Notes under the pieces: model-generated
Told to the model about the DNA's origin: nothing
What the model saw: the letters and a program-made list of their open reading frames with translations, nothing else
Database searches by the model: none
NCBI GenBank assembly: GCA_030066685.1
Contig: JASJBF010000007.1
Span: forward strand, 7,061-71,060
Reading direction: 5' to 3'
DNA: 64,000 bases
Source of the DNA: Kiloniellales bacterium
GTDB taxonomy: Bacteria; Pseudomonadota; Alphaproteobacteria; Kiloniellales; JAKSBE01
Translations under genes and position numbers: made by a program
Part shown: positions 1-64,000 of the stretch, in pieces
Numbering within the stretch: position 1 is the first letter of the stretch
Layout: each line of letters starts with the position of its first letter

Positions 1-9840: not shown

Positions 9841-10383
9841 CTATTGCTTATCGACGACGCGGATCTTGCCGACCATGGTGTGATGGCCGACGCCGCAGAA
9901 CTCGTTGCACACGACGAAGAAGTCCCCCGCCTCGTTCGGCGTGATGGTCAGCACCATCTCGTAGTCCGGATGGACCTGGAGGTTGATGTTGGTCGGCTGC
10001 AGGGAGAAGCCGTGCTGCCAGTCCATCGAGGAGAGGTGCAGGCGGTAGCTCTGATCCTTCTCGAGCTCGAGGACCGGCCACCACTCCCAAAGCCGGGAGA
10101 TCATGTAGACGTCGCTGCCCGGCGGTGGATGGACCACGGGCACGCCGGTGTCGCCCTCCTCGCCGACCTGGTACCGCTCGACCATCGCCTCGGTCTTCTC
10201 GGCGAAGGCGTCGGGCGTGATCCGGTAGGCCTCGTTGGAGAGGTTCTGCTCGCCCTCCAGGTGCCAGTAGATCATCGCGAAGAACATCACCAGGCCCCAG
10301 AGGAAGGCGATGGAGATCCAGATGATCTCCATGCGGTGCAGGGGCTCGGACCACCAGTTGCCCTTGACAGGTTGAATCGCCAT
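9841..10383 (-). CDS. heme-copper oxidase subunit II with CuA cupredoxin domain
   Basis: 180 aa. One N-terminal TM. WQHGFSL...CNEFCGVGHHTM gives a complete CuA ligand set (H, C-x3-C-x3-H-x2-M). Confidence 0.85.
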   Translation of the reverse strand: MAIQPVKGNWWSEPLHRMEIIWISIAFLWGLVMFFAMIYWHLEGEQNLSNEAYRITPDAFAEKTEAMVERYQVGEEGDTGVPVVHPPPGSDVYMISRLWEWWPVLELEKDQSYRLHLSSMDWQHGFSLQPTNINLQVHPDYEMVLTITPNEAGDFFVVCNEFCGVGHHTMVGKIRVVDKQ

Positions 10384-10398
10384 GGCTGTCCGCTCCCG

Positions 10399-10593
10399 CT
10401 ATTCCGCGATGGGAATCTGGATCACTTCCATGATTCCCCAGATCAGATAGAAGACCGTCGGCATCACGACGCCGAGGAACAGCAAGAGGAAGGGGTTGTC
10501 CAAGAGGCGCTGCATGGCCGGAACGCGGCCGCTTGGCGCCGCGCCCTCCGCCTCTGGCTGGGTCTGACCGGAGTCCGAATCTGATGTCGACAT
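10399..10593 (-). CDS. small single-TM protein, first gene of the oxidase-like operon
   Basis: 64 aa from MSTSDSDSG. Hydrophobic LLDNPFLLLFLGVVMPTVFYLIWGIM. The longer start at 10668 would leave only 27 nt to the FNR box. Confidence 0.5.
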   Translation of the reverse strand: MSTSDSDSGQTQPEAEGAAPSGRVPAMQRLLDNPFLLLFLGVVMPTVFYLIWGIMEVIQIPIAE

Positions 10594-10694
10594 GAGCGTT
10601 CCCCTTGAGGCGAGCGTTTCGCGCGGCCGGAGGTCTTTACAGGCCGCCTCCGACTCCATCGTGCCCAATAGTGTTCGACGCCCTGCGCGCGTCC

Positions 10695-10708
10695 TTGACT
10701 TTCATCAA
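10695..10708. promoter_or_regulatory. FNR/NNR-type box TTGAC-TTTC-ATCAA upstream of the oxidase-like operon
   Basis: 9/10 match, centred about 108 nt upstream of the ATG at 10593 on the minus strand. Confidence 0.7.
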
Positions 10709-10732
10709 GGTCCGCAGGCGCTGCGGATCCGG

Positions 10733-10915
10733 CTATCCGCCTGCGAGAGTCCGGATCACGGAGAAGCTGACCAGCAGGGACACCAGCAGGATGGCGAAGA
10801 AGACCACGCTGCGCTGCTCGAAGCGCCGCCCCGCCATGGTCTCCAGGCGCCGCAGCGTCCAGTCGGAGAAGAAGTAGAGCACCACCGCGACGGCAGCGAG
10901 GGCGAGCAGCTCCAT
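10733..10915 (-). CDS. small two-TM membrane protein
   Basis: 60 aa, MELLALAAVAVVLYFF...VVFFAILLVSLLVSF. Starts 15 nt after the SCO stop. Confidence 0.45.
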   Translation of the reverse strand: MELLALAAVAVVLYFFSDWTLRRLETMAGRRFEQRSVVFFAILLVSLLVSFSVIRTLAGG

Positions 10916-10930
10916 CTCCGCGGGCCTCGA

Positions 10931-11593
10931 TCAGCCCCCGGCGTTCTCCGCCGCCGAAACGGTTTCGCCACCATCCGAGGTCTGCGGGTCGAGGAAGCCG
11001 CCGAGCTTGGCCGCCAGGATCTCCGGGCTCTCGTCGTGCTTCAGATAGGTCAAGGTCCGGCCATCGGGACCGATCAGGTAGATGTAGGCGCTGTGATCGA
11101 CCAGGTAGTCCGCCTCGTCCGTGCCCACCTTGGCGTAGTAGACCCGGTAGTCCCGCGCCACCTTGCGGATCTGCTCGGGACTGCCGGTCAATCCGACGAG
11201 CCGGGGATGGAAGGCCGCGACGTAGTCGGCAAGGACTTCGGGCGTGTCGCGCTCGGGATCGATGGTCACGAAGAGCGGCTGCAGCGCCGCCGCCCGCTCC
11301 CCCAGGAGGTCGAGGGCCGAGGCCAGCGACGCCAAGGTGGTCGGGCAGACGTCGGGACAGAAGGTGTAGCCGAAGACCAGCACGAGGTGTTTGCCGGGGA
11401 AAGCCGTCTCGCTGCTGGGCTGGCCCTGATGGTCAATGAGCGAAAAGCCGCCGCCCGGAATCACCGCCTGGGCCGGGGCGACGGAGGCGACCTCGGGGGC
11501 GGACCGGTCCCGACCCGCCGTCAGCCACAGCCATTCGCCCAGGAGAACGGCGCCGATCAGCAACGTGACGAAGAGAACCCGCTTGAATCTCAT
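10931..11593 (-). CDS. SCO1/SenC-family copper chaperone (second copy)
   Basis: 220 aa from MRFKRVLFVTLLIGAVLL. FGYTFCPDVCP CxxxC motif and DHSAYIYLIGPDG typical of SCO1. Confidence 0.8.
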   Translation of the reverse strand: MRFKRVLFVTLLIGAVLLGEWLWLTAGRDRSAPEVASVAPAQAVIPGGGFSLIDHQGQPSSETAFPGKHLVLVFGYTFCPDVCPTTLASLASALDLLGERAAALQPLFVTIDPERDTPEVLADYVAAFHPRLVGLTGSPEQIRKVARDYRVYYAKVGTDEADYLVDHSAYIYLIGPDGRTLTYLKHDESPEILAAKLGGFLDPQTSDGGETVSAAENAGG

Positions 11594-11658
11594 TGGCCTC
11601 GGCCTCCAAGGGTGACCCGTCCTTGCGACAGGGCTACGTCGGTCCGGGCCGGCGGGCC

Positions 11659-11672
11659 TTGACTTCAATCAA
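11659..11672. promoter_or_regulatory. FNR/NNR-type box TTGAC-TTCA-ATCAA upstream of the second sco gene
   Basis: 9/10 match. Overlaps the nnrS stop codon. Centred about 72 nt upstream of the ATG at 11593. Confidence 0.7.
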
Positions 11673-12859
11673 GCGTCCTCGGCGGCCCCCGGCCGGCGAC
11701 GACGTAGCAGCATCGGCCCGTAGACCAGCACGAAGCCCAGGAAGCCGCCGGACCAGAGCAGGCCCGAGGAAATCACCACCGCCGTCTGGTCGAGCGGCAG
11801 CCAGGGCGCCGCGACGCGCAGGACCGCGGCGATCAGGACCAGGGCGTAGATCACCTGGGTCCCCGGGCCGGCGGTCAGCGGCCGGCCGGTGTGGCCGAGC
11901 GTGGCGCGGGTCATGATCGCCAGGGTCATGAGGCCGACGGCGCCGGCGGTCAGGGCGTGAAGGCCGGCGCTCCCAGAGACCGCCTCGGGGCGAAGCGCGG
12001 CCAGGCCCAGCAGGGCCAGCCCCACCGGCAGCCAGGCGAAGCCGAGGTGGAGGACCAGCACCAGCGGCTCGGCCAGGCTGCGCCAACCGCGCCAGCGCAA
12101 CAGCCGCAGCAGTTGGAGCAGGCCCGCTGCGATCAGGAGCAGGCCGGCGGGCCGTCCCTCGGGGTCCGGAACCCAGGCCAGCAGGGCGAGCGCGGTCACC
12201 GCCAGGCTGGCCTGGTCGAAGCGGCCGAAGGGCCGCGGCAGCTTCGCCTCGCCGCGCTTCGCCAGCCAGTTGCGGGTGAAGCTCGGGACCACGCGGCCGC
12301 CGACCAGGGCGATGAGCAGGGCGGCGATCCCGACCCCGCCGCGCAGGAAACCCGCCGGGTCGCCTTCCGCGGCGAGGAGGTGGAAGCCAATGTTCGCGGC
12401 GGCGAAACAGGTCACCAGCAGGCAAATCGGCAGGTTGCGCAGGTTGCGCCCGGCCCAGATCTCGCGCCAGACCACCGCCGCCAGAACGACGAGGAAGAGA
12501 ACGTCGAGCAGCGGCGCGACCGGCCCGAGGGCGAGGCCGGGCGCCTGCGCCAGGCGGCCGAGCAGCCACAGCGCGAAGAGGCCGGCCAAAGGCCGCCCGG
12601 AGATCGGCAGGCGGCCGGTCCAGTTGGGCACGGCGGTCAGCAGAAAGCCCGCCAGGACCGCGGCGAGATAGCCGAAGAGCATCTCGTGCGCGTGCCAGTG
12701 CGACGGGGCAATCGTCAGGCCTAGATCGACACGGCCCGAGAAGATCAGCAGCCACAGCGGCAGCGCCAGGACGGCATGCAGCGCCGCCGCCAGGAAGAAG
12801 GGACGGAAGCCCTCGGCAAAGAGGACTGCACCGTCATAGCGCCCGACATCGCTCTGCAT
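11669..12859 (-). CDS. nnrS: NnrS-family heme-copper membrane protein
   Basis: 396 aa from MQSDVGRYDGAVLFAEGFRPFFL. SHWHAHEMLFGY and NWTGR motifs, about 12 TM. Confidence 0.85.
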   Translation of the reverse strand: MQSDVGRYDGAVLFAEGFRPFFLAAALHAVLALPLWLLIFSGRVDLGLTIAPSHWHAHEMLFGYLAAVLAGFLLTAVPNWTGRLPISGRPLAGLFALWLLGRLAQAPGLALGPVAPLLDVLFLVVLAAVVWREIWAGRNLRNLPICLLVTCFAAANIGFHLLAAEGDPAGFLRGGVGIAALLIALVGGRVVPSFTRNWLAKRGEAKLPRPFGRFDQASLAVTALALLAWVPDPEGRPAGLLLIAAGLLQLLRLLRWRGWRSLAEPLVLVLHLGFAWLPVGLALLGLAALRPEAVSGSAGLHALTAGAVGLMTLAIMTRATLGHTGRPLTAGPGTQVIYALVLIAAVLRVAAPWLPLDQTAVVISSGLLWSGGFLGFVLVYGPMLLRRRRPGAAEDA

Positions 12860-12971
12860 CTTCGCCGAAGGCTCGCGTCTCTGGTCCGGGCGGACCGGCA
12901 GCAATCCGGCCGTCTCCGGGGCTGCCGAGATCCTTCGGCTCCGAGCGGGCCAGAAAGCGCCCTGCCGGGCC

Positions 12972-12985
12972 ATGACGAAAGTCAA
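12972..12985. promoter_or_regulatory. degenerate FNR/NNR-like box ATGAC-GAAA-GTCAA upstream of nnrS
   Basis: 8/10 match, about 120 nt upstream of the preferred nnrS ATG (12859). Would be inside the CDS if the longer start were used. Confidence 0.4.
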
Positions 12986-13160
12986 GCTGCCGGGGCCATC
13001 CCGAGAGCGCCGTTGCGGTGTGCGGCTTGACGATCGCGCTCGAATTCAGGCCATCTGTTAGCGGCAATGAGTTGCCGACTCGGGCGATGGCGCAGCAGAG
13101 ATCCCAGCGCACCTGGCCGGCGAAGCGGCGTGAACCGGGGAACCACGGGCAAGTGTCACC

Positions 13161-15368
13161 GTGACCGACAGGGCCGATCAGGGCGCGGGCAGCGCGACGG
13201 AGTCCCGGCCGGGACGCAGGCCGAGTCGATTCCAGATGATCCTGATCGCACTGCTCGGCGGGGTGCTTTGCGGGCTTTTCCTCGGCGACTATGCCGGAGC
13301 GCTGAGGAACGTCGGCGAGGTCTACGTGGGCCTGCTGCAGATGACGGTCCTGCCCTATATCGTCTTCTCGCTGATCGCCAGCATCGGGCGCCTTTCGGCG
13401 ACCCAGGGCAAGCGCTTGGCCCTGGTTTCGATCTCCGTGCTGGCCGCCCTCTGGGCCATCGGCGCGCTCACGGTCTTCTTCATATCCTTTTCGCTGCCGT
13501 CCCGAGTGACGGGCGCCTTCTTCAGCACCCATCTGATCGAACAGCCGGAGGCGGTCGACTTCATCCGGCTCTTCGTCCCGAGCAATCCCTTCCATTCCCT
13601 GGCGAACAACATCGCCCCGGCGGTGGTGATCTTCTGCCTGCTGTTCGGCATCGCGCTGATCACGGTCAGGAGCAAGGAGGCTTTGCTCGAGCACTTCGAT
13701 GTCATCCTCGCGACCTTGATCCGGGTCAACGGCTTCGTCGTCGCCCTGAGCCCGATCGGGATCTTCGCGATCGCGGCCACAGCCGCGGGAACCTTGAGCT
13801 TTGAGGAGGTCGGCCGCCTTCAGGCCTATCTGCTGACCTTCGGCTTCAGTGCCGTCCTTCTGACCTTCGTGGTCCTGCCGATGCTGATCGCCGCCTTCAC
13901 GCCCTTCACCTACAGGGACATCCTGGGCGTCTCGAAGAATGCACTGGTCACCGTCTTCGTGGTCCAGAGCCTTTTCGTGATCATCCCGATGCTGGCGGAG
14001 GGCGTGCGCGAGCTGATCGAGAAGTACCGCAAGGAAGGCGTTGAACCCGAGATGCGCCCGGAATTCGTGATTCCCCTCGCCTACCCCTTCCCGCATCTCG
14101 GCAAGGTGCTGACGCTCGTTTTCATTCCCTTTGCCGCCTGGTTCTATGGCAGCCCCATGGTCCTGGCGGACTATCCCGCCATCATCGGCACGGGCTTGGT
14201 CCTTTCATTCGGCAAGGTCGTGACGACGATTCCCTTTCTCCTTCACATGCAGGAACTGCCGGCGGACATCTTCCAGCTCTTCCTGCTGTCCAGCGTTTTC
14301 GCCGGCGGTCTGAGCGACCTGGTCGGCGCCATGCACCTCCTGGCCTTCACGACCCTGACCACCTGCGCGATCACCGGTCTGATCCGAGTCAGGAAAACGA
14401 AGCTTTTCGCGCTGATGATCCTCACGGCCGTCATCAGCAGTTCCATGATCTTCGGGACGCGCGCAATCCTGACCAGCGGCCCGGATGGCACCGACAGCAA
14501 GGCTGAGGTCGTCTTGAGCATGCATCTCATGCAGCCGATGGCGCAGGCCCGGATTCTGGAAACCGCGGCGCCCAACCCTGTTCCTCTCCTGCCGGGTCAA
14601 TCGAGGATCGATCGAATCCGCGAGCAGGGCGTCATTCGCATAGGCGTCAATGCGGGCGACCTTCCCTTCGCCTTCTACAATTCCAAGGGCGATCTCGTGG
14701 GGCTCGACATCGACATGGCGCATCGCCTGGCCAGCGATCTCGAAGTCCGCATCGACTTCGTGCCCTTTTCCGCCTCGACCCTTGCCGAGCAACTGGCGGC
14801 GGACCACTTCGACCTCGCCACCTCTGCACTCCCGGCGACCACGCGGCAATCGCTCAAGCATTCCCTGAGTAAACCCGTCATGGAGTACACGCTGGCGCTC
14901 GTCGTGCCCGAGCGTGTCAAGGCAGATTTCTCGGACCTCGAGACCATTCGAAGTCGCGGCGCCTTCACTCTCGGCGTCGGGGCGGGCAACGTCTTCGCCC
15001 ATCAGATCCTCGAGCGCTTCCCGAAAGCCAAAGTCGTCGAGCTGGAGTCCGAGACCGAGTTCTTCGAAGGTCAGAGGAGGGATCTGGACGCGCTCTTGAC
15101 CAGCGCGGAGGGAGGCTCGGCCTGGACTCTGATCCAGCCATTCTACGCGGTGGTCAATCCGTTTCCTCGACCTCAGAGACTGCCGGCGGCCTTTCCCTTC
15201 GCCGGGCCGGACCCGCGTTTCGAGCGCTTGCTCAACCACTGGATCGAGCTGCAGCAGACGAATGGTACGGTTCAAGAGCTCTTCGACCACTGGATCCTGG
15301 GCCGCGGTTCCGAGGCGAGAGGGCCGCGCTGGAGCGTCATTCGCGACGTCCTCCACTGGGTCGATTAG
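13161..15368 (+). CDS. fusion of a dicarboxylate/amino acid:cation symporter (DAACS/GltP-like) with a C-terminal family-3 periplasmic solute-binding domain
   Basis: 735 aa (GTG at 13161; alternative ATG at 13236). N-terminal part has LLQMTVLPYIVFSLIASIGRL and about 8 hydrophobic segments. C-terminal part has GVIRIGVNAGDLPFAFYNSKGDLVGLDIDMAHRLASDL, typical of SBP_bac_3. Confidence 0.65.
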   Translation: MTDRADQGAGSATESRPGRRPSRFQMILIALLGGVLCGLFLGDYAGALRNVGEVYVGLLQMTVLPYIVFSLIASIGRLSATQGKRLALVSISVLAALWAIGALTVFFISFSLPSRVTGAFFSTHLIEQPEAVDFIRLFVPSNPFHSLANNIAPAVVIFCLLFGIALITVRSKEALLEHFDVILATLIRVNGFVVALSPIGIFAIAATAAGTLSFEEVGRLQAYLLTFGFSAVLLTFVVLPMLIAAFTPFTYRDILGVSKNALVTVFVVQSLFVIIPMLAEGVRELIEKYRKEGVEPEMRPEFVIPLAYPFPHLGKVLTLVFIPFAAWFYGSPMVLADYPAIIGTGLVLSFGKVVTTIPFLLHMQELPADIFQLFLLSSVFAGGLSDLVGAMHLLAFTTLTTCAITGLIRVRKTKLFALMILTAVISSSMIFGTRAILTSGPDGTDSKAEVVLSMHLMQPMAQARILETAAPNPVPLLPGQSRIDRIREQGVIRIGVNAGDLPFAFYNSKGDLVGLDIDMAHRLASDLEVRIDFVPFSASTLAEQLAADHFDLATSALPATTRQSLKHSLSKPVMEYTLALVVPERVKADFSDLETIRSRGAFTLGVGAGNVFAHQILERFPKAKVVELESETEFFEGQRRDLDALLTSAEGGSAWTLIQPFYAVVNPFPRPQRLPAAFPFAGPDPRFERLLNHWIELQQTNGTVQELFDHWILGRGSEARGPRWSVIRDVLHWVD

Positions 15369-16717
15369 GACCTGCCGGCCGGCTGGGTCATCTCGGCAAA
15401 GCGGCGGCCGGCATAGCGTGCGGCGAAGATCCAGACCAGGATCAACGGCACGGTGATGGCGCTCAGCCAGCGGATCGTTTCGAAGTCCGTAAAGACCGCG
15501 GTGACGCCCAGGCTGATCCAAACCGCGAGAGCCTTGGCGAAGCGCTGGAGGAACATGTCGATGAAGGCCTTGGCCTTGTATTTCTCGTCCTTGGTCGTCG
15601 GAACGTAGAGGGATTCCTTGGCCGATTGGTTAATCGAGTAGCTGAAGCCGTTGTCGGCGGTGTTCAGCAAGCTGCCCATCCAGAGAATCGGAATGACCAT
15701 GAAGCCGGCCGAGCCGCCCAGGATGGCAATCGGCAGGACCAGCAGCGCGATCCCCACGCCGAGACGAGTCATAATCAGGCTGGTCAGAAAAAGCTGGACC
15801 AGAAATGCGACGCTGTTGGTGATTGCGAAGACGGTCGCGAACTGGGCACCGATCGCCGGGCCTTGCAGGTAGTGCGCGACGGTGCTGGTGAATTGGAAGT
15901 CGAGGATGGTCGAGACGATTTCATAGATCCCGACGATCGCGACAATTGCGAGAAGATAGGGAGAGCGGAAGACCAGCTTGGCGCCCTCAAGCGCCGGGTT
16001 GCCGCCCTTGTTCAGTCCGGGGTTCGCGGCCGTTGGGTGCGGTTCCGGCTCCGGCCGAAGCTCGGTCGCCTCCAAGCGCGCCACCAATCGGCCGGCGGCA
16101 AAGGCCACCAGCAGGATTGCCAGGCCGACGCCGAATGTGATCCAGAGCCAGCCCACGTTGTCAACGCTGCCGATGAAGCGCGCCACGACCATTGACCCGA
16201 CAACCCCGCCGGTCACCCCGCCGAGCCCGACCAGGCCGTAGAGGCGCTTGGCGGCATCGGGCGTCACGCTGTCGTTCAGAAATGCGAAGAACGTCGCCAC
16301 CATCAGGGTCGAGAAGAGATCGCCGAAGAGGTAGAAGCTCCAGACCGTGAGATCGCCCGGCTCATTGATCACCAACGTGTAGGCGACGTAGCTCGCCAGG
16401 ATGAAGCCGGTGAAGATGAAGGTGAGCTGCTGCCTGCGGTAGCTGTTGGCCAGCCAGGAGAACACCACAACAGCCACAAAGGCTACGATCATGTTCAACT
16501 GCTTGGCGAGCAACTCAGCCTGAGATGCCGTCAGCAGCAAGCCCAGCAGATCGAAGCCGCCTTCGTCGTAAAACTCAATGAAGAGCGACTTCTTGATCGG
16601 CTTGAGGATCCAGAAGCTGGTGATGACCAGAAAGAAATAGGTGAACATCAGGAGCGCAAAGGGCAGCTCCGAGCGCTTGACGGTGAAAATTGCCTTGAAG
16701 GGGTTGTTCGTGGTCAT
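15365..16717 (-). CDS. TLC/Npt-like nucleotide transporter family MFS protein (tentative)
   Basis: 450 aa, about 12 TM. The N-terminus FALLMFTYFFLVITSFWILKPIKKSLF resembles ATP/ADP-translocase-like carriers. Lower G+C and A/T-rich codons. Confidence 0.5.
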   Translation of the reverse strand: MTTNNPFKAIFTVKRSELPFALLMFTYFFLVITSFWILKPIKKSLFIEFYDEGGFDLLGLLLTASQAELLAKQLNMIVAFVAVVVFSWLANSYRRQQLTFIFTGFILASYVAYTLVINEPGDLTVWSFYLFGDLFSTLMVATFFAFLNDSVTPDAAKRLYGLVGLGGVTGGVVGSMVVARFIGSVDNVGWLWITFGVGLAILLVAFAAGRLVARLEATELRPEPEPHPTAANPGLNKGGNPALEGAKLVFRSPYLLAIVAIVGIYEIVSTILDFQFTSTVAHYLQGPAIGAQFATVFAITNSVAFLVQLFLTSLIMTRLGVGIALLVLPIAILGGSAGFMVIPILWMGSLLNTADNGFSYSINQSAKESLYVPTTKDEKYKAKAFIDMFLQRFAKALAVWISLGVTAVFTDFETIRWLSAITVPLILVWIFAARYAGRRFAEMTQPAGRS

Positions 16718-16732
16718 TGGAGCTGACCGACG

Positions 16733-17827
16733 CTAGAAGAGCGCGATCTCGCCGGCATCGACCCGCGCGAGCAGATCCTGCATGCGCCGCCAGACGGCGT
16801 CGATCTCGAACCGGGCCAGGCCGAGCTGAACCACCCCGCCGGTGATCCGCACGGCGTCGTTCGGGGAAAGGTTCTCGCCGGGCGTCACCGAGACGAAGAC
16901 GCCGCGCCTGTCCTTTTCCAGCTGAAGGAGGACGCCGAGGCGATCGAGATCCTCCCGGCGCAGGCTGCGCAGGCGCTCGATCGAGTCCCGGCGCAGGGCC
17001 GGCACAAAGATCCTTTTCCAATCGTGCAGGAAGGGATTGCTGATGAAGGAGTTGAAGGTGATGTCGTTGTCGACGGAGAAGATCTGGCGCCGGTCCGGCT
17101 CCTTCGAAATCAGGAAGTTGCTCTCTTTGGCGTCGGCGAAATCGCTGAGGTAGGTGAAGAGGTTGAAGTTGGCCAGGTAGTAGGCGTAGGTCGGGTCCGA
17201 CACGAAGCGCGCCTCGTCGTAGTAGTCGTCGCTGACCGTCACGTCCTTGAGCCAGATATTGAGAAAGCCCAGAACGCAGACCGAGCCCGGCAAGGTCGGT
17301 CGCTTCGGCACAACGGTATCGCGCCGGTACGTCGAAAGTGGGGCACAGTAGGCCAGACTCGTCGGCACCACGTAGTCTTCCGGATCCAGGAAGAGCTTCT
17401 GCAGCTCGTAGGCTGCGAACTGCCGGCGCGGGCTGTCGTTGTACTCATCCAGGGTTCCGCGCGGCATCTCCTTCCATTTGAAGCTGATGTCGATCGTGGC
17501 GCCCGAGTCATCGGCGAAACCGATCTCGACCGAACGCGCGCCCGAGGTGCCGTAGGCAGTGCGCTCATCGGCTACGACCTTGAAGTCGCCAGACTTGAGC
17601 GTCTCCAATAGTCGAGTCTCTATGACGTCCGGCGGGTAGGGCCAGTTTGGGAACTTACTCGCTTCGTCTGGCCGTTGGGCGGACTCGAACTGCAACGGCA
17701 TGCCGGTGTTCTTGGGGAGGCTCGTGCATCCGGACAGGCCGAGCACCAGCCCGACAAGCGTCCCGCCAAGGAGCGCCCCTGCCTTTGGAACCTCGTTGCC
17801 GAGTCTTGCAATGGTCTCGAAAGCCAT
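16733..17827 (-). CDS. lipoprotein of unknown function
   Basis: 364 aa. Lipobox LVLGLSGC. No motif I can assign. Co-directional with the transporter, 15 nt apart. Confidence 0.6.
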   Translation of the reverse strand: MAFETIARLGNEVPKAGALLGGTLVGLVLGLSGCTSLPKNTGMPLQFESAQRPDEASKFPNWPYPPDVIETRLLETLKSGDFKVVADERTAYGTSGARSVEIGFADDSGATIDISFKWKEMPRGTLDEYNDSPRRQFAAYELQKLFLDPEDYVVPTSLAYCAPLSTYRRDTVVPKRPTLPGSVCVLGFLNIWLKDVTVSDDYYDEARFVSDPTYAYYLANFNLFTYLSDFADAKESNFLISKEPDRRQIFSVDNDITFNSFISNPFLHDWKRIFVPALRRDSIERLRSLRREDLDRLGVLLQLEKDRRGVFVSVTPGENLSPNDAVRITGGVVQLGLARFEIDAVWRRMQDLLARVDAGEIALF

Positions 17828-18021
17828 TCAGCCCCCCTTTTTCCTATACTTAGCGCAATTTGGCTGAGGGGGTAAGGCTGGTCTGAGCCTGGCCGATCGT
17901 CGGCGCCTGCTCTTCGTCGGCGTGGTCGACGGCGGCAAGGACGCCGCAGCGGACGTCGCCGCTCGGAAGCACCGGATCCTGCCGGTGCGGGCAGGCGGCC
18001 TGGGTCGCCGAAGCCTCGAGC

Positions 18022-19083
18022 TTATCGGCAGGCCGAGTCGGCGGCCCGGGAGAGATCGACCCGGCCGGCCAGCCGCCGGCCGTCCGCGGAGATCTCCTCG
18101 AGGAAGAGTCGCCGGCCGGCCAGGCGGTAGCGCGCGCGAATCGACCGAAGGCCGCCATAGCCTTCGCCGACCAGCTGCCGCAGTCCGCCGAGCAGCAACG
18201 CGTCGACCTGGCGCGGGAAGAGCCGTACCGGATGGGCCTGGGAAAGCCCACTGTGGTGGCTGCGGATCCGGGCTGCGGCGGCCCGCTCCTCGTCGGAAAG
18301 ACTGCCGGAGGGCCGCCGGATGAAGCCGCTGTAGCGATCGCGGTTGATGTCCCAGGGCGTGCCCGCTTCGCCCCGGGCGAGGAAGATCCGGTCGTCCCGG
18401 TCGAGGAGCGCCACCTGCATCCCGTAGCAGGCGCTCAGCCGCCGATAGAGCCGGGCGCGCTCCGAGCGCTGGGCGGGCCAGGCCAGCTCGACCAAGGGCC
18501 CCGAGCCGTGTTCCAGCAGACGCAGCAGCCGGCGCCCGTCGGTCACGGCGACCTCGCCCGGCGCCACCACGGCGAGGTCCTCGCGCGGCTGCCGTTCGAA
18601 GACCTCGACCGGCTCCTGGCTGACCGCTTCTTCTCGAGGTGGCGCCGCAGCCTCCGACGGCGGAGAGCTCGGCAGCGGGACCTCCTGCGCCTCGGCTCTC
18701 GGCCGGGGCCGAAGCGCCGTGACCTCCTTTTTCGCGGCGGCGGCGGTCGCCTTGCGCGCTTCGGCCTCGAGGGCCTTGACGAGCCGTTGCGGCCTGGCTT
18801 GCGGCTCGCTGGCCCGCGCTGCCTCCGGCCGTGGCGCGGCCGCTTCTCCGCTTTCCGGGGCGACCGCCAAGTCCGGCGGCGGCGGCAAGACGACGCTCGG
18901 TACCGCGATCGGCCGGTCCTTTGAGCCCTCGGGCTCTGCGGCGGGCTGCGGCACCGGGGGCTCCCGGTGCTCAGGTTTCAGCTCTGACTGGCGATGGTTG
19001 GCGGCGGCCGCCAAGATCGCAATGACGAGCAGGCCAGCGGAGAGGCTGTTCGAGGCCTTGGTCGCAAGATGGCGCTTCTTCAT
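18022..19083 (-). CDS. N-terminally anchored protein with Pro-rich spacer (TonB/TolA-like architecture), last gene of the 12-gene operon
   Basis: 353 aa. TM LSAGLLVIAILAAAA, then PPVPQPAAEPE...VVLPPPPDLAVAPE, then a globular C-terminal domain. Confidence 0.55.
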   Translation of the reverse strand: MKKRHLATKASNSLSAGLLVIAILAAAANHRQSELKPEHREPPVPQPAAEPEGSKDRPIAVPSVVLPPPPDLAVAPESGEAAAPRPEAARASEPQARPQRLVKALEAEARKATAAAAKKEVTALRPRPRAEAQEVPLPSSPPSEAAAPPREEAVSQEPVEVFERQPREDLAVVAPGEVAVTDGRRLLRLLEHGSGPLVELAWPAQRSERARLYRRLSACYGMQVALLDRDDRIFLARGEAGTPWDINRDRYSGFIRRPSGSLSDEERAAAARIRSHHSGLSQAHPVRLFPRQVDALLLGGLRQLVGEGYGGLRSIRARYRLAGRRLFLEEISADGRRLAGRVDLSRAADSACR

Positions 19084-19086
19084 GTC

Positions 19087-19692
19087 CTAGCGTGCCATCT
19101 TGTCGACGAAGAGCAGCTCCATCTCCTCGGCCAGGGCGTGCAGCTCGCGGACCCGCTGTTCCGGGCTCATCAGCCGCTCGCCCTCGGCCAGGGCGACGGA
19201 AGCCGTCCCCTCGGCCGGGGCGACACCGCCGAGGACCTCCGCACGACGCTTCGCGACGGCGGGGTCGCGGAGCGCCGGCAGGGAGTCCGTCGTCGCCTTC
19301 TCCGGGAATTCTTCGGGGGACTCTGCGGATGCGGTACCGGCCTTTTCCGCGGTCGAGGCCGGAAGCCTCGCCTCGGGCGCCGGCTCGGCGCTTTCGGCCT
19401 TCGCTGCAGCCATCGTCTCTTGAGCCGTGTCTTCAAGCAAAGGTTCCGGCGCCCGAACCTCCGCGGGCGGGGTGCCGGGGTCGTCGGCATAGCCGTGAGC
19501 CGGATCACCATCGAGGGAAGGAGTCCCGGGCGGCCCGTCCAATGCCGCGTCGACCTTGTCCCGCGCGACCTCCCCGAGTCGCTCGGCCGAGGCGCGGAGA
19601 TGGCCGGAGGCGGCGTCCAGATCGCTCCGATCCGCCCCGAAGAGGTAGATCAGGGCGGCGATCACGGCGGCGTTGAAGAGCAGGAATTTCAT
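19087..19692 (-). CDS. N-terminally anchored acidic Pro/Ala-rich protein
   Basis: 201 aa. TM MKFLLFNAAVIAALIYLFGA. Low-complexity acidic linker and a short conserved-looking C-terminal helix. The start overlaps the upstream stop (ATGA). Confidence 0.55.
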   Translation of the reverse strand: MKFLLFNAAVIAALIYLFGADRSDLDAASGHLRASAERLGEVARDKVDAALDGPPGTPSLDGDPAHGYADDPGTPPAEVRAPEPLLEDTAQETMAAAKAESAEPAPEARLPASTAEKAGTASAESPEEFPEKATTDSLPALRDPAVAKRRAEVLGGVAPAEGTASVALAEGERLMSPEQRVRELHALAEEMELLFVDKMAR

Positions 19693-20234
19693 GATGCGAT
19701 CTCCTCACGACGCGATGCTTCGGCTTCGCGACCGGCCGAGGTCGGCTCGCTCCGCGTGCCCGCGATCAGCAGCAGGCTGCGCAGGAAGGCCGAGGTCGGC
19801 AGGCCGACGACGGTGGTCATGAAGGCCATGCTGAAGTTCTCGGTCAGACCTCTGATCACGACCTGGATGGTCTCAGGCGTGAGCTCCTGACCGGCCAGGC
19901 TGCCGATGCCGAGGCTGATGCCGAGCAGGGTATAGGTCAGCGCCAGGGTGGCGATGCCGTTCGCCGACTGGACCCCGGCGGTGAGCCAGGGCTGAAGTGC
20001 GGTGCCGGCCCGCTTGGCCTGGCAGACCTTGACCCAGCAGAACAGGGCCGCGAAGACCAGGCTGGCCAGGACTCCGGCGAAGGTCAGGCCGAGCACATCC
20101 CAGGCCCAGCTCGTGATGTCGTCGAGGCTGGTCGAGGTCGCCATCACGACCAGCGCCGCGGCGATCACCAGCCCGCCGAGCATGAAGCTCGCGGTCTGGG
20201 AGGCGGTGTCGATCAGCCCTGTCGCCCGGCGCAC
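19689..20234 (-). CDS. MotA/TolQ/ExbB-like small polytopic membrane protein (tentative)
   Basis: 181 aa, 4 predicted TM. The distal part TLALTYTLLGISLGIGSL...FSMAFMTTVVGLPTSAFL resembles the channel helices of the MotA/ExbB family. Confidence 0.45.
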   Translation of the reverse strand: MRRATGLIDTASQTASFMLGGLVIAAALVVMATSTSLDDITSWAWDVLGLTFAGVLASLVFAALFCWVKVCQAKRAGTALQPWLTAGVQSANGIATLALTYTLLGISLGIGSLAGQELTPETIQVVIRGLTENFSMAFMTTVVGLPTSAFLRSLLLIAGTRSEPTSAGREAEASRREEIAS

Positions 20235-20235
20235 G

Positions 20236-20625
20236 TCACCGCCTCCCGACCCGGGCGCTCATCAGCGAGTTGGTGGTGACTCCGACCTGCTCCAGCCAAT
20301 GGTCGATCAGGGTCCGGTTCTTCTCGATCGAGGCATGGACCAGGAAGGTCAGGTCGTAGTTCTGAAAGGCGGTCCGCACCGCCGGCGTGTTCCGGCCCTT
20401 GAGGCTATCGTCCCGCATCACCATGCGTTCCAGGTCGACCAAGCGGGCCCGGGAAACCTCCATGCTGTTTTCCCGTTCCGAGGGGCTCATGTCCGGCGAG
20501 AGCGAGGTCTTGAGGGCCAGGGCCCGCTCGCGTTCCAAGTTCTCGACCGTTCCGGCCTGGGCCACGCCGGTGGACGACATCAGGCCGAGCAGGACAATCG
20601 CGAACGATATAGGTCGGAGAGTCAT
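20236..20625 (-). CDS. small secreted protein
   Basis: 129 aa from MTLRPISFAIVLLGLMSSTGVAQA (signal peptide). Confidence 0.55.
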   Translation of the reverse strand: MTLRPISFAIVLLGLMSSTGVAQAGTVENLERERALALKTSLSPDMSPSERENSMEVSRARLVDLERMVMRDDSLKGRNTPAVRTAFQNYDLTFLVHASIEKNRTLIDHWLEQVGVTTNSLMSARVGRR

Positions 20626-20649
20626 CTTTCCTTCCTTTCCAAAGGGCAA

Positions 20650-21558
20650 TCAGGGCACGAAGAACTCGACCGCCGCGGTGATGCCGACGGCCTCGGCTTC
20701 ACCCTCGGGCTCCGTCTCGCCGCCACCGGTCAAGAGGTCGGACAGCGCCAGCGCGTCAAGGGACACCAGCTTGGCCATGTAGCCGAGGATGGTCTCCTCC
20801 TGATCGATGATGGCGATCTCGGACTGGGTCTCACCGACGAGCTGGCGAAGGTACTCCTGCTTCGTCACCGGCCGCCCGTTGAGCTGGGAATCGGCGCTCA
20901 TGGGGTGGGTCTTGATCGCGGCCAGGAGGCGTTCGATCGCGACCACGTTCTTGGCGTGCTCGCGGGCGTATTTGCTCTGCCCCGTCATCGGGGTGCTGAA
21001 GAGCTTGAGATCGACCTTGGAGATCGAGCGCTGCAGCCGGCGCTGGGCCTGCTCCTGGGTCTCGACCAGCGCCTGCCGCTCCGGCGTCATCGCCGCCTCT
21101 TCCCGGCTGAGCTTGCCGAGCAACCTTTCGAAGAGGCGCATTTTGGTCGTCGCCTGCTGGCGCCGCAGGTCCTGATGCCGGCCGACGAGCTCGAGGTAGT
21201 CCCGCTTCTCGGCGAGGAACTGGTGGCTCAATTCGGTCTTGAGGTCGCCCTCAGCGGCCTCGATCGCGAGCTGCAGGTCGGTCAGGGTCTGGGCCTTCAG
21301 GTCCATTAGGTTTTCCGTGTCCCGCAGGGACGCGGCCAGCCGCGAGCCTGCGAAGTCGTTGTCGACGGCCTTCTTGAGGTAGGACCCGGGCAGCTTGATG
21401 AGCCGCTCGCTGGCCACGGGGTTCCAGACGGCCGCGTCCGGCTCCGTGCTCGCCAGGGACTGGGACAGCCCCGCCAGCAGCGCCAGGGTCAGCACGACCG
21501 TCACGGTGAGGTGAAGCAGGGTCGATCTGCCGCGGGTCTTCGGGAGCATTCGGGTCAT
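20650..21558 (-). CDS. secreted coiled-coil protein
   Basis: 302 aa. Signal/anchor LHLTVTVVLTLALLAGL. Long heptad-like Q/E/L/R-rich stretches. Confidence 0.6.
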   Translation of the reverse strand: MTRMLPKTRGRSTLLHLTVTVVLTLALLAGLSQSLASTEPDAAVWNPVASERLIKLPGSYLKKAVDNDFAGSRLAASLRDTENLMDLKAQTLTDLQLAIEAAEGDLKTELSHQFLAEKRDYLELVGRHQDLRRQQATTKMRLFERLLGKLSREEAAMTPERQALVETQEQAQRRLQRSISKVDLKLFSTPMTGQSKYAREHAKNVVAIERLLAAIKTHPMSADSQLNGRPVTKQEYLRQLVGETQSEIAIIDQEETILGYMAKLVSLDALALSDLLTGGGETEPEGEAEAVGITAAVEFFVP

Positions 21559-21586
21559 CGCTTGCGTCCTCGCTTCGGGGGGAGCG

Positions 21587-22165
21587 TCAGTTGTGCTTCC
21601 AGTACTCGACGCGGCGCATCTCGTCCTTGAGCGTCGAGCTCACGTTGAGCGTCGCGTACTGGCCGAAGTCGGTGGGATCCCTCTGGCCGAGGAGTACTTC
21701 CATGGTCTCCCGGAAGGACGAGCCGTCGGGGTAGTAGAGGTCCTTGTCGGGGAAGGCCTGCTTGAAGCGCTCCAGGTTCCTGCGTGCCGCGCCGGCATCG
21801 CCGCCCTTGAGATAGTTCTGGACCGTCAGGGCGACGGCCCGCATGCGTTCGTCGGCCGAGACCGTCGACGCCTCCGCCCCGAGGTCGGCGCCGCAGCGCT
21901 CGAGAAGGCGGGCGCTGGCCAGGTAGCGCGCGGAGTCGCCGCTGGTGCGGGCCTGGCCGTCGAGGTCGAGAGCCTCGTCGCGGCAGGACTGAAAGCCCCG
22001 CATCGCCGAGATGTCCTGGTAGCGGTCCTCGCGGAAGGTGATGCTGTCGAAATCCGGCAGCGACGGGGTCATGCTGCAGGCGCCCAGAACGGCCAGGGTC
22101 GCCGCCGCCAAGATCGGCGCGCGCAGGCCTCGAAGAACGGTCTGATGTCGGAGATGGCGCTTCAT
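21587..22165 (-). CDS. lipoprotein
   Basis: 192 aa from MKRHLRHQTVLRGLRAPILAAATLAVLGAC (lipobox LGAC). Confidence 0.6.
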   Translation of the reverse strand: MKRHLRHQTVLRGLRAPILAAATLAVLGACSMTPSLPDFDSITFREDRYQDISAMRGFQSCRDEALDLDGQARTSGDSARYLASARLLERCGADLGAEASTVSADERMRAVALTVQNYLKGGDAGAARRNLERFKQAFPDKDLYYPDGSSFRETMEVLLGQRDPTDFGQYATLNVSSTLKDEMRRVEYWKHN

Positions 22166-22267
22166 CGCCCGGTCCCTTCTTGTGTTTGCCTGCAAGGGCT
22201 ATGGAAGGGCCTGGGAGATTTTTTCCGGTCGCGGATCGGCGCGGCCGAGGTGACCCGAAATGCCGCT

Positions 22268-23524
22268 TCAGGGCGAAAGGACGTGGGTCGCGTCGATGAC
22301 CTTCAGCCCGGATTGCCTCAGGTCCCGCAGAAGGGCTTCCCACTCTTCCACGCTGCGCGACGGGCCGAGCGCCCCCGAGATGTTCTCGAGCCGCTCGGCG
22401 GCGCGCTCCTCCGCCTCGAGACTGGTGATCACCGCGAGGCGATGGAAGAGCTCGGTCTCCAGGTGGCGCGGCAGTCGGACGTCGATCGACAGGCTCTCCG
22501 CCCCCTCGAGTTCGTGGGCCCGGGTCAGGGTCCGGGTGTGCAGGCGCGGCGCCGTCTTGCCGGCCCGCGCCCCGAGGACCCAGACCCGGGCCGGTGCCGC
22601 CCCGTTTGTGATCTTGTACTGGAGCCGGCAGAGCCGCGCGCCGGCACGGGTCCCGACGCGCTCGCCGGGCGAGAGCGCGGTCTCGACGATCTGCGGGTCG
22701 GCCGCGCCGAAGGTCACGGCGGCGCAGCTGTCCCCCTCGAGCGCGCGCAGCTCCACCGCGGCGAGCGATAGACCCGCCCGGCTCGGCAGGCTCCGGTCCT
22801 GCCGCATCCCGGCGTCGGCCGGCGCCAGGACCTGGCTGCCCCAGCCGGCGGCCATCAGGAGCGCGCTCGCCAGGCCGAAGCCGACCAGCGACCAGGCGAG
22901 AGCCCGTTCCTCCCCGGTATCGCGGGACGCCGCCAGCGAGGCGGCGCGCCCGCCGGCGCCGCGGAGCGGCGGCAAGCCGAGATGCCGCAGCACCTCGTCC
23001 GCCGAGCCGACGGGCAGGACGTCGGGATCCCGGCCGGCGGCCGATGGCTCCAGGTCTTTTCCATTGTCCCCGGGCAGGAAGAGCGTCACCGGCGTGCCCG
23101 AGTCCTCGAGGTCGCGGAACAGCGCCGAGGAGCTCCGGAGCTTCTCGCCGATATGGGAGACGGCGAGCACCTCACGATCCCGGTCAACCTCGCCGGTCAG
23201 CCAGATCACCCGGTCTGCGCTCTGGTTCCTCTCAGCGAGCCGCCCGGCCGCGAAGAGCGCATGCGCGACGAGGACGCCGAGTTGCCAGCTCAGCCCCGCC
23301 GAGATCGGCAGCGAGAGGTCGAGGCGGTAGGCCGGGTGCCCGAAGGCCGCCTCCAGTAGGCCGGTGGGCTTGCGGACGAAGGCGTCGTATCCCGGGCTGA
23401 TCGGCAGCGCAACGGCCTTGCAGTCGAGGCAGATCACCGACTTGACGTTCGGGTCCTCGGCGGTGATGCGCTGGACCTCGGCGGGGCCCTCGGTCGTCGC
23501 GATGTAGACTCTGACCTTGGTCAC
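22268..23524 (-). CDS. bitopic membrane protein with N-terminal Lon-protease-(S16)-like motif and extracytoplasmic C-terminal domain
   Basis: 418 aa. PISAGLSWQLGVLVAHAL...VIWLTGEVDRDREVLAVSHIGEKL parallels Lon PSAG...TGE..L.G.VLPIGG.KEK (Ser and Lys present). Central TM ALAWSLVGFGLASALLMAAGWG. Confidence 0.5.
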   Translation of the reverse strand: MTKVRVYIATTEGPAEVQRITAEDPNVKSVICLDCKAVALPISPGYDAFVRKPTGLLEAAFGHPAYRLDLSLPISAGLSWQLGVLVAHALFAAGRLAERNQSADRVIWLTGEVDRDREVLAVSHIGEKLRSSSALFRDLEDSGTPVTLFLPGDNGKDLEPSAAGRDPDVLPVGSADEVLRHLGLPPLRGAGGRAASLAASRDTGEERALAWSLVGFGLASALLMAAGWGSQVLAPADAGMRQDRSLPSRAGLSLAAVELRALEGDSCAAVTFGAADPQIVETALSPGERVGTRAGARLCRLQYKITNGAAPARVWVLGARAGKTAPRLHTRTLTRAHELEGAESLSIDVRLPRHLETELFHRLAVITSLEAEERAAERLENISGALGPSRSVEEWEALLRDLRQSGLKVIDATHVLSP

Positions 23525-24087
23525 GACAGAAAGACCTCGCTTTCGGGATGGCTCAGCGCCCGGACCAGGTCCGACTCGGCGTCGGCCAGAAGCTGAATGG
23601 TCCCGCCATCGGCGTCGGGCAGCGCATGTTTGACCAGGCGGTCGTCCGGCTGGGAGACGAAGAGGGTGCGCGGCGGCCCTGAGGTGAGGTCGAGAACGTC
23701 GATGACCACGTAGACCTGCGCGGGCTCGGCGCGGGACGGGCGCAGGCTGATCGTGAAACCGGCCCCGCGGCGGCTCGACTCGAGGCCGCTGCTGGCCGCG
23801 GCGAGCCGCGGCGCGTGATGGCGCGCGCGTTTGCGCAGCAGCCGCTCCATGTCACGCGCCAGGCCCGGGCGCGCCGACAAGGCCCGCTCCAGCGCTTCGC
23901 TCATGGGGCGCCGGGGATCGGTCACGTAGGCGTAGAGATCCGAGAAGCCGGCGGAGCGCTCCCCGGCATCCCGCCCTTCGGCGCCGGCCAGCAGGCCGTC
24001 AAGCGCCGAGAGCGCTTCGAAGGCCTGTCGCGCCGCGTCTTGTTGGTCTCGCGTGAAGCGTCTCCAGGTGTTGGTCATTTCGGACAC
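23521..24087 (-). CDS. hypothetical protein
   Basis: 188 aa. The stop overlaps the next start (ATGA-type). Its 5' end overlaps the upstream ORF by about 80-89 nt. Confidence 0.5.
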   Translation of the reverse strand: MSEMTNTWRRFTRDQQDAARQAFEALSALDGLLAGAEGRDAGERSAGFSDLYAYVTDPRRPMSEALERALSARPGLARDMERLLRKRARHHAPRLAAASSGLESSRRGAGFTISLRPSRAEPAQVYVVIDVLDLTSGPPRTLFVSQPDDRLVKHALPDADGGTIQLLADAESDLVRALSHPESEVFLS

Positions 24088-25726
24088 CGTAGATGATGAG
24101 AAACTGACTGCGGAAGGTCTGCCGGTCCGCCTCGAACTGGCTTTGCCAGTCGGTCTGGGGAAGCCTCACCCTGGAGAGGTGATCGCCGAAGGCGGAGAGT
24201 TCGCGCTCGAGCTCGAGCAGCGGCTCGATCGCAGCGACGAAGCCTTCCACGACCTCGGGGTCGCGGGCCTCGTCTTCCCGGAAGCCCTGCCTGGCGAGGC
24301 TCTTGAAGGCCTGCCTGGCGTCCTGCATCAGGGACGCCATCGCCGGTCCGGCGATCGAAGGATCTTCCAAACCCGGGAGCAGCCTTTCCCAGGGCTTGCC
24401 GACGGTCAGCGCCACGACGTTTCGGTGCTCACCCGCGCAGAGCAAGCGGCCACGGAAGGGACGCAGGTCGATGTCGGGCCGCAAGGCGACCGCGATCGTC
24501 AGGGCCTCCCAGCGGCGCGCGCGCAGCAGGACGTGAACGGTGGCGAGCAGAACGCGCTCGACATGGCGGCGAAGCTCGGCCAGGCGGACTCGCCGGCTTT
24601 CGTAGTCCATCGCCGGCGAGCCATCGATGACTCCCCGAAGGGCCTCGACCGGGGTCCGGCGCCGCAGGGCCTGGGAGATCCGGGTCTGGACCGCGCCGAA
24701 GACCTCGCTGCGCAGCAGGGACAGCGCCAGGGTGCGACTGACCGAGCCATGCTCGACCAGCCCTTCCAGCTCGGCGGCCTCGGTCTTGGTAAGGAACTTG
24801 ATCCGCCGGGCCGCCGTCTCGCGCAGCCGCGTCAGGCAGTCCTCGGTTTCGGCAAGGGCTTCGACCGCGATCTGCAGCTCCGCGGGATCGATCTCCCCGG
24901 CTTCCCGGTCCGGGCCGATCGCCCGCGGATGCGCAAGCGCCTGCCGGTCGCGGGCCAGGATCAAGGCCTGGCGCAGGCGTACGAAGCTCCGGAACACGGA
25001 CAGGAAGGTCCGGAAATCCGGCGTCTCGGCAGCCGATTCCGCCAGCCAGAAGCCCAGGATCGCCTCGTCGTCGATGGCCGTCTCGTCGAAGTCGCCGTCG
25101 TGGCGGCGGACCAGGTAGTCGGTCAGTCGATTGAAGTTGCGCTGGGTCTGGGCGCTGGGCAGGTGCGCGTTCAGGAAGCCGTAGAGGGCGCGGGACAGGT
25201 GCTTTGCGGTGTCGGAAACGGCGGCCGCCGTCGGGCCCTGCTCCAGCATGACCTGCAAGGCGTCGTCGAGCGCCCGGTAGCCGAGCACCGTGACCAGGAA
25301 CTCCATCAGGGCGGAGAGCAGCGGCATGCGGGCAAAGGCGACGCCAAAGCTGCCGTCGGCATAGACGATCTCGACACCGCTGTCGCTGGCCGAGATCCGC
25401 GGCTGCCCCTCGCCGCCGTTGCGCAGACGCGCGCCGATGAAGCCCCGGAAACCCGCGGCGCGTGCCGGGCCGCTGTCCCAGAACAGGCCTTCGTAGGAAC
25501 TCCGCCGCGTGCTGCAGGCCTTGGCGACGCCCACCAGATGGCAAAGCTCCAGCACGGCGGGCGCATAGCAGCGGCAGACGATGATCCGCGCCAGCTTGCG
25601 GCTGACCCCTGGCGAGAACTTGGCGGCACCCGCGCACTCGGCTTCGGCGACGATCCGGAAGGCGGCGTCGAGCTCCGGGCTCTTGCCCGCCTCCAGCAGC
25701 ATCCCCTCAGCCCCCACCGAGGACAT
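23999..25726 (-). CDS. large predicted alpha-helical cytoplasmic protein of unknown function
   Basis: 575 aa from MSSVGAEGMLLEAGK. No Walker A or other motif recognised. The ATG lies 1 nt after the stop of the upstream SLT gene. Confidence 0.6.
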   Translation of the reverse strand: MSSVGAEGMLLEAGKSPELDAAFRIVAEAECAGAAKFSPGVSRKLARIIVCRCYAPAVLELCHLVGVAKACSTRRSSYEGLFWDSGPARAAGFRGFIGARLRNGGEGQPRISASDSGVEIVYADGSFGVAFARMPLLSALMEFLVTVLGYRALDDALQVMLEQGPTAAAVSDTAKHLSRALYGFLNAHLPSAQTQRNFNRLTDYLVRRHDGDFDETAIDDEAILGFWLAESAAETPDFRTFLSVFRSFVRLRQALILARDRQALAHPRAIGPDREAGEIDPAELQIAVEALAETEDCLTRLRETAARRIKFLTKTEAAELEGLVEHGSVSRTLALSLLRSEVFGAVQTRISQALRRRTPVEALRGVIDGSPAMDYESRRVRLAELRRHVERVLLATVHVLLRARRWEALTIAVALRPDIDLRPFRGRLLCAGEHRNVVALTVGKPWERLLPGLEDPSIAGPAMASLMQDARQAFKSLARQGFREDEARDPEVVEGFVAAIEPLLELERELSAFGDHLSRVRLPQTDWQSQFEADRQTFRSQFLIIYGVRNDQHLETLHARPTRRGATGLRSALGA

Positions 25727-25727
25727 A

Positions 25728-26258
25728 TCAGATCGTCTCCTTCGCCAACTGCGCGCTGTAGAGCTCCTGCAGCCGCAGCACCCGTGCCACGTAGCGAGAG
25801 GTCGCGGGGATGACCCTTGCGTTCGGCAGGTCACCGACCGCGGAGCCTCCGTTGTAGTACGAGAGCGCCAGGTCGGTTCGTCCCCGATAGCGTTTCAGCA
25901 GGCGTTTCAGGAAATGCAGCCCAAGGCGCACGTTGATCCGCGGGTCCCAGAGCTGCTCGGCCCGGATGCCGTACTCGCCCATCGCCGTTCTCGGCATGAT
26001 CTGCATGACGCCCCGGGCGCCCTTGGGGCTCCGCGCCCGCGGATTGAAGTTCGATTCGGCGTGCGCCACGGCCAGGGCGAGCGAGACCGACACGCCCAGG
26101 CTGCGGGCCTCCCGCACCACCAGGGTCCTGACCCGACGCTTTTCTTCGGCCCGGTCGGCGGGCTTGTGGCCGAGCGCAGGGCCCGAGCAGCCGCCCAGGG
26201 CGAGGACGAGCATCGAAAGTTCGAGGGCCTTCCTTCGGCTGATCACGGTTCCAGGCAT
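25728..26258 (-). CDS. lytic transglycosylase (SLT domain) lipoprotein
   Basis: 176 aa. Lipobox LALGGC. AVAHAESNFNP (catalytic Glu-Ser), GARGVMQIMP, ALSYYNGG. Confidence 0.8.
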   Translation of the reverse strand: MPGTVISRRKALELSMLVLALGGCSGPALGHKPADRAEEKRRVRTLVVREARSLGVSVSLALAVAHAESNFNPRARSPKGARGVMQIMPRTAMGEYGIRAEQLWDPRINVRLGLHFLKRLLKRYRGRTDLALSYYNGGSAVGDLPNARVIPATSRYVARVLRLQELYSAQLAKETI

Positions 26259-26278
26259 GAGATCTCGCTCCCCTGCGC

Positions 26279-26965
26279 TCAACTGTCGTTCCGCCGCACC
26301 AGCGGCGCGAAATCGTCGAGATGCTGCCGCGCAGCCCGGCGGCGCACCTCGATCGCCTTCTCGAAGTCGTCCATCGTCCCCGGCTCTTCGCGCCGTGGAG
26401 AGACGGCGCTCGAAGCCGTCCAAGCCTTGCCTTCACGGCGATAGGGCGCCACGATCGAGGCCAGCCGCCCGTTGCCGGCCCTCAGCTCGCCCGCCCAGGA
26501 CCGCGCCTCGGCTCGGTACTGGCGCTGCAGTCGCAGCACCTCGTTCACGAAGGCGGATGTCCCGGGGTTGTCCCCGCCGGAGCCGCCGCCGTAGTGGGAC
26601 AGCGCGGCTTCCCAGCGGCCGTCGTAGCGTCGGATAAGGTTTTGCAGGCGGTCGATGCCGAGTTGGACGTTGAGCCGGGGCTCCCAGAGCCGCTCGGGGT
26701 CCACGCCGTAGTCCTTCTCGGCGATTCCCGGCGGGACCTGCATGACCCCCCGCGCACCCTCGGAGTCTTGCGCATCGTCGCGAAAATCGGACTCGGCCTT
26801 GGCCACGGCCATGGCCAGGGAGGGCGGGAACCCGGCCCGCAGTGCTTCCTCGACAACGATCCGCTTGACCTCCGCGCGGGTTGCGGCCGCCGCGGGGTCA
26901 CCCAGCCCGGCCAAGCCGATCGCGGCGGCAAGCCCCCAGGCGACTGCCGACCTGACAGCGGTCAT
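26279..26965 (-). CDS. lytic transglycosylase (SLT domain), secreted, with C-terminal extension
   Basis: 228 aa. Signal peptide. AVAKAESDFRD, GARGVMQVPP, ALSHYGGG. Confidence 0.8.
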   Translation of the reverse strand: MTAVRSAVAWGLAAAIGLAGLGDPAAAATRAEVKRIVVEEALRAGFPPSLAMAVAKAESDFRDDAQDSEGARGVMQVPPGIAEKDYGVDPERLWEPRLNVQLGIDRLQNLIRRYDGRWEAALSHYGGGSGGDNPGTSAFVNEVLRLQRQYRAEARSWAGELRAGNGRLASIVAPYRREGKAWTASSAVSPRREEPGTMDDFEKAIEVRRRAARQHLDDFAPLVRRNDS

Positions 26966-27396
26966 GGGGCCGCTCCTTCGCTGCCTTCGGCCCGCGCCAG
27001 GGCCGCCTGCCAGTCCGCGTCGAGCGTCGAGACCAGGAGGTCTCCGGCCGAGATCCGACTGCGGGCCTCCATCGCCTCGGACACGGGAACGTTCGGCGCA
27101 AAGGCGAGGATCACGCGTTTGCCGCCGTCGATCGACCCGGGGTCGAGCGGCGCAAGGCCGGCATCGAAGAAGCGACCGCGGTGATAGACGACCACGAGGC
27201 TGTCCGGGTCGAGGGCGGTCGCGCCCTGGCCGCTGTCCTGCGAGCTCGAGGGAGCGAGAACGATGGTGAGCTTGGAGTCGCTGGCGAACTCGCCGGCACC
27301 CATGGAGACCATCGCCAGGACCAGTAGACTAAAGAAGCCCATGGCCAGCGCCAGGGCGATCTCGGTCATCGCGTTGCCTTGTGAGCCGTCATCCAT
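26962..27396 (-). CDS. ExbD/TolR/MotB-like single-pass membrane protein (tentative), first gene of the operon
   Basis: 144 aa (or 135 aa from M at 27369). TM preceded by an acidic residue (MTEIALALAMGFFSLLVLAMV, compare MotB ADxMTxxMAFF). Small periplasmic domain with the KRVILAFAPNVP...AGDLLVSTL pattern. ATGA overlap with the next gene. Confidence 0.45.
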   Translation of the reverse strand: MDDGSQGNAMTEIALALAMGFFSLLVLAMVSMGAGEFASDSKLTIVLAPSSSQDSGQGATALDPDSLVVVYHRGRFFDAGLAPLDPGSIDGGKRVILAFAPNVPVSEAMEARSRISAGDLLVSTLDADWQAALARAEGSEGAAP

Positions 27397-27528
27397 GTCG
27401 AGACCGATCCGCCTCCCTACAGCAGTGCCGTTCGTCGCATAGCGGATCTATGGAAGGGCCAAGGCCGGAATCGGCCGCGCCGAGCGGCCGATCCTGGTCC
27501 TGAGGGCTGTCGGGGAGCCGTGCCTGGG

Positions 27529-27629
27529 GCAGCCTGCGTTCATCCGAGCGCAAATGAGCTGCTCTATCTGTATGAATTAGATCGAGTTATCGGCGCTCAA
27601 TCGAGCCATATTGAGCGCAGTTTGATCTA
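27529..27629. repeat. REP/MITE-like dispersed repeat (48-nt hairpin module P inverted, plus 19-nt module Q)
   Basis: The reverse complement of 27529-27576 matches 30882-29 at 43/48. 27611-27629 (TTGAGCGCAGTTTGATCTA) is identical to 30862-30880. An internal 8-bp stem pairs 27593-27600 with 27611-27618. Confidence 0.8.
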
Positions 27630-28652
27630 GTCGACGATCTGCCAGGAGCCGTCCGGCTGGAGGCAGGCCGTGCCGTAGACCTCGGACTTTCTCCCGCCGA
27701 TCCACACCGCCCGCTGATACTCGCGGCAATAGGGCCGGCGGGGGTCGTAGCCCACCACCCTTCGCCCGAGGACCGGCGTCTCGACGGCCGGCGGGGGCGT
27801 CACGACTTTTGCCTCCGCGCTGCGCCGCAGGCCGTCAACCAGGTCCGCAGTGACCCGGCCGTCGACGCCGATCCCGGTCTCGGCCTGATACGCGCGGATC
27901 GCAGCCAGCGTCCGCGGCCCCAAGCGGCCGTCGATCGGGCCCGGGTCGTAACCGAGAGACCGCAGGTCCCGCTGCAGGCCTTCGATCACCCGTGGGTCCG
28001 GCAGGGGTGCCCCTGCCCCCGGCGACGGCCTCGGCTTGGTCGGCCCCGCTTCCGTCGTGGAGGCGAAATGGGAGACCGGCGGCAGGGAGACCCTCCGGGG
28101 CGCGGTCGCGGCGACAATGGTGCCGTCCTCGACCCTGACCGCGCGATAGGAGGCGACCGCCGAAGCGTCGCCCGCGAGGCGCAGCTTTCCGACGATGAGG
28201 ATCTGGGCCTGCGCGGTCCTCAGCAGCGCCGAGAGGGCGGCATCCAATTCGTCCTCGTCGCCGTGGATCTCGCGCACCTCGTCGACCAGGGCGCCGAGCG
28301 TCTCGCGCGCGACGAAGCGATGGCGGTTGCCCGACCGCCGGACCAGAGCGGCGAGAAGCCTGGCGTTGTATTCGTTGGCGACTTCGGCCGGGAGGGGGGC
28401 GGTCTTGTCCGAAAAGGGCCAGATTGCGATCCCCGTCCCCCGTCCTTCCGCAACCACACCGTCGGCCTCGTCGATCTGCTCGAGAAGCTCGGCCGCGAAG
28501 GCCTCGAAGATCTTCCGGTCCCCGCCAGAGGACGGCTCGGCCGCCGCGTCCCGGCTCGGCCAGGGGCCGAGGCCCAGGAGCAATAGCAATCCAAGGCCCA
28601 GCTTGAAGCACCCGCCTAGGCTCTGGAGCCCGACCTTTCTCTCACCAACCAT
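27627..28652 (-). CDS. secreted peptidoglycan-binding-domain protein
   Basis: 341 aa from MVGERKVGLQSLGGCFKLGLGLLLLL. PG_binding_1 signature LQRDLRSLGYDPGPIDGRLGPRTLAAIRAYQAETGIGVDG. C-terminal CREYQ...C...DGSWQIV. Confidence 0.7.
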   Translation of the reverse strand: MVGERKVGLQSLGGCFKLGLGLLLLLGLGPWPSRDAAAEPSSGGDRKIFEAFAAELLEQIDEADGVVAEGRGTGIAIWPFSDKTAPLPAEVANEYNARLLAALVRRSGNRHRFVARETLGALVDEVREIHGDEDELDAALSALLRTAQAQILIVGKLRLAGDASAVASYRAVRVEDGTIVAATAPRRVSLPPVSHFASTTEAGPTKPRPSPGAGAPLPDPRVIEGLQRDLRSLGYDPGPIDGRLGPRTLAAIRAYQAETGIGVDGRVTADLVDGLRRSAEAKVVTPPPAVETPVLGRRVVGYDPRRPYCREYQRAVWIGGRKSEVYGTACLQPDGSWQIVD

Positions 28653-29559
28653 CCCATGAGCCTCCGGCGTTCTCCCGTTTCGACCGCTTTGCGATCGTGA
28701 AGCTGTTGCCTGCGAAGAGGACGTCGCCCTCGATGCCCAGGTGCAGCAGCATCTTGCCAAGGTTCCGGTTCAGGCGGCTCTTCGGGCTCCGGGTCTCGTA
28801 CCAGTAGCTGTGAACCTGGCGGCTGCTCTGGACCGGCCGGAGATGCCGATAGCCCGAGAAGACGACCAGATACTCCTCGATCTCCGAGACCTCCGCCGGC
28901 GAGAATCCGTCGAAGACCAGGCTGTAGGCCGTCGAAAAGCCCTCGGCTCCCCCGCCTCCATTCCCGTCCTCCGCGCTTGCGCGACCGAGGCTCGGGGCCA
29001 GCTGATCCGCGAGCAGAACGCCCAGGTCGCGAGACAGCCGGCGGGCGTCGCGGCCGACGACCTCGAAGACGCAGGCCTCGTCGCAGTCCGCAGGCGCCCG
29101 CAGGGCCTCCGCCGACTTGACCTCGGCGCCGCCGAGGCGGCGTCCGCTGCGGACATCGACCAAGCGTCCGGCGATCCGGGCGGTGATCTTCGTCGTGTAG
29201 GTGAGCCGCTCGGCCCGAGCGTAGACCGTGAAAATCGCCGCCACATCCATGGGCGGCGCCTGCACGGCGCGGGCGATGTCGATGACCTCGGCATCCGTGC
29301 GCCGGCTTCGCCCTTGCGCGAAGTCGCCGAGGGTCACCGCGGTCTCGTCGTAGACCGCGAAGCCGGCGTCGTGGAGTTGCTGCCCGAGTTGCTCCAGGAC
29401 CGCCTTGACGACCCGGCTGTGGCGCGGGAGCGAGTCCTGGTCCGCGTCCTCGCCGACGACGATGAGGTTCGGAGCCTCAACGCCGAAGGACGGAAGGGCC
29501 AGGACCGAGGCGGAAAAGAACGACAGCGCCGCTACCGCCAATCGTGGCGCTCTTCGCAT
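28642..29559 (-). CDS. secreted protein of unknown function
   Basis: 305 aa. Signal peptide MRRAPRLAVAALSFFSASVLALP. The stop overlaps the downstream start by 11 nt. Confidence 0.6.
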   Translation of the reverse strand: MRRAPRLAVAALSFFSASVLALPSFGVEAPNLIVVGEDADQDSLPRHSRVVKAVLEQLGQQLHDAGFAVYDETAVTLGDFAQGRSRRTDAEVIDIARAVQAPPMDVAAIFTVYARAERLTYTTKITARIAGRLVDVRSGRRLGGAEVKSAEALRAPADCDEACVFEVVGRDARRLSRDLGVLLADQLAPSLGRASAEDGNGGGGAEGFSTAYSLVFDGFSPAEVSEIEEYLVVFSGYRHLRPVQSSRQVHSYWYETRSPKSRLNRNLGKMLLHLGIEGDVLFAGNSFTIAKRSKRENAGGSWDGW

Positions 29560-30415
29560 AGCGTGACCTCCCTGATGTCGGGCGCGACGTCACCGTCTTG
29601 GCCTGGTCCTGCGGATCCGCCGGAAACCGACTTTTCGCGCCCCTCTCCTGCTCCGTTGGAAGCCCAGGCCAAGGGGCCCGCCTTCCGGTGGAAAGGCCCC
29701 TCCCAGGCCTTCCGCGTCCTCGGTGATACGCCAGCGGGCCGAGATCCATCCCCGGGCGAACTCGGCTTTTCTGCGCGATCAACCCGGGACGTCGTGGCCG
29801 GCGGTTCCGGGCCCCCTCGCGCGGGGCCTCCCGTCGGCGTGAATCAGATCGGCGATCGGCCTCTCGGTGTCGCAGATCAGGCAGCGGAACCGTCCACGGC
29901 GGGCGACGGCAATGCTCCGAAAGGAAAAGAAGAAGCAGCCGCACCGGCAGGCGATCGTGATGCCGTCGCCCCGCTCCGTCACCCGAAGCGGAGATGTTGG
30001 GGCGGCGGAGCGATTGCGCTCAGACGCCGCGGCTCCTGGACGCCACGAAAGGACCGGCAGCCATTTCCGGAGCTTCGGCTTGCACGCAGCGAGGGGGGAA
30101 GCCAAGCCCGGGTTCCTGCCGGGGGAGATCTTTCTGCTGGCAGGGGAATTGGGCATGGACCTGGCTCCAAGTCGTCGGCGCTTTCGCCCTCGAGGCTATG
30201 AAAGGGCCAGAGACGAGAACGCGTCGTCAAAGCGGATCCGGCGCGCGGGCGAAACGGAGCGCAGGCCCGGGAGCCAGCCGCCGTACCATGGCGCCCGGTC
30301 GCCGACAGCGCCGGCCAGGTTATGTGGGAGGGCCTGCCCGTCCTGCGCAGCATGGCCGGTCAGTTCGGGCTTCTGTAATGGCGTGCAGCGGGACGGCAGC
30401 GGGAGGCCGCAGGGG

Positions 30416-30708
30416 ATGAGCCGGCTCGAGCTGACGCCAGGCGCCTTCATCCGACACTTGCAAGGCCTCCTGGCTAGGCTTCCGGCCGACCTTCGCACAT
30501 CGCCGCCATCGCCGGGCCGTCGGCGTCTGGGAAGTCGAGCCTGGCGGCGAAGGCCGAAGAAGAGCTGAACCGGGAGGCCCCGGGCAGCTGCGCGGTCCTG
30601 CCCATGGACGGCTTCCACTACGACGAAGAGGTTCCGGTCGCGCGCGGGCTGGCGCCTGCCCGGAAGAGGCCGACCTCTGCGCGCCGAGACTCGCCCCGGC
30701 CGATCCAT
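30416..30708 (+). pseudogene. decayed P-loop kinase gene (PRK/uridine-kinase-like), frameshifted and 3'-truncated at a repeat
   Basis: Frame 1 gives MSRLELTPGAFIRHLQGLLARLPAD. After a frame change (TAG upstream in the second frame) it reads HIAAIAGPSASGKSSLAAKAEEELNREAPGSCAVLPMDGFHYDEE. The reading frame then degenerates and abuts the repeat at 30709. Confidence 0.5.
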
Positions 30709-30834
30709 CTAGCGCACTTCCCGATCAGACGCGTTCGCGTCTGGCCGGGAGTAGTGCGCTATCGCTCTGAAGTTAGGGCATTACATCCGGCCAGGTGGAT
30801 CGCGAAGCGATTCCATCTGATCGGATAATCCCCT
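30709..30834 (+). repeat. 126-nt dispersed repeat, copy 1 (contains an imperfect long hairpin GCGCACTTCCCGATCAGACGCG/CGCGTCTGGCCGGGAGTAGTGCGC)
   Basis: Roughly 85-90 percent identical by eye to the reverse complement of 47494-47620. Confidence 0.85.
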
Positions 30835-30840
30835 AATCAA

Positions 30841-30929
30841 ACTGCGCTCAATTGGAATCAATTGAGCGCAGTTTGATCTACTTCATATAGATAGAGCAGC
30901 TCATCTGCGTTCGATTGAACGCAGGCTGC
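30841..30929. repeat. REP/MITE-like repeat: perfect 14-bp stem hairpin plus modules Q and P
   Basis: ACTGCGCTCAATTG-GAAT-CAATTGAGCGCAGT (30841-30872). Q is 30862-30880 and P is 30882-30929; both are shared with 27529-27629. Confidence 0.8.
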
Positions 30930-31031
30930 TCCAGGCGACGCTGAAAGCACCTCCAAGTCCTTCCCCCGAGAAGCTCGGGCTCAAGGCGTGGGACGGCATT
31001 TGAGCTGGGGGCGACCTTCCAGTGCCGGCCA

Positions 31032-32222
31032 TCAAGGCGTGACGAGGCCGCAGAGGTGTGCGAGATCCTTGAAGAAAATACGCACGTGTGCGATCGGCTT
31101 GGCGCGCACCAGCTCCTTGTTCATGTAGGCCTCCCAGGTCAGCCGCTGGACGTCCGGATCGCGGCAGATGCTGACGAAGCGTTCCCGGCGCCGGTCGTTG
31201 GCGTACCAGACCTTCTGCATCATCCCAAGGATCCAGAACACCCGGCCGTGCGATTTCATGAAGCGCTTGCGTGCCTTGGCGAGCGCGCGGACGTCGCCGC
31301 AGGCGAGGAATTCCTCCACTGCCTCGGCGGCGAGGCGCCCGCCGGCCATGGCATAGTAGATGCCCTCGCCCGACGCCGGCGCGACGACCCCGGCGGCGTC
31401 GCCGGCCAGGATCACATCACGGCCGTTGTCCCATCGCTTGAGCGGTCGCAGCGGGATCGGCGCGCCTTCCCGGCGAAGGGTCTCGCTGCCGTCGAGGCCA
31501 GAGGCCGCACGCAGGTCGCCCACGGCGCCGCGGAGCGAGAAGCCTTTGTTGGCCGAGCCGACGCCGACGCTGGTGGTCTCGCCGTGCGGGAACACCCAGG
31601 CATAGAAGTCCGGAGACAATTGGCCCTGGTAGTAGACATCGCAGCGCCGGCCGTCGAAGTCGGCGGTCCCGGCCGAAGGCGAGCGGATGACCTCGTGATA
31701 GGCGAAGACGCAGGGCATCCGCTCGGCGCCCGGCACCGATTGCCGCGCCACCGCCGACCGGGCGCCGTCGGCGCCGATCACGACGCGGGCGCGGACCCGC
31801 ACCAGGTCACCCTTCCCGCGCCCCGGGCCCGGCCGGAAGGCGACGACGGTCCCCAAGGCCTCGTTCCGCTCGATGGTGTCGAAGGTTCCCGCACAGCGCT
31901 CGGCGCCGGCCTTGGCGGCCCGCTCGCGCAGGTACTCGTCGAAGACCTCGCGATCGACCATGCCGACGAAGCCGCCGTCGATCGGCATGTCGACCCGCCG
32001 GTCCCTTGGCGAGATCATCCGGGCCGAGCGCGCCCGGGCGACCAGCAGGGAGTCCGGGATGTCGAAGTCGCGGATCAGGCGCGGCGGTATGGCGCCGCCG
32101 CAGGGCTTGATGCGCCCAGCGCGGTCGAGCAGGAGCACCTCATGGCCGGCCCGCGCGAGATCCGTGGCGGCCGTCGCCCCCGCAGGGCCGCCGCCGACAA
32201 CAACCGCATCGAAGGTCCGCAT
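31032..32222 (-). CDS. bchP: geranylgeranyl diphosphate/bacteriochlorophyll reductase
   Basis: 396 aa. FAD fold MRTFDAVVVGGGPAGATAA, KPCGGAIP. Position next to bchG and the pucC-like gene. Confidence 0.9.
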   Translation of the reverse strand: MRTFDAVVVGGGPAGATAATDLARAGHEVLLLDRAGRIKPCGGAIPPRLIRDFDIPDSLLVARARSARMISPRDRRVDMPIDGGFVGMVDREVFDEYLRERAAKAGAERCAGTFDTIERNEALGTVVAFRPGPGRGKGDLVRVRARVVIGADGARSAVARQSVPGAERMPCVFAYHEVIRSPSAGTADFDGRRCDVYYQGQLSPDFYAWVFPHGETTSVGVGSANKGFSLRGAVGDLRAASGLDGSETLRREGAPIPLRPLKRWDNGRDVILAGDAAGVVAPASGEGIYYAMAGGRLAAEAVEEFLACGDVRALAKARKRFMKSHGRVFWILGMMQKVWYANDRRRERFVSICRDPDVQRLTWEAYMNKELVRAKPIAHVRIFFKDLAHLCGLVTP

Positions 32223-32259
32223 TTTCCAACCGCTCCTTTCTTACGCCGGCCTGCGCGGC

Positions 32260-33594
32260 TCAGCCCTGGGCCAAGAGCGGCGCCGGGGCATCCAGGTTCT
32301 TGGCCTTCGGCAGGCTCACGCCTGCGGCCAGGAAGGCCGCCACGACAAACAGAAGGGCCTCCGCGCCGAACACGACCGCGTAGGCCAGAGGCGGCGACTC
32401 CAAGAGCGCGCGCGTCACATCGATGGCCAGGGTCCCGGCGAAGCCGCCGAGGCCGAAGGCGAGGGCCTGTGCGGCGCCCCAAAGTCCCATGCGGGTCCCC
32501 TCGCGGGATTCCCGGCCGGTGCCGACCAGGCCCATCATCGAGGCGATCGCGGCCACCGCGAAGGCACCGTTGGCGACACCGAGCGCGAAGACGGCCAGGA
32601 CGAGCGGGAAGCCGGGGCCGGCGAAGCCACCCGCCGCGATCACCGTCAGCGCGGCGGCCGAGGCCAGGCAGCCGACGACGGCCCAGATGCGCAGAGACCC
32701 GGGCCGTCGCCGGCCGTAGGTGGTGCCCGCGACCGCGACCAGGATCATGCCGAGCAGCACGCCGCCGTGCTGGACTCCGGCGAGCCGGGTCGATTCGCCC
32801 GGGGTCATGCCGAAGACCGCGCCGGCAAAGGGCTCGAGGATCAGGTCCTGGGCGCTGTAGGCCAGCATCGAGACGAAGATGAAGATCGTGAAGCGCCGCG
32901 CCTGAGGCTCCGACCAGACCTGCGCCAGGGCCTCGCGAAAGCTCGGCTTGGCCGCGAGCCGCGGCGCGGGCGTATGTCGGCTCGATGATGCGGCCGCGCC
33001 TTCGATTCCCCTGACCGAAACCAGGGTCAGGCAAAAGGCCAGACCTGCGACCAGGCCCGTGACCGCGACCAGGCGGCTTAGGGAGAAGGGATCGAGGAGC
33101 ATCCCCGCGGCGGTCGCCGTGACCATCATGCCGGCGATCATCATCAGCCAGACGAGGGTCGCCGCGGCCGCGCGCCGGCCGGGCGCGACCAGCTTGGCCA
33201 GAAGCACCAGCAGGGACGTCCCGGCCGCCCCGACCCCGCCGCCGATCAGGGCAAAGGCGATGACGGCGAGGGCGATGCCCGCCGCCGGCCGCGTGCCCAT
33301 CAAGGCGGTCGCGACCGCCGCCAGGCCGCCGCCCAGCGCCAGGACCGCCATCCCGCCGATGATCCAGGGCGTACGCCGGCCACCGACATCGGAGCCGTAG
33401 CCCCAGCGTGGCCGGAGCACCTGCACGGCGTAGTGGAAGGCGACCAGCGCACCCGGCAGCATGGCCGGCAGTGCGAGCTCCACCACCATGACCCGGTTCA
33501 TGGTCGAGGTGGTCAGAACGACGATCGCGCCGAGGGCGCTCTGCACCAGGCCAAGGCGCAGGATCCCGGCCCAGGAGAGCGCCGCGTGGGTCAT
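32260..33594 (-). CDS. PucC/LhaA-family (BCD MFS) light-harvesting assembly protein
   Basis: 444 aa from MTHAALSWAGILRLGLVQSALGAIVVLTTSTMNRVMVVEL. ATGA overlap with the bchG stop. Canonical position between bchG and bchP. Confidence 0.85.
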   Translation of the reverse strand: MTHAALSWAGILRLGLVQSALGAIVVLTTSTMNRVMVVELALPAMLPGALVAFHYAVQVLRPRWGYGSDVGGRRTPWIIGGMAVLALGGGLAAVATALMGTRPAAGIALAVIAFALIGGGVGAAGTSLLVLLAKLVAPGRRAAAATLVWLMMIAGMMVTATAAGMLLDPFSLSRLVAVTGLVAGLAFCLTLVSVRGIEGAAASSSRHTPAPRLAAKPSFREALAQVWSEPQARRFTIFIFVSMLAYSAQDLILEPFAGAVFGMTPGESTRLAGVQHGGVLLGMILVAVAGTTYGRRRPGSLRIWAVVGCLASAAALTVIAAGGFAGPGFPLVLAVFALGVANGAFAVAAIASMMGLVGTGRESREGTRMGLWGAAQALAFGLGGFAGTLAIDVTRALLESPPLAYAVVFGAEALLFVVAAFLAAGVSLPKAKNLDAPAPLLAQG

Positions 33595-34466
33595 CCCTTC
33601 GCTCCCAGCAGGGCCAGGGCGCTGACCAGCATGCCCAGGACATAGAGGGTGGTGCCGGTGGCGTTGTACCAGGGCGCCCGTTGCTTCGGCGCCTTCAGGA
33701 GCCGTTCCATGAGGAAGATCTGTGCAAGCAGCAGCCCGGCCACGCCGGCGGCATGGAGGGCGTGGCCCCAAGCGAAGAGCAGCAGGACCACCGCGACCTG
33801 CGGCGCGGCCATGAACCAGCAGGCCAGGCGGGCCGCCCTTTCGACCCCGAGCTGGACCGGCAGGGAATGGACCCCGGTGCGCCGGTCGCCGTCGACCGAC
33901 TTGAAGTCGTTCAAGGTCATGATCCCGTGGGCGCCGAAGCTGTAGAGGCCGGCCAGGACCAGGACCCGCCAATCGGGCAGCGCGGCGGCCATGACGGCGG
34001 CCCCGGTGAACCAGGGGAGTCCCTCGTAGCAGACCGCGACCGCCGTGTTGCCGAGCCAGCCGTTCCGCTTGAGCCGAAAGGGCGGCGCGCTGTAGGCCCA
34101 GGCCAGGGCCAGGCCGACCACCGCCGCGGCGAAGCCCCAGGGACCGAGGGCGGTCGCGACAGTCAAAGACAGGAGAGTCCAGCCGATCGCGATAAAGAGG
34201 CCCCAGCGCCCCGGCACCCGCCCCGAGGGGATCGGACGCTCCGGCTCGTTGATCGCGTCGACGTGGCGGTCGAACCAGTCGTTGACGGCCTGGCTGGTGC
34301 CGCAGACCAGGGGCCCGGCAAGCAGGACACCGGCCACCAGCAGGCTCCAGCGGCCCTCCGTTGGCAGGCCGGCCGAGATGACGCCGCAAGCGTAGGCCCA
34401 CATGGGCGCGAACCAAGTGATTGGCTTGAGAAGCTGGACGACGGATGTCAGGGCCGGTCGCGTCAT
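33591..34466 (-). CDS. bchG: bacteriochlorophyll a synthase
   Basis: UbiA-family, LLKPITWFAPMWAYACG. Start is either ATG 34466 (291 aa) or GTG 34487 (298 aa). See the promoter finding. Confidence 0.9.
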   Translation of the reverse strand: MTRPALTSVVQLLKPITWFAPMWAYACGVISAGLPTEGRWSLLVAGVLLAGPLVCGTSQAVNDWFDRHVDAINEPERPIPSGRVPGRWGLFIAIGWTLLSLTVATALGPWGFAAAVVGLALAWAYSAPPFRLKRNGWLGNTAVAVCYEGLPWFTGAAVMAAALPDWRVLVLAGLYSFGAHGIMTLNDFKSVDGDRRTGVHSLPVQLGVERAARLACWFMAAPQVAVVLLLFAWGHALHAAGVAGLLLAQIFLMERLLKAPKQRAPWYNATGTTLYVLGMLVSALALLGAKG

Positions 34467-34468
34467 AC

Positions 34469-34486
34469 TGTATGATAGAATTGACA
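34469..34486. promoter_or_regulatory. PpsR/CrtJ palindrome TGT-N12-ACA (TGTATGATAGAATTGACA) over the putative bchG -10
   Basis: Exact TGT-N12-ACA. Nearly identical to the site at 37476-37493. Confidence 0.75.
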
Positions 34487-34494
34487 CATAATAT

Positions 34495-34512
34495 CGTCAA
34501 TTCTATTTAACA
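34495..34512. promoter_or_regulatory. imperfect PpsR/CrtJ site (minus sense TGT-N12-ACG) over the putative bchG -35
   Basis: CGTCAATTCTATTTAACA, 8 bp from the perfect site. Confidence 0.5.
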
Positions 34513-34746
34513 GTCGGCCGGGCCCGTCGGGGCGGAAACGGCACCACGGCCAAGCGTAGGCTCATACCAAGGAGCGCTGTAGACCAGGAACCTCTGGCCG
34601 CTCACTCCTTTTTGGAGACTGCCGCAGGGCCCGCCGGCCCCGCTCGCAACTCTGGGGTGCAGTCATGCCGCGCCGGTCGCGGCGTGTCGAGCCGCGCGTC
34701 CCGATCAAATGCCGTGGCGTCTGGCTGGAAATGGTAGGCTAACGCG

Positions 34747-36219
34747 CTAGTTCTGGCGCTCGCCGCCGTGTTCGGACTGCAGGTCACCAAGCCCATAGCG
34801 GTGCAGCTTCGCATAGAGGCTCTGCCGGCTGAGGCCCAGGAGCTCGGCCGCCGAGGCGCGGTTGTCGCCGGTCAGTTCCAGGGCCGCCTCGATCGACATG
34901 CGTTCGATCATATCCGTGGTCTCGCGGACCAGGTCCTTCAGCGAAACATGTCCGACCAACTCGGTCAGCTGCTCCACCGACTTCGGCAGGCCGCGGCTGG
35001 TCGGCTCCTCCTTGAAGCGGCGGCTGCCGACGCCGCGGATCGCGAAGCCGTAGCAGGGCTCGTCGTCGTTCATCACCGAGACGCCGGAGACCTCGACCTC
35101 TTCCTTGGATCCCAAGTCGCCCTGGATCGTGGTCCCGAAGAGCCGGACCACACCGTGCTCGCGCAGGTTCGACGTCAGGACGCCCAGGTCGATGTCCGAT
35201 CGGCCCAGCCAGCGGCCGATCGACTGACCCAGGGCCTGCTCTTCGGTCGCCAGCTGCGCCAGATCGAGGAAGGCCGAGTTGGCCGCGAGGATTCGTCCCT
35301 GGTCGTCGGTGGCGACGAAACCGTCGGGCATGGTCTCGATGACGTCGAGGAGCCGGGAGCGGGCCTTCGGGACCGCGGCGGCACCCTGGTCGGCGTCCTG
35401 CAGGGCGGAGAGCCGGACCAGGAAATGCGCGTTGTTGCCCTGGCGGAACAACGAGGCCGAGACCCGAAGCTGCAGGTCGTTCAATCGGATCTTGGCGCTC
35501 TCGCTGGCCGCCTGGCTTGATTTTCGAACCCCTGAAAAGAGCGCCACGATCAGCTCGCGATCCTGGCCGTCGATGTCCTCGGGGAACTTCTGCCCGATGA
35601 GCTGACCGGCCGTCGCGCCAAGGAGCTGGATCGCCGCCGGGTTGGCATCGACGACCTTGCGGGTCGAAGCATCGACGATCAGGATCGCTTCGGATGCCAT
35701 CTGGAACAGCACCCGGTAGCGTGTTTCGGTGTGTCGTAAACGCATGTAGTCGCGCTCCAAGCCTTGTTGTGCGTGTACGAGTTGCTGCTGCAGGGCGGCA
35801 AAGCTCCGCAGTTCCCGACCCAAGGCCAGCACTAGGCCATCCTTTCCGACCGGCACGGCGAGATAGCTGATCGGCAGGTCCGGCCCGTCCGCGACCGGGT
35901 GGTTGACTTGGCGCCAGCGCGGCGGCTCGCCCTGCACCGCATCGCCGAGCAGAGCCTCGACCTTGGGCCGGCTTTCCACCGTGACCGTATCAAGCCACAT
36001 TTGGCCAGACCAGTCGTCGACCCCATGCGACAGCAGACTGGTATTGCCGCAGGCCAGGTCGCGGATCACCCCGTCGGCCCCAATGACCAGGGCGATATCG
36101 GTGGCCGCGGCGACGACGGCTGCCATGGTGCCCGCGTCGAGCTGCCCGAACGGAACCTCCGGAGACCTGAATCGGCTGAGCTCGCTATCGGAAACTAAAT
36201 CGTCCATCGCTGCTGTCAC
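34747..36219 (-). CDS. ppsR: photosynthesis gene repressor PpsR/CrtJ
   Basis: 490 aa. PAS repeats and C-terminal Fis-type HTH (AAELLGLSRQSLYAKLHRYGL). Downstream of ppaA. Confidence 0.9.
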   Translation of the reverse strand: MTAAMDDLVSDSELSRFRSPEVPFGQLDAGTMAAVVAAATDIALVIGADGVIRDLACGNTSLLSHGVDDWSGQMWLDTVTVESRPKVEALLGDAVQGEPPRWRQVNHPVADGPDLPISYLAVPVGKDGLVLALGRELRSFAALQQQLVHAQQGLERDYMRLRHTETRYRVLFQMASEAILIVDASTRKVVDANPAAIQLLGATAGQLIGQKFPEDIDGQDRELIVALFSGVRKSSQAASESAKIRLNDLQLRVSASLFRQGNNAHFLVRLSALQDADQGAAAVPKARSRLLDVIETMPDGFVATDDQGRILAANSAFLDLAQLATEEQALGQSIGRWLGRSDIDLGVLTSNLREHGVVRLFGTTIQGDLGSKEEVEVSGVSVMNDDEPCYGFAIRGVGSRRFKEEPTSRGLPKSVEQLTELVGHVSLKDLVRETTDMIERMSIEAALELTGDNRASAAELLGLSRQSLYAKLHRYGLGDLQSEHGGERQN

Positions 36220-36298
36220 ATTCCGGCGTTGTCGCTGACTTACATATCAGCGCCTGCCGGGGTTGCCAACGGTCTCCCACGCCCAGACAGCACCAGTC

Positions 36299-37201
36299 TC
36301 AGCAAAGGCGCCTGTTGGAACTCCAGAGCATCTCCTGTGCTCGCGAAACGGCCTTCCGTCCATCACTCGCAATCGCATCCGCGCCGTAGTCCTGCGCCGA
36401 CCCCGGCCGCTCAACCACTGCGCGTCCGCCAAGTAGAACAGCGATCTGCTGGTTGCGGGAACACTCTCGAATCCGCCGGATCAGTCCTTCCAATCGCAGG
36501 AGGCTGGATCCGAGGCTCACCGACACCCCAATCACATCGAACCAATCATCAACCAAGAGCTCGAAGATCGCCTCATCGCCGTCCGGCACCCCGCCCCAGA
36601 CATCCCAACCGTCGCGGCGGAAGAACTCCGCGACCATGTACATCCCGAAGGTGTGCTGCTCGCCGGGAAAAGTGACCAGGAGGGCCCGCTTGTCCTGATC
36701 GACCGCGACACGCCCACTTTCCGTCGCCGGGCTCAAGCCGCGCAGAAGCTGCTGCATACGCGACAACCCAAGAGTGACCGTCATGAAGTCGCAGCGGTCG
36801 TCCACCCAGAGATCACCAAGGTGGCGCGCGGCGGGCGCCATCAGGCCCAGGAAAATCGACTCGAGCGACACGCCGCGTCCACGCAGGTCGTCGATGAATC
36901 CCCGCGCGCTAGCGGTGTCGTTCTTGATAATGATCGAGGCGAATTCGAGAACGTCGTCGCGGCTTGGCTCGGCGGCTTCCCGACGCGCAGGCTCGATGCG
37001 CTTCAAATCAGCCCGATGGGCCAACATCAGCCGAGGAACGATTTCTGTCTCGATTGTGGTCGCGAGCGCGGCCAAACCGGATCCTGACGACGACTCTTTT
37101 TCTCGGGGGCTACTCTCTTCTTCTTCGTCTACACAAGACCCAAAAAGATCATATTCCTGCAAGTACTCATCGGCATTTAGTAATTGCCGTAGGCCTGCCA
37201 T
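36299..37201 (-). CDS. ppaA: cobalamin-binding antirepressor AerR/PpaA
   Basis: 300 aa. B12-binding domain LLVTFPGEQHTFGMYMVAEFFRRDGWDV. Immediately upstream of ppsR. Confidence 0.85.
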   Translation of the reverse strand: MAGLRQLLNADEYLQEYDLFGSCVDEEEESSPREKESSSGSGLAALATTIETEIVPRLMLAHRADLKRIEPARREAAEPSRDDVLEFASIIIKNDTASARGFIDDLRGRGVSLESIFLGLMAPAARHLGDLWVDDRCDFMTVTLGLSRMQQLLRGLSPATESGRVAVDQDKRALLVTFPGEQHTFGMYMVAEFFRRDGWDVWGGVPDGDEAIFELLVDDWFDVIGVSVSLGSSLLRLEGLIRRIRECSRNQQIAVLLGGRAVVERPGSAQDYGADAIASDGRKAVSRAQEMLWSSNRRLC

Positions 37202-37401
37202 CTGAGCCTCCCTCAGATACTATTTTTTGTTCTTCTTGTGTTGTCCTTTCCCCATTCCCCTATCGCAACCATGGCCTGCATTCTTCCTTCCTGAGAATGC
37301 GCTTCACGAGATCGCCCAGCCCTTTGAAGCGGTACACGGCCAGGGCAGGCAGCCTCGTTGCGAGGCCGAAATGCCCGATAACCCATTAACCACGTCGGAC
37401 A

Positions 37402-37419
37402 TGTTCGTTGAATAGGACA
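37402..37419. promoter_or_regulatory. PpsR/CrtJ palindrome TGT-N12-ACA (TGTTCGTTGAATAGGACA)
   Basis: Exact TGT-N12-ACA in the low-GC ppaA-bchF divergent region. Confidence 0.6.
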
Positions 37420-37475
37420 CCGTCATCAATGTGTCAAGTAAGCTAGATAGTGTCAATATTGTTGGTCGAAGATAA

Positions 37476-37493
37476 TGTATGATTGGATTGACA
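37476..37493. promoter_or_regulatory. PpsR/CrtJ palindrome TGT-N12-ACA (TGTATGATTGGATTGACA)
   Basis: Exact motif. 16/18 identical to the bchG site. Confidence 0.7.
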
Positions 37494-37645
37494 ATCGGAG
37501 GGGGTCCGAATAGACTCTAAACGACCGGACGGCCTCCTTCCCCGCTTCAAGAGAAAGGGGCCGACATCGGGCTCCGTCGAGCCTCGGGGCGAAGAGGCCC
37601 GAAGACAGCGGTGCCGGGCAGAACCTGAACGGAGGGATAGTTTCC

Positions 37646-38245
37646 ATGATCCTTATCCCAGACCTCAGCGGAACCGTCGACAGATGCATCGCGCGCTTCG
37701 ACGTTTGCCCCTGGTCGACGCTTGCCGGAAGCAGCACGCTTCGGCGCGAGCCCTTGTCCCGGCGGCGCGACCATATCCTCTATACGCCCGAACAGAGACG
37801 CCGGCGGGACCAGTCGCCCTGGACTCTGGTTCAAGGGGTTCTGGCGCCGCTCCAGTTCGGCATCTTCCTGATCAGCCTCGTCCTCGTGCTCCGATTCCTG
37901 GCAACGGGTCTCGGCTTCGAGGCCGCGACCGCTTCTATCGTCGTCAAGACAGTTGCGCTCTACACGATCATGATCACCGGAGCGATCTGGGAGCGTGCCG
38001 TTTTCGGCCAGTATCTCTTCGCGCCCGCGTTTTTCTGGGAAGACGTGGTCAGCATGCTGGTGATCGCTCTACACACGGCCTACTTGATCGTTCTGGCAAC
38101 CCAGATTCTCGACGCCCAGGGGCAAATGCTGCTCGCGCTCGCGGCTTACGCGGCCTACGTGATCAACGCGGCCCAGTTCCTCCTGAAGCTGCGCGCCGCC
38201 CGGCGAGAGGCCAGCCCAGGCGGCGCGGCCTTCCGCCCGGCCTGA
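37646..38245 (+). CDS. bchF: 3-vinyl bacteriochlorophyllide hydratase
   Basis: LYTPEQRRRRDQSPWTLVQGVLAPLQFGIFLISLVLVL and downstream TMs are typical of BchF. The true start may be internal (for example TTG 37754), since the N-terminal ~35 aa look non-conserved. Confidence 0.85.
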   Translation: MILIPDLSGTVDRCIARFDVCPWSTLAGSSTLRREPLSRRRDHILYTPEQRRRRDQSPWTLVQGVLAPLQFGIFLISLVLVLRFLATGLGFEAATASIVVKTVALYTIMITGAIWERAVFGQYLFAPAFFWEDVVSMLVIALHTAYLIVLATQILDAQGQMLLALAAYAAYVINAAQFLLKLRAARREASPGGAAFRPA

Positions 38246-38259
38246 TCGAGTGAGCCGCA

Positions 38260-39657
38260 TCAGCGCCGCCGGAAGCGCACCCGAATTCCCTGCGCCGAGC
38301 GCGTCGTCAGCCGGGTGACCGGCCGCACTGACCGCGGATCCACGGCCTCGACCTCGTATCGTCGGATCAGGCGGGCGAGGATCAGGGTGCTTTCCACCGT
38401 CGCAAAGGCAGCGCCGACGCAAAGCCGGCGACCTGCCCCGAAGGGCAGATAGGCGCTCTGGGTCCACTCCTGCTCCCGCTCCGGCAGGAAGCGGTCGGGA
38501 TCGAAATGCTCCGGATTCCGCCACAGCGCCCTGTGGCGATGCATGATCCAGGGCGAGATCATGATCATGGCGCCGCGCGGCACCGCGAGGGCGCCGATTC
38601 GCCCCGGCTCGAGCGCGACCCGCGGGATGAAGGCGAGCGGCGGATAGAGCCGCAAGGTTTCGCGAAAGACGTTGCGCACGAAGGTGAGCCTCTTGGTCGC
38701 CTCGAAGCCGATCGGACCCTGCGCGCAGACCGACTCGACCTCGGCCCGGATCCGTGCGGCGGCCTCGGGCCTCTGCGACAGGATGAAGAAGGCCCAGGCC
38801 AGCGCCCCAGCCGTGGTCTCGTGTCCGGCCAGAAAGAAGACGCCGATCTGGTCGATCAGCTCTTCGCGCGAAAATCCCTCGCCGGTCTCCGGATCCCGCG
38901 CCGCGATGACCTCGCCGGCGATATCGTTGAGCGGCCGGTCCGCGGTGTCGAGCCGCGCATCGATCAAGCTGCCTAAATGCCGGCGGATCAGCATCGAGGC
39001 CTGAACCACCGAACGAGGCTGCTTGACGGCCGCCCAGGGCCGGCCGAGCCAGAGCCGCAGGATCTGAACGTTGGCGACCGAGTCCTGAAACCGCGCGAAC
39101 GCCTTGAAGATCTCACGCGCCGCTTGGCTTTCCAGGGACACCGAAAAGATGGTCCGGTAGATGATGTCCGCCGTTAGGTGGCTCATCGCCGTCTCCAGGG
39201 AGACGGCTTCGCGGCACTCGGCCAGGGTGTCCAGGCGGCGCTCGAAGTCGGCGACGGCCGCCGCCATCCCTCTAAAGGCCCGGCTCACCTGCATGTGGGA
39301 GAAGGCCGCCTCGATCATCCGCCGTTGGCGCCGCCAGGTCTCGCCGCTCGACACGAAGATGCTGTCCCCGACCAGGGGCTGCAGGGCGCCCACCATGAGG
39401 TCGTTTTTGGGAAAGCTCTCGGCCTCTCCGGTCAGAATCTGGCGCACCAGGGTCGGATCGTTGACCAGGACGATCTTGCGGCGGGTCCGCCCGACCTCGG
39501 TCAGCAAAACCCGGTAGGCCTCGTCCGGCATCAGGCTGAGCAGGTCGCGCTGGCTGCTGAGGATGCCCTTCAGCAGGGCCCGGACCGGCGTGGTCGGGAC
39601 CGGCGCCGGCGGCCGATAGAGCCCTTCCGGCCCGGCCGTCGTCCGGTCAAGCGGCAT
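38260..39657 (-). CDS. cytochrome P450
   Basis: 465 aa from MPLDRTTAG. I-helix FFLAGHETTA, ExxR (FRETLR), and heme loop FGAGRRLCVGAAFA. The start overlaps the crtA stop by 11 nt. Confidence 0.85.
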   Translation of the reverse strand: MPLDRTTAGPEGLYRPPAPVPTTPVRALLKGILSSQRDLLSLMPDEAYRVLLTEVGRTRRKIVLVNDPTLVRQILTGEAESFPKNDLMVGALQPLVGDSIFVSSGETWRRQRRMIEAAFSHMQVSRAFRGMAAAVADFERRLDTLAECREAVSLETAMSHLTADIIYRTIFSVSLESQAAREIFKAFARFQDSVANVQILRLWLGRPWAAVKQPRSVVQASMLIRRHLGSLIDARLDTADRPLNDIAGEVIAARDPETGEGFSREELIDQIGVFFLAGHETTAGALAWAFFILSQRPEAAARIRAEVESVCAQGPIGFEATKRLTFVRNVFRETLRLYPPLAFIPRVALEPGRIGALAVPRGAMIMISPWIMHRHRALWRNPEHFDPDRFLPEREQEWTQSAYLPFGAGRRLCVGAAFATVESTLILARLIRRYEVEAVDPRSVRPVTRLTTRSAQGIRVRFRRR

Positions 39658-40390
39658 TGACGCCAGCCTCGTCTGCGCAGGCGACCACGGAGGCGGTCGA
39701 AAGCGGCTGGCCCCCCTCCCAGCGGCCCGCCGCATGCAGCACGCGGAAGCGCGCGAAGAGCTCCTCGCTGAACCAGCCGCCCTCCCGGACGCGGGCGATC
39801 GCCTCTGCGTGAAAGCCACGGTAGGCGAAAGCTTCCATGGCGCGGCGGTCCGACCAGATGGAGAAGGTGACCTGATGCAGCCAGGGGACTTCGCCCAGGC
39901 CGATCTTGAAGAGCAGCTGCGGCTGCGCGCGGATGGCCGCGCTGATGTTCGGCACACGCCGCCAGAAGGCCAAGGCGTGCTGCGGCTTGACCGAGGCGCG
40001 CGTCAGCACGGCGATCGCGCTATCCTCCGAAAGGCCGGGCTCGGACGAAAGGGTGAAGGGCGCCGCGCGGTCCCATTGGCCGCGGCATTGGGTCGCCCCG
40101 AGGAAAACCGTCCAGTCTTCGGCCGCGTGGGCGCGATAGCGTCGATAGACTGCGCTCTCCGCCACGCGGGCCTGGCCTTCCGCCAACGACGGCCAGGTGG
40201 CCAGGATCGCGTAGACCGAGAAATTGGGAAAAGGGTGAAAGCCCTCGCGCGTCCCGCTGCCCAGCAGCTTGTGGAAGCCGATGCCCGGGATCGCGCGCAG
40301 GGGTCGGCGGGCGAAGAGCATCTGGGAGAAGGCCCACAGCTTGTTCCCGGACCCTTCGAAGCGGAAGAAGGAGAGAGACACCGCTTTCAT
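39647..40390 (-). CDS. crtA: spheroidene monooxygenase (acyclic carotenoid 2-ketolase)
   Basis: 247 aa. MKAVSLSFFRF...KLWAFSQM...GLGEVPWLHQVTFSIWSD...GWFSEELFARF matches the CrtA family as I recall it. Divergent from bchI as in Rhodobacter. Confidence 0.85.
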   Translation of the reverse strand: MKAVSLSFFRFEGSGNKLWAFSQMLFARRPLRAIPGIGFHKLLGSGTREGFHPFPNFSVYAILATWPSLAEGQARVAESAVYRRYRAHAAEDWTVFLGATQCRGQWDRAAPFTLSSEPGLSEDSAIAVLTRASVKPQHALAFWRRVPNISAAIRAQPQLLFKIGLGEVPWLHQVTFSIWSDRRAMEAFAYRGFHAEAIARVREGGWFSEELFARFRVLHAAGRWEGGQPLSTASVVACADEAGVNAA

Positions 40391-40427
40391 GTTCCTACCG
40401 CTCGGAAAAAGCGCTATACACTTTGGC

Positions 40428-40445
40428 TGTCAATTAAACTCGACA
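40428..40445. promoter_or_regulatory. PpsR/CrtJ palindrome TGT-N12-ACA (TGTCAATTAAACTCGACA) in the crtA-bchI divergent region
   Basis: Exact motif. Confidence 0.65.
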
Positions 40446-40611
40446 CTGGCGCCGCTGTCACGCCATATTGCTTGCACCGGAAGGGTGGTCTTCGCTGCGA
40501 TGAACGGGATCGGCCGCAAGGCACTGCAGACGGCGCCGCGGGTCTCGGTGATGCCGGGCCTCGGCAGAACCGGCTGTCCTGCTAGACTTCGCCAGCCTTA
40601 GGACAGAGTGC

Positions 40612-41640
40612 GTGCAAAGAGCCTTTCCCTTTTCCGCTATCGTCGGCCAGAACCAGATCAAGCTCGCCCTCTTGATCGTCGCGGTCGATCCTTCGATCGG
40701 CGGGGTTCTGATCTTCGGCGACCGCGGAACCGGCAAGTCAACCGCGATCCGCGGCCTCGCCGCCCTGCTGCCGAAGATGCGGGCGATCGTCGGTTGTCCC
40801 TATGGCTGCGCGCCCGAGACCACCGCGGGGCTCTGCGACCACTGCGATGACAAGACGGGAAAAGCCGCGCCCAAGAGCCATCTGGTGCCGGTGCCGGTGA
40901 TCGACCTGCCGCTCGGGGCCACCGAAGACCGGGTGGTCGGGGCGCTGGACCTCGAACGCGCCCTGACCGTCGGAGAGAAGGCCTTTGAGCCGGGCCTGCT
41001 CGCCCGGGCCAACCGCGGCTTCCTCTACATCGACGAGGTCAACCTGCTGGAGGACCACTTGGTCGACCTGCTGCTCGACGTCGCCGCCTCGGGCGAGAAC
41101 CTGGTCGAGCGCGAGGGCTTGAGCGTACGGCATCCGGCCCGCTTCGTGCTGATTGGCAGCGGCAATCCCGAAGAAGGCGAGCTGCGCCCGCAACTCCTGG
41201 ACCGCTTCGGCCTCTCGGTCGACGTCCAGACCCCCGGCGACGTCGCCACGCGGGTCGAGGTGGTGCGGCGCCGGGACTCCTTCGAACGCGATCCGGAGGC
41301 CTTCGGCACCCGGTGGCAGGCGGAGGACGACAAACTGCGTCGGCGGATCGGCGCGGCGCGCAAGCGGCTCGGCGAGGTCGAGGTCCCGGACGCGGTCTAC
41401 GAGCAGGGTGCCGAGCTTTGCCTCGCCCTGGGGACCGACGGGCTGCGCGGCGAACTGACGCTGATCCGCGCCGCGCGCGCCGCTGCGGCCCTGGAGGGCC
41501 GGAAGCCCGTCGCCCGCCGTCATCTGCAACAGGTCGCCCCCCTCGCCCTCAGGCACCGGCTGCGCCGCGACCCGCTCGACGATGCCGGCTCCAGTGTCCG
41601 GGTCGAGCGCGCGATCGAGGAGGTTTTTGGGTCGCGATGA
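40612..41640 (+). CDS. bchI: Mg-chelatase ATPase subunit I
   Basis: 342 aa (GTG start). [15 protein letters not shown], Walker [10 protein letters not shown]. Confidence 0.95.
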
Positions 41641-43436
41641 AGACCCGACGGCAGCCGAACTCCCTGCCCGCCGACGCGATCCTGGCCGCGGCCCTGGCAG
41701 CAACGGCGCCGCTGGCGCTGGGCGGCGTGTCCCTGCGGTCCCGCCCCGGCGAGCAGCGCGAGGCCTGGCTGGCTCGGTTCCATGGCCTGCTGCCGCAGGA
41801 CGTGCCCCGACCGCGGTTGCCCCTGCACATCAGCGACGACCGTCTGCTCGGCGGGTTGGACCTTGCCGCGACCCTGCGGAGCGGACGCCCGATGGGTCAG
41901 CGGGGCCTGCTCGCCGACTGCGACGGCGGGGTCCTGACGATTCCCATGGCCGAGCGGACCCCTGCCGCCTTGGCGGGAAAGCTCGCGGCCGTGATGGATG
42001 CGCGGGCCATCGTCTTGGAGCGCGACGGGCTTGCCGCGCGGCATCCGAGCGCCTTCGGCGTCATCCTGCTCGACGAGGGCCTCGCCGAGGACGAAGCGCC
42101 GCCGTCCTGCCTTCTGGACCGGCTCGCCTTCCACCTGCACCTGGAACCACGCGGCGGCGGCGAGGACCCGCCGCCCGGATTGCACACCATCACGCCCGAC
42201 GACGTCGCCGCCGCGCAACGGCGGCTGCCCGCCGTGGAGGCCCGTGATGACGCCGTCGAAGCGCTCTGCGCCGCAAGCCTGGCCCTGGGTATCGCCTCGG
42301 CGCGCGCGCCCCGCTTTGCGCTGACCGCCGCGCGCGCCTCGGCCGCCCTCTTCGCACGCGACCGTGTCGGCGAGGACGACACGGCCCTGGCGGCGCGCCT
42401 GGTCCTGGCGCCGCGCGCCACGCAGCTTCCGGCCGGGGAGCCGCCCGCGGAAGCTCAGGAGCCCGAGGCGTCGCGGGACCAGTGCAACGGGGAGGACCCA
42501 AGGTCGCCGGAGCGGGACGCGGAGGGCCGAAATCCGGAGGCCCTGGAGGACGTCGTGCTGGCGGCGAGCAAGGCCGCCATTCCACGCGACCTGCTGGCGC
42601 AGCTCATGGCCGGCAAGGACCGGCGCAGCCGGGAGTCGGGCAGCGGACGCGCAGGACCGCTCCGCGCGACGACGACGCGCGGCCGCCCCGTGGGCGCGCG
42701 CCGCGGGACGCCGAAGCTGGGCCAGCGCCTGAACGTGCTCGAGACCCTGCGGGCGGCGGCGCCCTGGCAGGCGATCCGCCGGCGCGAGCAGGCCGACCGG
42801 CCGCCGGCCATGGCGCCGCGCGTCCTGATCCGCCGGGAGGACTTCCGGATCACCTGCTACAAGCATCATCCGGAGACCACGACCATCTTCGTCGTCGACG
42901 CCTCCGGCTCTGCCGCGCTGCACCGTCTGGCCGAGGCCAAGGGCGCGGTGGAGCTGCTCCTCGCGGATTGCTACATCCGCCGGGACAGCGTCGCCCTTCT
43001 GACCTTCAAGGGCCGCGGCGTCGAGCTGCTGCTGCCGCCGACCCGCTCGCTGGCCCGGGTCAAGCGCTGCCTGGCCGGCTTTCCGGCCGGCGGCGGCACG
43101 CCTTTGGCGGCGGCCATCGACGCGGCCGCAACCCTGGCCGACGGGCTGCGGCGCAAGGGGCAGTCGCCGGTGGCCGTGTTCCTCACCGACGGCCGCGGCA
43201 ACATCGCGCGGGACGGGTCGGCGGATCGCGACGCTGCCGAAGGCGACGCGCGCACCGCCGCCCGTGCTCTGGCCGCGAGCGGGCTCGCAAGCCTCCTGGT
43301 GGACATCTCGCCACGACCGCGTCCGATCGGCCGCCAGCTCGCCGAGGCGATGCGCGCCACCTACATGGCGCTGCCCCAGGCCGACGCGGCGGCGCTGTGC
43401 AACGCGGTCCAGGCCCACGCAGACCCGAGCCGCTGA
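41637..43436 (+). CDS. bchD: Mg-chelatase subunit D
   Basis: 599 aa from [14 protein letters not shown] overlap with bchI. C-terminal v[17 protein letters not shown]. Confidence 0.9.
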
Positions 43437-43441
43437 AGGCA

Positions 43442-44335
43442 ATGCTCGGGCGCAGCAGGCTGGCCTGGGAGCGGGACGGCGCCGACTGGCCCAATCGCGC
43501 GCAGAGCGACTTCGTCTCGGCGGCCGGACTGAAGTGGCACGTCCAGCGCGAAGGGCGCGGGCCGCAAGCGCTGTTGATCCACGGCACCGGGGCCTCCACC
43601 CATTCCTGGCGCGACCTGAGTCCCATCCTGGCGGAAGACTTCACGGTCATCGCCCCGGACCTCCCGGGCCACGGATTCACGGACCGGCCGGCCAGCTTCC
43701 GGCTTTCGCTGAACGGCATGGCCGAGTCCCTGGCCGGCCTGCTGCGCAGCCTCGAGCTCGACCCGGTCGTGGTGGTCGGCCATTCCGCGGGCGCGCCCAT
43801 TGCCGCCCGCATGTGCCTGGACGGCAAGATTACGCCCAAGCTTGTCGTCAGCATCAACGGGGCCTGGCTCCCCTTCCGCGGCGCCTCCGGAGTCCTCTTC
43901 CCCTTGATGGCGCGGGCGCTGTTCTTGAACCCCCTGACACCGCGCGTCTTCGCAACCCTCGCCGACCGCGGGCGCGTCGCACGCTTGATCCGGCAGACCG
44001 GCTCGGACCTGGACGAAGCGGGGATCGCACTTTATCAGCGGCTGCTGCGCAGCCCGTCGCACGTCGCCGGCGCGCTCGGGATGATGGCCAACTGGAACCT
44101 GGAGCCCCTCAACCGGGACCTGCGCCGGCTCGCGCCCGAGCTTCTGTTGATCGTCGGCGAGTCCGACCTCGCGATCCCCCCCGCGACCGCGGAGAAGGTC
44201 GGCCGTATGGTCCCCAAGGCCGAGGTTCGGCGGCTGCCCGGGCTCGGGCACCTCGCCCACGAGGAAGCGCCGGAGACGGTCGCCGGAACGATCCTCGACG
44301 CGGCCAGGGCCCTCGACCTCCTGTCCGACGACTGA
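43442..44335 (+). CDS. bchO: alpha/beta-hydrolase BchO
   Basis: 297 aa. LLIHGTGAS, nucleophile elbow GHSAG. Position after bchD. Confidence 0.85.
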   Translation: MLGRSRLAWERDGADWPNRAQSDFVSAAGLKWHVQREGRGPQALLIHGTGASTHSWRDLSPILAEDFTVIAPDLPGHGFTDRPASFRLSLNGMAESLAGLLRSLELDPVVVVGHSAGAPIAARMCLDGKITPKLVVSINGAWLPFRGASGVLFPLMARALFLNPLTPRVFATLADRGRVARLIRQTGSDLDEAGIALYQRLLRSPSHVAGALGMMANWNLEPLNRDLRRLAPELLLIVGESDLAIPPATAEKVGRMVPKAEVRRLPGLGHLAHEEAPETVAGTILDAARALDLLSDD

Positions 44336-44387
44336 CTCGGGTCCGTCTGTAAAGCGGCGTTGCGAAAATTTGCTTTACAGGCTTTAA

Positions 44388-44405
44388 TGTCAAAACATGT
44401 TGACG
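44388..44405. promoter_or_regulatory. imperfect PpsR-like palindrome TGTCAAAACATGTTGACG overlapping the crtI start codon
   Basis: TGT-N12-ACG. The halves TGTCAA/TTGACG are inverted repeats. Confidence 0.45.
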
Positions 44406-45929
44406 CATCTGGACCGACCGCGACCTTCCGAAACCGGTGACCCTCGCCGCGCGCATGCCGTGGTGATCGGCAGCGGCTTCGGCGGACTCGCGGCCGCGGT
44501 CCGGCTCGGGGCGCGGGGCTACCGGGTCACGGTCCTCGAGAAGCTCGACGCCCCCGGCGGGCGCGCCTACGTGTTCCGGCAGGACGGCTTCACCTTCGAC
44601 TCGGGCCCCACGATCATCACCGCGCCCTGGCTGCTCGAGGAGCTCTGGGCGCTCTGCGGCCGGAACCTCCACGACGACATCGAGCTCAAGTCGCTTTCGC
44701 CCTTCTACGACATCCGCTTCGACGACGGGTCGGTCTTCACCTACAGCGGCGATCCCGAGGCGATGCGCGCGCAGATCCGCAAGTTCTCGCCGGACGACGT
44801 GCCGCGCTTCGAGCGCTTCATGCACCGGAGCAAGAAGATCTACGACTACGGCTTCGACGTGCTTGCCGACGTGCCCTTCCATTCCTTCGGCACCATGCTG
44901 AAGGCGGTGCCCAAGATCCTCCAGCTCGGCGGATACCGCACGGTCTACGGCCTGGTCTCGCGCTATATCCGCGATCCCCGGCTCCGCATCGCGATCAGCC
45001 TTCATCCGCTGCTGATCGGCGGCAACCCCTACGCCGTGACGGCGATGTACTGTCTGATCAATCACATGGAGCGGGCCTGGGGCGTGCACTTCGCGATGGG
45101 TGGGACCGGCGAGGTGGTCAAAGGGCTGGTCGGCCTGATCCGCAACCAGGGCAACAGCCTGCGCTGCAACGCCGAGGTCCGGCGGATCCTCGTGGCGGAC
45201 GGACGGGCGAAGGGTGTAGAGCTGACCGACGGCACGCGCATCGACGCCGACGTCGTGGTCTCCAACGCCGACGCCGCCTGGACCTACAACAAGCTCCTGC
45301 CGGCCAAGGGCCGCCGGCGCTGGACACCGCGCAAGGTCCGGCGGACCCACTATTCGATGGGCCTCTTCGTCTGGTACTTCGGCACCAACCGGCGCTTCCC
45401 CGCGATCAAGCACCACAGCATGGTCCTCGGGCCCCGCTACCGGGGCCTGCTGCGGGACATCTTCAAGCGAAAGATCGTGGCCGAGGACTTCAGCATCTAC
45501 CTGCACCGGCCGACCGCGACGGACCCGGCCCTGGCGCCGCCGGGCTGCGACACCTTCTACGCCCTCTCGCCGGTCCCGCACCTGGAGGCCGACTTCGACT
45601 GGGAAGCCGGCGCTGAAGCCTACCGGCAGGCGATCGCGGAGCGCCTGGAAGAGACGGTCATGCCGGGGCTGCGCGACTCGGTCGTCTCCTCCCGGGTCAT
45701 GACCCCGAAGGACTTCGAGTCGCGCTACAACTCCTACCTCGGCGCCGGATTCGGCCCGGAACCGCTGCTCTGGCAGAGCGCCTGGTTCCGGCCGCACAAC
45801 AGCAGCGAGGAAATCGCCGGCCTCTACATGGTCGGCGCCAGCACGCATCCGGGCGCCGGGATCCCGGGCGTGATCGCTTCCGCACGTGTCTTGGACAAGG
45901 TGGTGCCCCATGCGGCTGAGCTGGTCTGA
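44397..45929 (+). CDS. crtI: phytoene desaturase
   Basis: 510 aa. FAD fold AVVIGSGFGGLAAAVRL. C-terminal GASTHPGAGIPGV. Confidence 0.95.
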   Translation: MLTHLDRPRPSETGDPRRAHAVVIGSGFGGLAAAVRLGARGYRVTVLEKLDAPGGRAYVFRQDGFTFDSGPTIITAPWLLEELWALCGRNLHDDIELKSLSPFYDIRFDDGSVFTYSGDPEAMRAQIRKFSPDDVPRFERFMHRSKKIYDYGFDVLADVPFHSFGTMLKAVPKILQLGGYRTVYGLVSRYIRDPRLRIAISLHPLLIGGNPYAVTAMYCLINHMERAWGVHFAMGGTGEVVKGLVGLIRNQGNSLRCNAEVRRILVADGRAKGVELTDGTRIDADVVVSNADAAWTYNKLLPAKGRRRWTPRKVRRTHYSMGLFVWYFGTNRRFPAIKHHSMVLGPRYRGLLRDIFKRKIVAEDFSIYLHRPTATDPALAPPGCDTFYALSPVPHLEADFDWEAGAEAYRQAIAERLEETVMPGLRDSVVSSRVMTPKDFESRYNSYLGAGFGPEPLLWQSAWFRPHNSSEEIAGLYMVGASTHPGAGIPGVIASARVLDKVVPHAAELV

Positions 45930-46971
45930 GTGGCGCTATGCCAACCTGGAGGACCGGCGCACCTGCCGGAAGCTGATCCGGCAGGGCTCGCGAAGCTTCT
46001 TCGCGGCCTCCCTTCTGCTGCCCGCGGACCTGCGCGACCCCGCCTACGCGATCTATGGCTTCTGCCGGCTGGCCGATGACGACGTCGACCTGCGGGTCGG
46101 CGGCGCGGCGCCGATCGCCCGGCTGAAGCGGCGCCTGGACGCCATCTACGATGGCCGGCCTTGGAACCAGGCCTCGGACCGCGCGCTGGCGGATGTCGTT
46201 GCCTTCTATGACCTGCCGCGCACCCTGTTCGACGCCCTGCTCGAGGGGCTGGAGTGGGACGACCAGGGCCGAAGCTACGACGGCATCGAGGAGCTTCACG
46301 CCTACGCGGCGCGGGTCGCCAGCGCGGTCGGCGCCATCATGACCTGCCTCATGGGCCGCCGGGCGCCCGGCACCCTGGCCCGGGCCTGCGATCTGGGCGT
46401 TGCGATGCAGCTGACCAACATCGCGCGGGACGTCGGGGAGGACGCCCGCGCCGGCCGCCTCTACCTGCCCCGCAACTGGCTCCTGGAGGCCGGTATCGAC
46501 CCGGCGCGCTTCCTCGCCGAGCCGGTCATGAGCCCCGAGCTGGGTTCCGTCATCAGGCTGCTCCTGGAGCACGCGGACACGCTGTATCGGCGCTCGCTGG
46601 TCGGGATCGCCGATCTGCCCCTCTCTTGCCGTCCCGCCATCAACGCGGCGCGCCGCCTCTATGCCGAGATTGGCAACGCCGTCGTGGCCCGAGGCTACGA
46701 CTCCGTCACGGCGCGCGCGGTCGTGTCACCGCGCCGGAAGTTTGCCGTCCTGCTTTATGCCGTCGCCGAATCGACCCTGATCAGCGAGCGCTCGAGCGCG
46801 CCCGGACTTGCGGCAACGCGATTCCTCGTCGATGCGGTGACCGAGCAGGCCGCCTATCGTGGAAGCTCGCAGGACCCGGAGATCGAGTCGCGCACCGAGT
46901 GGGTCATCGACCTCTTTCAAAGGCTGCGCGAGCGCGACTACCTGGGCGATGCCAGCGGCAGCACCGCCTGA
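45910..46971 (+). CDS. crtB: phytoene synthase
   Basis: 353 aa from MRLSWSEW. SRSFFAASLLLP, YGFCRLADDDVD, DVGEDARAGRLYLP. Confidence 0.95.
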   Translation: MRLSWSEWRYANLEDRRTCRKLIRQGSRSFFAASLLLPADLRDPAYAIYGFCRLADDDVDLRVGGAAPIARLKRRLDAIYDGRPWNQASDRALADVVAFYDLPRTLFDALLEGLEWDDQGRSYDGIEELHAYAARVASAVGAIMTCLMGRRAPGTLARACDLGVAMQLTNIARDVGEDARAGRLYLPRNWLLEAGIDPARFLAEPVMSPELGSVIRLLLEHADTLYRRSLVGIADLPLSCRPAINAARRLYAEIGNAVVARGYDSVTARAVVSPRRKFAVLLYAVAESTLISERSSAPGLAATRFLVDAVTEQAAYRGSSQDPEIESRTEWVIDLFQRLRERDYLGDASGSTA

Positions 46972-46974
46972 GCC

Positions 46975-47466
46975 ATGGCCGCCCCGGATCTCTCCCTCGT
47001 CGTCTTCGTCCTAGCCAGTCTGCTCGCCGCCTCGAGCGGCGCGATCTTTCGGGCCGGCCCTTGGTACAGCGACCTGCGCAAGCCGAGCTGGCGGCCGCCA
47101 AACTGGCTCTTCGGGCCGGTCTGGATGGTTCTCTACGCGATGATCGCGCTGTCGGGCTGGATCGTCTGGCGCAGCGCGCCGGCGGATCAGGTTCTGATCG
47201 CCATGCTGATCTACGGGGTCCAGCTGGTCTTCAACGCCCTCTGGTCCTACTGCTTCTTCGGGCTTCGCCAGCCGGGCCTCGCCCTGGCCGACATGAGCGC
47301 CCTCTGGATCTCGATCCTGCTGACCATGCTGGTCTTCTATCCGGTCTCGGCCCTGGCCGCGGGGCTGCTGCTGCCTTACCTGCTCTGGGTCAGCTTCGCC
47401 TGGCGCTTGAACCATGCGATCTGGCGCCTGAACGCGCCGGCCCGCGGGCACGAAGGTGCCGTCTGA
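46975..47466 (+). CDS. tspO: tryptophan-rich sensory protein TspO (CrtK)
   Basis: 163 aa, 5 TM. WYSDLRKPSWRPPNWLFGPVWMVLY. Confidence 0.9.
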   Translation: MAAPDLSLVVFVLASLLAASSGAIFRAGPWYSDLRKPSWRPPNWLFGPVWMVLYAMIALSGWIVWRSAPADQVLIAMLIYGVQLVFNALWSYCFFGLRQPGLALADMSALWISILLTMLVFYPVSALAAGLLLPYLLWVSFAWRLNHAIWRLNAPARGHEGAV

Positions 47467-47493
47467 AGTCCGACTGCCGCCAAGGCGGGGGTC

Positions 47494-47620
47494 AGGGCAT
47501 TATCCGATCAGATGGAATCGCTTCGCGATCCATCTGGCCGGGTGTAATGCTCTAATTCCAACGCATGAGCGCACTACTCCCGACTAGACGCGAACGCGTC
47601 TGATCGGGAAGTGCGCTAAG
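47494..47620 (-). repeat. 126-nt dispersed repeat, copy 2 (inverted relative to 30709-30834)
   Basis: The reverse complement aligns end to end with copy 1. Divergence is concentrated in a ~17-nt central patch. Confidence 0.85.
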
Positions 47621-48562
47621 TCAGCCGCCGCGCCGCGGCATCCGGAAGGGTAACATCATCTGCACCAGCCGCTTGTCGAAGCGGTCCAGCGACAGGCCCT
47701 CGTGCATGGCGAGGACCGCCGGCTCGATCAGGTCCAGCGACAGCATCGACCGGGAATAGAAAGGCGTGTCCTCCAGAGTCTTGATCACCTCGGCGCCCCC
47801 GCTTGGATCGGCGCGGGTCTCGCGTCCCAGGCCCCAGAGGGTGCCGGGCAGCCTGACGCGCGGCGGCACCTCGAAGTCTTCGATCTTGCCGCTGCGGTCG
47901 ACGCGAAGCGCGAGCGGGCCTTCGCGGCCGTCCCTGAAAACCGGATCGTAGAGCAGCGCCGCGCTGCCGTCGGAAAGATGCGCGCGCGACCAGCTCCAGC
48001 GGGAGAAGCCCGCCTCCAGGGGCTCGCCGCCCTCGTTGCTGTCCAGGTAGCCGTCGCCCGTCCAGCTAAGGCCCGGCTGTTCCAGGGCCACGTCCACCCG
48101 CGCCATGGGCGCGATCGGCCACCAGCGGTGGCGACGCGCCGGATCGAGCTCGAAGCAGCGCTCGGTGACGTTCTTGGGGGAGAGGCGGACCCGCCCCTTG
48201 ATGCGCCGCGGCAGCGGGACGGCGACCTCGTCCAGGTCGATGATCAGGCCGTCGTTCTCCCAGCGGGCGAGGCTCGGCCCGATGGCCAGGGCGTCGGGCG
48301 CCGTTTCCAGGGCGGGCCGCGCGCGCTCGGTCATGGCCCAGCGCCGGTGGGAGCGGCCGTAGAGCGCGACATTGACCGCGACGTGGTCGCGCGGATCGCC
48401 GCCGCCCCGCCGCCGCGCCAGCGCGTAGTAGGGCGAGAATACGCTGCCGATAAAGAGGATGATGGTCAGGCCGTAGCGGCCGTCGTCGCTGAAGGCGTCT
48501 AGGTACCACCAGACATAGCCACCGGATGGAACCGCCGCGTCGAAGCGCGGTCCGCGGCCAAG
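47621..48562 (-). CDS. crtC: hydroxyneurosporene synthase (acyclic carotenoid 1,2-hydratase); start codon unresolved
   Basis: GGYVWWYLDAFSDDGRYGLTIILFIGSVFSPYY and downstream colinearity with CrtC. No ATG/GTG/TTG in frame near the expected N-terminus, so the 5' coordinate is nominal. Confidence 0.8.
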   Translation of the reverse strand, partial: LGRGPRFDAAVPSGGYVWWYLDAFSDDGRYGLTIILFIGSVFSPYYALARRRGGGDPRDHVAVNVALYGRSHRRWAMTERARPALETAPDALAIGPSLARWENDGLIIDLDEVAVPLPRRIKGRVRLSPKNVTERCFELDPARRHRWWPIAPMARVDVALEQPGLSWTGDGYLDSNEGGEPLEAGFSRWSWSRAHLSDGSAALLYDPVFRDGREGPLALRVDRSGKIEDFEVPPRVRLPGTLWGLGRETRADPSGGAEVIKTLEDTPFYSRSMLSLDLIEPAVLAMHEGLSLDRFDKRLVQMMLPFRMPRRGG

Positions 48563-50031
48563 CTCTCCGCCGCCATAAGGCCGGAGAGGGTCGCCATCGG
48601 CACCCCCGGCCCCGGATGAACGCTGCCGCCGGCCAGGTAAAGCCCGGGGATCGCCGTCCGGCAGCCCGGCCGCTGAAGCGCCGCCCGCCAGCCGTGCGAC
48701 GCCCGGCCGTAGAGCGCGCCGCCGGTCCCCGGGAAGAGCCGGTGAAAGTCGCTCGGCGTCACCACCTGTGTCTTGCCCGGATCCTGCTCGATCTCCAGAC
48801 CGCAGTGCCGGAGCAGGGAGAAGGTCTGGCTTTCGCATGCGTCGATCTCCGCTTTCTGAAAGGCGTAGCGATCCCCGGCGGCCGGGGCATTGACCAGGCA
48901 GAACAGCCGTTCCGCGCCCTCCGGCACCGGGTCTGACTCTTCCAGGCGGTCCTGCGCGCAGACATAGACCGTCGGCGCGGCGGGCAGCCTGCGCCGCTCG
49001 AAAAGGTCGTCGAACTCGCGGCGATAGTCGTCGGAAAAGAACACGTTGTGGCGCAACAGGGGAAAGCCGCTGGCCTTCGCCTCCATCAGCCAGGTCACGG
49101 CGGAAAGAGAACGGCTGCCGGCGGGCGGCGCCGGCACCGCACGCCGGACCTCGTTTCCGAGCAGGCCGGCCGCTAGCGCGGCACTGTCGCCATTCATGAC
49201 CACCGCGTCGGCCTCGAGATGCTCGCCCGTGTCCAGGCGGACGCCGACGACGCGACCCCCGGCACGCGTGATCTGGTCGACATGGGCCTCGTAGCGGAGG
49301 CTGCCGCCGCGTGCGGCCAGCAGATCGGCCAACGCCAGGGCGAGCGCGTGCATGCCGCCCTCGACGTACCAGACCCCGGCCTGCTCGACGTGGGCGACCA
49401 GCATCAGGGTCGCCGGGGCTGCGAAGGGCGAGGAGCCGCAGTAGGTCGCGTAGCGCCCGAAGAGCTGCTGCAGGCGCGGGTCGCCGAATCGGCGGCCGAG
49501 GGCGCGCCACATGGTGTTGAAGGGACTGAGGCGGCTCATGGCCGAGAGGCTGCCGAAGCCGAAGGCGCCGACCAAACCCGCCACGTCCGGAGCCGGGCGG
49601 CACAGGAAGGGGTCTTTCAGCATGCGGAAGATCTCGGCCGACTCGGCGCAGAAGGCGCGGTAGTTGCGCGCCTCGCCCGGCCCGGCGAAGGCCGCGATCG
49701 AATCGGCGGAGCGGTCGATATCGGCATAGAGGTCCAGGACCGGACTGTTCCGCCAGGCGTGGCGCGCTAGAACCTCCGCCGGCCGCAGGCGTACGTGATC
49801 GTCGAAGGACTCGCCGATCGCCGCGAAGAGCCGGTCGAAGACCCACCGCATCGTGAAGACCGTCGGCCCGGCATCGAGAAGGCCCGAGCCCACGGCGACC
49901 CGCCGCATCTTGCCGCCGGGGGCCGCGGCCCGCTCCACGACCGTCACCCGGAATCCTTGGGCCGCCAGGCGGAGACCCGCCGCCAGCCCGCCGATCCCGG
50001 CTCCGATTACGATGACCCGCTCGGCCGTCAT
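48499..50031 (-). CDS. crtD: methoxyneurosporene/hydroxyneurosporene 3,4-desaturase
   Basis: 510 aa from MTAERVIVIGAGIGGLAAGLRL. CrtI-family. Upstream of crtC, divergent from crtE. Confidence 0.9.
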   Translation of the reverse strand: MTAERVIVIGAGIGGLAAGLRLAAQGFRVTVVERAAAPGGKMRRVAVGSGLLDAGPTVFTMRWVFDRLFAAIGESFDDHVRLRPAEVLARHAWRNSPVLDLYADIDRSADSIAAFAGPGEARNYRAFCAESAEIFRMLKDPFLCRPAPDVAGLVGAFGFGSLSAMSRLSPFNTMWRALGRRFGDPRLQQLFGRYATYCGSSPFAAPATLMLVAHVEQAGVWYVEGGMHALALALADLLAARGGSLRYEAHVDQITRAGGRVVGVRLDTGEHLEADAVVMNGDSAALAAGLLGNEVRRAVPAPPAGSRSLSAVTWLMEAKASGFPLLRHNVFFSDDYRREFDDLFERRRLPAAPTVYVCAQDRLEESDPVPEGAERLFCLVNAPAAGDRYAFQKAEIDACESQTFSLLRHCGLEIEQDPGKTQVVTPSDFHRLFPGTGGALYGRASHGWRAALQRPGCRTAIPGLYLAGGSVHPGPGVPMATLSGLMAAESLAADRASTRRFHPVAMSGGT

Positions 50032-50048
50032 CCCTGGACTTGCACCTT

Positions 50049-50066
50049 TGTCATTGCAGCTTGACA
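50049..50066. promoter_or_regulatory. PpsR/CrtJ palindrome TGT-N12-ACA (TGTCATTGCAGCTTGACA), crtD-crtE divergent region
   Basis: Exact motif. Confidence 0.75.
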
Positions 50067-50073
50067 TATCTAC

Positions 50074-50091
50074 TGTATAGTTCTCACGACA
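50074..50091. promoter_or_regulatory. PpsR/CrtJ palindrome TGT-N12-ACA (TGTATAGTTCTCACGACA)
   Basis: Exact motif, 7 bp from the previous site. Confidence 0.75.
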
Positions 50092-50157
50092 CTTTTCCAT
50101 GACAAATTGCCGGACCGACCTTTCCGCGGGCCCCGGCAAAACAGTGGGAGGGACCGC

Positions 50158-51027
50158 ATGCAGGCGCAGACTCGCATCGAGACAGGCTTGGCGGCGGCCC
50201 TAGACCGGGCGGCCCGCCCCGGTGCCCCCAAGCGTCTGGCCGAGGCCATGCGCTACGCGGTCTTTCCCGGCGGCGCCCGGATCCGTCCGCAGCTCTGCCT
50301 GGCGGTGGCGGCCAGTTGCGGCGACGACGATCCCGAGACCGCAACCGCCGCCGCGGTCGCGATCGAGCTGCTCCACTGCGCCTCGCTGGTGCACGACGAC
50401 CTGCCCTGCTTCGACGCCGCCGACACCCGGCGCGGCAAGCCCGCCGTGCATCGGGCCTACGGCGAGCCGATCGCGGTCCTGGCCGGCGATGCCATGATCG
50501 TCCTGGCCTTCGAGACCCTGTCCTTCCGGATCCCGCAGGCCCCGGCGCGCGTGGCCGGCCTGCTGCGCATCGTCGCCGGCTCGGTCGGCATGCCCTTCGG
50601 CATCGTCGCCGGCCAGGCCTGGGAGTCGGAGCCGGACGCGATCCTGGCCGACTATCAGCGCGCCAAGACGGGCTCGCTCTTCGCCGCCGCGACCGAGACC
50701 GGCGCCGTGGCGGCGGGCGGCGACGCGACCCTCTGGCGCATGCTCGGCGAACGCCTTGGCGAAGCCTACCAGGTCGCCGACGACATCCACGACGTGATCG
50801 GCGATGCCAAGGCCATGGGCAAGCCGATCGGCCAGGACGCCAGCTTCGACCGCCCGAACGCGGTGATGTATCACGGCCTGGAGGGCGCGACGAAGCACCT
50901 GAAGCAGCTGCTGCAGGACGCCAAGGATTCGATCCCGCCGAGCCCCGGGGCAGCCGCCCTGCGCAAGCTGATCGAGGCGGAATCGAAGCGCTTCCTGCCC
51001 GCCGAGCTCGCGCAGGACGTCGCCTGA
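50158..51027 (+). CDS. crtE: geranylgeranyl diphosphate synthase
   Basis: 289 aa from MQAQTRIETG. LVHDDLPCFDAADTRRG and YQVADDIHD aspartate-rich motifs. Confidence 0.9.
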   Translation: MQAQTRIETGLAAALDRAARPGAPKRLAEAMRYAVFPGGARIRPQLCLAVAASCGDDDPETATAAAVAIELLHCASLVHDDLPCFDAADTRRGKPAVHRAYGEPIAVLAGDAMIVLAFETLSFRIPQAPARVAGLLRIVAGSVGMPFGIVAGQAWESEPDAILADYQRAKTGSLFAAATETGAVAAGGDATLWRMLGERLGEAYQVADDIHDVIGDAKAMGKPIGQDASFDRPNAVMYHGLEGATKHLKQLLQDAKDSIPPSPGAAALRKLIEAESKRFLPAELAQDVA

Positions 51028-51041
51028 GCGGAGCGATCACC

Positions 51042-52193
51042 ATGGCGGTGGCCGAGGCAGGCGGCGCGACGTCGACCCGGTCCCTGACCCCGGCGGACCG
51101 GCTGCGCGAGGCCGTGACGCGGCTCATCGCCTCTCGCTGGTTCCAAAGCTGGGCCGGCCGCTTTCCGCCGACCCGGGCCTTGGCGCGCCGGCAAGCCGAA
51201 GCGCTCTTCGACCTCTGCGCCGGCTTCGTCTACTCGCAGGTCCTCCGGGCCTTCGTCGAAACCGGCCTGCTGGACGCCCTGAGGACCGGTCCGAAGTCGC
51301 CGCGCGACCTGGCCGGCCTGGCGGGCCTGCCGGCAGAGCCGCTCGACCGCCTGCTGCGGGCGGCCGTCGCGCTCGGCCTGGCGGCACCGCGCAGCCAGAG
51401 TCGCTACGGACTGGGAATCCGGGGCGCGGCCCTGGCGGGCAATCCGGGCGCGGTCGCCATGATCCGGCATCACAAGCTGCTCTATGACGACCTTGCCGAC
51501 CCTGTCGCCCTGCTGCGCGGCGAAGCGGCCCCGACCCGAACCTGCCAGTACTGGTCGTACCTTGCCGCCGAGCAACCGGACGGCCTCTCCGCCGACGCGG
51601 TCGCCGACTACAGCGACCTCATGGCCGTGTCCCAGGTCATGGTCGCCGAGATCGTCGCGGCCGACTTCCGCTTCCGGGACCACCGGCGGATTCTCGACGT
51701 CGGCGGCGGCACCGGGACCTTCCTGGAGCGCGTGGCAGCGCAGGCGCCGGAGTCCGCCTTGACCCTCTTCGACCTACCGTCGGTGGCGGCGCAGGCCGAA
51801 AGACGCCTCGCGCGAATCGGCCTGGCCGAAAGGGTCCGCGCCGTCGGTGGCGATTTCTTCTCCGATCCCCTGCCCGCCGGTCAGGACCTGATCACCCTGG
51901 TCCGGGTCGTCTACGACCACGACGACGACAACGCCCTGCGGCTGCTGAAGAGCTGCCGGGCGGCCTTGACGGGGAACGGTGCCCTGTTGATCGCCGAGCC
52001 CATGTCGGGCGCGGCCTCGGGCGGGCAGATCGCCGATGCCTACTTCGGGTTCTATCTGTTGGCTATGGGTTCCGGCGCGACCCGAAGCCCCGCCGAGCAT
52101 AGCGCCTTGCTGCACAAGGCCGGCTTCGGCCGGGTCAAGGCGCTGCCGACTCGGATGTCCGCCCTGGTCCGCCTGGTCGAGGCACGCCCTTAA
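51042..52193 (+). CDS. crtF: hydroxyneurosporene O-methyltransferase
   Basis: 383 aa. SAM motif [11 protein letters not shown]. Position after crtE. Confidence 0.9.
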
Positions 52194-52216
52194 CCCGAAG
52201 GGTGTTCCGGCGGCGT

Positions 52217-52234
52217 TGTGAATTCAGATTGACA
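52217..52234. promoter_or_regulatory. PpsR/CrtJ palindrome TGT-N12-ACA (TGTGAATTCAGATTGACA), bchC promoter
   Basis: Exact motif. Contains the -35-like TTGACA. Confidence 0.75.
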
Positions 52235-52242
52235 TATTTAAC

Positions 52243-52260
52243 TGTCATGTCAGACTTACA
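52243..52260. promoter_or_regulatory. PpsR/CrtJ palindrome TGT-N12-ACA (TGTCATGTCAGACTTACA), bchC promoter
   Basis: Exact motif, 8 bp from the first. This is the tandem arrangement described for Rhodobacter bchC. Confidence 0.75.
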
Positions 52261-52321
52261 AACTGGCGCATCAGCGTCAGACCTCCGCACTGCTTTGCAG
52301 TGCCCAGCGACGGGAACGACC

Positions 52322-53269
52322 ATGGAAGCCCTTGCGGTCGTCTTGCAGGAGCCCCGCCAGCTCAGCCTTGAGCGGCTGCCGATCACGCCGCCCGGCGCGG
52401 CGGACATCGTGGTTGACACCAGGTGGAGCGGCATCAGCACGGGCACCGAGCGGCTGCTCTGGTCGGGGCGCATGCCAGCCTTCCCTGGCATGGGCTACCC
52501 GCTGGTTCCGGGCTACGAATCGGTCGGCGAGGTCGTCGAGGCCGGGCCCGACGCCGGCAAACGGCCGGGCGAGACCGTCTTCGTGCCCGGCGCGCAGTGC
52601 TACGGCCGCGTGCGCGGCCTCTTCGGCGGGGCCGCCGGCCGTTTGGTCACCGCGTCGAAACGGGCGATCTCCATCGATCCGGCGCTGTCGAAGCACGGCG
52701 TTCTCCTGGCCCTCGCCGCCACGGCGCAGCACGCGATAGCAGGACGCGGCCGCGACGCGGGCCTGCCGGAGCTGATCGTCGGCCACGGCGTGCTCGGCCG
52801 CCTGCTGGCGCGGTTGACTCTGGCGCTCGGCGGCGAGGCTCCGACGGTGTGGGAGACCGAGCCGCTGCGCCGGCAGGGCGCGATCCCCTACACGGTCTGT
52901 CATCCCGACGACGACGAACGGCGGAACTACGGATTGATCTACGACGTCAGCGGCGACGCCGGACTGATCGACAGCCTGATCGGGCGCCTGGCACCGGGCG
53001 GCGAGCTCGTCCTCGCCGGGTTCTACGAGGACCGCCCATCCTTCGCCTTTCCCCCGGCCTTCATGCGCGAGGCGCGGATTCGGGTCGCCGCCGAATGGAA
53101 GCCCGAGGACTTGTCGGCGGTGAAAGCCCGGATCGAAGCCGGCGAGCTGGCGATCGACGACCTGATCACGCATCGCGCGCCCGTCTCGCGGGCCCGCTCG
53201 GCCTATCGCAACGCCTTCGAGGATCCGGCCTGCCTGAAGATGGTCCTGGATTGGAGTGGAAGCTCATGA
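52322..53269 (+). CDS. bchC: 3-hydroxyethyl bacteriochlorophyllide a dehydrogenase
   Basis: 315 aa from [14 protein letters not shown]. Zn-ADH-like, [18 protein letters not shown]. Confidence 0.9.
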
Positions 53270-54273
53270 CAGATCCGAACGCCGCTGCCCAACAGGCCAG
53301 AACCGAAGCCCTGCGCGCCGAAGCCGCGCAGGAGCCGGATCCGGTGCCGAGCGGCGCGGTCAAGAAAGAGACCCAGATCATCGCGATCTACGGCAAGGGC
53401 GGCATCGGCAAGAGCTTCACGCTCTCCAACCTCAGCTACATGATGGCCCAGCAGGGCAAGAAGGTCCTGCTGATCGGCTGCGACCCGAAGAGCGACACGA
53501 CCTCGCTGCTGTTCGGCGGGCGCAGCGTCCCGACCATCATCGAGACCTCGGGCCGCAAGAAGGACGCCGGCGAGGAGGTCGCGATCGGCGACGTCTGCTT
53601 CGTGCGCGACGGAGTCTACGCCATGGAGCTCGGCGGGCCGGAGGTCGGACGCGGCTGCGGCGGACGCGGCATCATCCACGGCTTCGAGCTGCTCGAGAAG
53701 CTGGGCTTCCACGACTGGGACTTCGACTACGTGCTGCTCGACTTTCTGGGCGACGTGGTCTGCGGCGGCTTCGGACTGCCGATCGCCCGGGACATGTGCC
53801 AGAAGGTCATCGTCGTCGGCTCCAACGACCTGCAGTCGCTCTACGTCGCGAACAACGTCTGCTCGGCGGTCGAGTACTTCCGCAAGCTTGGCGGCAACGT
53901 CGGCGTCGCCGGCATGGTCATCAACAAGGACGACGGCACCGGCGAGGCCCAGGCCTTCGCCGAGACCGTCGGCATCCCCGTGCTCTCCGCCATCCCGGCA
54001 AACGAGGCGATCCGGCGGAAGAGCGCGAACTACGAGATCGTCGGAACGCCGGGCGGGGAATGGGGCACGCTCTTCGAAGACCTGGCGACCAACGTGGCCG
54101 AAGCGCCGCCGCTGCAACCGACTCCCCTGAGCCAGGACGGCCTGCTGGGCCTGTTCTCCAGCGAGGAGACTGGGCGCGACGTGGTGCTGCAGCCGGCCAG
54201 GCTGGAAGACATGTGCGCCACCTCCTCCACTCTGCAGAAGGAGTCCCTTGAGGTCGTCTACGAGACGGTTTGA
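53266..54273 (+). CDS. bchX: chlorophyllide a reductase iron protein subunit X
   Basis: 335 aa. NifH-like [21 protein letters not shown] overlap with bchC. Confidence 0.95.
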
Positions 54274-54319
54274 GAACCTTCGAGGCCCGAGACAGGAATT
54301 ACGGCAGAACAGCAGCGCC

Positions 54320-55903
54320 ATGACCTACGACCCGCCAGAGTCCGATCAGCCCACAAGCCAGGCCGCCGACGCGGCAGCGGCGCCGGACATCGACCTCGCG
54401 GCGACGGCGTCGGACGGGCTGGGCTGCCACGCCGGGGCCGAGGAGTTGCGCGCCGCGGCGGAAAAGGCCGGCAAGAGCGAGGTCCTGGCACGCTACGCGG
54501 AGGACTACCCGGCAGGTCCGCACGACAAGCCGCAGAGCATGTGCCCCGCCTTCGGGTCCCTGCGGGTCGGCCTGCGGATGCGACGCACCGCCTCGGTCCT
54601 TTGCGGCTCCGCCTGCTGCGTCTACGGGCTGACCTTCACCTCGCATTTCTACGGCGCCCGCAGAACCGTCGGCTACGTGCCCTTCAACTCGGAGACCCTG
54701 GTCACCGGCAAGCTTTACGAGGACATCCGCGAGGCGGTCCATCAGCTCGCCGACCCGGAACTCTACGACGTGGTGGTCGTGACCAACCTCTGCGTCCCGA
54801 CGGCCTCCGGCATCCCCCTGCAAATGCTGCCCAAGGAGATCAACGGCGTCCGGATCGTCGGGATCGACGTGCCCGGCTTCGGGGTGCCGACTCACGCGGA
54901 GGCCAAGGACGTGCTCGCCGGCGCGATGCTGAACTACGCGCGCCTGGAGGCCGAGCAGGGCCCGGTCCTGGCACCGCGCGGCGGAGTCAGCGAGAAGCCG
55001 ACGGTAACCCTCCTCGGCGAGATGTTCCCGGCGGATCCGGTCGGCATCGGCCAGCTGCTGGCGCCGCTCGACCTCGCGGCCGGTCCGGTGGTGCCGACCC
55101 GGGAATGGCGCGAGCTTTACGGCGCCCTGGACTGCGCCGCCGTCGCCGCGATCCATCCCTTCTACACCAGCGCCTGCCGGGAGTTCTCGGCGGCGGGGCG
55201 GCAGATCGTCGGGTCCGCGCCGGTCGGCCACGACGGCACGGCCTTCTGGCTGGACGCCGTCGGCGCGGCTTGCGGCGTGGCAAAGCGTAAGATCGACGCG
55301 GCTAAGAACGCCTGCCTGCCGGCAATCGCTGGGGCCCTGGCCGCGGCGCCGATCAAGGGCCGGGTCACCCTGTCCGGCTACGAGGGCTCCGAGCTGCTGG
55401 TCGCCCGGCTGCTGGTCGAATCCGGTGCCGAGGTGAACTACGTCGGCAGCGCCTGTCCCCGCACGCCCTGGTCCGAGGCGGACCGGGACTGGCTCGAAGC
55501 CCACGGGGTCCGGGTGAATTTCCGCGCCTCGCTGGAGCAGGACCTGGCCGCGGTCGCGGAGTTCAAGCCGGACGTCGCCGTCGGGACAACACCGGTGGTG
55601 CAGAAGGCCAAGGAACTGGCGATCCCGGCGCTCTACTTCACCAACCTGATCTCGGCACGGCCCCTGATGGGAGTCGCCGGCGCCGGGGTGCTGGGCCAGC
55701 TGATCAACGGCGCCATCGCGAACCGGGGGCGCTTCGACCGGATGAAGGCTTTCTTCGGGGAGGTCGGCAGCGGCGATGCCGCGGGCATCTGGGAAGACCT
55801 GCCGGCCGACCGCTCGGCCTTCCGCAAGAGCAACGCCGCGCGTCGCGCCAAGGCGGCCAAGCCCGGCCGTGGCGACAAGGTCGAGGGAGCGGTCGGATGC
55901 TGA
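54320..55903 (+). CDS. bchY: chlorophyllide a reductase subunit Y
   Basis: 527 aa from MTYDPPES. NifD-like, [14 protein letters not shown]. Confidence 0.9.
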
Positions 55904-57354
55904 TCCAGGATCACGATCGCGCCGGCGGCTATTGGGGCTCGGTCTACGTCTTCACCGCGATCAAGGGCCTGCAGGTGATCATCGACGGGCCGGTCGGCTG
56001 CGAGAACCTGCCGGTGACCTCGGTCCTGCACTACACAGACGCCCTGCCGCCGCACGAGCTGCCGATCGTCGTGACCGGGCTGGCGGAGGAGGAGCTGGGG
56101 CAGACCGGCACCGAGAACGCGATGCGCCAGGCGCACCGGTCCCTGGACCCGGACCTGCCGGCCGTCGTGGTCACTGGATCGATCGCCGAGATGATCGGCG
56201 GCGGCGTCACGCCCGAAGGCACCGGCATTCAGCGTTTCCTGCCCCGGACCATCGACGAGGACCAGTGGCAGAGCGCCGATCGCGCCCTGCACTGGCTGTG
56301 GACCCAGTACGGAGCGAAGAAGGGCCGCATGCCCAAGGCCAGAGCGCGGCCGGAGGGCGCCAGGCCCCGGGTCAACATCATCGGGCCCAGCTACGGCATG
56401 TTCAACCTGCCCTCCGACTTGGCCGAGATCAGGCGCCTGGTCGAGGGCATCGGCGCCGAGGTCAACCTGGTCTTCCCCCTGGGCAGCCATCTGAGCGAGG
56501 TCGCGCGCCTGGTCGACGCGGACGTCAACATCTGCCTCTACCGCGAGTTCGGCCGGTTGCTCTGCGAGGCGCTGGAAAAGCCTTACCTGCAGGCGCCGAT
56601 CGGCCTGGAGAGCACGACGAAATTCCTGCGCAGCCTGGGCGGGCTCTTGGGCCTCGATCCCGAGCCCTTCATCGCGCGCGAGAAGCACACCACGATCAAG
56701 CCGATCTGGGACCTCTGGCGCTCGGTGACCCAGGACTTCTTCGGCACCGCCAGCTTCGGCATCGCGGCCAACGAGACCTACACCCGCGGCCTGCGGAACT
56801 TCCTGGAGAGCGACCTGGGCCTGCCCTGCCACTTCGCCTTCTCCCGCTCGGCCGGCAAGAAGCCGGACAACGAGGCGGTGCGCCAGGCGGTGCAGGAGAA
56901 GACGCCGCTGGTCCTCTTCGGCAGCTACAACGAGCGCATGTACCTGGCAGAGATCGGCGGTCGGGCGGTCTTCATCCCGGCCTCCTTCCCCGGCACGATC
57001 ATCCGCCGTCACACCGGCACGCCCTTCATGGGCTACGCCGGCGCCACCTACCTGGTGCAGGAGGTCTGCAACGCCCTCTTCGACGCGCTGTTCCACATCC
57101 TGCCGCTGGGCAGCGACCTGGACAAAGCCGATCCGACCCCGGCGAGGGTGCACCGCGAGCTGCCCTGGAGCGAGGCGGCGCAGACCGCGCTGTCGCGGGT
57201 CCTGGAAACCCATCCGGTCCTGACCCGGATCTCCGCCGCCAAGCGCCTGCGCGACGCCGCCGAACGGCAGGCGCGGAAGGCCGGGCTGGAAGAGGTCACG
57301 ACGGCCTGCCTGGACCGGGCACGGCTGTCCGTGGTCGAGGGGAGCGCGGCATGA
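55897..57354 (+). CDS. bchZ: chlorophyllide a reductase subunit Z
   Basis: 485 aa. [14 protein letters not shown]...[10 protein letters not shown]. Overlaps bchY by 7 nt. Confidence 0.95.
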
Positions 57355-57506
57355 GCGCGCGCCCCGAGGTTCGGCTCGTATTCAGAATTCGCCCGCTTGC
57401 GACGGGCGTCCGATCCACCGCGGCGGGCATTCCCCGTCCGGAGGCCCTGGCCGCGTAGGGGTTATGCGGCACCGGCCGATAGGCCAAAGCGTAAGGAGGT
57501 AGTTGA

Positions 57507-57722
57507 ATGGCTGAGCATGAGAGTATGTCAGGCCTTACCCCCGACGAAGCAAGGGAGTTCCACCGGTACTACATGCAGGGCCTTTGGCTCTTTGTGGGGA
57601 TTGCGGTCGTTGCGCACCTCCTCACCTGGATCTGGCGGCCCTGGTTCCATCCGGAAACCGCCGGTGCGGCTTCGGACCTTCTGCCGAGTGCGACCAGCAC
57701 TCTGATGTCCCTCATAGGATAG
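57507..57722 (+). CDS. pufB: LH1 beta polypeptide with extended C-terminus
   Basis: 71 aa. [19 protein letters not shown]...[14 protein letters not shown], followed by 24 extra residues. Confidence 0.9.
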
Positions 57723-57734
57723 GAGGAGAGAGCA

Positions 57735-57869
57735 ATGTGGCGAATTTGGCTCGTGTTCGACCCTCGCAGGGTGATGGTCGTTCAAGGCGTCTTCCTGTTT
57801 TCCTTGGCAGCGATGATCCACTTCATCCTGCTGAGCACGGAACGCTTCAACTGGTTGATGAATCCGTAA
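57735..57869 (+). CDS. pufA: LH1 alpha polypeptide (short, 44 aa)
   Basis: Below the ORF-track size cutoff; translated manually as [55 protein letters not shown] upstream. Confidence 0.9.
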
Positions 57870-58064
57870 AGGAAAGCGGGAAACGGAACGCCGTGTTCCG
57901 GGGTTCGTCCCCAACGATCCAACCTCGGTCCCACGGCGCTTCGATGACAGGGAAAGCGGGTGGAATCGCCTCAGGTTGAGACGGTTCCCCCGCTGCTCCC
58001 GACGAAATACAAGGCGGCTTGGGCTTTGCGCCCTTCGTAAGGCCGAGTCGGGGAGAAATTGATC

Positions 58065-58889
58065 ATGTCCATGCTGGATTTCGAGAAGAAGTACCGCGTT
58101 CGCGGCGGGACGCTGATCGGGGGCGATCTCTTCGACTTTTGGATCGGCCCCTTCTACGTCGGGTTCTTCGGCGTCACTACGATATTCTTCGCCTTCTTGG
58201 GCACCGTTCTGATCATCTATGGCGCGGCGATCGGGCCGACCTGGAACGTCTGGCGGATCAACATTGCCCCGCCCGACCTGTCCTACGGCCTCGCGCTGGC
58301 GCCGCTGGCGGAGGGCGGCCTCTGGCAGATCATCACGGTCTGCGCGCTCGGCGCCTTCGGCTCCTGGGCGCTGCGCCAGGCCGAGATCGCCCGCAAGCTG
58401 GGCATGGGTCTTCATGTCCCCGTCGCCTTCAGTGTCGCGATCTTCGCGTATTTCTCTCTGGTCGTGATCCGTCCGGTGCTGATGGGCGCCTGGGGCCACG
58501 GCTTCCCCTACGGCATCCTCAGCCACCTAGATTGGGTTTCCAACGTCGGCTACCAGTACCTGCACTTCCACTACAACCCGGCGCACATGCTGGCGGTGTC
58601 CTTCTTCTTCACGACCACCCTGGCGCTGGCCTTGCACGGCGGCCTGGTCCTCTCGGCGACCAATCCGGCCAGGGGCGAGCCGGTCAAGACCGCCGAGCAC
58701 GAGAACACCTATTTCCGCGACGCCATCGGCTATTCGATCGGCACCCTCGGGATCCATCGCCTGGGCCTCTTCCTGGCGCTGTCCTCGGGCTTCTGGAGCG
58801 CGGTCTGCATCATCATCAGCGGCCCCTTCTGGACCGCCGGCTGGCCGTCGTGGTGGACCTGGTGGCTCGACCTGCCGATTTGGAGCTGA
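58065..58889 (+). CDS. pufL: reaction centre L subunit
   Basis: 274 aa from [26 protein letters not shown]. The ORF also opens at TTG 58059. Confidence 0.95.
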
Positions 58890-58902
58890 GGGGAGCAAGC
58901 TC

Positions 58903-59874
58903 ATGGCCGAATATCAGAACATCTTCACCACCGTGCAGGTCCATGGCGCGCCGGACCTGGGCATTCCGGTCAAATCCGGTTCCTGGACCCGCGGCGACAA
59001 GACCTGGACGGCCTACTGGGCCGGCAAGTTCGGCGAGGCGCAGATCGGCCCGCTTTACCTGGGCGGGCTCGGCGTCGCTTCGATCATCTGCGGCACCATC
59101 GCCTTCGTGACCATCGGCCTCAACATGCTGGCCTCGGTGGGCTGGGATCCGATCCAGTTCGTTCGCCAGCTCTTCTGGCTGTCGCTCGATCCACCGGCGC
59201 CGGAGTACGGCCTGTCCTTCCCGCCGATGGCCGAGGGCGGCTGGTTCCTGGTCACCGGCGCCTTCCTGACCGCCTCGGTCCTGCTGTGGTGGGCCCGGAT
59301 GTACACCCGCGCCGAGGCGCTCGGCATGGGCAAGCACATCGCCTGGGCCTTCGCCGCGGCGATCTGGCTGTTCCTGGTCCTGGGCCTGATCCGGCCGATC
59401 CTGATGGGCAGCTGGGCCGAGGCCGTGCCCTACGGCATCTTCCCGCACCTCGACTGGACCGCAGCATTTTCGATCCGCTACGGAAACCTCTTCTACAATC
59501 CTTTCCACATGCTCTCCATCGTCTTCCTCTACGGCTCGGCCCTGCTTTTCGCGATGCACGGCGCGACCATTCTCGCGGTCAGCCGCTTCGGCGGCGACCG
59601 CGAGATCGAGCAGATCGTCGACCGGGGAACGGCTTCCGAGCGTGCGGCCCTGTTCTGGCGCTGGACCATGGGCTTCAACGCGACCATGGAATCGATCCAT
59701 CGCTGGGCCTGGTGGTTCGCCGTCCTCTGCCCGCTGACCGGCGGCATTGGGATCCTTCTGACCGGCACCGTCGTAGACAATTGGTATCTTTGGGGCGTCA
59801 AGCACGGCATCGCGCCGCCCTATCCCGACGTCTTCGGCGACCTGCCGGATCCGGCAGCTGCGGGAGGTAACTGA
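58903..59874 (+). CDS. pufM: reaction centre M subunit
   Basis: 323 aa. [13 protein letters not shown]..., [13 protein letters not shown]. Confidence 0.95.
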
Positions 59875-59876
59875 CC

Positions 59877-60902
59877 ATGAAAGACGTGTGGCTCGTCGCA
59901 ATTCCCTTCGTCTTCGTGCTGGTCCTCGCGGCCATGTCGACCTGGGACCGCCCCCCGATCGACAGCACGCAAATGGGCTACCGCGGCACCGGCATGGTGC
60001 AGGTCGACAATCCCCGCATCGAAGCCAAGCTCGCCGAGCTCAATCAGGTCTGGGAGTCCTACGGCAGGGTCGAGCCCGGCGGCCCGCCGGCCAGCCAGGC
60101 CTACGAGAACGTCCAGGTCCTGGGCGCGCTCTCCCAGGATCAGTTCGATCACCTGATGCTGTCGATCACCAGCTGGGTCTCGCCGGAGGAAGGCTGCGCC
60201 TACTGCCACAACGAAGAGAACCTTGCGGCCGACGACGTCTACACCAAGATCGTCTCGCGCCGGATGATTCAGATGACGCAGGCCATCAACTCGGAATGGG
60301 GCGAGCACGTCGGCGGCGCCGGCGTCAACTGCTTCACCTGCCACAGGGGCCAGCACGTCCCGCAGTATGTCTGGGTCGACGAGGACTATCAGCGGCAGGC
60401 GACCGGCGGCTTCGCGGCCAAGCGCAACAACCAGAACCTGGCCACGCCGATCTCCGGGTACTCGTCCCTGCCCTACGACGCGCTGCAGCGTCTCCTGACC
60501 AAGGACGACGCCGAGATCCGTGTCGCCGCGCTCAACGCCCTGCCGACCACGGACGGCGACAACGTGGCGATCCAGGACACCGAGGTGACCTACTCGCTGA
60601 TGATGCACATGTCACAGGGCCTGGGCGTCAACTGCACCTACTGCCACAACAGCCGCGCGTTCTGGGACTGGGAGCAAAGCACCCAGGCCCGCACGATAGC
60701 CTGGCACGGCATCGAGATGGTGCAGAACGTCAACGAGGAATACCTCATTCCCCTGCGCTCGGCCCTGCCCGAACACCGGCTCGGCCCCAAGGGCGATGCG
60801 CCCAAGGCCATGTGCTCGACCTGTCACCAGGGCATTCCCAAGCCGATGTACGGTGCCAATGCGCTCGAAGACCATCCCGAACTCGGTCAGCCTGTGAGGT
60901 AG
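59877..60902 (+). CDS. pufC: reaction-centre-bound tetraheme cytochrome c subunit
   Basis: 341 aa. Four CxxCH sites (CAYCH, CFTCH, CTYCH, CSTCH). N-terminal anchor. Confidence 0.9.
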   Translation: MKDVWLVAIPFVFVLVLAAMSTWDRPPIDSTQMGYRGTGMVQVDNPRIEAKLAELNQVWESYGRVEPGGPPASQAYENVQVLGALSQDQFDHLMLSITSWVSPEEGCAYCHNEENLAADDVYTKIVSRRMIQMTQAINSEWGEHVGGAGVNCFTCHRGQHVPQYVWVDEDYQRQATGGFAAKRNNQNLATPISGYSSLPYDALQRLLTKDDAEIRVAALNALPTTDGDNVAIQDTEVTYSLMMHMSQGLGVNCTYCHNSRAFWDWEQSTQARTIAWHGIEMVQNVNEEYLIPLRSALPEHRLGPKGDAPKAMCSTCHQGIPKPMYGANALEDHPELGQPVR

Positions 60903-60935
60903 ACTCCCCGCCATCGGGAGCTTCCTCCCTCCGGG

Positions 60936-60967
60936 GGGAGGTCCGAGACGGACCTCCCTCTTTTTTT
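60936..60967 (+). terminator. rho-independent terminator after pufC
   Basis: Perfect 10-bp stem GGGAGGTCCG-AGA-CGGACCTCCC, followed by TCTTTTTTT. Confidence 0.8.
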
Positions 60968-61058
60968 GTCTTCGAAGACCATGGTTAGGGAAGCCGAGCA
61001 GACACGATACTGCGCGCGAGACCGCGCCGCCCCTTGCCGAATCCTGGTCGAGGTCGGG

Positions 61059-61583
61059 CTACAGGCCCAGTTCGTCCCAGCGCGAGAGGTAGATCCTGAA
61101 CCAGGGAGCAAAGGCCTCCGGACGGGCGGCGGCCTCGAGCCGCAGCTGCTCGACGGTCTCCCAGCGGGTCTCGGAGACCTCGGCGCGATTGGGACGCAGG
61201 GCGACGCCCCTGTCTCCGGTCGCCGCGTGGTAGACGGCGACGCGCTCATGCTCGCGCAAGCCCTGTCCGACATCGGCGGCGTATTCGATCGTCGCCACCT
61301 GGCTCATCGGCAGTGACAGGCCGAGTTCCTCGTCCAGGCGCCGCTCGGCGCAGTCATCCTGCGACTCGCCCCAGTGCGGATGCGAACAGCAGGTGTTGGC
61401 CCAGAGACCGCCGCAGTGGTACTTGCCGTCCGCCCGTCGCTGGATCAGCAGCTCGCGGCCGCAAAAGGCAAAGACGGAGATCGCTTGGTGCAGCACGCCC
61501 CGCCTGTGCGCCTCGAGCTTCTCGATCGGGTAAAGGCTGTCGTCCGCCGCGATCGCGGGAATCGTGATCTCTACCTGCGCCAT
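61059..61583 (-). CDS. idi: isopentenyl-diphosphate delta-isomerase, type 1 (Nudix)
   Basis: 174 aa from MAQVEITIP. HRAISVF-like LHQAISVFAF, WANTCCSHP, RRLDEELG. Confidence 0.85.
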   Translation of the reverse strand: MAQVEITIPAIAADDSLYPIEKLEAHRRGVLHQAISVFAFCGRELLIQRRADGKYHCGGLWANTCCSHPHWGESQDDCAERRLDEELGLSLPMSQVATIEYAADVGQGLREHERVAVYHAATGDRGVALRPNRAEVSETRWETVEQLRLEAAARPEAFAPWFRIYLSRWDELGL

Positions 61584-61684
61584 GATCTCCAAGCTTCCGG
61601 GTGGACCGTCTCGCCCCCGCTCCGCTTCAGCAATTCGGAGCACGGTTCAGATATGAGGTTGCTTCAACCTCACATCATCATGCT

Positions 61685-62902
61685 CTAGGCTGCGGCCGTC
61701 TTCAGCCCCAAGGAGGACCAGATTTCCGACAGCGCCGCAACCAGGGCGTTGATGTCGGCCTCTCCGTGCAGCGGCGACGGGGTCAGACGCAGCCGCTCGG
61801 TGCCACGCGGTACCGTCGGGTAGTTGATCGGCTGCACGTAGATCCCGAAGTCCTCCATCAGGCAGTCGCTGATCTTCTTGCAAAGGACCGGATCGCCGAC
61901 CATCACCGGGACGATGTGGCTGGGGTTGCGCATGTGCGGGATCCCAGCACCGTCGAGCTTGCGGCGCAAGGTTGCCACCCGAATCTTCTGTATGTCACGC
62001 TCCATGCTGCTGCCCTTAAGGTGCCGGATGCTCTCCCGCGCGCCGGCGGCCACGGCGGGCGGCAGGGCCGTGGTGAAGATGAAGCCGGAGGAGAAGCTGC
62101 GCACGAAATCGCAGAGCGCGGCCGAGGCGGCGATGTAGCCGCCGACGACTCCGAAGGCCTTGCCCAGGGTGCCTTCGATCACGGTCAGCCGGTCCATCAG
62201 GCCTTCGCGTTCGGCGATGCCCCCACCACGCGGCCCGTACATGCCGACGGCGTGAACCTCGTCCAGGTAGGTCATGGCGTTGTGCGCTTCGGCGACGTCG
62301 CAGATCTCGGCGATCGGCGCGATGTCGCCGTCCATGGAGTAGACCGATTCGAAGGCGATCAACTTCGGCCGGGTCGGATCGAGGTCGCGCAGCTTGCGGT
62401 CCAGATCCTCCGGATCGTTGTGTGCGAAGATCCGCTTCTCGGCGCGGCTGTGGCGGATGCCCTCGATCATCGAGGCGTGGTTCAGGGCATCGGACAGGAC
62501 GATGCAGTCGGGGATCTGCGACGCCAGGGTGCCGAGCGCCGCCCAGTTCGAGACGTATCCGGAGGTGAAGAGCAAGGCGGCCTCCTTTCGGTGGAGGTCG
62601 GCCAGTTCCCGCTCCAGAAGCACGTGGTAGTGGTTGGTCCCGGAGATGTTGCGGGTGCCGCCGGCGCCGGCGCCGCAGCGGTCCAGCGCCTGGTGCATGG
62701 CGTCCAGGACCTTGGGGTTCTGCCCCATGCCCAGGTAGTCGTTCGAGCACCAGACGGTCACCTGGGCTTTGTCGGCACCTTTCGGGCGGTGCGTCGCACG
62801 GGGGAAGGCGCCGGCATGGCGCTCGAGGTTGGCGAAAACGCGATAGCGCCCTTCCTCCAGGAGCCCGGCGAGACGGTCCTTGAAATAGGATTCGTAGTTC
62901 AT
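61685..62902 (-). CDS. hemA: 5-aminolevulinate synthase
   Basis: 405 aa. [11 protein letters not shown]..., [12 protein letters not shown] lysine region TLGKAFG. Confidence 0.95.
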
Positions 62903-63762
62903 GGAAGCCTCCCTTCCTGTGGCACGGCCGACAAGGTCGCGCTGCTTGCTGTGTTTGTCCCGGGTCGCAGGCCCGGTTGGTAGAGAACGCCCGCGGCGTC
63001 GACATCGGACTTGCGCAATGCCCAGCGCCAGAGCGCGGCGTCGGGCAGCGGCAGGACCAGCAGCCAGTGCTCCAGCGTTCCCAGGGCGATCAAGGCGCCG
63101 AGCAGGGTGTAGCCGCTGGCCGCGAAGGCGCCGGCATCCGGCGCGAAGGCCAGGTGAAGAACGTAGGCCGTCGAGAGAGTCGACAAGGTGATCGAGATCG
63201 GGAAGAGGCCGTTCATCGGCTTCCGGCCGAAGTAGCTCTTCAGAAAGCCCAGGTGCTCCGGCAAGAACTCCTCGCTGAGGTTCGGCACCCCGAGGAAGAC
63301 GTTCAGCTTGGCGCTCAGCCGCATCCCGAAGAGGACGATAAAGGTCCAAAGACCAAGCTTGTTGGGCTGGTCCCAGGTGACGAACAGCAGCAGCCCGAGC
63401 GTCGCCAGGATCGCAAGCTCGTGATAGAGCAGGGTCCGCACGGCCAGGAGGAAGCGGGTCCGATCGTTCGCGTTTGCGGGGCAGGCGAGCTTGCGCGGCC
63501 CTGCCAAGGTCCCCTGCAGGAAGGTCAGCTCGTGCCAGCCCCAAAGGGCGACGCCGGCGAGAAAGGCGGCATAGGCGGCGCCGGGCGTCGTCTCCGCCCC
63601 GGTCACGACGACGACGTAGAGCGCGAGACCGGCGAGCAGCGAGGCGCCCAGGGTGCTCCAGGGATAGCTCCGCCGCGGCAGGCCGTTCAGCAGCAGCACG
63701 ACCCCGGTGCTGAGCCACCAGACGAAAAGGGCCGCGAGTGCTGCGAGGACGAAGGCCGCCAT
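62899..63762 (-). CDS. puhE: photosynthetic complex assembly protein PuhE
   Basis: 287 aa polytopic protein from [20 protein letters not shown]. Lies between acsF and hemA. ATGA overlap with hemA. Confidence 0.8.
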
Positions 63763-63781
63763 CGGCCGGTCTCTCCTTCTT

Positions 63782-64000
63782 CTACCAGGCCGGCTGCATC
63801 CGGCTCTGCTGCGGAAGCGCGTTGCTCTTGGCCGGCAGGCAGTAGAGCCGCGCAAAGGTGACGGCGGCCGCCAGGCCCAGGCCGACCTTCTTGAGCCCGC
63901 CCAGGACACCGCCCGTCTTGCCGGCCGCCGCGATGCCTTCGTTGATCCGCCGCAAACGCTCCAGCCCGGCCCGGAAGCGCGGATCGTCCAGGTCCAGGGT
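63782..64000 (-). CDS. acsF: aerobic Mg-protoporphyrin IX monomethyl ester cyclase, C-terminal 72 aa (gene runs off the right edge)
   Basis: Manual translation gives TLDLDDPRFRAGLERLRRINEGIAAAGKTGG...FARLYCLPAKSNALPQQSRMQPAW*, which resembles the AcsF C-terminus. Canonical acsF-puhE order. Confidence 0.75.
   Translation of the reverse strand, partial: TLDLDDPRFRAGLERLRRINEGIAAAGKTGGVLGGLKKVGLGLAAAVTFARLYCLPAKSNALPQQSRMQPAW

Follow-up and report, generated by a model that had tools for sequence, protein, structure and literature searches.

A cytochrome P450 overlapping crtA belongs to a clade that recurs in photosynthesis gene clusters and is a candidate carotenoid oxygenase

Introduction

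What is a cytochrome P450 doing among the genes for carotenoid and bacteriochlorophyll synthesis, and which molecule might it oxidize? The question is raised by a 64-kb stretch of DNA (the window) in which a P450 gene sits between bchF and crtA. Carotenoid-hydroxylating P450s encoded near crt genes exist in bacteria, namely CYP175A1, the Thermus beta-carotene hydroxylase, and CYP287A1, the Deinococcus carotenoid C-2 hydroxylase; they belong to other CYP families and act on ring end groups, and we know of no case of either in a photosynthesis gene cluster. In the literature that we searched, no report places a P450 in these clusters or in the carotenoid pathway of purple bacteria or AAPs, and a paper on Citromicrobium lists one as a flanking gene only (PMC3338782). 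A sequence-only reading of the locus had taken the coupling to crtA as a sign of carotenoid tailoring, with a step on a bacteriochlorophyll or quinone side chain as a second option. Here we consider both options in light of the gene, its junction with crtA and its relatives in other genomes.

Results

The P450 gene is intact and starts within crtA

The P450 reading frame (38260..39957, minus strand) has 565 open codons, and the start supported by homologues, the ATG at 39657, yields a protein of 465 aa, in line with the 465-471 aa of close relatives. The conserved N-terminal motif, LYRPPAPVP, starts at residue 13; in other family members the start codon lies 2-3 residues ahead of it. Two upstream starts, GTG 39957 and ATG 39735, were rejected because the extension is unconserved and lies in the region read as crtA, and homologues begin just before LYRPPAP. 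The protein matches PF00067 over residues 59-447 (249.2 bits against a cut-off of 22.8, E 9.5e-74) and carries the I-helix (A/G)Gx(D/E)T(T/S), K-helix ExxR, PERF-like and Cys-ligand loop FxxGxRxCxG signatures, as AGHETT at 277, ETLR at 333, FDPDRF at 385 and FGAGRRLCVG at 406. Residues A277, G278, H279, E280 and T281 of the first motif and F406, G407, G409, R411, C413 and G415 of the last are unchanged in all 48 family members aligned. The AF2 model (pLDDT 86.6, pTM 0.89) finds 1655 Foldseek matches in the PDB at E<=0.001, and the best 50 of the 1655 are all P450s, with a probability of 1.0 each. GC3 of the gene is 0.84. The earlier description of a 465-aa P450 with FFLAGHETTA and FGAGRRLCVG is borne out, and from the intact gene and the full set of catalytic motifs we predict a functional heme-thiolate P450 monooxygenase.

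The P450 start does overlap the crtA stop, as the sequence-only reading had claimed: the ATG precedes the first base of the crtA TGA by 8 nt, the two genes have 11 nt in common (ATGCCGCTTGA), and the junction reads ...GTC A/ATG CCG CTT GA/C. Together with a GAGG motif inside crtA (Table 1), the overlap suggests that translation of the two genes is coupled, and they are predicted to be co-transcribed. The crtA product matches the NCBIfam equivalog NF045923 over the full length (1-226) at 304.3 bits against a cut-off of 300. At the other end bchF closes the crtA-P450 unit, its stop codon lying 14 nt from that of the P450. Sequencing runs containing the sequence are marine-sediment DNA metagenomes only.

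The pair begins at the spacer between crtA and the divergent bchI. The window holds 10 TGT-N12-ACA palindromes where 2.9 are expected, and 8 of these 10 lie in or at spacers between photosynthesis genes. A perfect one, of the PpsR/CrtJ type, stands upstream of crtA, and there is a sigma-70-like match on the plus strand at 40440-40469. Such palindromes are usually paired in promoter regions, and pairs occur in other spacers of the window (37402/37476, 50049/50074 and 52217/52243); in the crtA-bchI spacer (40391-40611) no second TGT-N12-ACA was found, even when one mismatch was allowed. The proposal that a PpsR-site crtA/bchI promoter drives the unit thus keeps its upstream palindrome and the gene overlap, but has to make do with just one PpsR site.

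Table 1. Features of the crtA-P450 locus, in positions of the window
Feature	Coordinates	Strand	Basis or remark
bchF, convergent with P450	37646..38245	+	Pfam BCHF E 1.4e-62, TIGR02020
Cytochrome P450 CDS, second gene of crtA-P450 pair	38260..39657	-	465 aa, Pfam PF00067
Heme-thiolate loop codons FGAGRRLCVG, residues 406-415, Cys413	38413..38442	-	motif position
I-helix oxygen-activation motif AGHETT codons, residues 277-282	38812..38829	-	motif position
P450 start (ATG 39657-39655) / crtA stop (TGA 39649-39647) overlap, 11 nt	39647..39657	-	sequence read
crtA (spheroidene monooxygenase / acyclic carotenoid 2-ketolase), 247 aa	39647..40390	-	NCBIfam NF045923 equivalog
GAGG ribosome-binding-like motif, within crtA CDS	39667..39670	-	9 nt upstream of P450 ATG (-13 to -10)
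Divergent crtA / bchI intergenic region	40391..40611	.	ORF map
PpsR/CrtJ-type palindrome TGTCAATTAAACTCGACA	40428..40445	.	perfect TGT-N12-ACA, 38 nt upstream of crtA ATG
bchI, first of divergent bchI-bchD-bchO-crtI-crtB run	40612..41640	+	Pfam Mg_chelatase/AAA_lid_2, ORF map

The P450 clade recurs in photosynthesis gene clusters

The family set comprises 242 non-redundant loci (P450 at least 49% identical) from Alpha-, Beta- and Gammaproteobacteria and Gemmatimonadota, 145 of them well flanked (4 kb or more on each side). Genes of the crt, bch or puf type occur at 202 of the 242 loci and at 134 (92%) of the well-flanked ones, and the gene is not unique to the window; pigment genes were not seen nearby at about 8% of well-flanked loci. 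The usual neighbors are crtD, crtI or crtC. We define the photosynthesis-cluster-associated clade by an identity of at least about 50%, the N-terminal YRPPAP motif and a location among crt/bch genes; it recurs within the photosynthesis gene clusters of more than 200 species-level genomes from several phyla, and the window P450 shows the motif and is 51-87% identical to its members. Linkage to the crt genes or the photosynthesis cluster holds across at least four classes or phyla despite many rearrangements of the neighbors, a persistence that is difficult to account for unless co-expression is under selection. Among the more distant P450 loci from the same scans, taken as a negative control (at most 36% identity, L100-L142), crt genes were found only at L111. 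Substrate-recognition stretches (FPKNDLMVGAL..., FFLAGHETT and RLYPP..F.PR) are invariant or almost invariant across the clade, which suggests one common substrate type. A tblastn search of a plasmid collection gave a best match of 44% identity (Microbulbifer, Polaromonas) and no plasmid-borne copy from a photosynthesis gene cluster, and we use these matches solely to mark the boundary of the clade. Cultured carriers include Roseococcus thiosulfatophilus RB-3, Rubritepida flocculans DSM 14296, Roseibium denhamense JCM 10543 and Novosphingobium sp. AAP83.

Gene order varies between lineages. Four related genomes (L001, L021, L143 and L145) share the order crtA>P450> <bchF, and L001, L143 and L145, whose P450s are 71-74% identical, keep the longer arrangement crtI<bchO<bchD<bchI / crtA>P450> <bchF / ppaA>ppsR>bchG>pucC. 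The crtA/P450 junction is an ATGA overlap in L021 and a gap of 3-18 nt in the other three. Checking for co-occurrence with crtA showed that the coupling is restricted to one lineage: crtA stands beside the P450 at 5 of the 242 family loci and CrtA is absent from 237. In five MAGs the P450 lies directly downstream of crtC, with an ATGA or GTGA overlap in L010, L019, L073 and L078 and a distance of about 200 nt in L049. Start/stop overlaps with crtA and with crtC arose in different lineages, and no overlap with a bch gene was seen. Gemmatimonadota MAGs have memX>P450> beside crtI, cruF and crtB, and the flanks fetched for these loci contain no bch genes; in phototrophic Gemmatimonas MAGs the P450 lies inside the cluster, adjoining cruF and crtF. 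The nearest sister group of the crtA-coupled clade is found in housekeeping contexts (L048 Limibaculum sediminis, L006, L062 and L065).

Elsewhere the P450 has other partners. memX, which encodes a DUF2306-like membrane protein, is a partner at 94% of well-flanked loci, and a gene for an ATP-grasp ligase is adjacent at 77% and overlaps the P450 stop in R. thiosulfatophilus RB-3. A tblastn search of the whole 64-kb window found no homologue of either, and the crtA-coupled relatives lack them as well. The MemX protein is His-rich and has the UniRef label DUF2306; it has no match in Pfam or NCBIfam, and its AF2 model (pLDDT 91) has no fold match in the PDB (best E 0.25). The only match of the ATP-grasp partner is PRK06849 'hypothetical protein', and none of its relatives has a solved structure. 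ATP-grasp enzymes activate carboxylates.

The closest solved relatives by sequence are carotenoid hydroxylases

Against solved sequences, the family profile scores best with the CYP97 structures (6j94 E 1e-69, 6l8h E 1e-53): CYP97A3 leads (E 1e-69, 239 bits), then come CYP184A1 (218), CYP46A1 (195) and CYP3A4 (187). Identity to CYP97A3 and CYP97C1, the nearest in sequence, is no more than 26-27%. In Foldseek the window P450 model matches CYP184A1, CYP97C1 and CYP97A3 (with retinal) best, and the top matches also include many BM3 structures, which like CYP184A1 are fatty-acid-binding P450s. CYP97A3 (LUT5) and CYP97C1, the plant plastid carotene beta- and epsilon-ring hydroxylases, act on C40 carotenoids and have the heme-thiolate P450 fold, the I-helix AGHET(T/S)A and the Cys loop in common with the window P450. 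They are eukaryotic, plastid-targeted enzymes for C-3 of cyclic end groups, whereas the window pathway (crtC, crtD, crtF, crtA) leads to acyclic carotenoids and the partners of our P450 family are crtA in the window and memX with ATP-grasp elsewhere. Membership of CYP97, the nearest family by profile score, is excluded for the window P450, which in the Foldseek alignments is 24-27% identical to CYP97A3 and CYP97C1 against the 40% of the CYP-family convention. On these comparisons the clade is CYP97-related but separate. CYP184A1 of Streptomyces avermitilis (PDB 7wzl/7wzm) is the top Foldseek match (E 1e-24, 28% identity) and third-best profile match; its substrate channel is long and hydrophobic, its solved structure contains bound oleic acid, and it has no pigment or crt link. 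Identities of 26-28% are too low for reading the substrate of the P450.

As is general for P450s, the enzyme is predicted to depend on O2 and a ferredoxin-type electron donor. CrtA is a heme enzyme that depends on O2 and on electrons from an external donor; it tailors the methoxylated psi end and is encoded in the same predicted operon here. Its donor in vitro is reduced ferredoxin (PMC13488962), and its heme is His-ligated and five-coordinate, and it is not a P450 (PMC10604819, PMC13488962); its fold is unrelated, ferredoxin-like/DUF3291-type (weak Pfam match).

Discussion

We favor, with a probability of roughly 0.6, the reading that CrtA and the P450 come from a two-gene minus-strand operon and that the P450 performs an O2-dependent oxidation of an acyclic carotenoid. 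The operon would start at the PpsR-site crtA/bchI spacer and end against bchF, and the two proteins would be made together. The P450 would act on a psi-end carotenoid of the spheroidene/spirilloxanthin series and, in the window lineage, would run alongside 2-ketolation by CrtA as an aerobic tailoring branch. Candidate reactions are hydroxylation of the psi end or a nearby position (C-2, C-2' or C-4), or oxidation of a methyl group to an alcohol, aldehyde or acid; the latter would fit the carboxylate-activating ATP-grasp partner of most other lineages. It is gene context that points to a carotenoid as the substrate, and the family is probably an undescribed oxygen-dependent carotenoid-modifying enzyme. 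The carotenoid half of the sequence-only reading thus survives as the best reading of the comparative context, but coupling to crtA, present at so few loci, is not the key to the function.

Some observations count against a carotenoid substrate. No redox-partner gene was identified, and there are the fold matches to fatty-acid P450s, the housekeeping sister group, the roughly 8% of loci without pigment genes and the missing memX and ATP-grasp genes of the window. In cultured Halieaceae, groups related to P450-bearing MAGs, plain spirilloxanthin is the reported primary carotenoid, and a C30 carotenedioate is reported from Roseococcus (PMC12654162). No product of the P450 type is known in Halieaceae or Roseococcus.

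We tentatively speculate that the P450 and memX, usually with ATP-grasp and sometimes with a GNAT gene, might form an unrecognized accessory module, widely conserved among photosynthesis gene clusters, for making oxidized acyclic carotenoids, such as methyl-oxidized aldehydes or carboxyls of the rhodopinal or gemmatoxanthin type, or carotenoic-acid conjugates, and that CrtA replaces the membrane partner in the window lineage.

As to the chemistry, a rather doubtful version is stepwise oxidation of a carotenoid methyl group (C-16/17 at the terminus or C-19/20 within the chain) through alcohol and aldehyde to acid, giving cross-conjugated aldehyde or carboxyl carotenoids, with the adjacent ATP-grasp enzyme ligating the acid in most lineages. 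The frequency of the ATP-grasp gene and its overlap in Roseococcus speak for it, as does the place of the P450 beside cruF and crtF in phototrophic Gemmatimonas MAGs. Genes for the rhodopinal-type (PMC10604819) and gemmatoxanthin-type (PMC8342508) methyl oxidations are stated to be unknown. Against this chemistry, neither G. phototrophica AP64 nor producers of bacteriorubixanthinal of the Erythrobacter type are among the matches listed, which is weak counter-evidence from pattern-limited scans. For Gemmatimonas, P450s of AP64 and G. groenlandica were not among the matches listed in a pattern-limited single-sequence scan, a protein search and an alignment scan, which returned MAGs only; in the alignment scan the query locus itself was also absent among the matches listed. 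With the P450 of Novosphingobium AAP83 as seed, a pattern-limited scan gave Sphingomonadales of the Novosphingobium type but no Erythrobacter, Porphyrobacter or Erythromicrobium, and may be taken as weak evidence against a link to bacteriorubixanthinal. The window lineage has no ATP-grasp gene, and methyl-oxidized carotenoids are not known from Halieaceae.

An unlikely variant is that the P450 is a hydroxylase or ketolase for C-2 (or C-2') of the acyclic end, an O2-dependent analogue or helper of CrtA, which in Gemmatimonadota would supply the C-2 hydroxylation of oscillol-type carotenoids. We know of no gene assigned to the oscillol C-2 hydroxylase of Gemmatimonas, and the P450 of Gemmatimonadota MAGs stands beside crtI and cruF, a 1,2-hydratase family gene (PF04240). 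In the window it is coupled to the C-2 ketolase, and in Rhodospirillales MAGs (L003, L004, L036 and L043) it is divergent from bchI, in the position that crtA has in the window. Against this, CrtA alone is enough for 2-ketolation in Rhodobacter and Rubrivivax (PMC10604819), so another enzyme for C-2 from that operon would be redundant; 2-hydroxy acyclic carotenoids are not reported for the cultured proteobacterial carriers, and the ATP-grasp partner is left unexplained.

We consider it improbable that the P450 acts on another lipid or pigment of photosynthesis, be it a bacteriochlorophyll intermediate, its esterifying alcohol, a quinone or another isoprenoid, and shares the cluster through co-regulation with the photosystem. 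The window P450 does lie between bchF and bchI, and bch genes are the nearest recognized genes at some loci, as bchI< P450> in L003, L004, L023, L036 and L043, as bciB> P450> in L008, L012, L032 and L289, and with bchC or bchP adjoining in L060, L097 and L301. But crtD, crtI and crtC dominate the neighbors, overlaps are with crtC or crtA and never with bch genes, and the solved proteins nearest in sequence are carotenoid hydroxylases. What chiefly favors a carotenoid over bacteriochlorophyll or quinone is that the same clade sits beside crtI-cruF-crtB in Gemmatimonadota, where the fetched flanks hold no bch; the side-chain option of the sequence-only reading is disfavored on this ground. Very improbable is a P450 without a part in pigment synthesis, a general hydroxylase of lipids, fatty acids or xenobiotics that was carried with the cluster by chance or through horizontal transfer of the entire block: the oleic-acid enzyme CYP184A1 and then BM3 as best structural matches, the loci and sister group in housekeeping contexts and some P450-bearing taxa with no unusual major carotenoid reported would suit it, but not linkage that survives neighbor rearrangements in at least four classes or phyla, start/stop overlaps of independent lineages with crtA and crtC, or distant P450s that are almost never near crt genes.

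Purple-bacterial photosynthesis gene clusters are among the best-mapped in microbiology, and a P450 clade, mostly with two uncharacterized partners, recurs there. If the P450 is a carotenoid oxygenase, it would be a new enzyme for the production of oxidized carotenoids; whether it is one is directly testable in the cultured carriers. It would also add an O2-dependent branch to the acyclic pathway, which would matter for photoprotection and light harvesting in aerobic phototrophs.

A P450 gene overlapping crtA

The gene 5' of the P450 gene is crtA, since its product scores above the cut-off of the NCBIfam spheroidene monooxygenase model (see the table). The junction of the two genes reads GTCAATGCCGCTTGACC, with a GAGG 9 nt ahead of the P450 ATG, and at the other end 14 nt separate the stop codons of the convergent P450 and bchF genes, which argues that crtA and the P450 gene would make up a closed two-gene unit. 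The minus-strand frame ending at 38260 is open as far back as 39957; the ATG at 39657 is supported as the probable start by the closest relatives, which are 465-471 aa long, and by the conserved N-terminal motif LYRPPAPVP, which begins at residue 13 here and just 2-3 residues after the start of several family members. The sequence-only reading had described a 465-aa P450 whose start overlaps the end of crtA, and the Pfam p450 match (E 9.5e-74), the expected motifs and the shared 11 nt confirm it. AlphaFold, supplied with 48 relatives, gave a confident model (pLDDT 86.6), whose top PDB matches by Foldseek are all P450s.

That reading had also placed a PpsR-type palindrome in the crtA/bchI spacer; one perfect site is present there, and no second TGT-N12-ACA was found in these 221 nt, whereas sites are paired in the ppaA/bchF, crtD/crtE and crtF/bchC spacers. 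Across the window there are 10 of these palindromes where 2.9 would be expected, the majority in or at spacers that separate photosynthesis genes. Since the sequencing runs containing the window sequence are DNA metagenomes from marine sediment only, co-transcription of crtA and the P450 gene is something we infer.

Features of the window and of its P450 (blank cells, no value reported)
Feature	Position	Strand	Remarks
NosR-like Fer4_5 membrane protein	887-2989		
Long ORF	4748-7165	-	cytochrome b (PF00033), 4Fe-4S dicluster and FlpD-like domains
NnrS	11669-12985		
735-aa ORF	13161-15368	+	sodium:dicarboxylate symporter domain (SDF) fused to C-terminal family-3 solute-binding domain
TLC-type ATP/ADP transporter-like MFS protein	15365-16717	-	
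Several long high-GC3 ORFs	within 22268-25834 and 28642-30708	-	no Pfam match
bchP, pucC/lhaA, bchG, ppsR, ppaA		-	left part of cluster, in order
bchF	37646-38245	+	
P450	38260-39657	-	465 aa
crtA/P450 overlap	39647-39657	-	11 nt common to both genes
crtA	39647-40390	-	304.3 bits, cut-off 300 (NCBIfam spheroidene monooxygenase equivalog)
crtA/bchI spacer			221 nt; single perfect TGT-N12-ACA at 40428-40445
bchI-bchD-bchO-crtI-crtB-tspO		+	after crtA
crtC, crtD		-	after tspO
crtE-crtF-bchCXYZ-pufLMC		+	after crtD
Aminotransferase-class gene, puhE		-	right end of cluster
PpsR-type palindromes	34469, 37402/37476, 40428, 50049/50074, 52217/52243		
I-helix motif AGHETT	residue 277		P450
ETLR	residue 333		P450
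FDPDRF	residue 385		P450
Cys loop FGAGRRLCVG	residue 406		P450

From about 31 kb on, the window is a Rhodobacter-like photosynthesis gene cluster (PGC), in which pufB/pufA, expected just 5' of pufL, carry no annotation and the aminotransferase-class gene at the end is probably hemA. Here bchF stands alone, convergent with the P450 gene, whereas in Rhodobacter it heads the bchFNBHLM operon; bchF is also isolated in L001, L021, L143 and L145, four related P450 loci. Respiratory and redox genes are found in the first ~20 kb, where the long cytochrome b ORF adjoins SCO1-like, heme O synthase-type (UbiA) and cytochrome oxidase subunit genes, a Crp/Fnr regulator, and the NosR-like and NnrS genes, together a redox/respiratory island flanking the PGC. 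The ATP/ADP transporter-like gene sits in what is apparently a free-living marine-sediment alphaproteobacterium, and the ORFs lacking a Pfam match lie at the left PGC border, between a transglycosylase/peptidoglycan-binding pair and bchP.

Distribution and gene neighborhoods

One-genome-per-species collections were scanned four times, the queries being the window P450, one homologue each from Gemmatimonas and Novosphingobium, and a family alignment; four context look-ups were added for relatives of the window P450, and the window's PGC proteins and recurrent neighbor proteins were mapped on every locus by tblastn. After duplicate removal, 242 loci remained whose P450 shares 49% identity or more with that of the window. 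Genes of the crt or bch/puf type lie within the fetched flank in 202 of them (83%), and in 134 of the 145 well-flanked ones (92%), those with 4 kb or more to either side. This linkage is no selection effect, because P450 similarity was the sole ranking criterion. As a control, just one of the more distant P450 loci from the same scans (at most 36% identity) lies near crt genes. Carriers include Alphaproteobacteria (Rhodospirillales, Acetobacteraceae, Sphingomonadales, Hyphomicrobiales, Stappiaceae, Hyphomonadaceae, Caulobacterales), Burkholderiales, Woeseiaceae, Steroidobacterales and Halieaceae among the Beta- and Gammaproteobacteria, and Gemmatimonadota. Two loci binned as Acidobacteria (L248 and L261; 'Candidatus Sulfopaludibacter sp.' and 'Acidobacteria bacterium Ga0077551') share PGC gene order with the Hyphomonadaceae MAG loci L251 and L268 at very similar identity values, which points to mis-binning or recent transfer.

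Coupling to crtA, the association stressed by the sequence-only reading, does recur in related loci but in only 5 of the 242: the window's own contig, L001 (a black-band-disease Rhodospirillales MAG), L143 (a Kiloniellales MAG) and L145 (a TARA ocean scaffold), these three with P450s 71-74% identical, and L021 (59%). The order crtA>P450> <bchF is kept in the four crtA-coupled loci read across the wider locus, and the fifth, L144, of the L143 lineage, has it too. The commonest immediate neighbors are others. A ~250-aa membrane protein, here called memX, has five invariant histidines and is found in 94% of the well-flanked loci, usually divergent from the P450 gene; a ~390-aa ATP-grasp protein is found in 77%. 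Typically the module has crtD or crtI on one side and crtC on the other; the ATP-grasp gene comes after the P450 gene, in some cases with an added GNAT gene. Examples are Roseococcus thiosulfatophilus RB-3 (L206, 5173-8510), Novosphingobium sp. AAP83 (L146) and Roseibium denhamense (L220); in R. thiosulfatophilus the P450 stop and the start of the ATP-grasp gene overlap (ATGA), and next comes a predicted small GNAT-like ORF. UniRef labels memX DUF2306; it has no match in Pfam or NCBIfam, and its confident model (pLDDT 91) no fold match in the PDB, while the sole match of the ATP-grasp protein is a 'hypothetical protein' model. Both are absent from the 64-kb window. Among well-flanked loci, memX is missing only from the crtA-coupled ones, a single Hyphomicrobium locus and a small group outside PGCs; in a neighbor-joining tree the crtA-coupled clade branches near the base, beside that last group.

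Predicted function

We propose, at a probability of roughly 60%, that the P450 is an O2-dependent heme-thiolate monooxygenase that would be co-produced with CrtA, from the promoter bearing the PpsR site, and would oxidize an acyclic carotenoid of the spheroidene/spirilloxanthin series. In different lineages the gene overlaps or abuts crtA or crtC, never a bch gene; it lies directly 3' of crtC in five Rhodospirillales/Acetobacterales MAGs, with start/stop overlaps (ATGA or GTGA) in L010, L019, L073 and L078. In Gemmatimonadota MAGs (L225, L227, L229-L233, L272) the memX-P450 pair adjoins crtI, cruF (PF04240) and crtB, and no bch gene was found in the fetched flanks; in the complete chromosome of Gemmatimonas sp. 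DEX182b (L233, 6163-14267) it sits between clpX and clpP-tig, a housekeeping protease cluster, right beside crtI-cruF-crtB. Substrate-recognition stretches are invariant or nearly so in 48 members, window protein included, which argues for one substrate type across the clade. By family profile, CYP97A3, a carotene beta-hydroxylase of Arabidopsis, scores best among solved sequences (E 1e-69, 239 bits); CYP97C1 also ranks high, and CYP184A1, CYP46A1 and CYP3A4 score below CYP97A3. Foldseek ranks CYP184A1, CYP97C1 and CYP97A3 (solved with retinal) at the top. At only 24-28% identity to its solved matches the window P450 falls outside CYP97, and we take the resemblance as a lead, not proof, of a carotenoid substrate.

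Two chemistries are candidates. Hydroxylation or ketolation at or near the psi end (C-2/C-2'/C-4) agrees with the link to crtA and, in Gemmatimonadota, with the cruF-crtI neighborhood; it would be partly redundant with CrtA. Stepwise oxidation of a carotenoid methyl to an aldehyde or acid agrees with a carboxylate-activating ATP-grasp partner and with published statements that no genes are known for oxidations of the rhodopinal and gemmatoxanthin types (PMC10604819; PMC8342508).

In structural comparison, fatty-acid P450s match just as well. That the substrate is some photosynthetic lipid or pigment other than a carotenoid seems unlikely to us, and an unrelated, hitch-hiking hydroxylase even more so. 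According to a 2025 review (PMC12654162), the primary carotenoid of Halieaceae is plain spirilloxanthin, and for Roseococcus a C30 carotenedioate is given; we know of no P450-type product from the groups that carry the gene. Among the matches listed in our pattern-limited scans, this P450 was found neither for Gemmatimonas phototrophica (gemmatoxanthin) nor for Erythrobacter-type bacteriorubixanthinal producers.

Carotenoid P450s include CYP97 in plants and CYP175A1 and CYP287A1 in bacteria. To our knowledge, the acyclic pathway of anoxygenic phototrophs has none assigned to it; CrtA is the sole O2-dependent tailoring enzyme we know of in that pathway. CrtA is explicitly not a P450 (PMC10604819, PMC13488962), and in the full-text literature, subscription papers aside, no account of a P450 in these PGCs turned up. 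The P450 gene as such has nothing unusual about it; what is so far undescribed is where it is conserved and with which partners. Its function is directly testable in cultured carriers, among them Roseococcus thiosulfatophilus RB-3, R. suduntuyensis, Rubritepida flocculans, Dankookia rubra, Roseicella aquatilis, several Roseomonas/Falsiroseomonas species, Roseibium denhamense, Novosphingobium sp. AAP83, Sphingomonas sp. 37zxx and Brevundimonas sp. TWP2-3-4b2.
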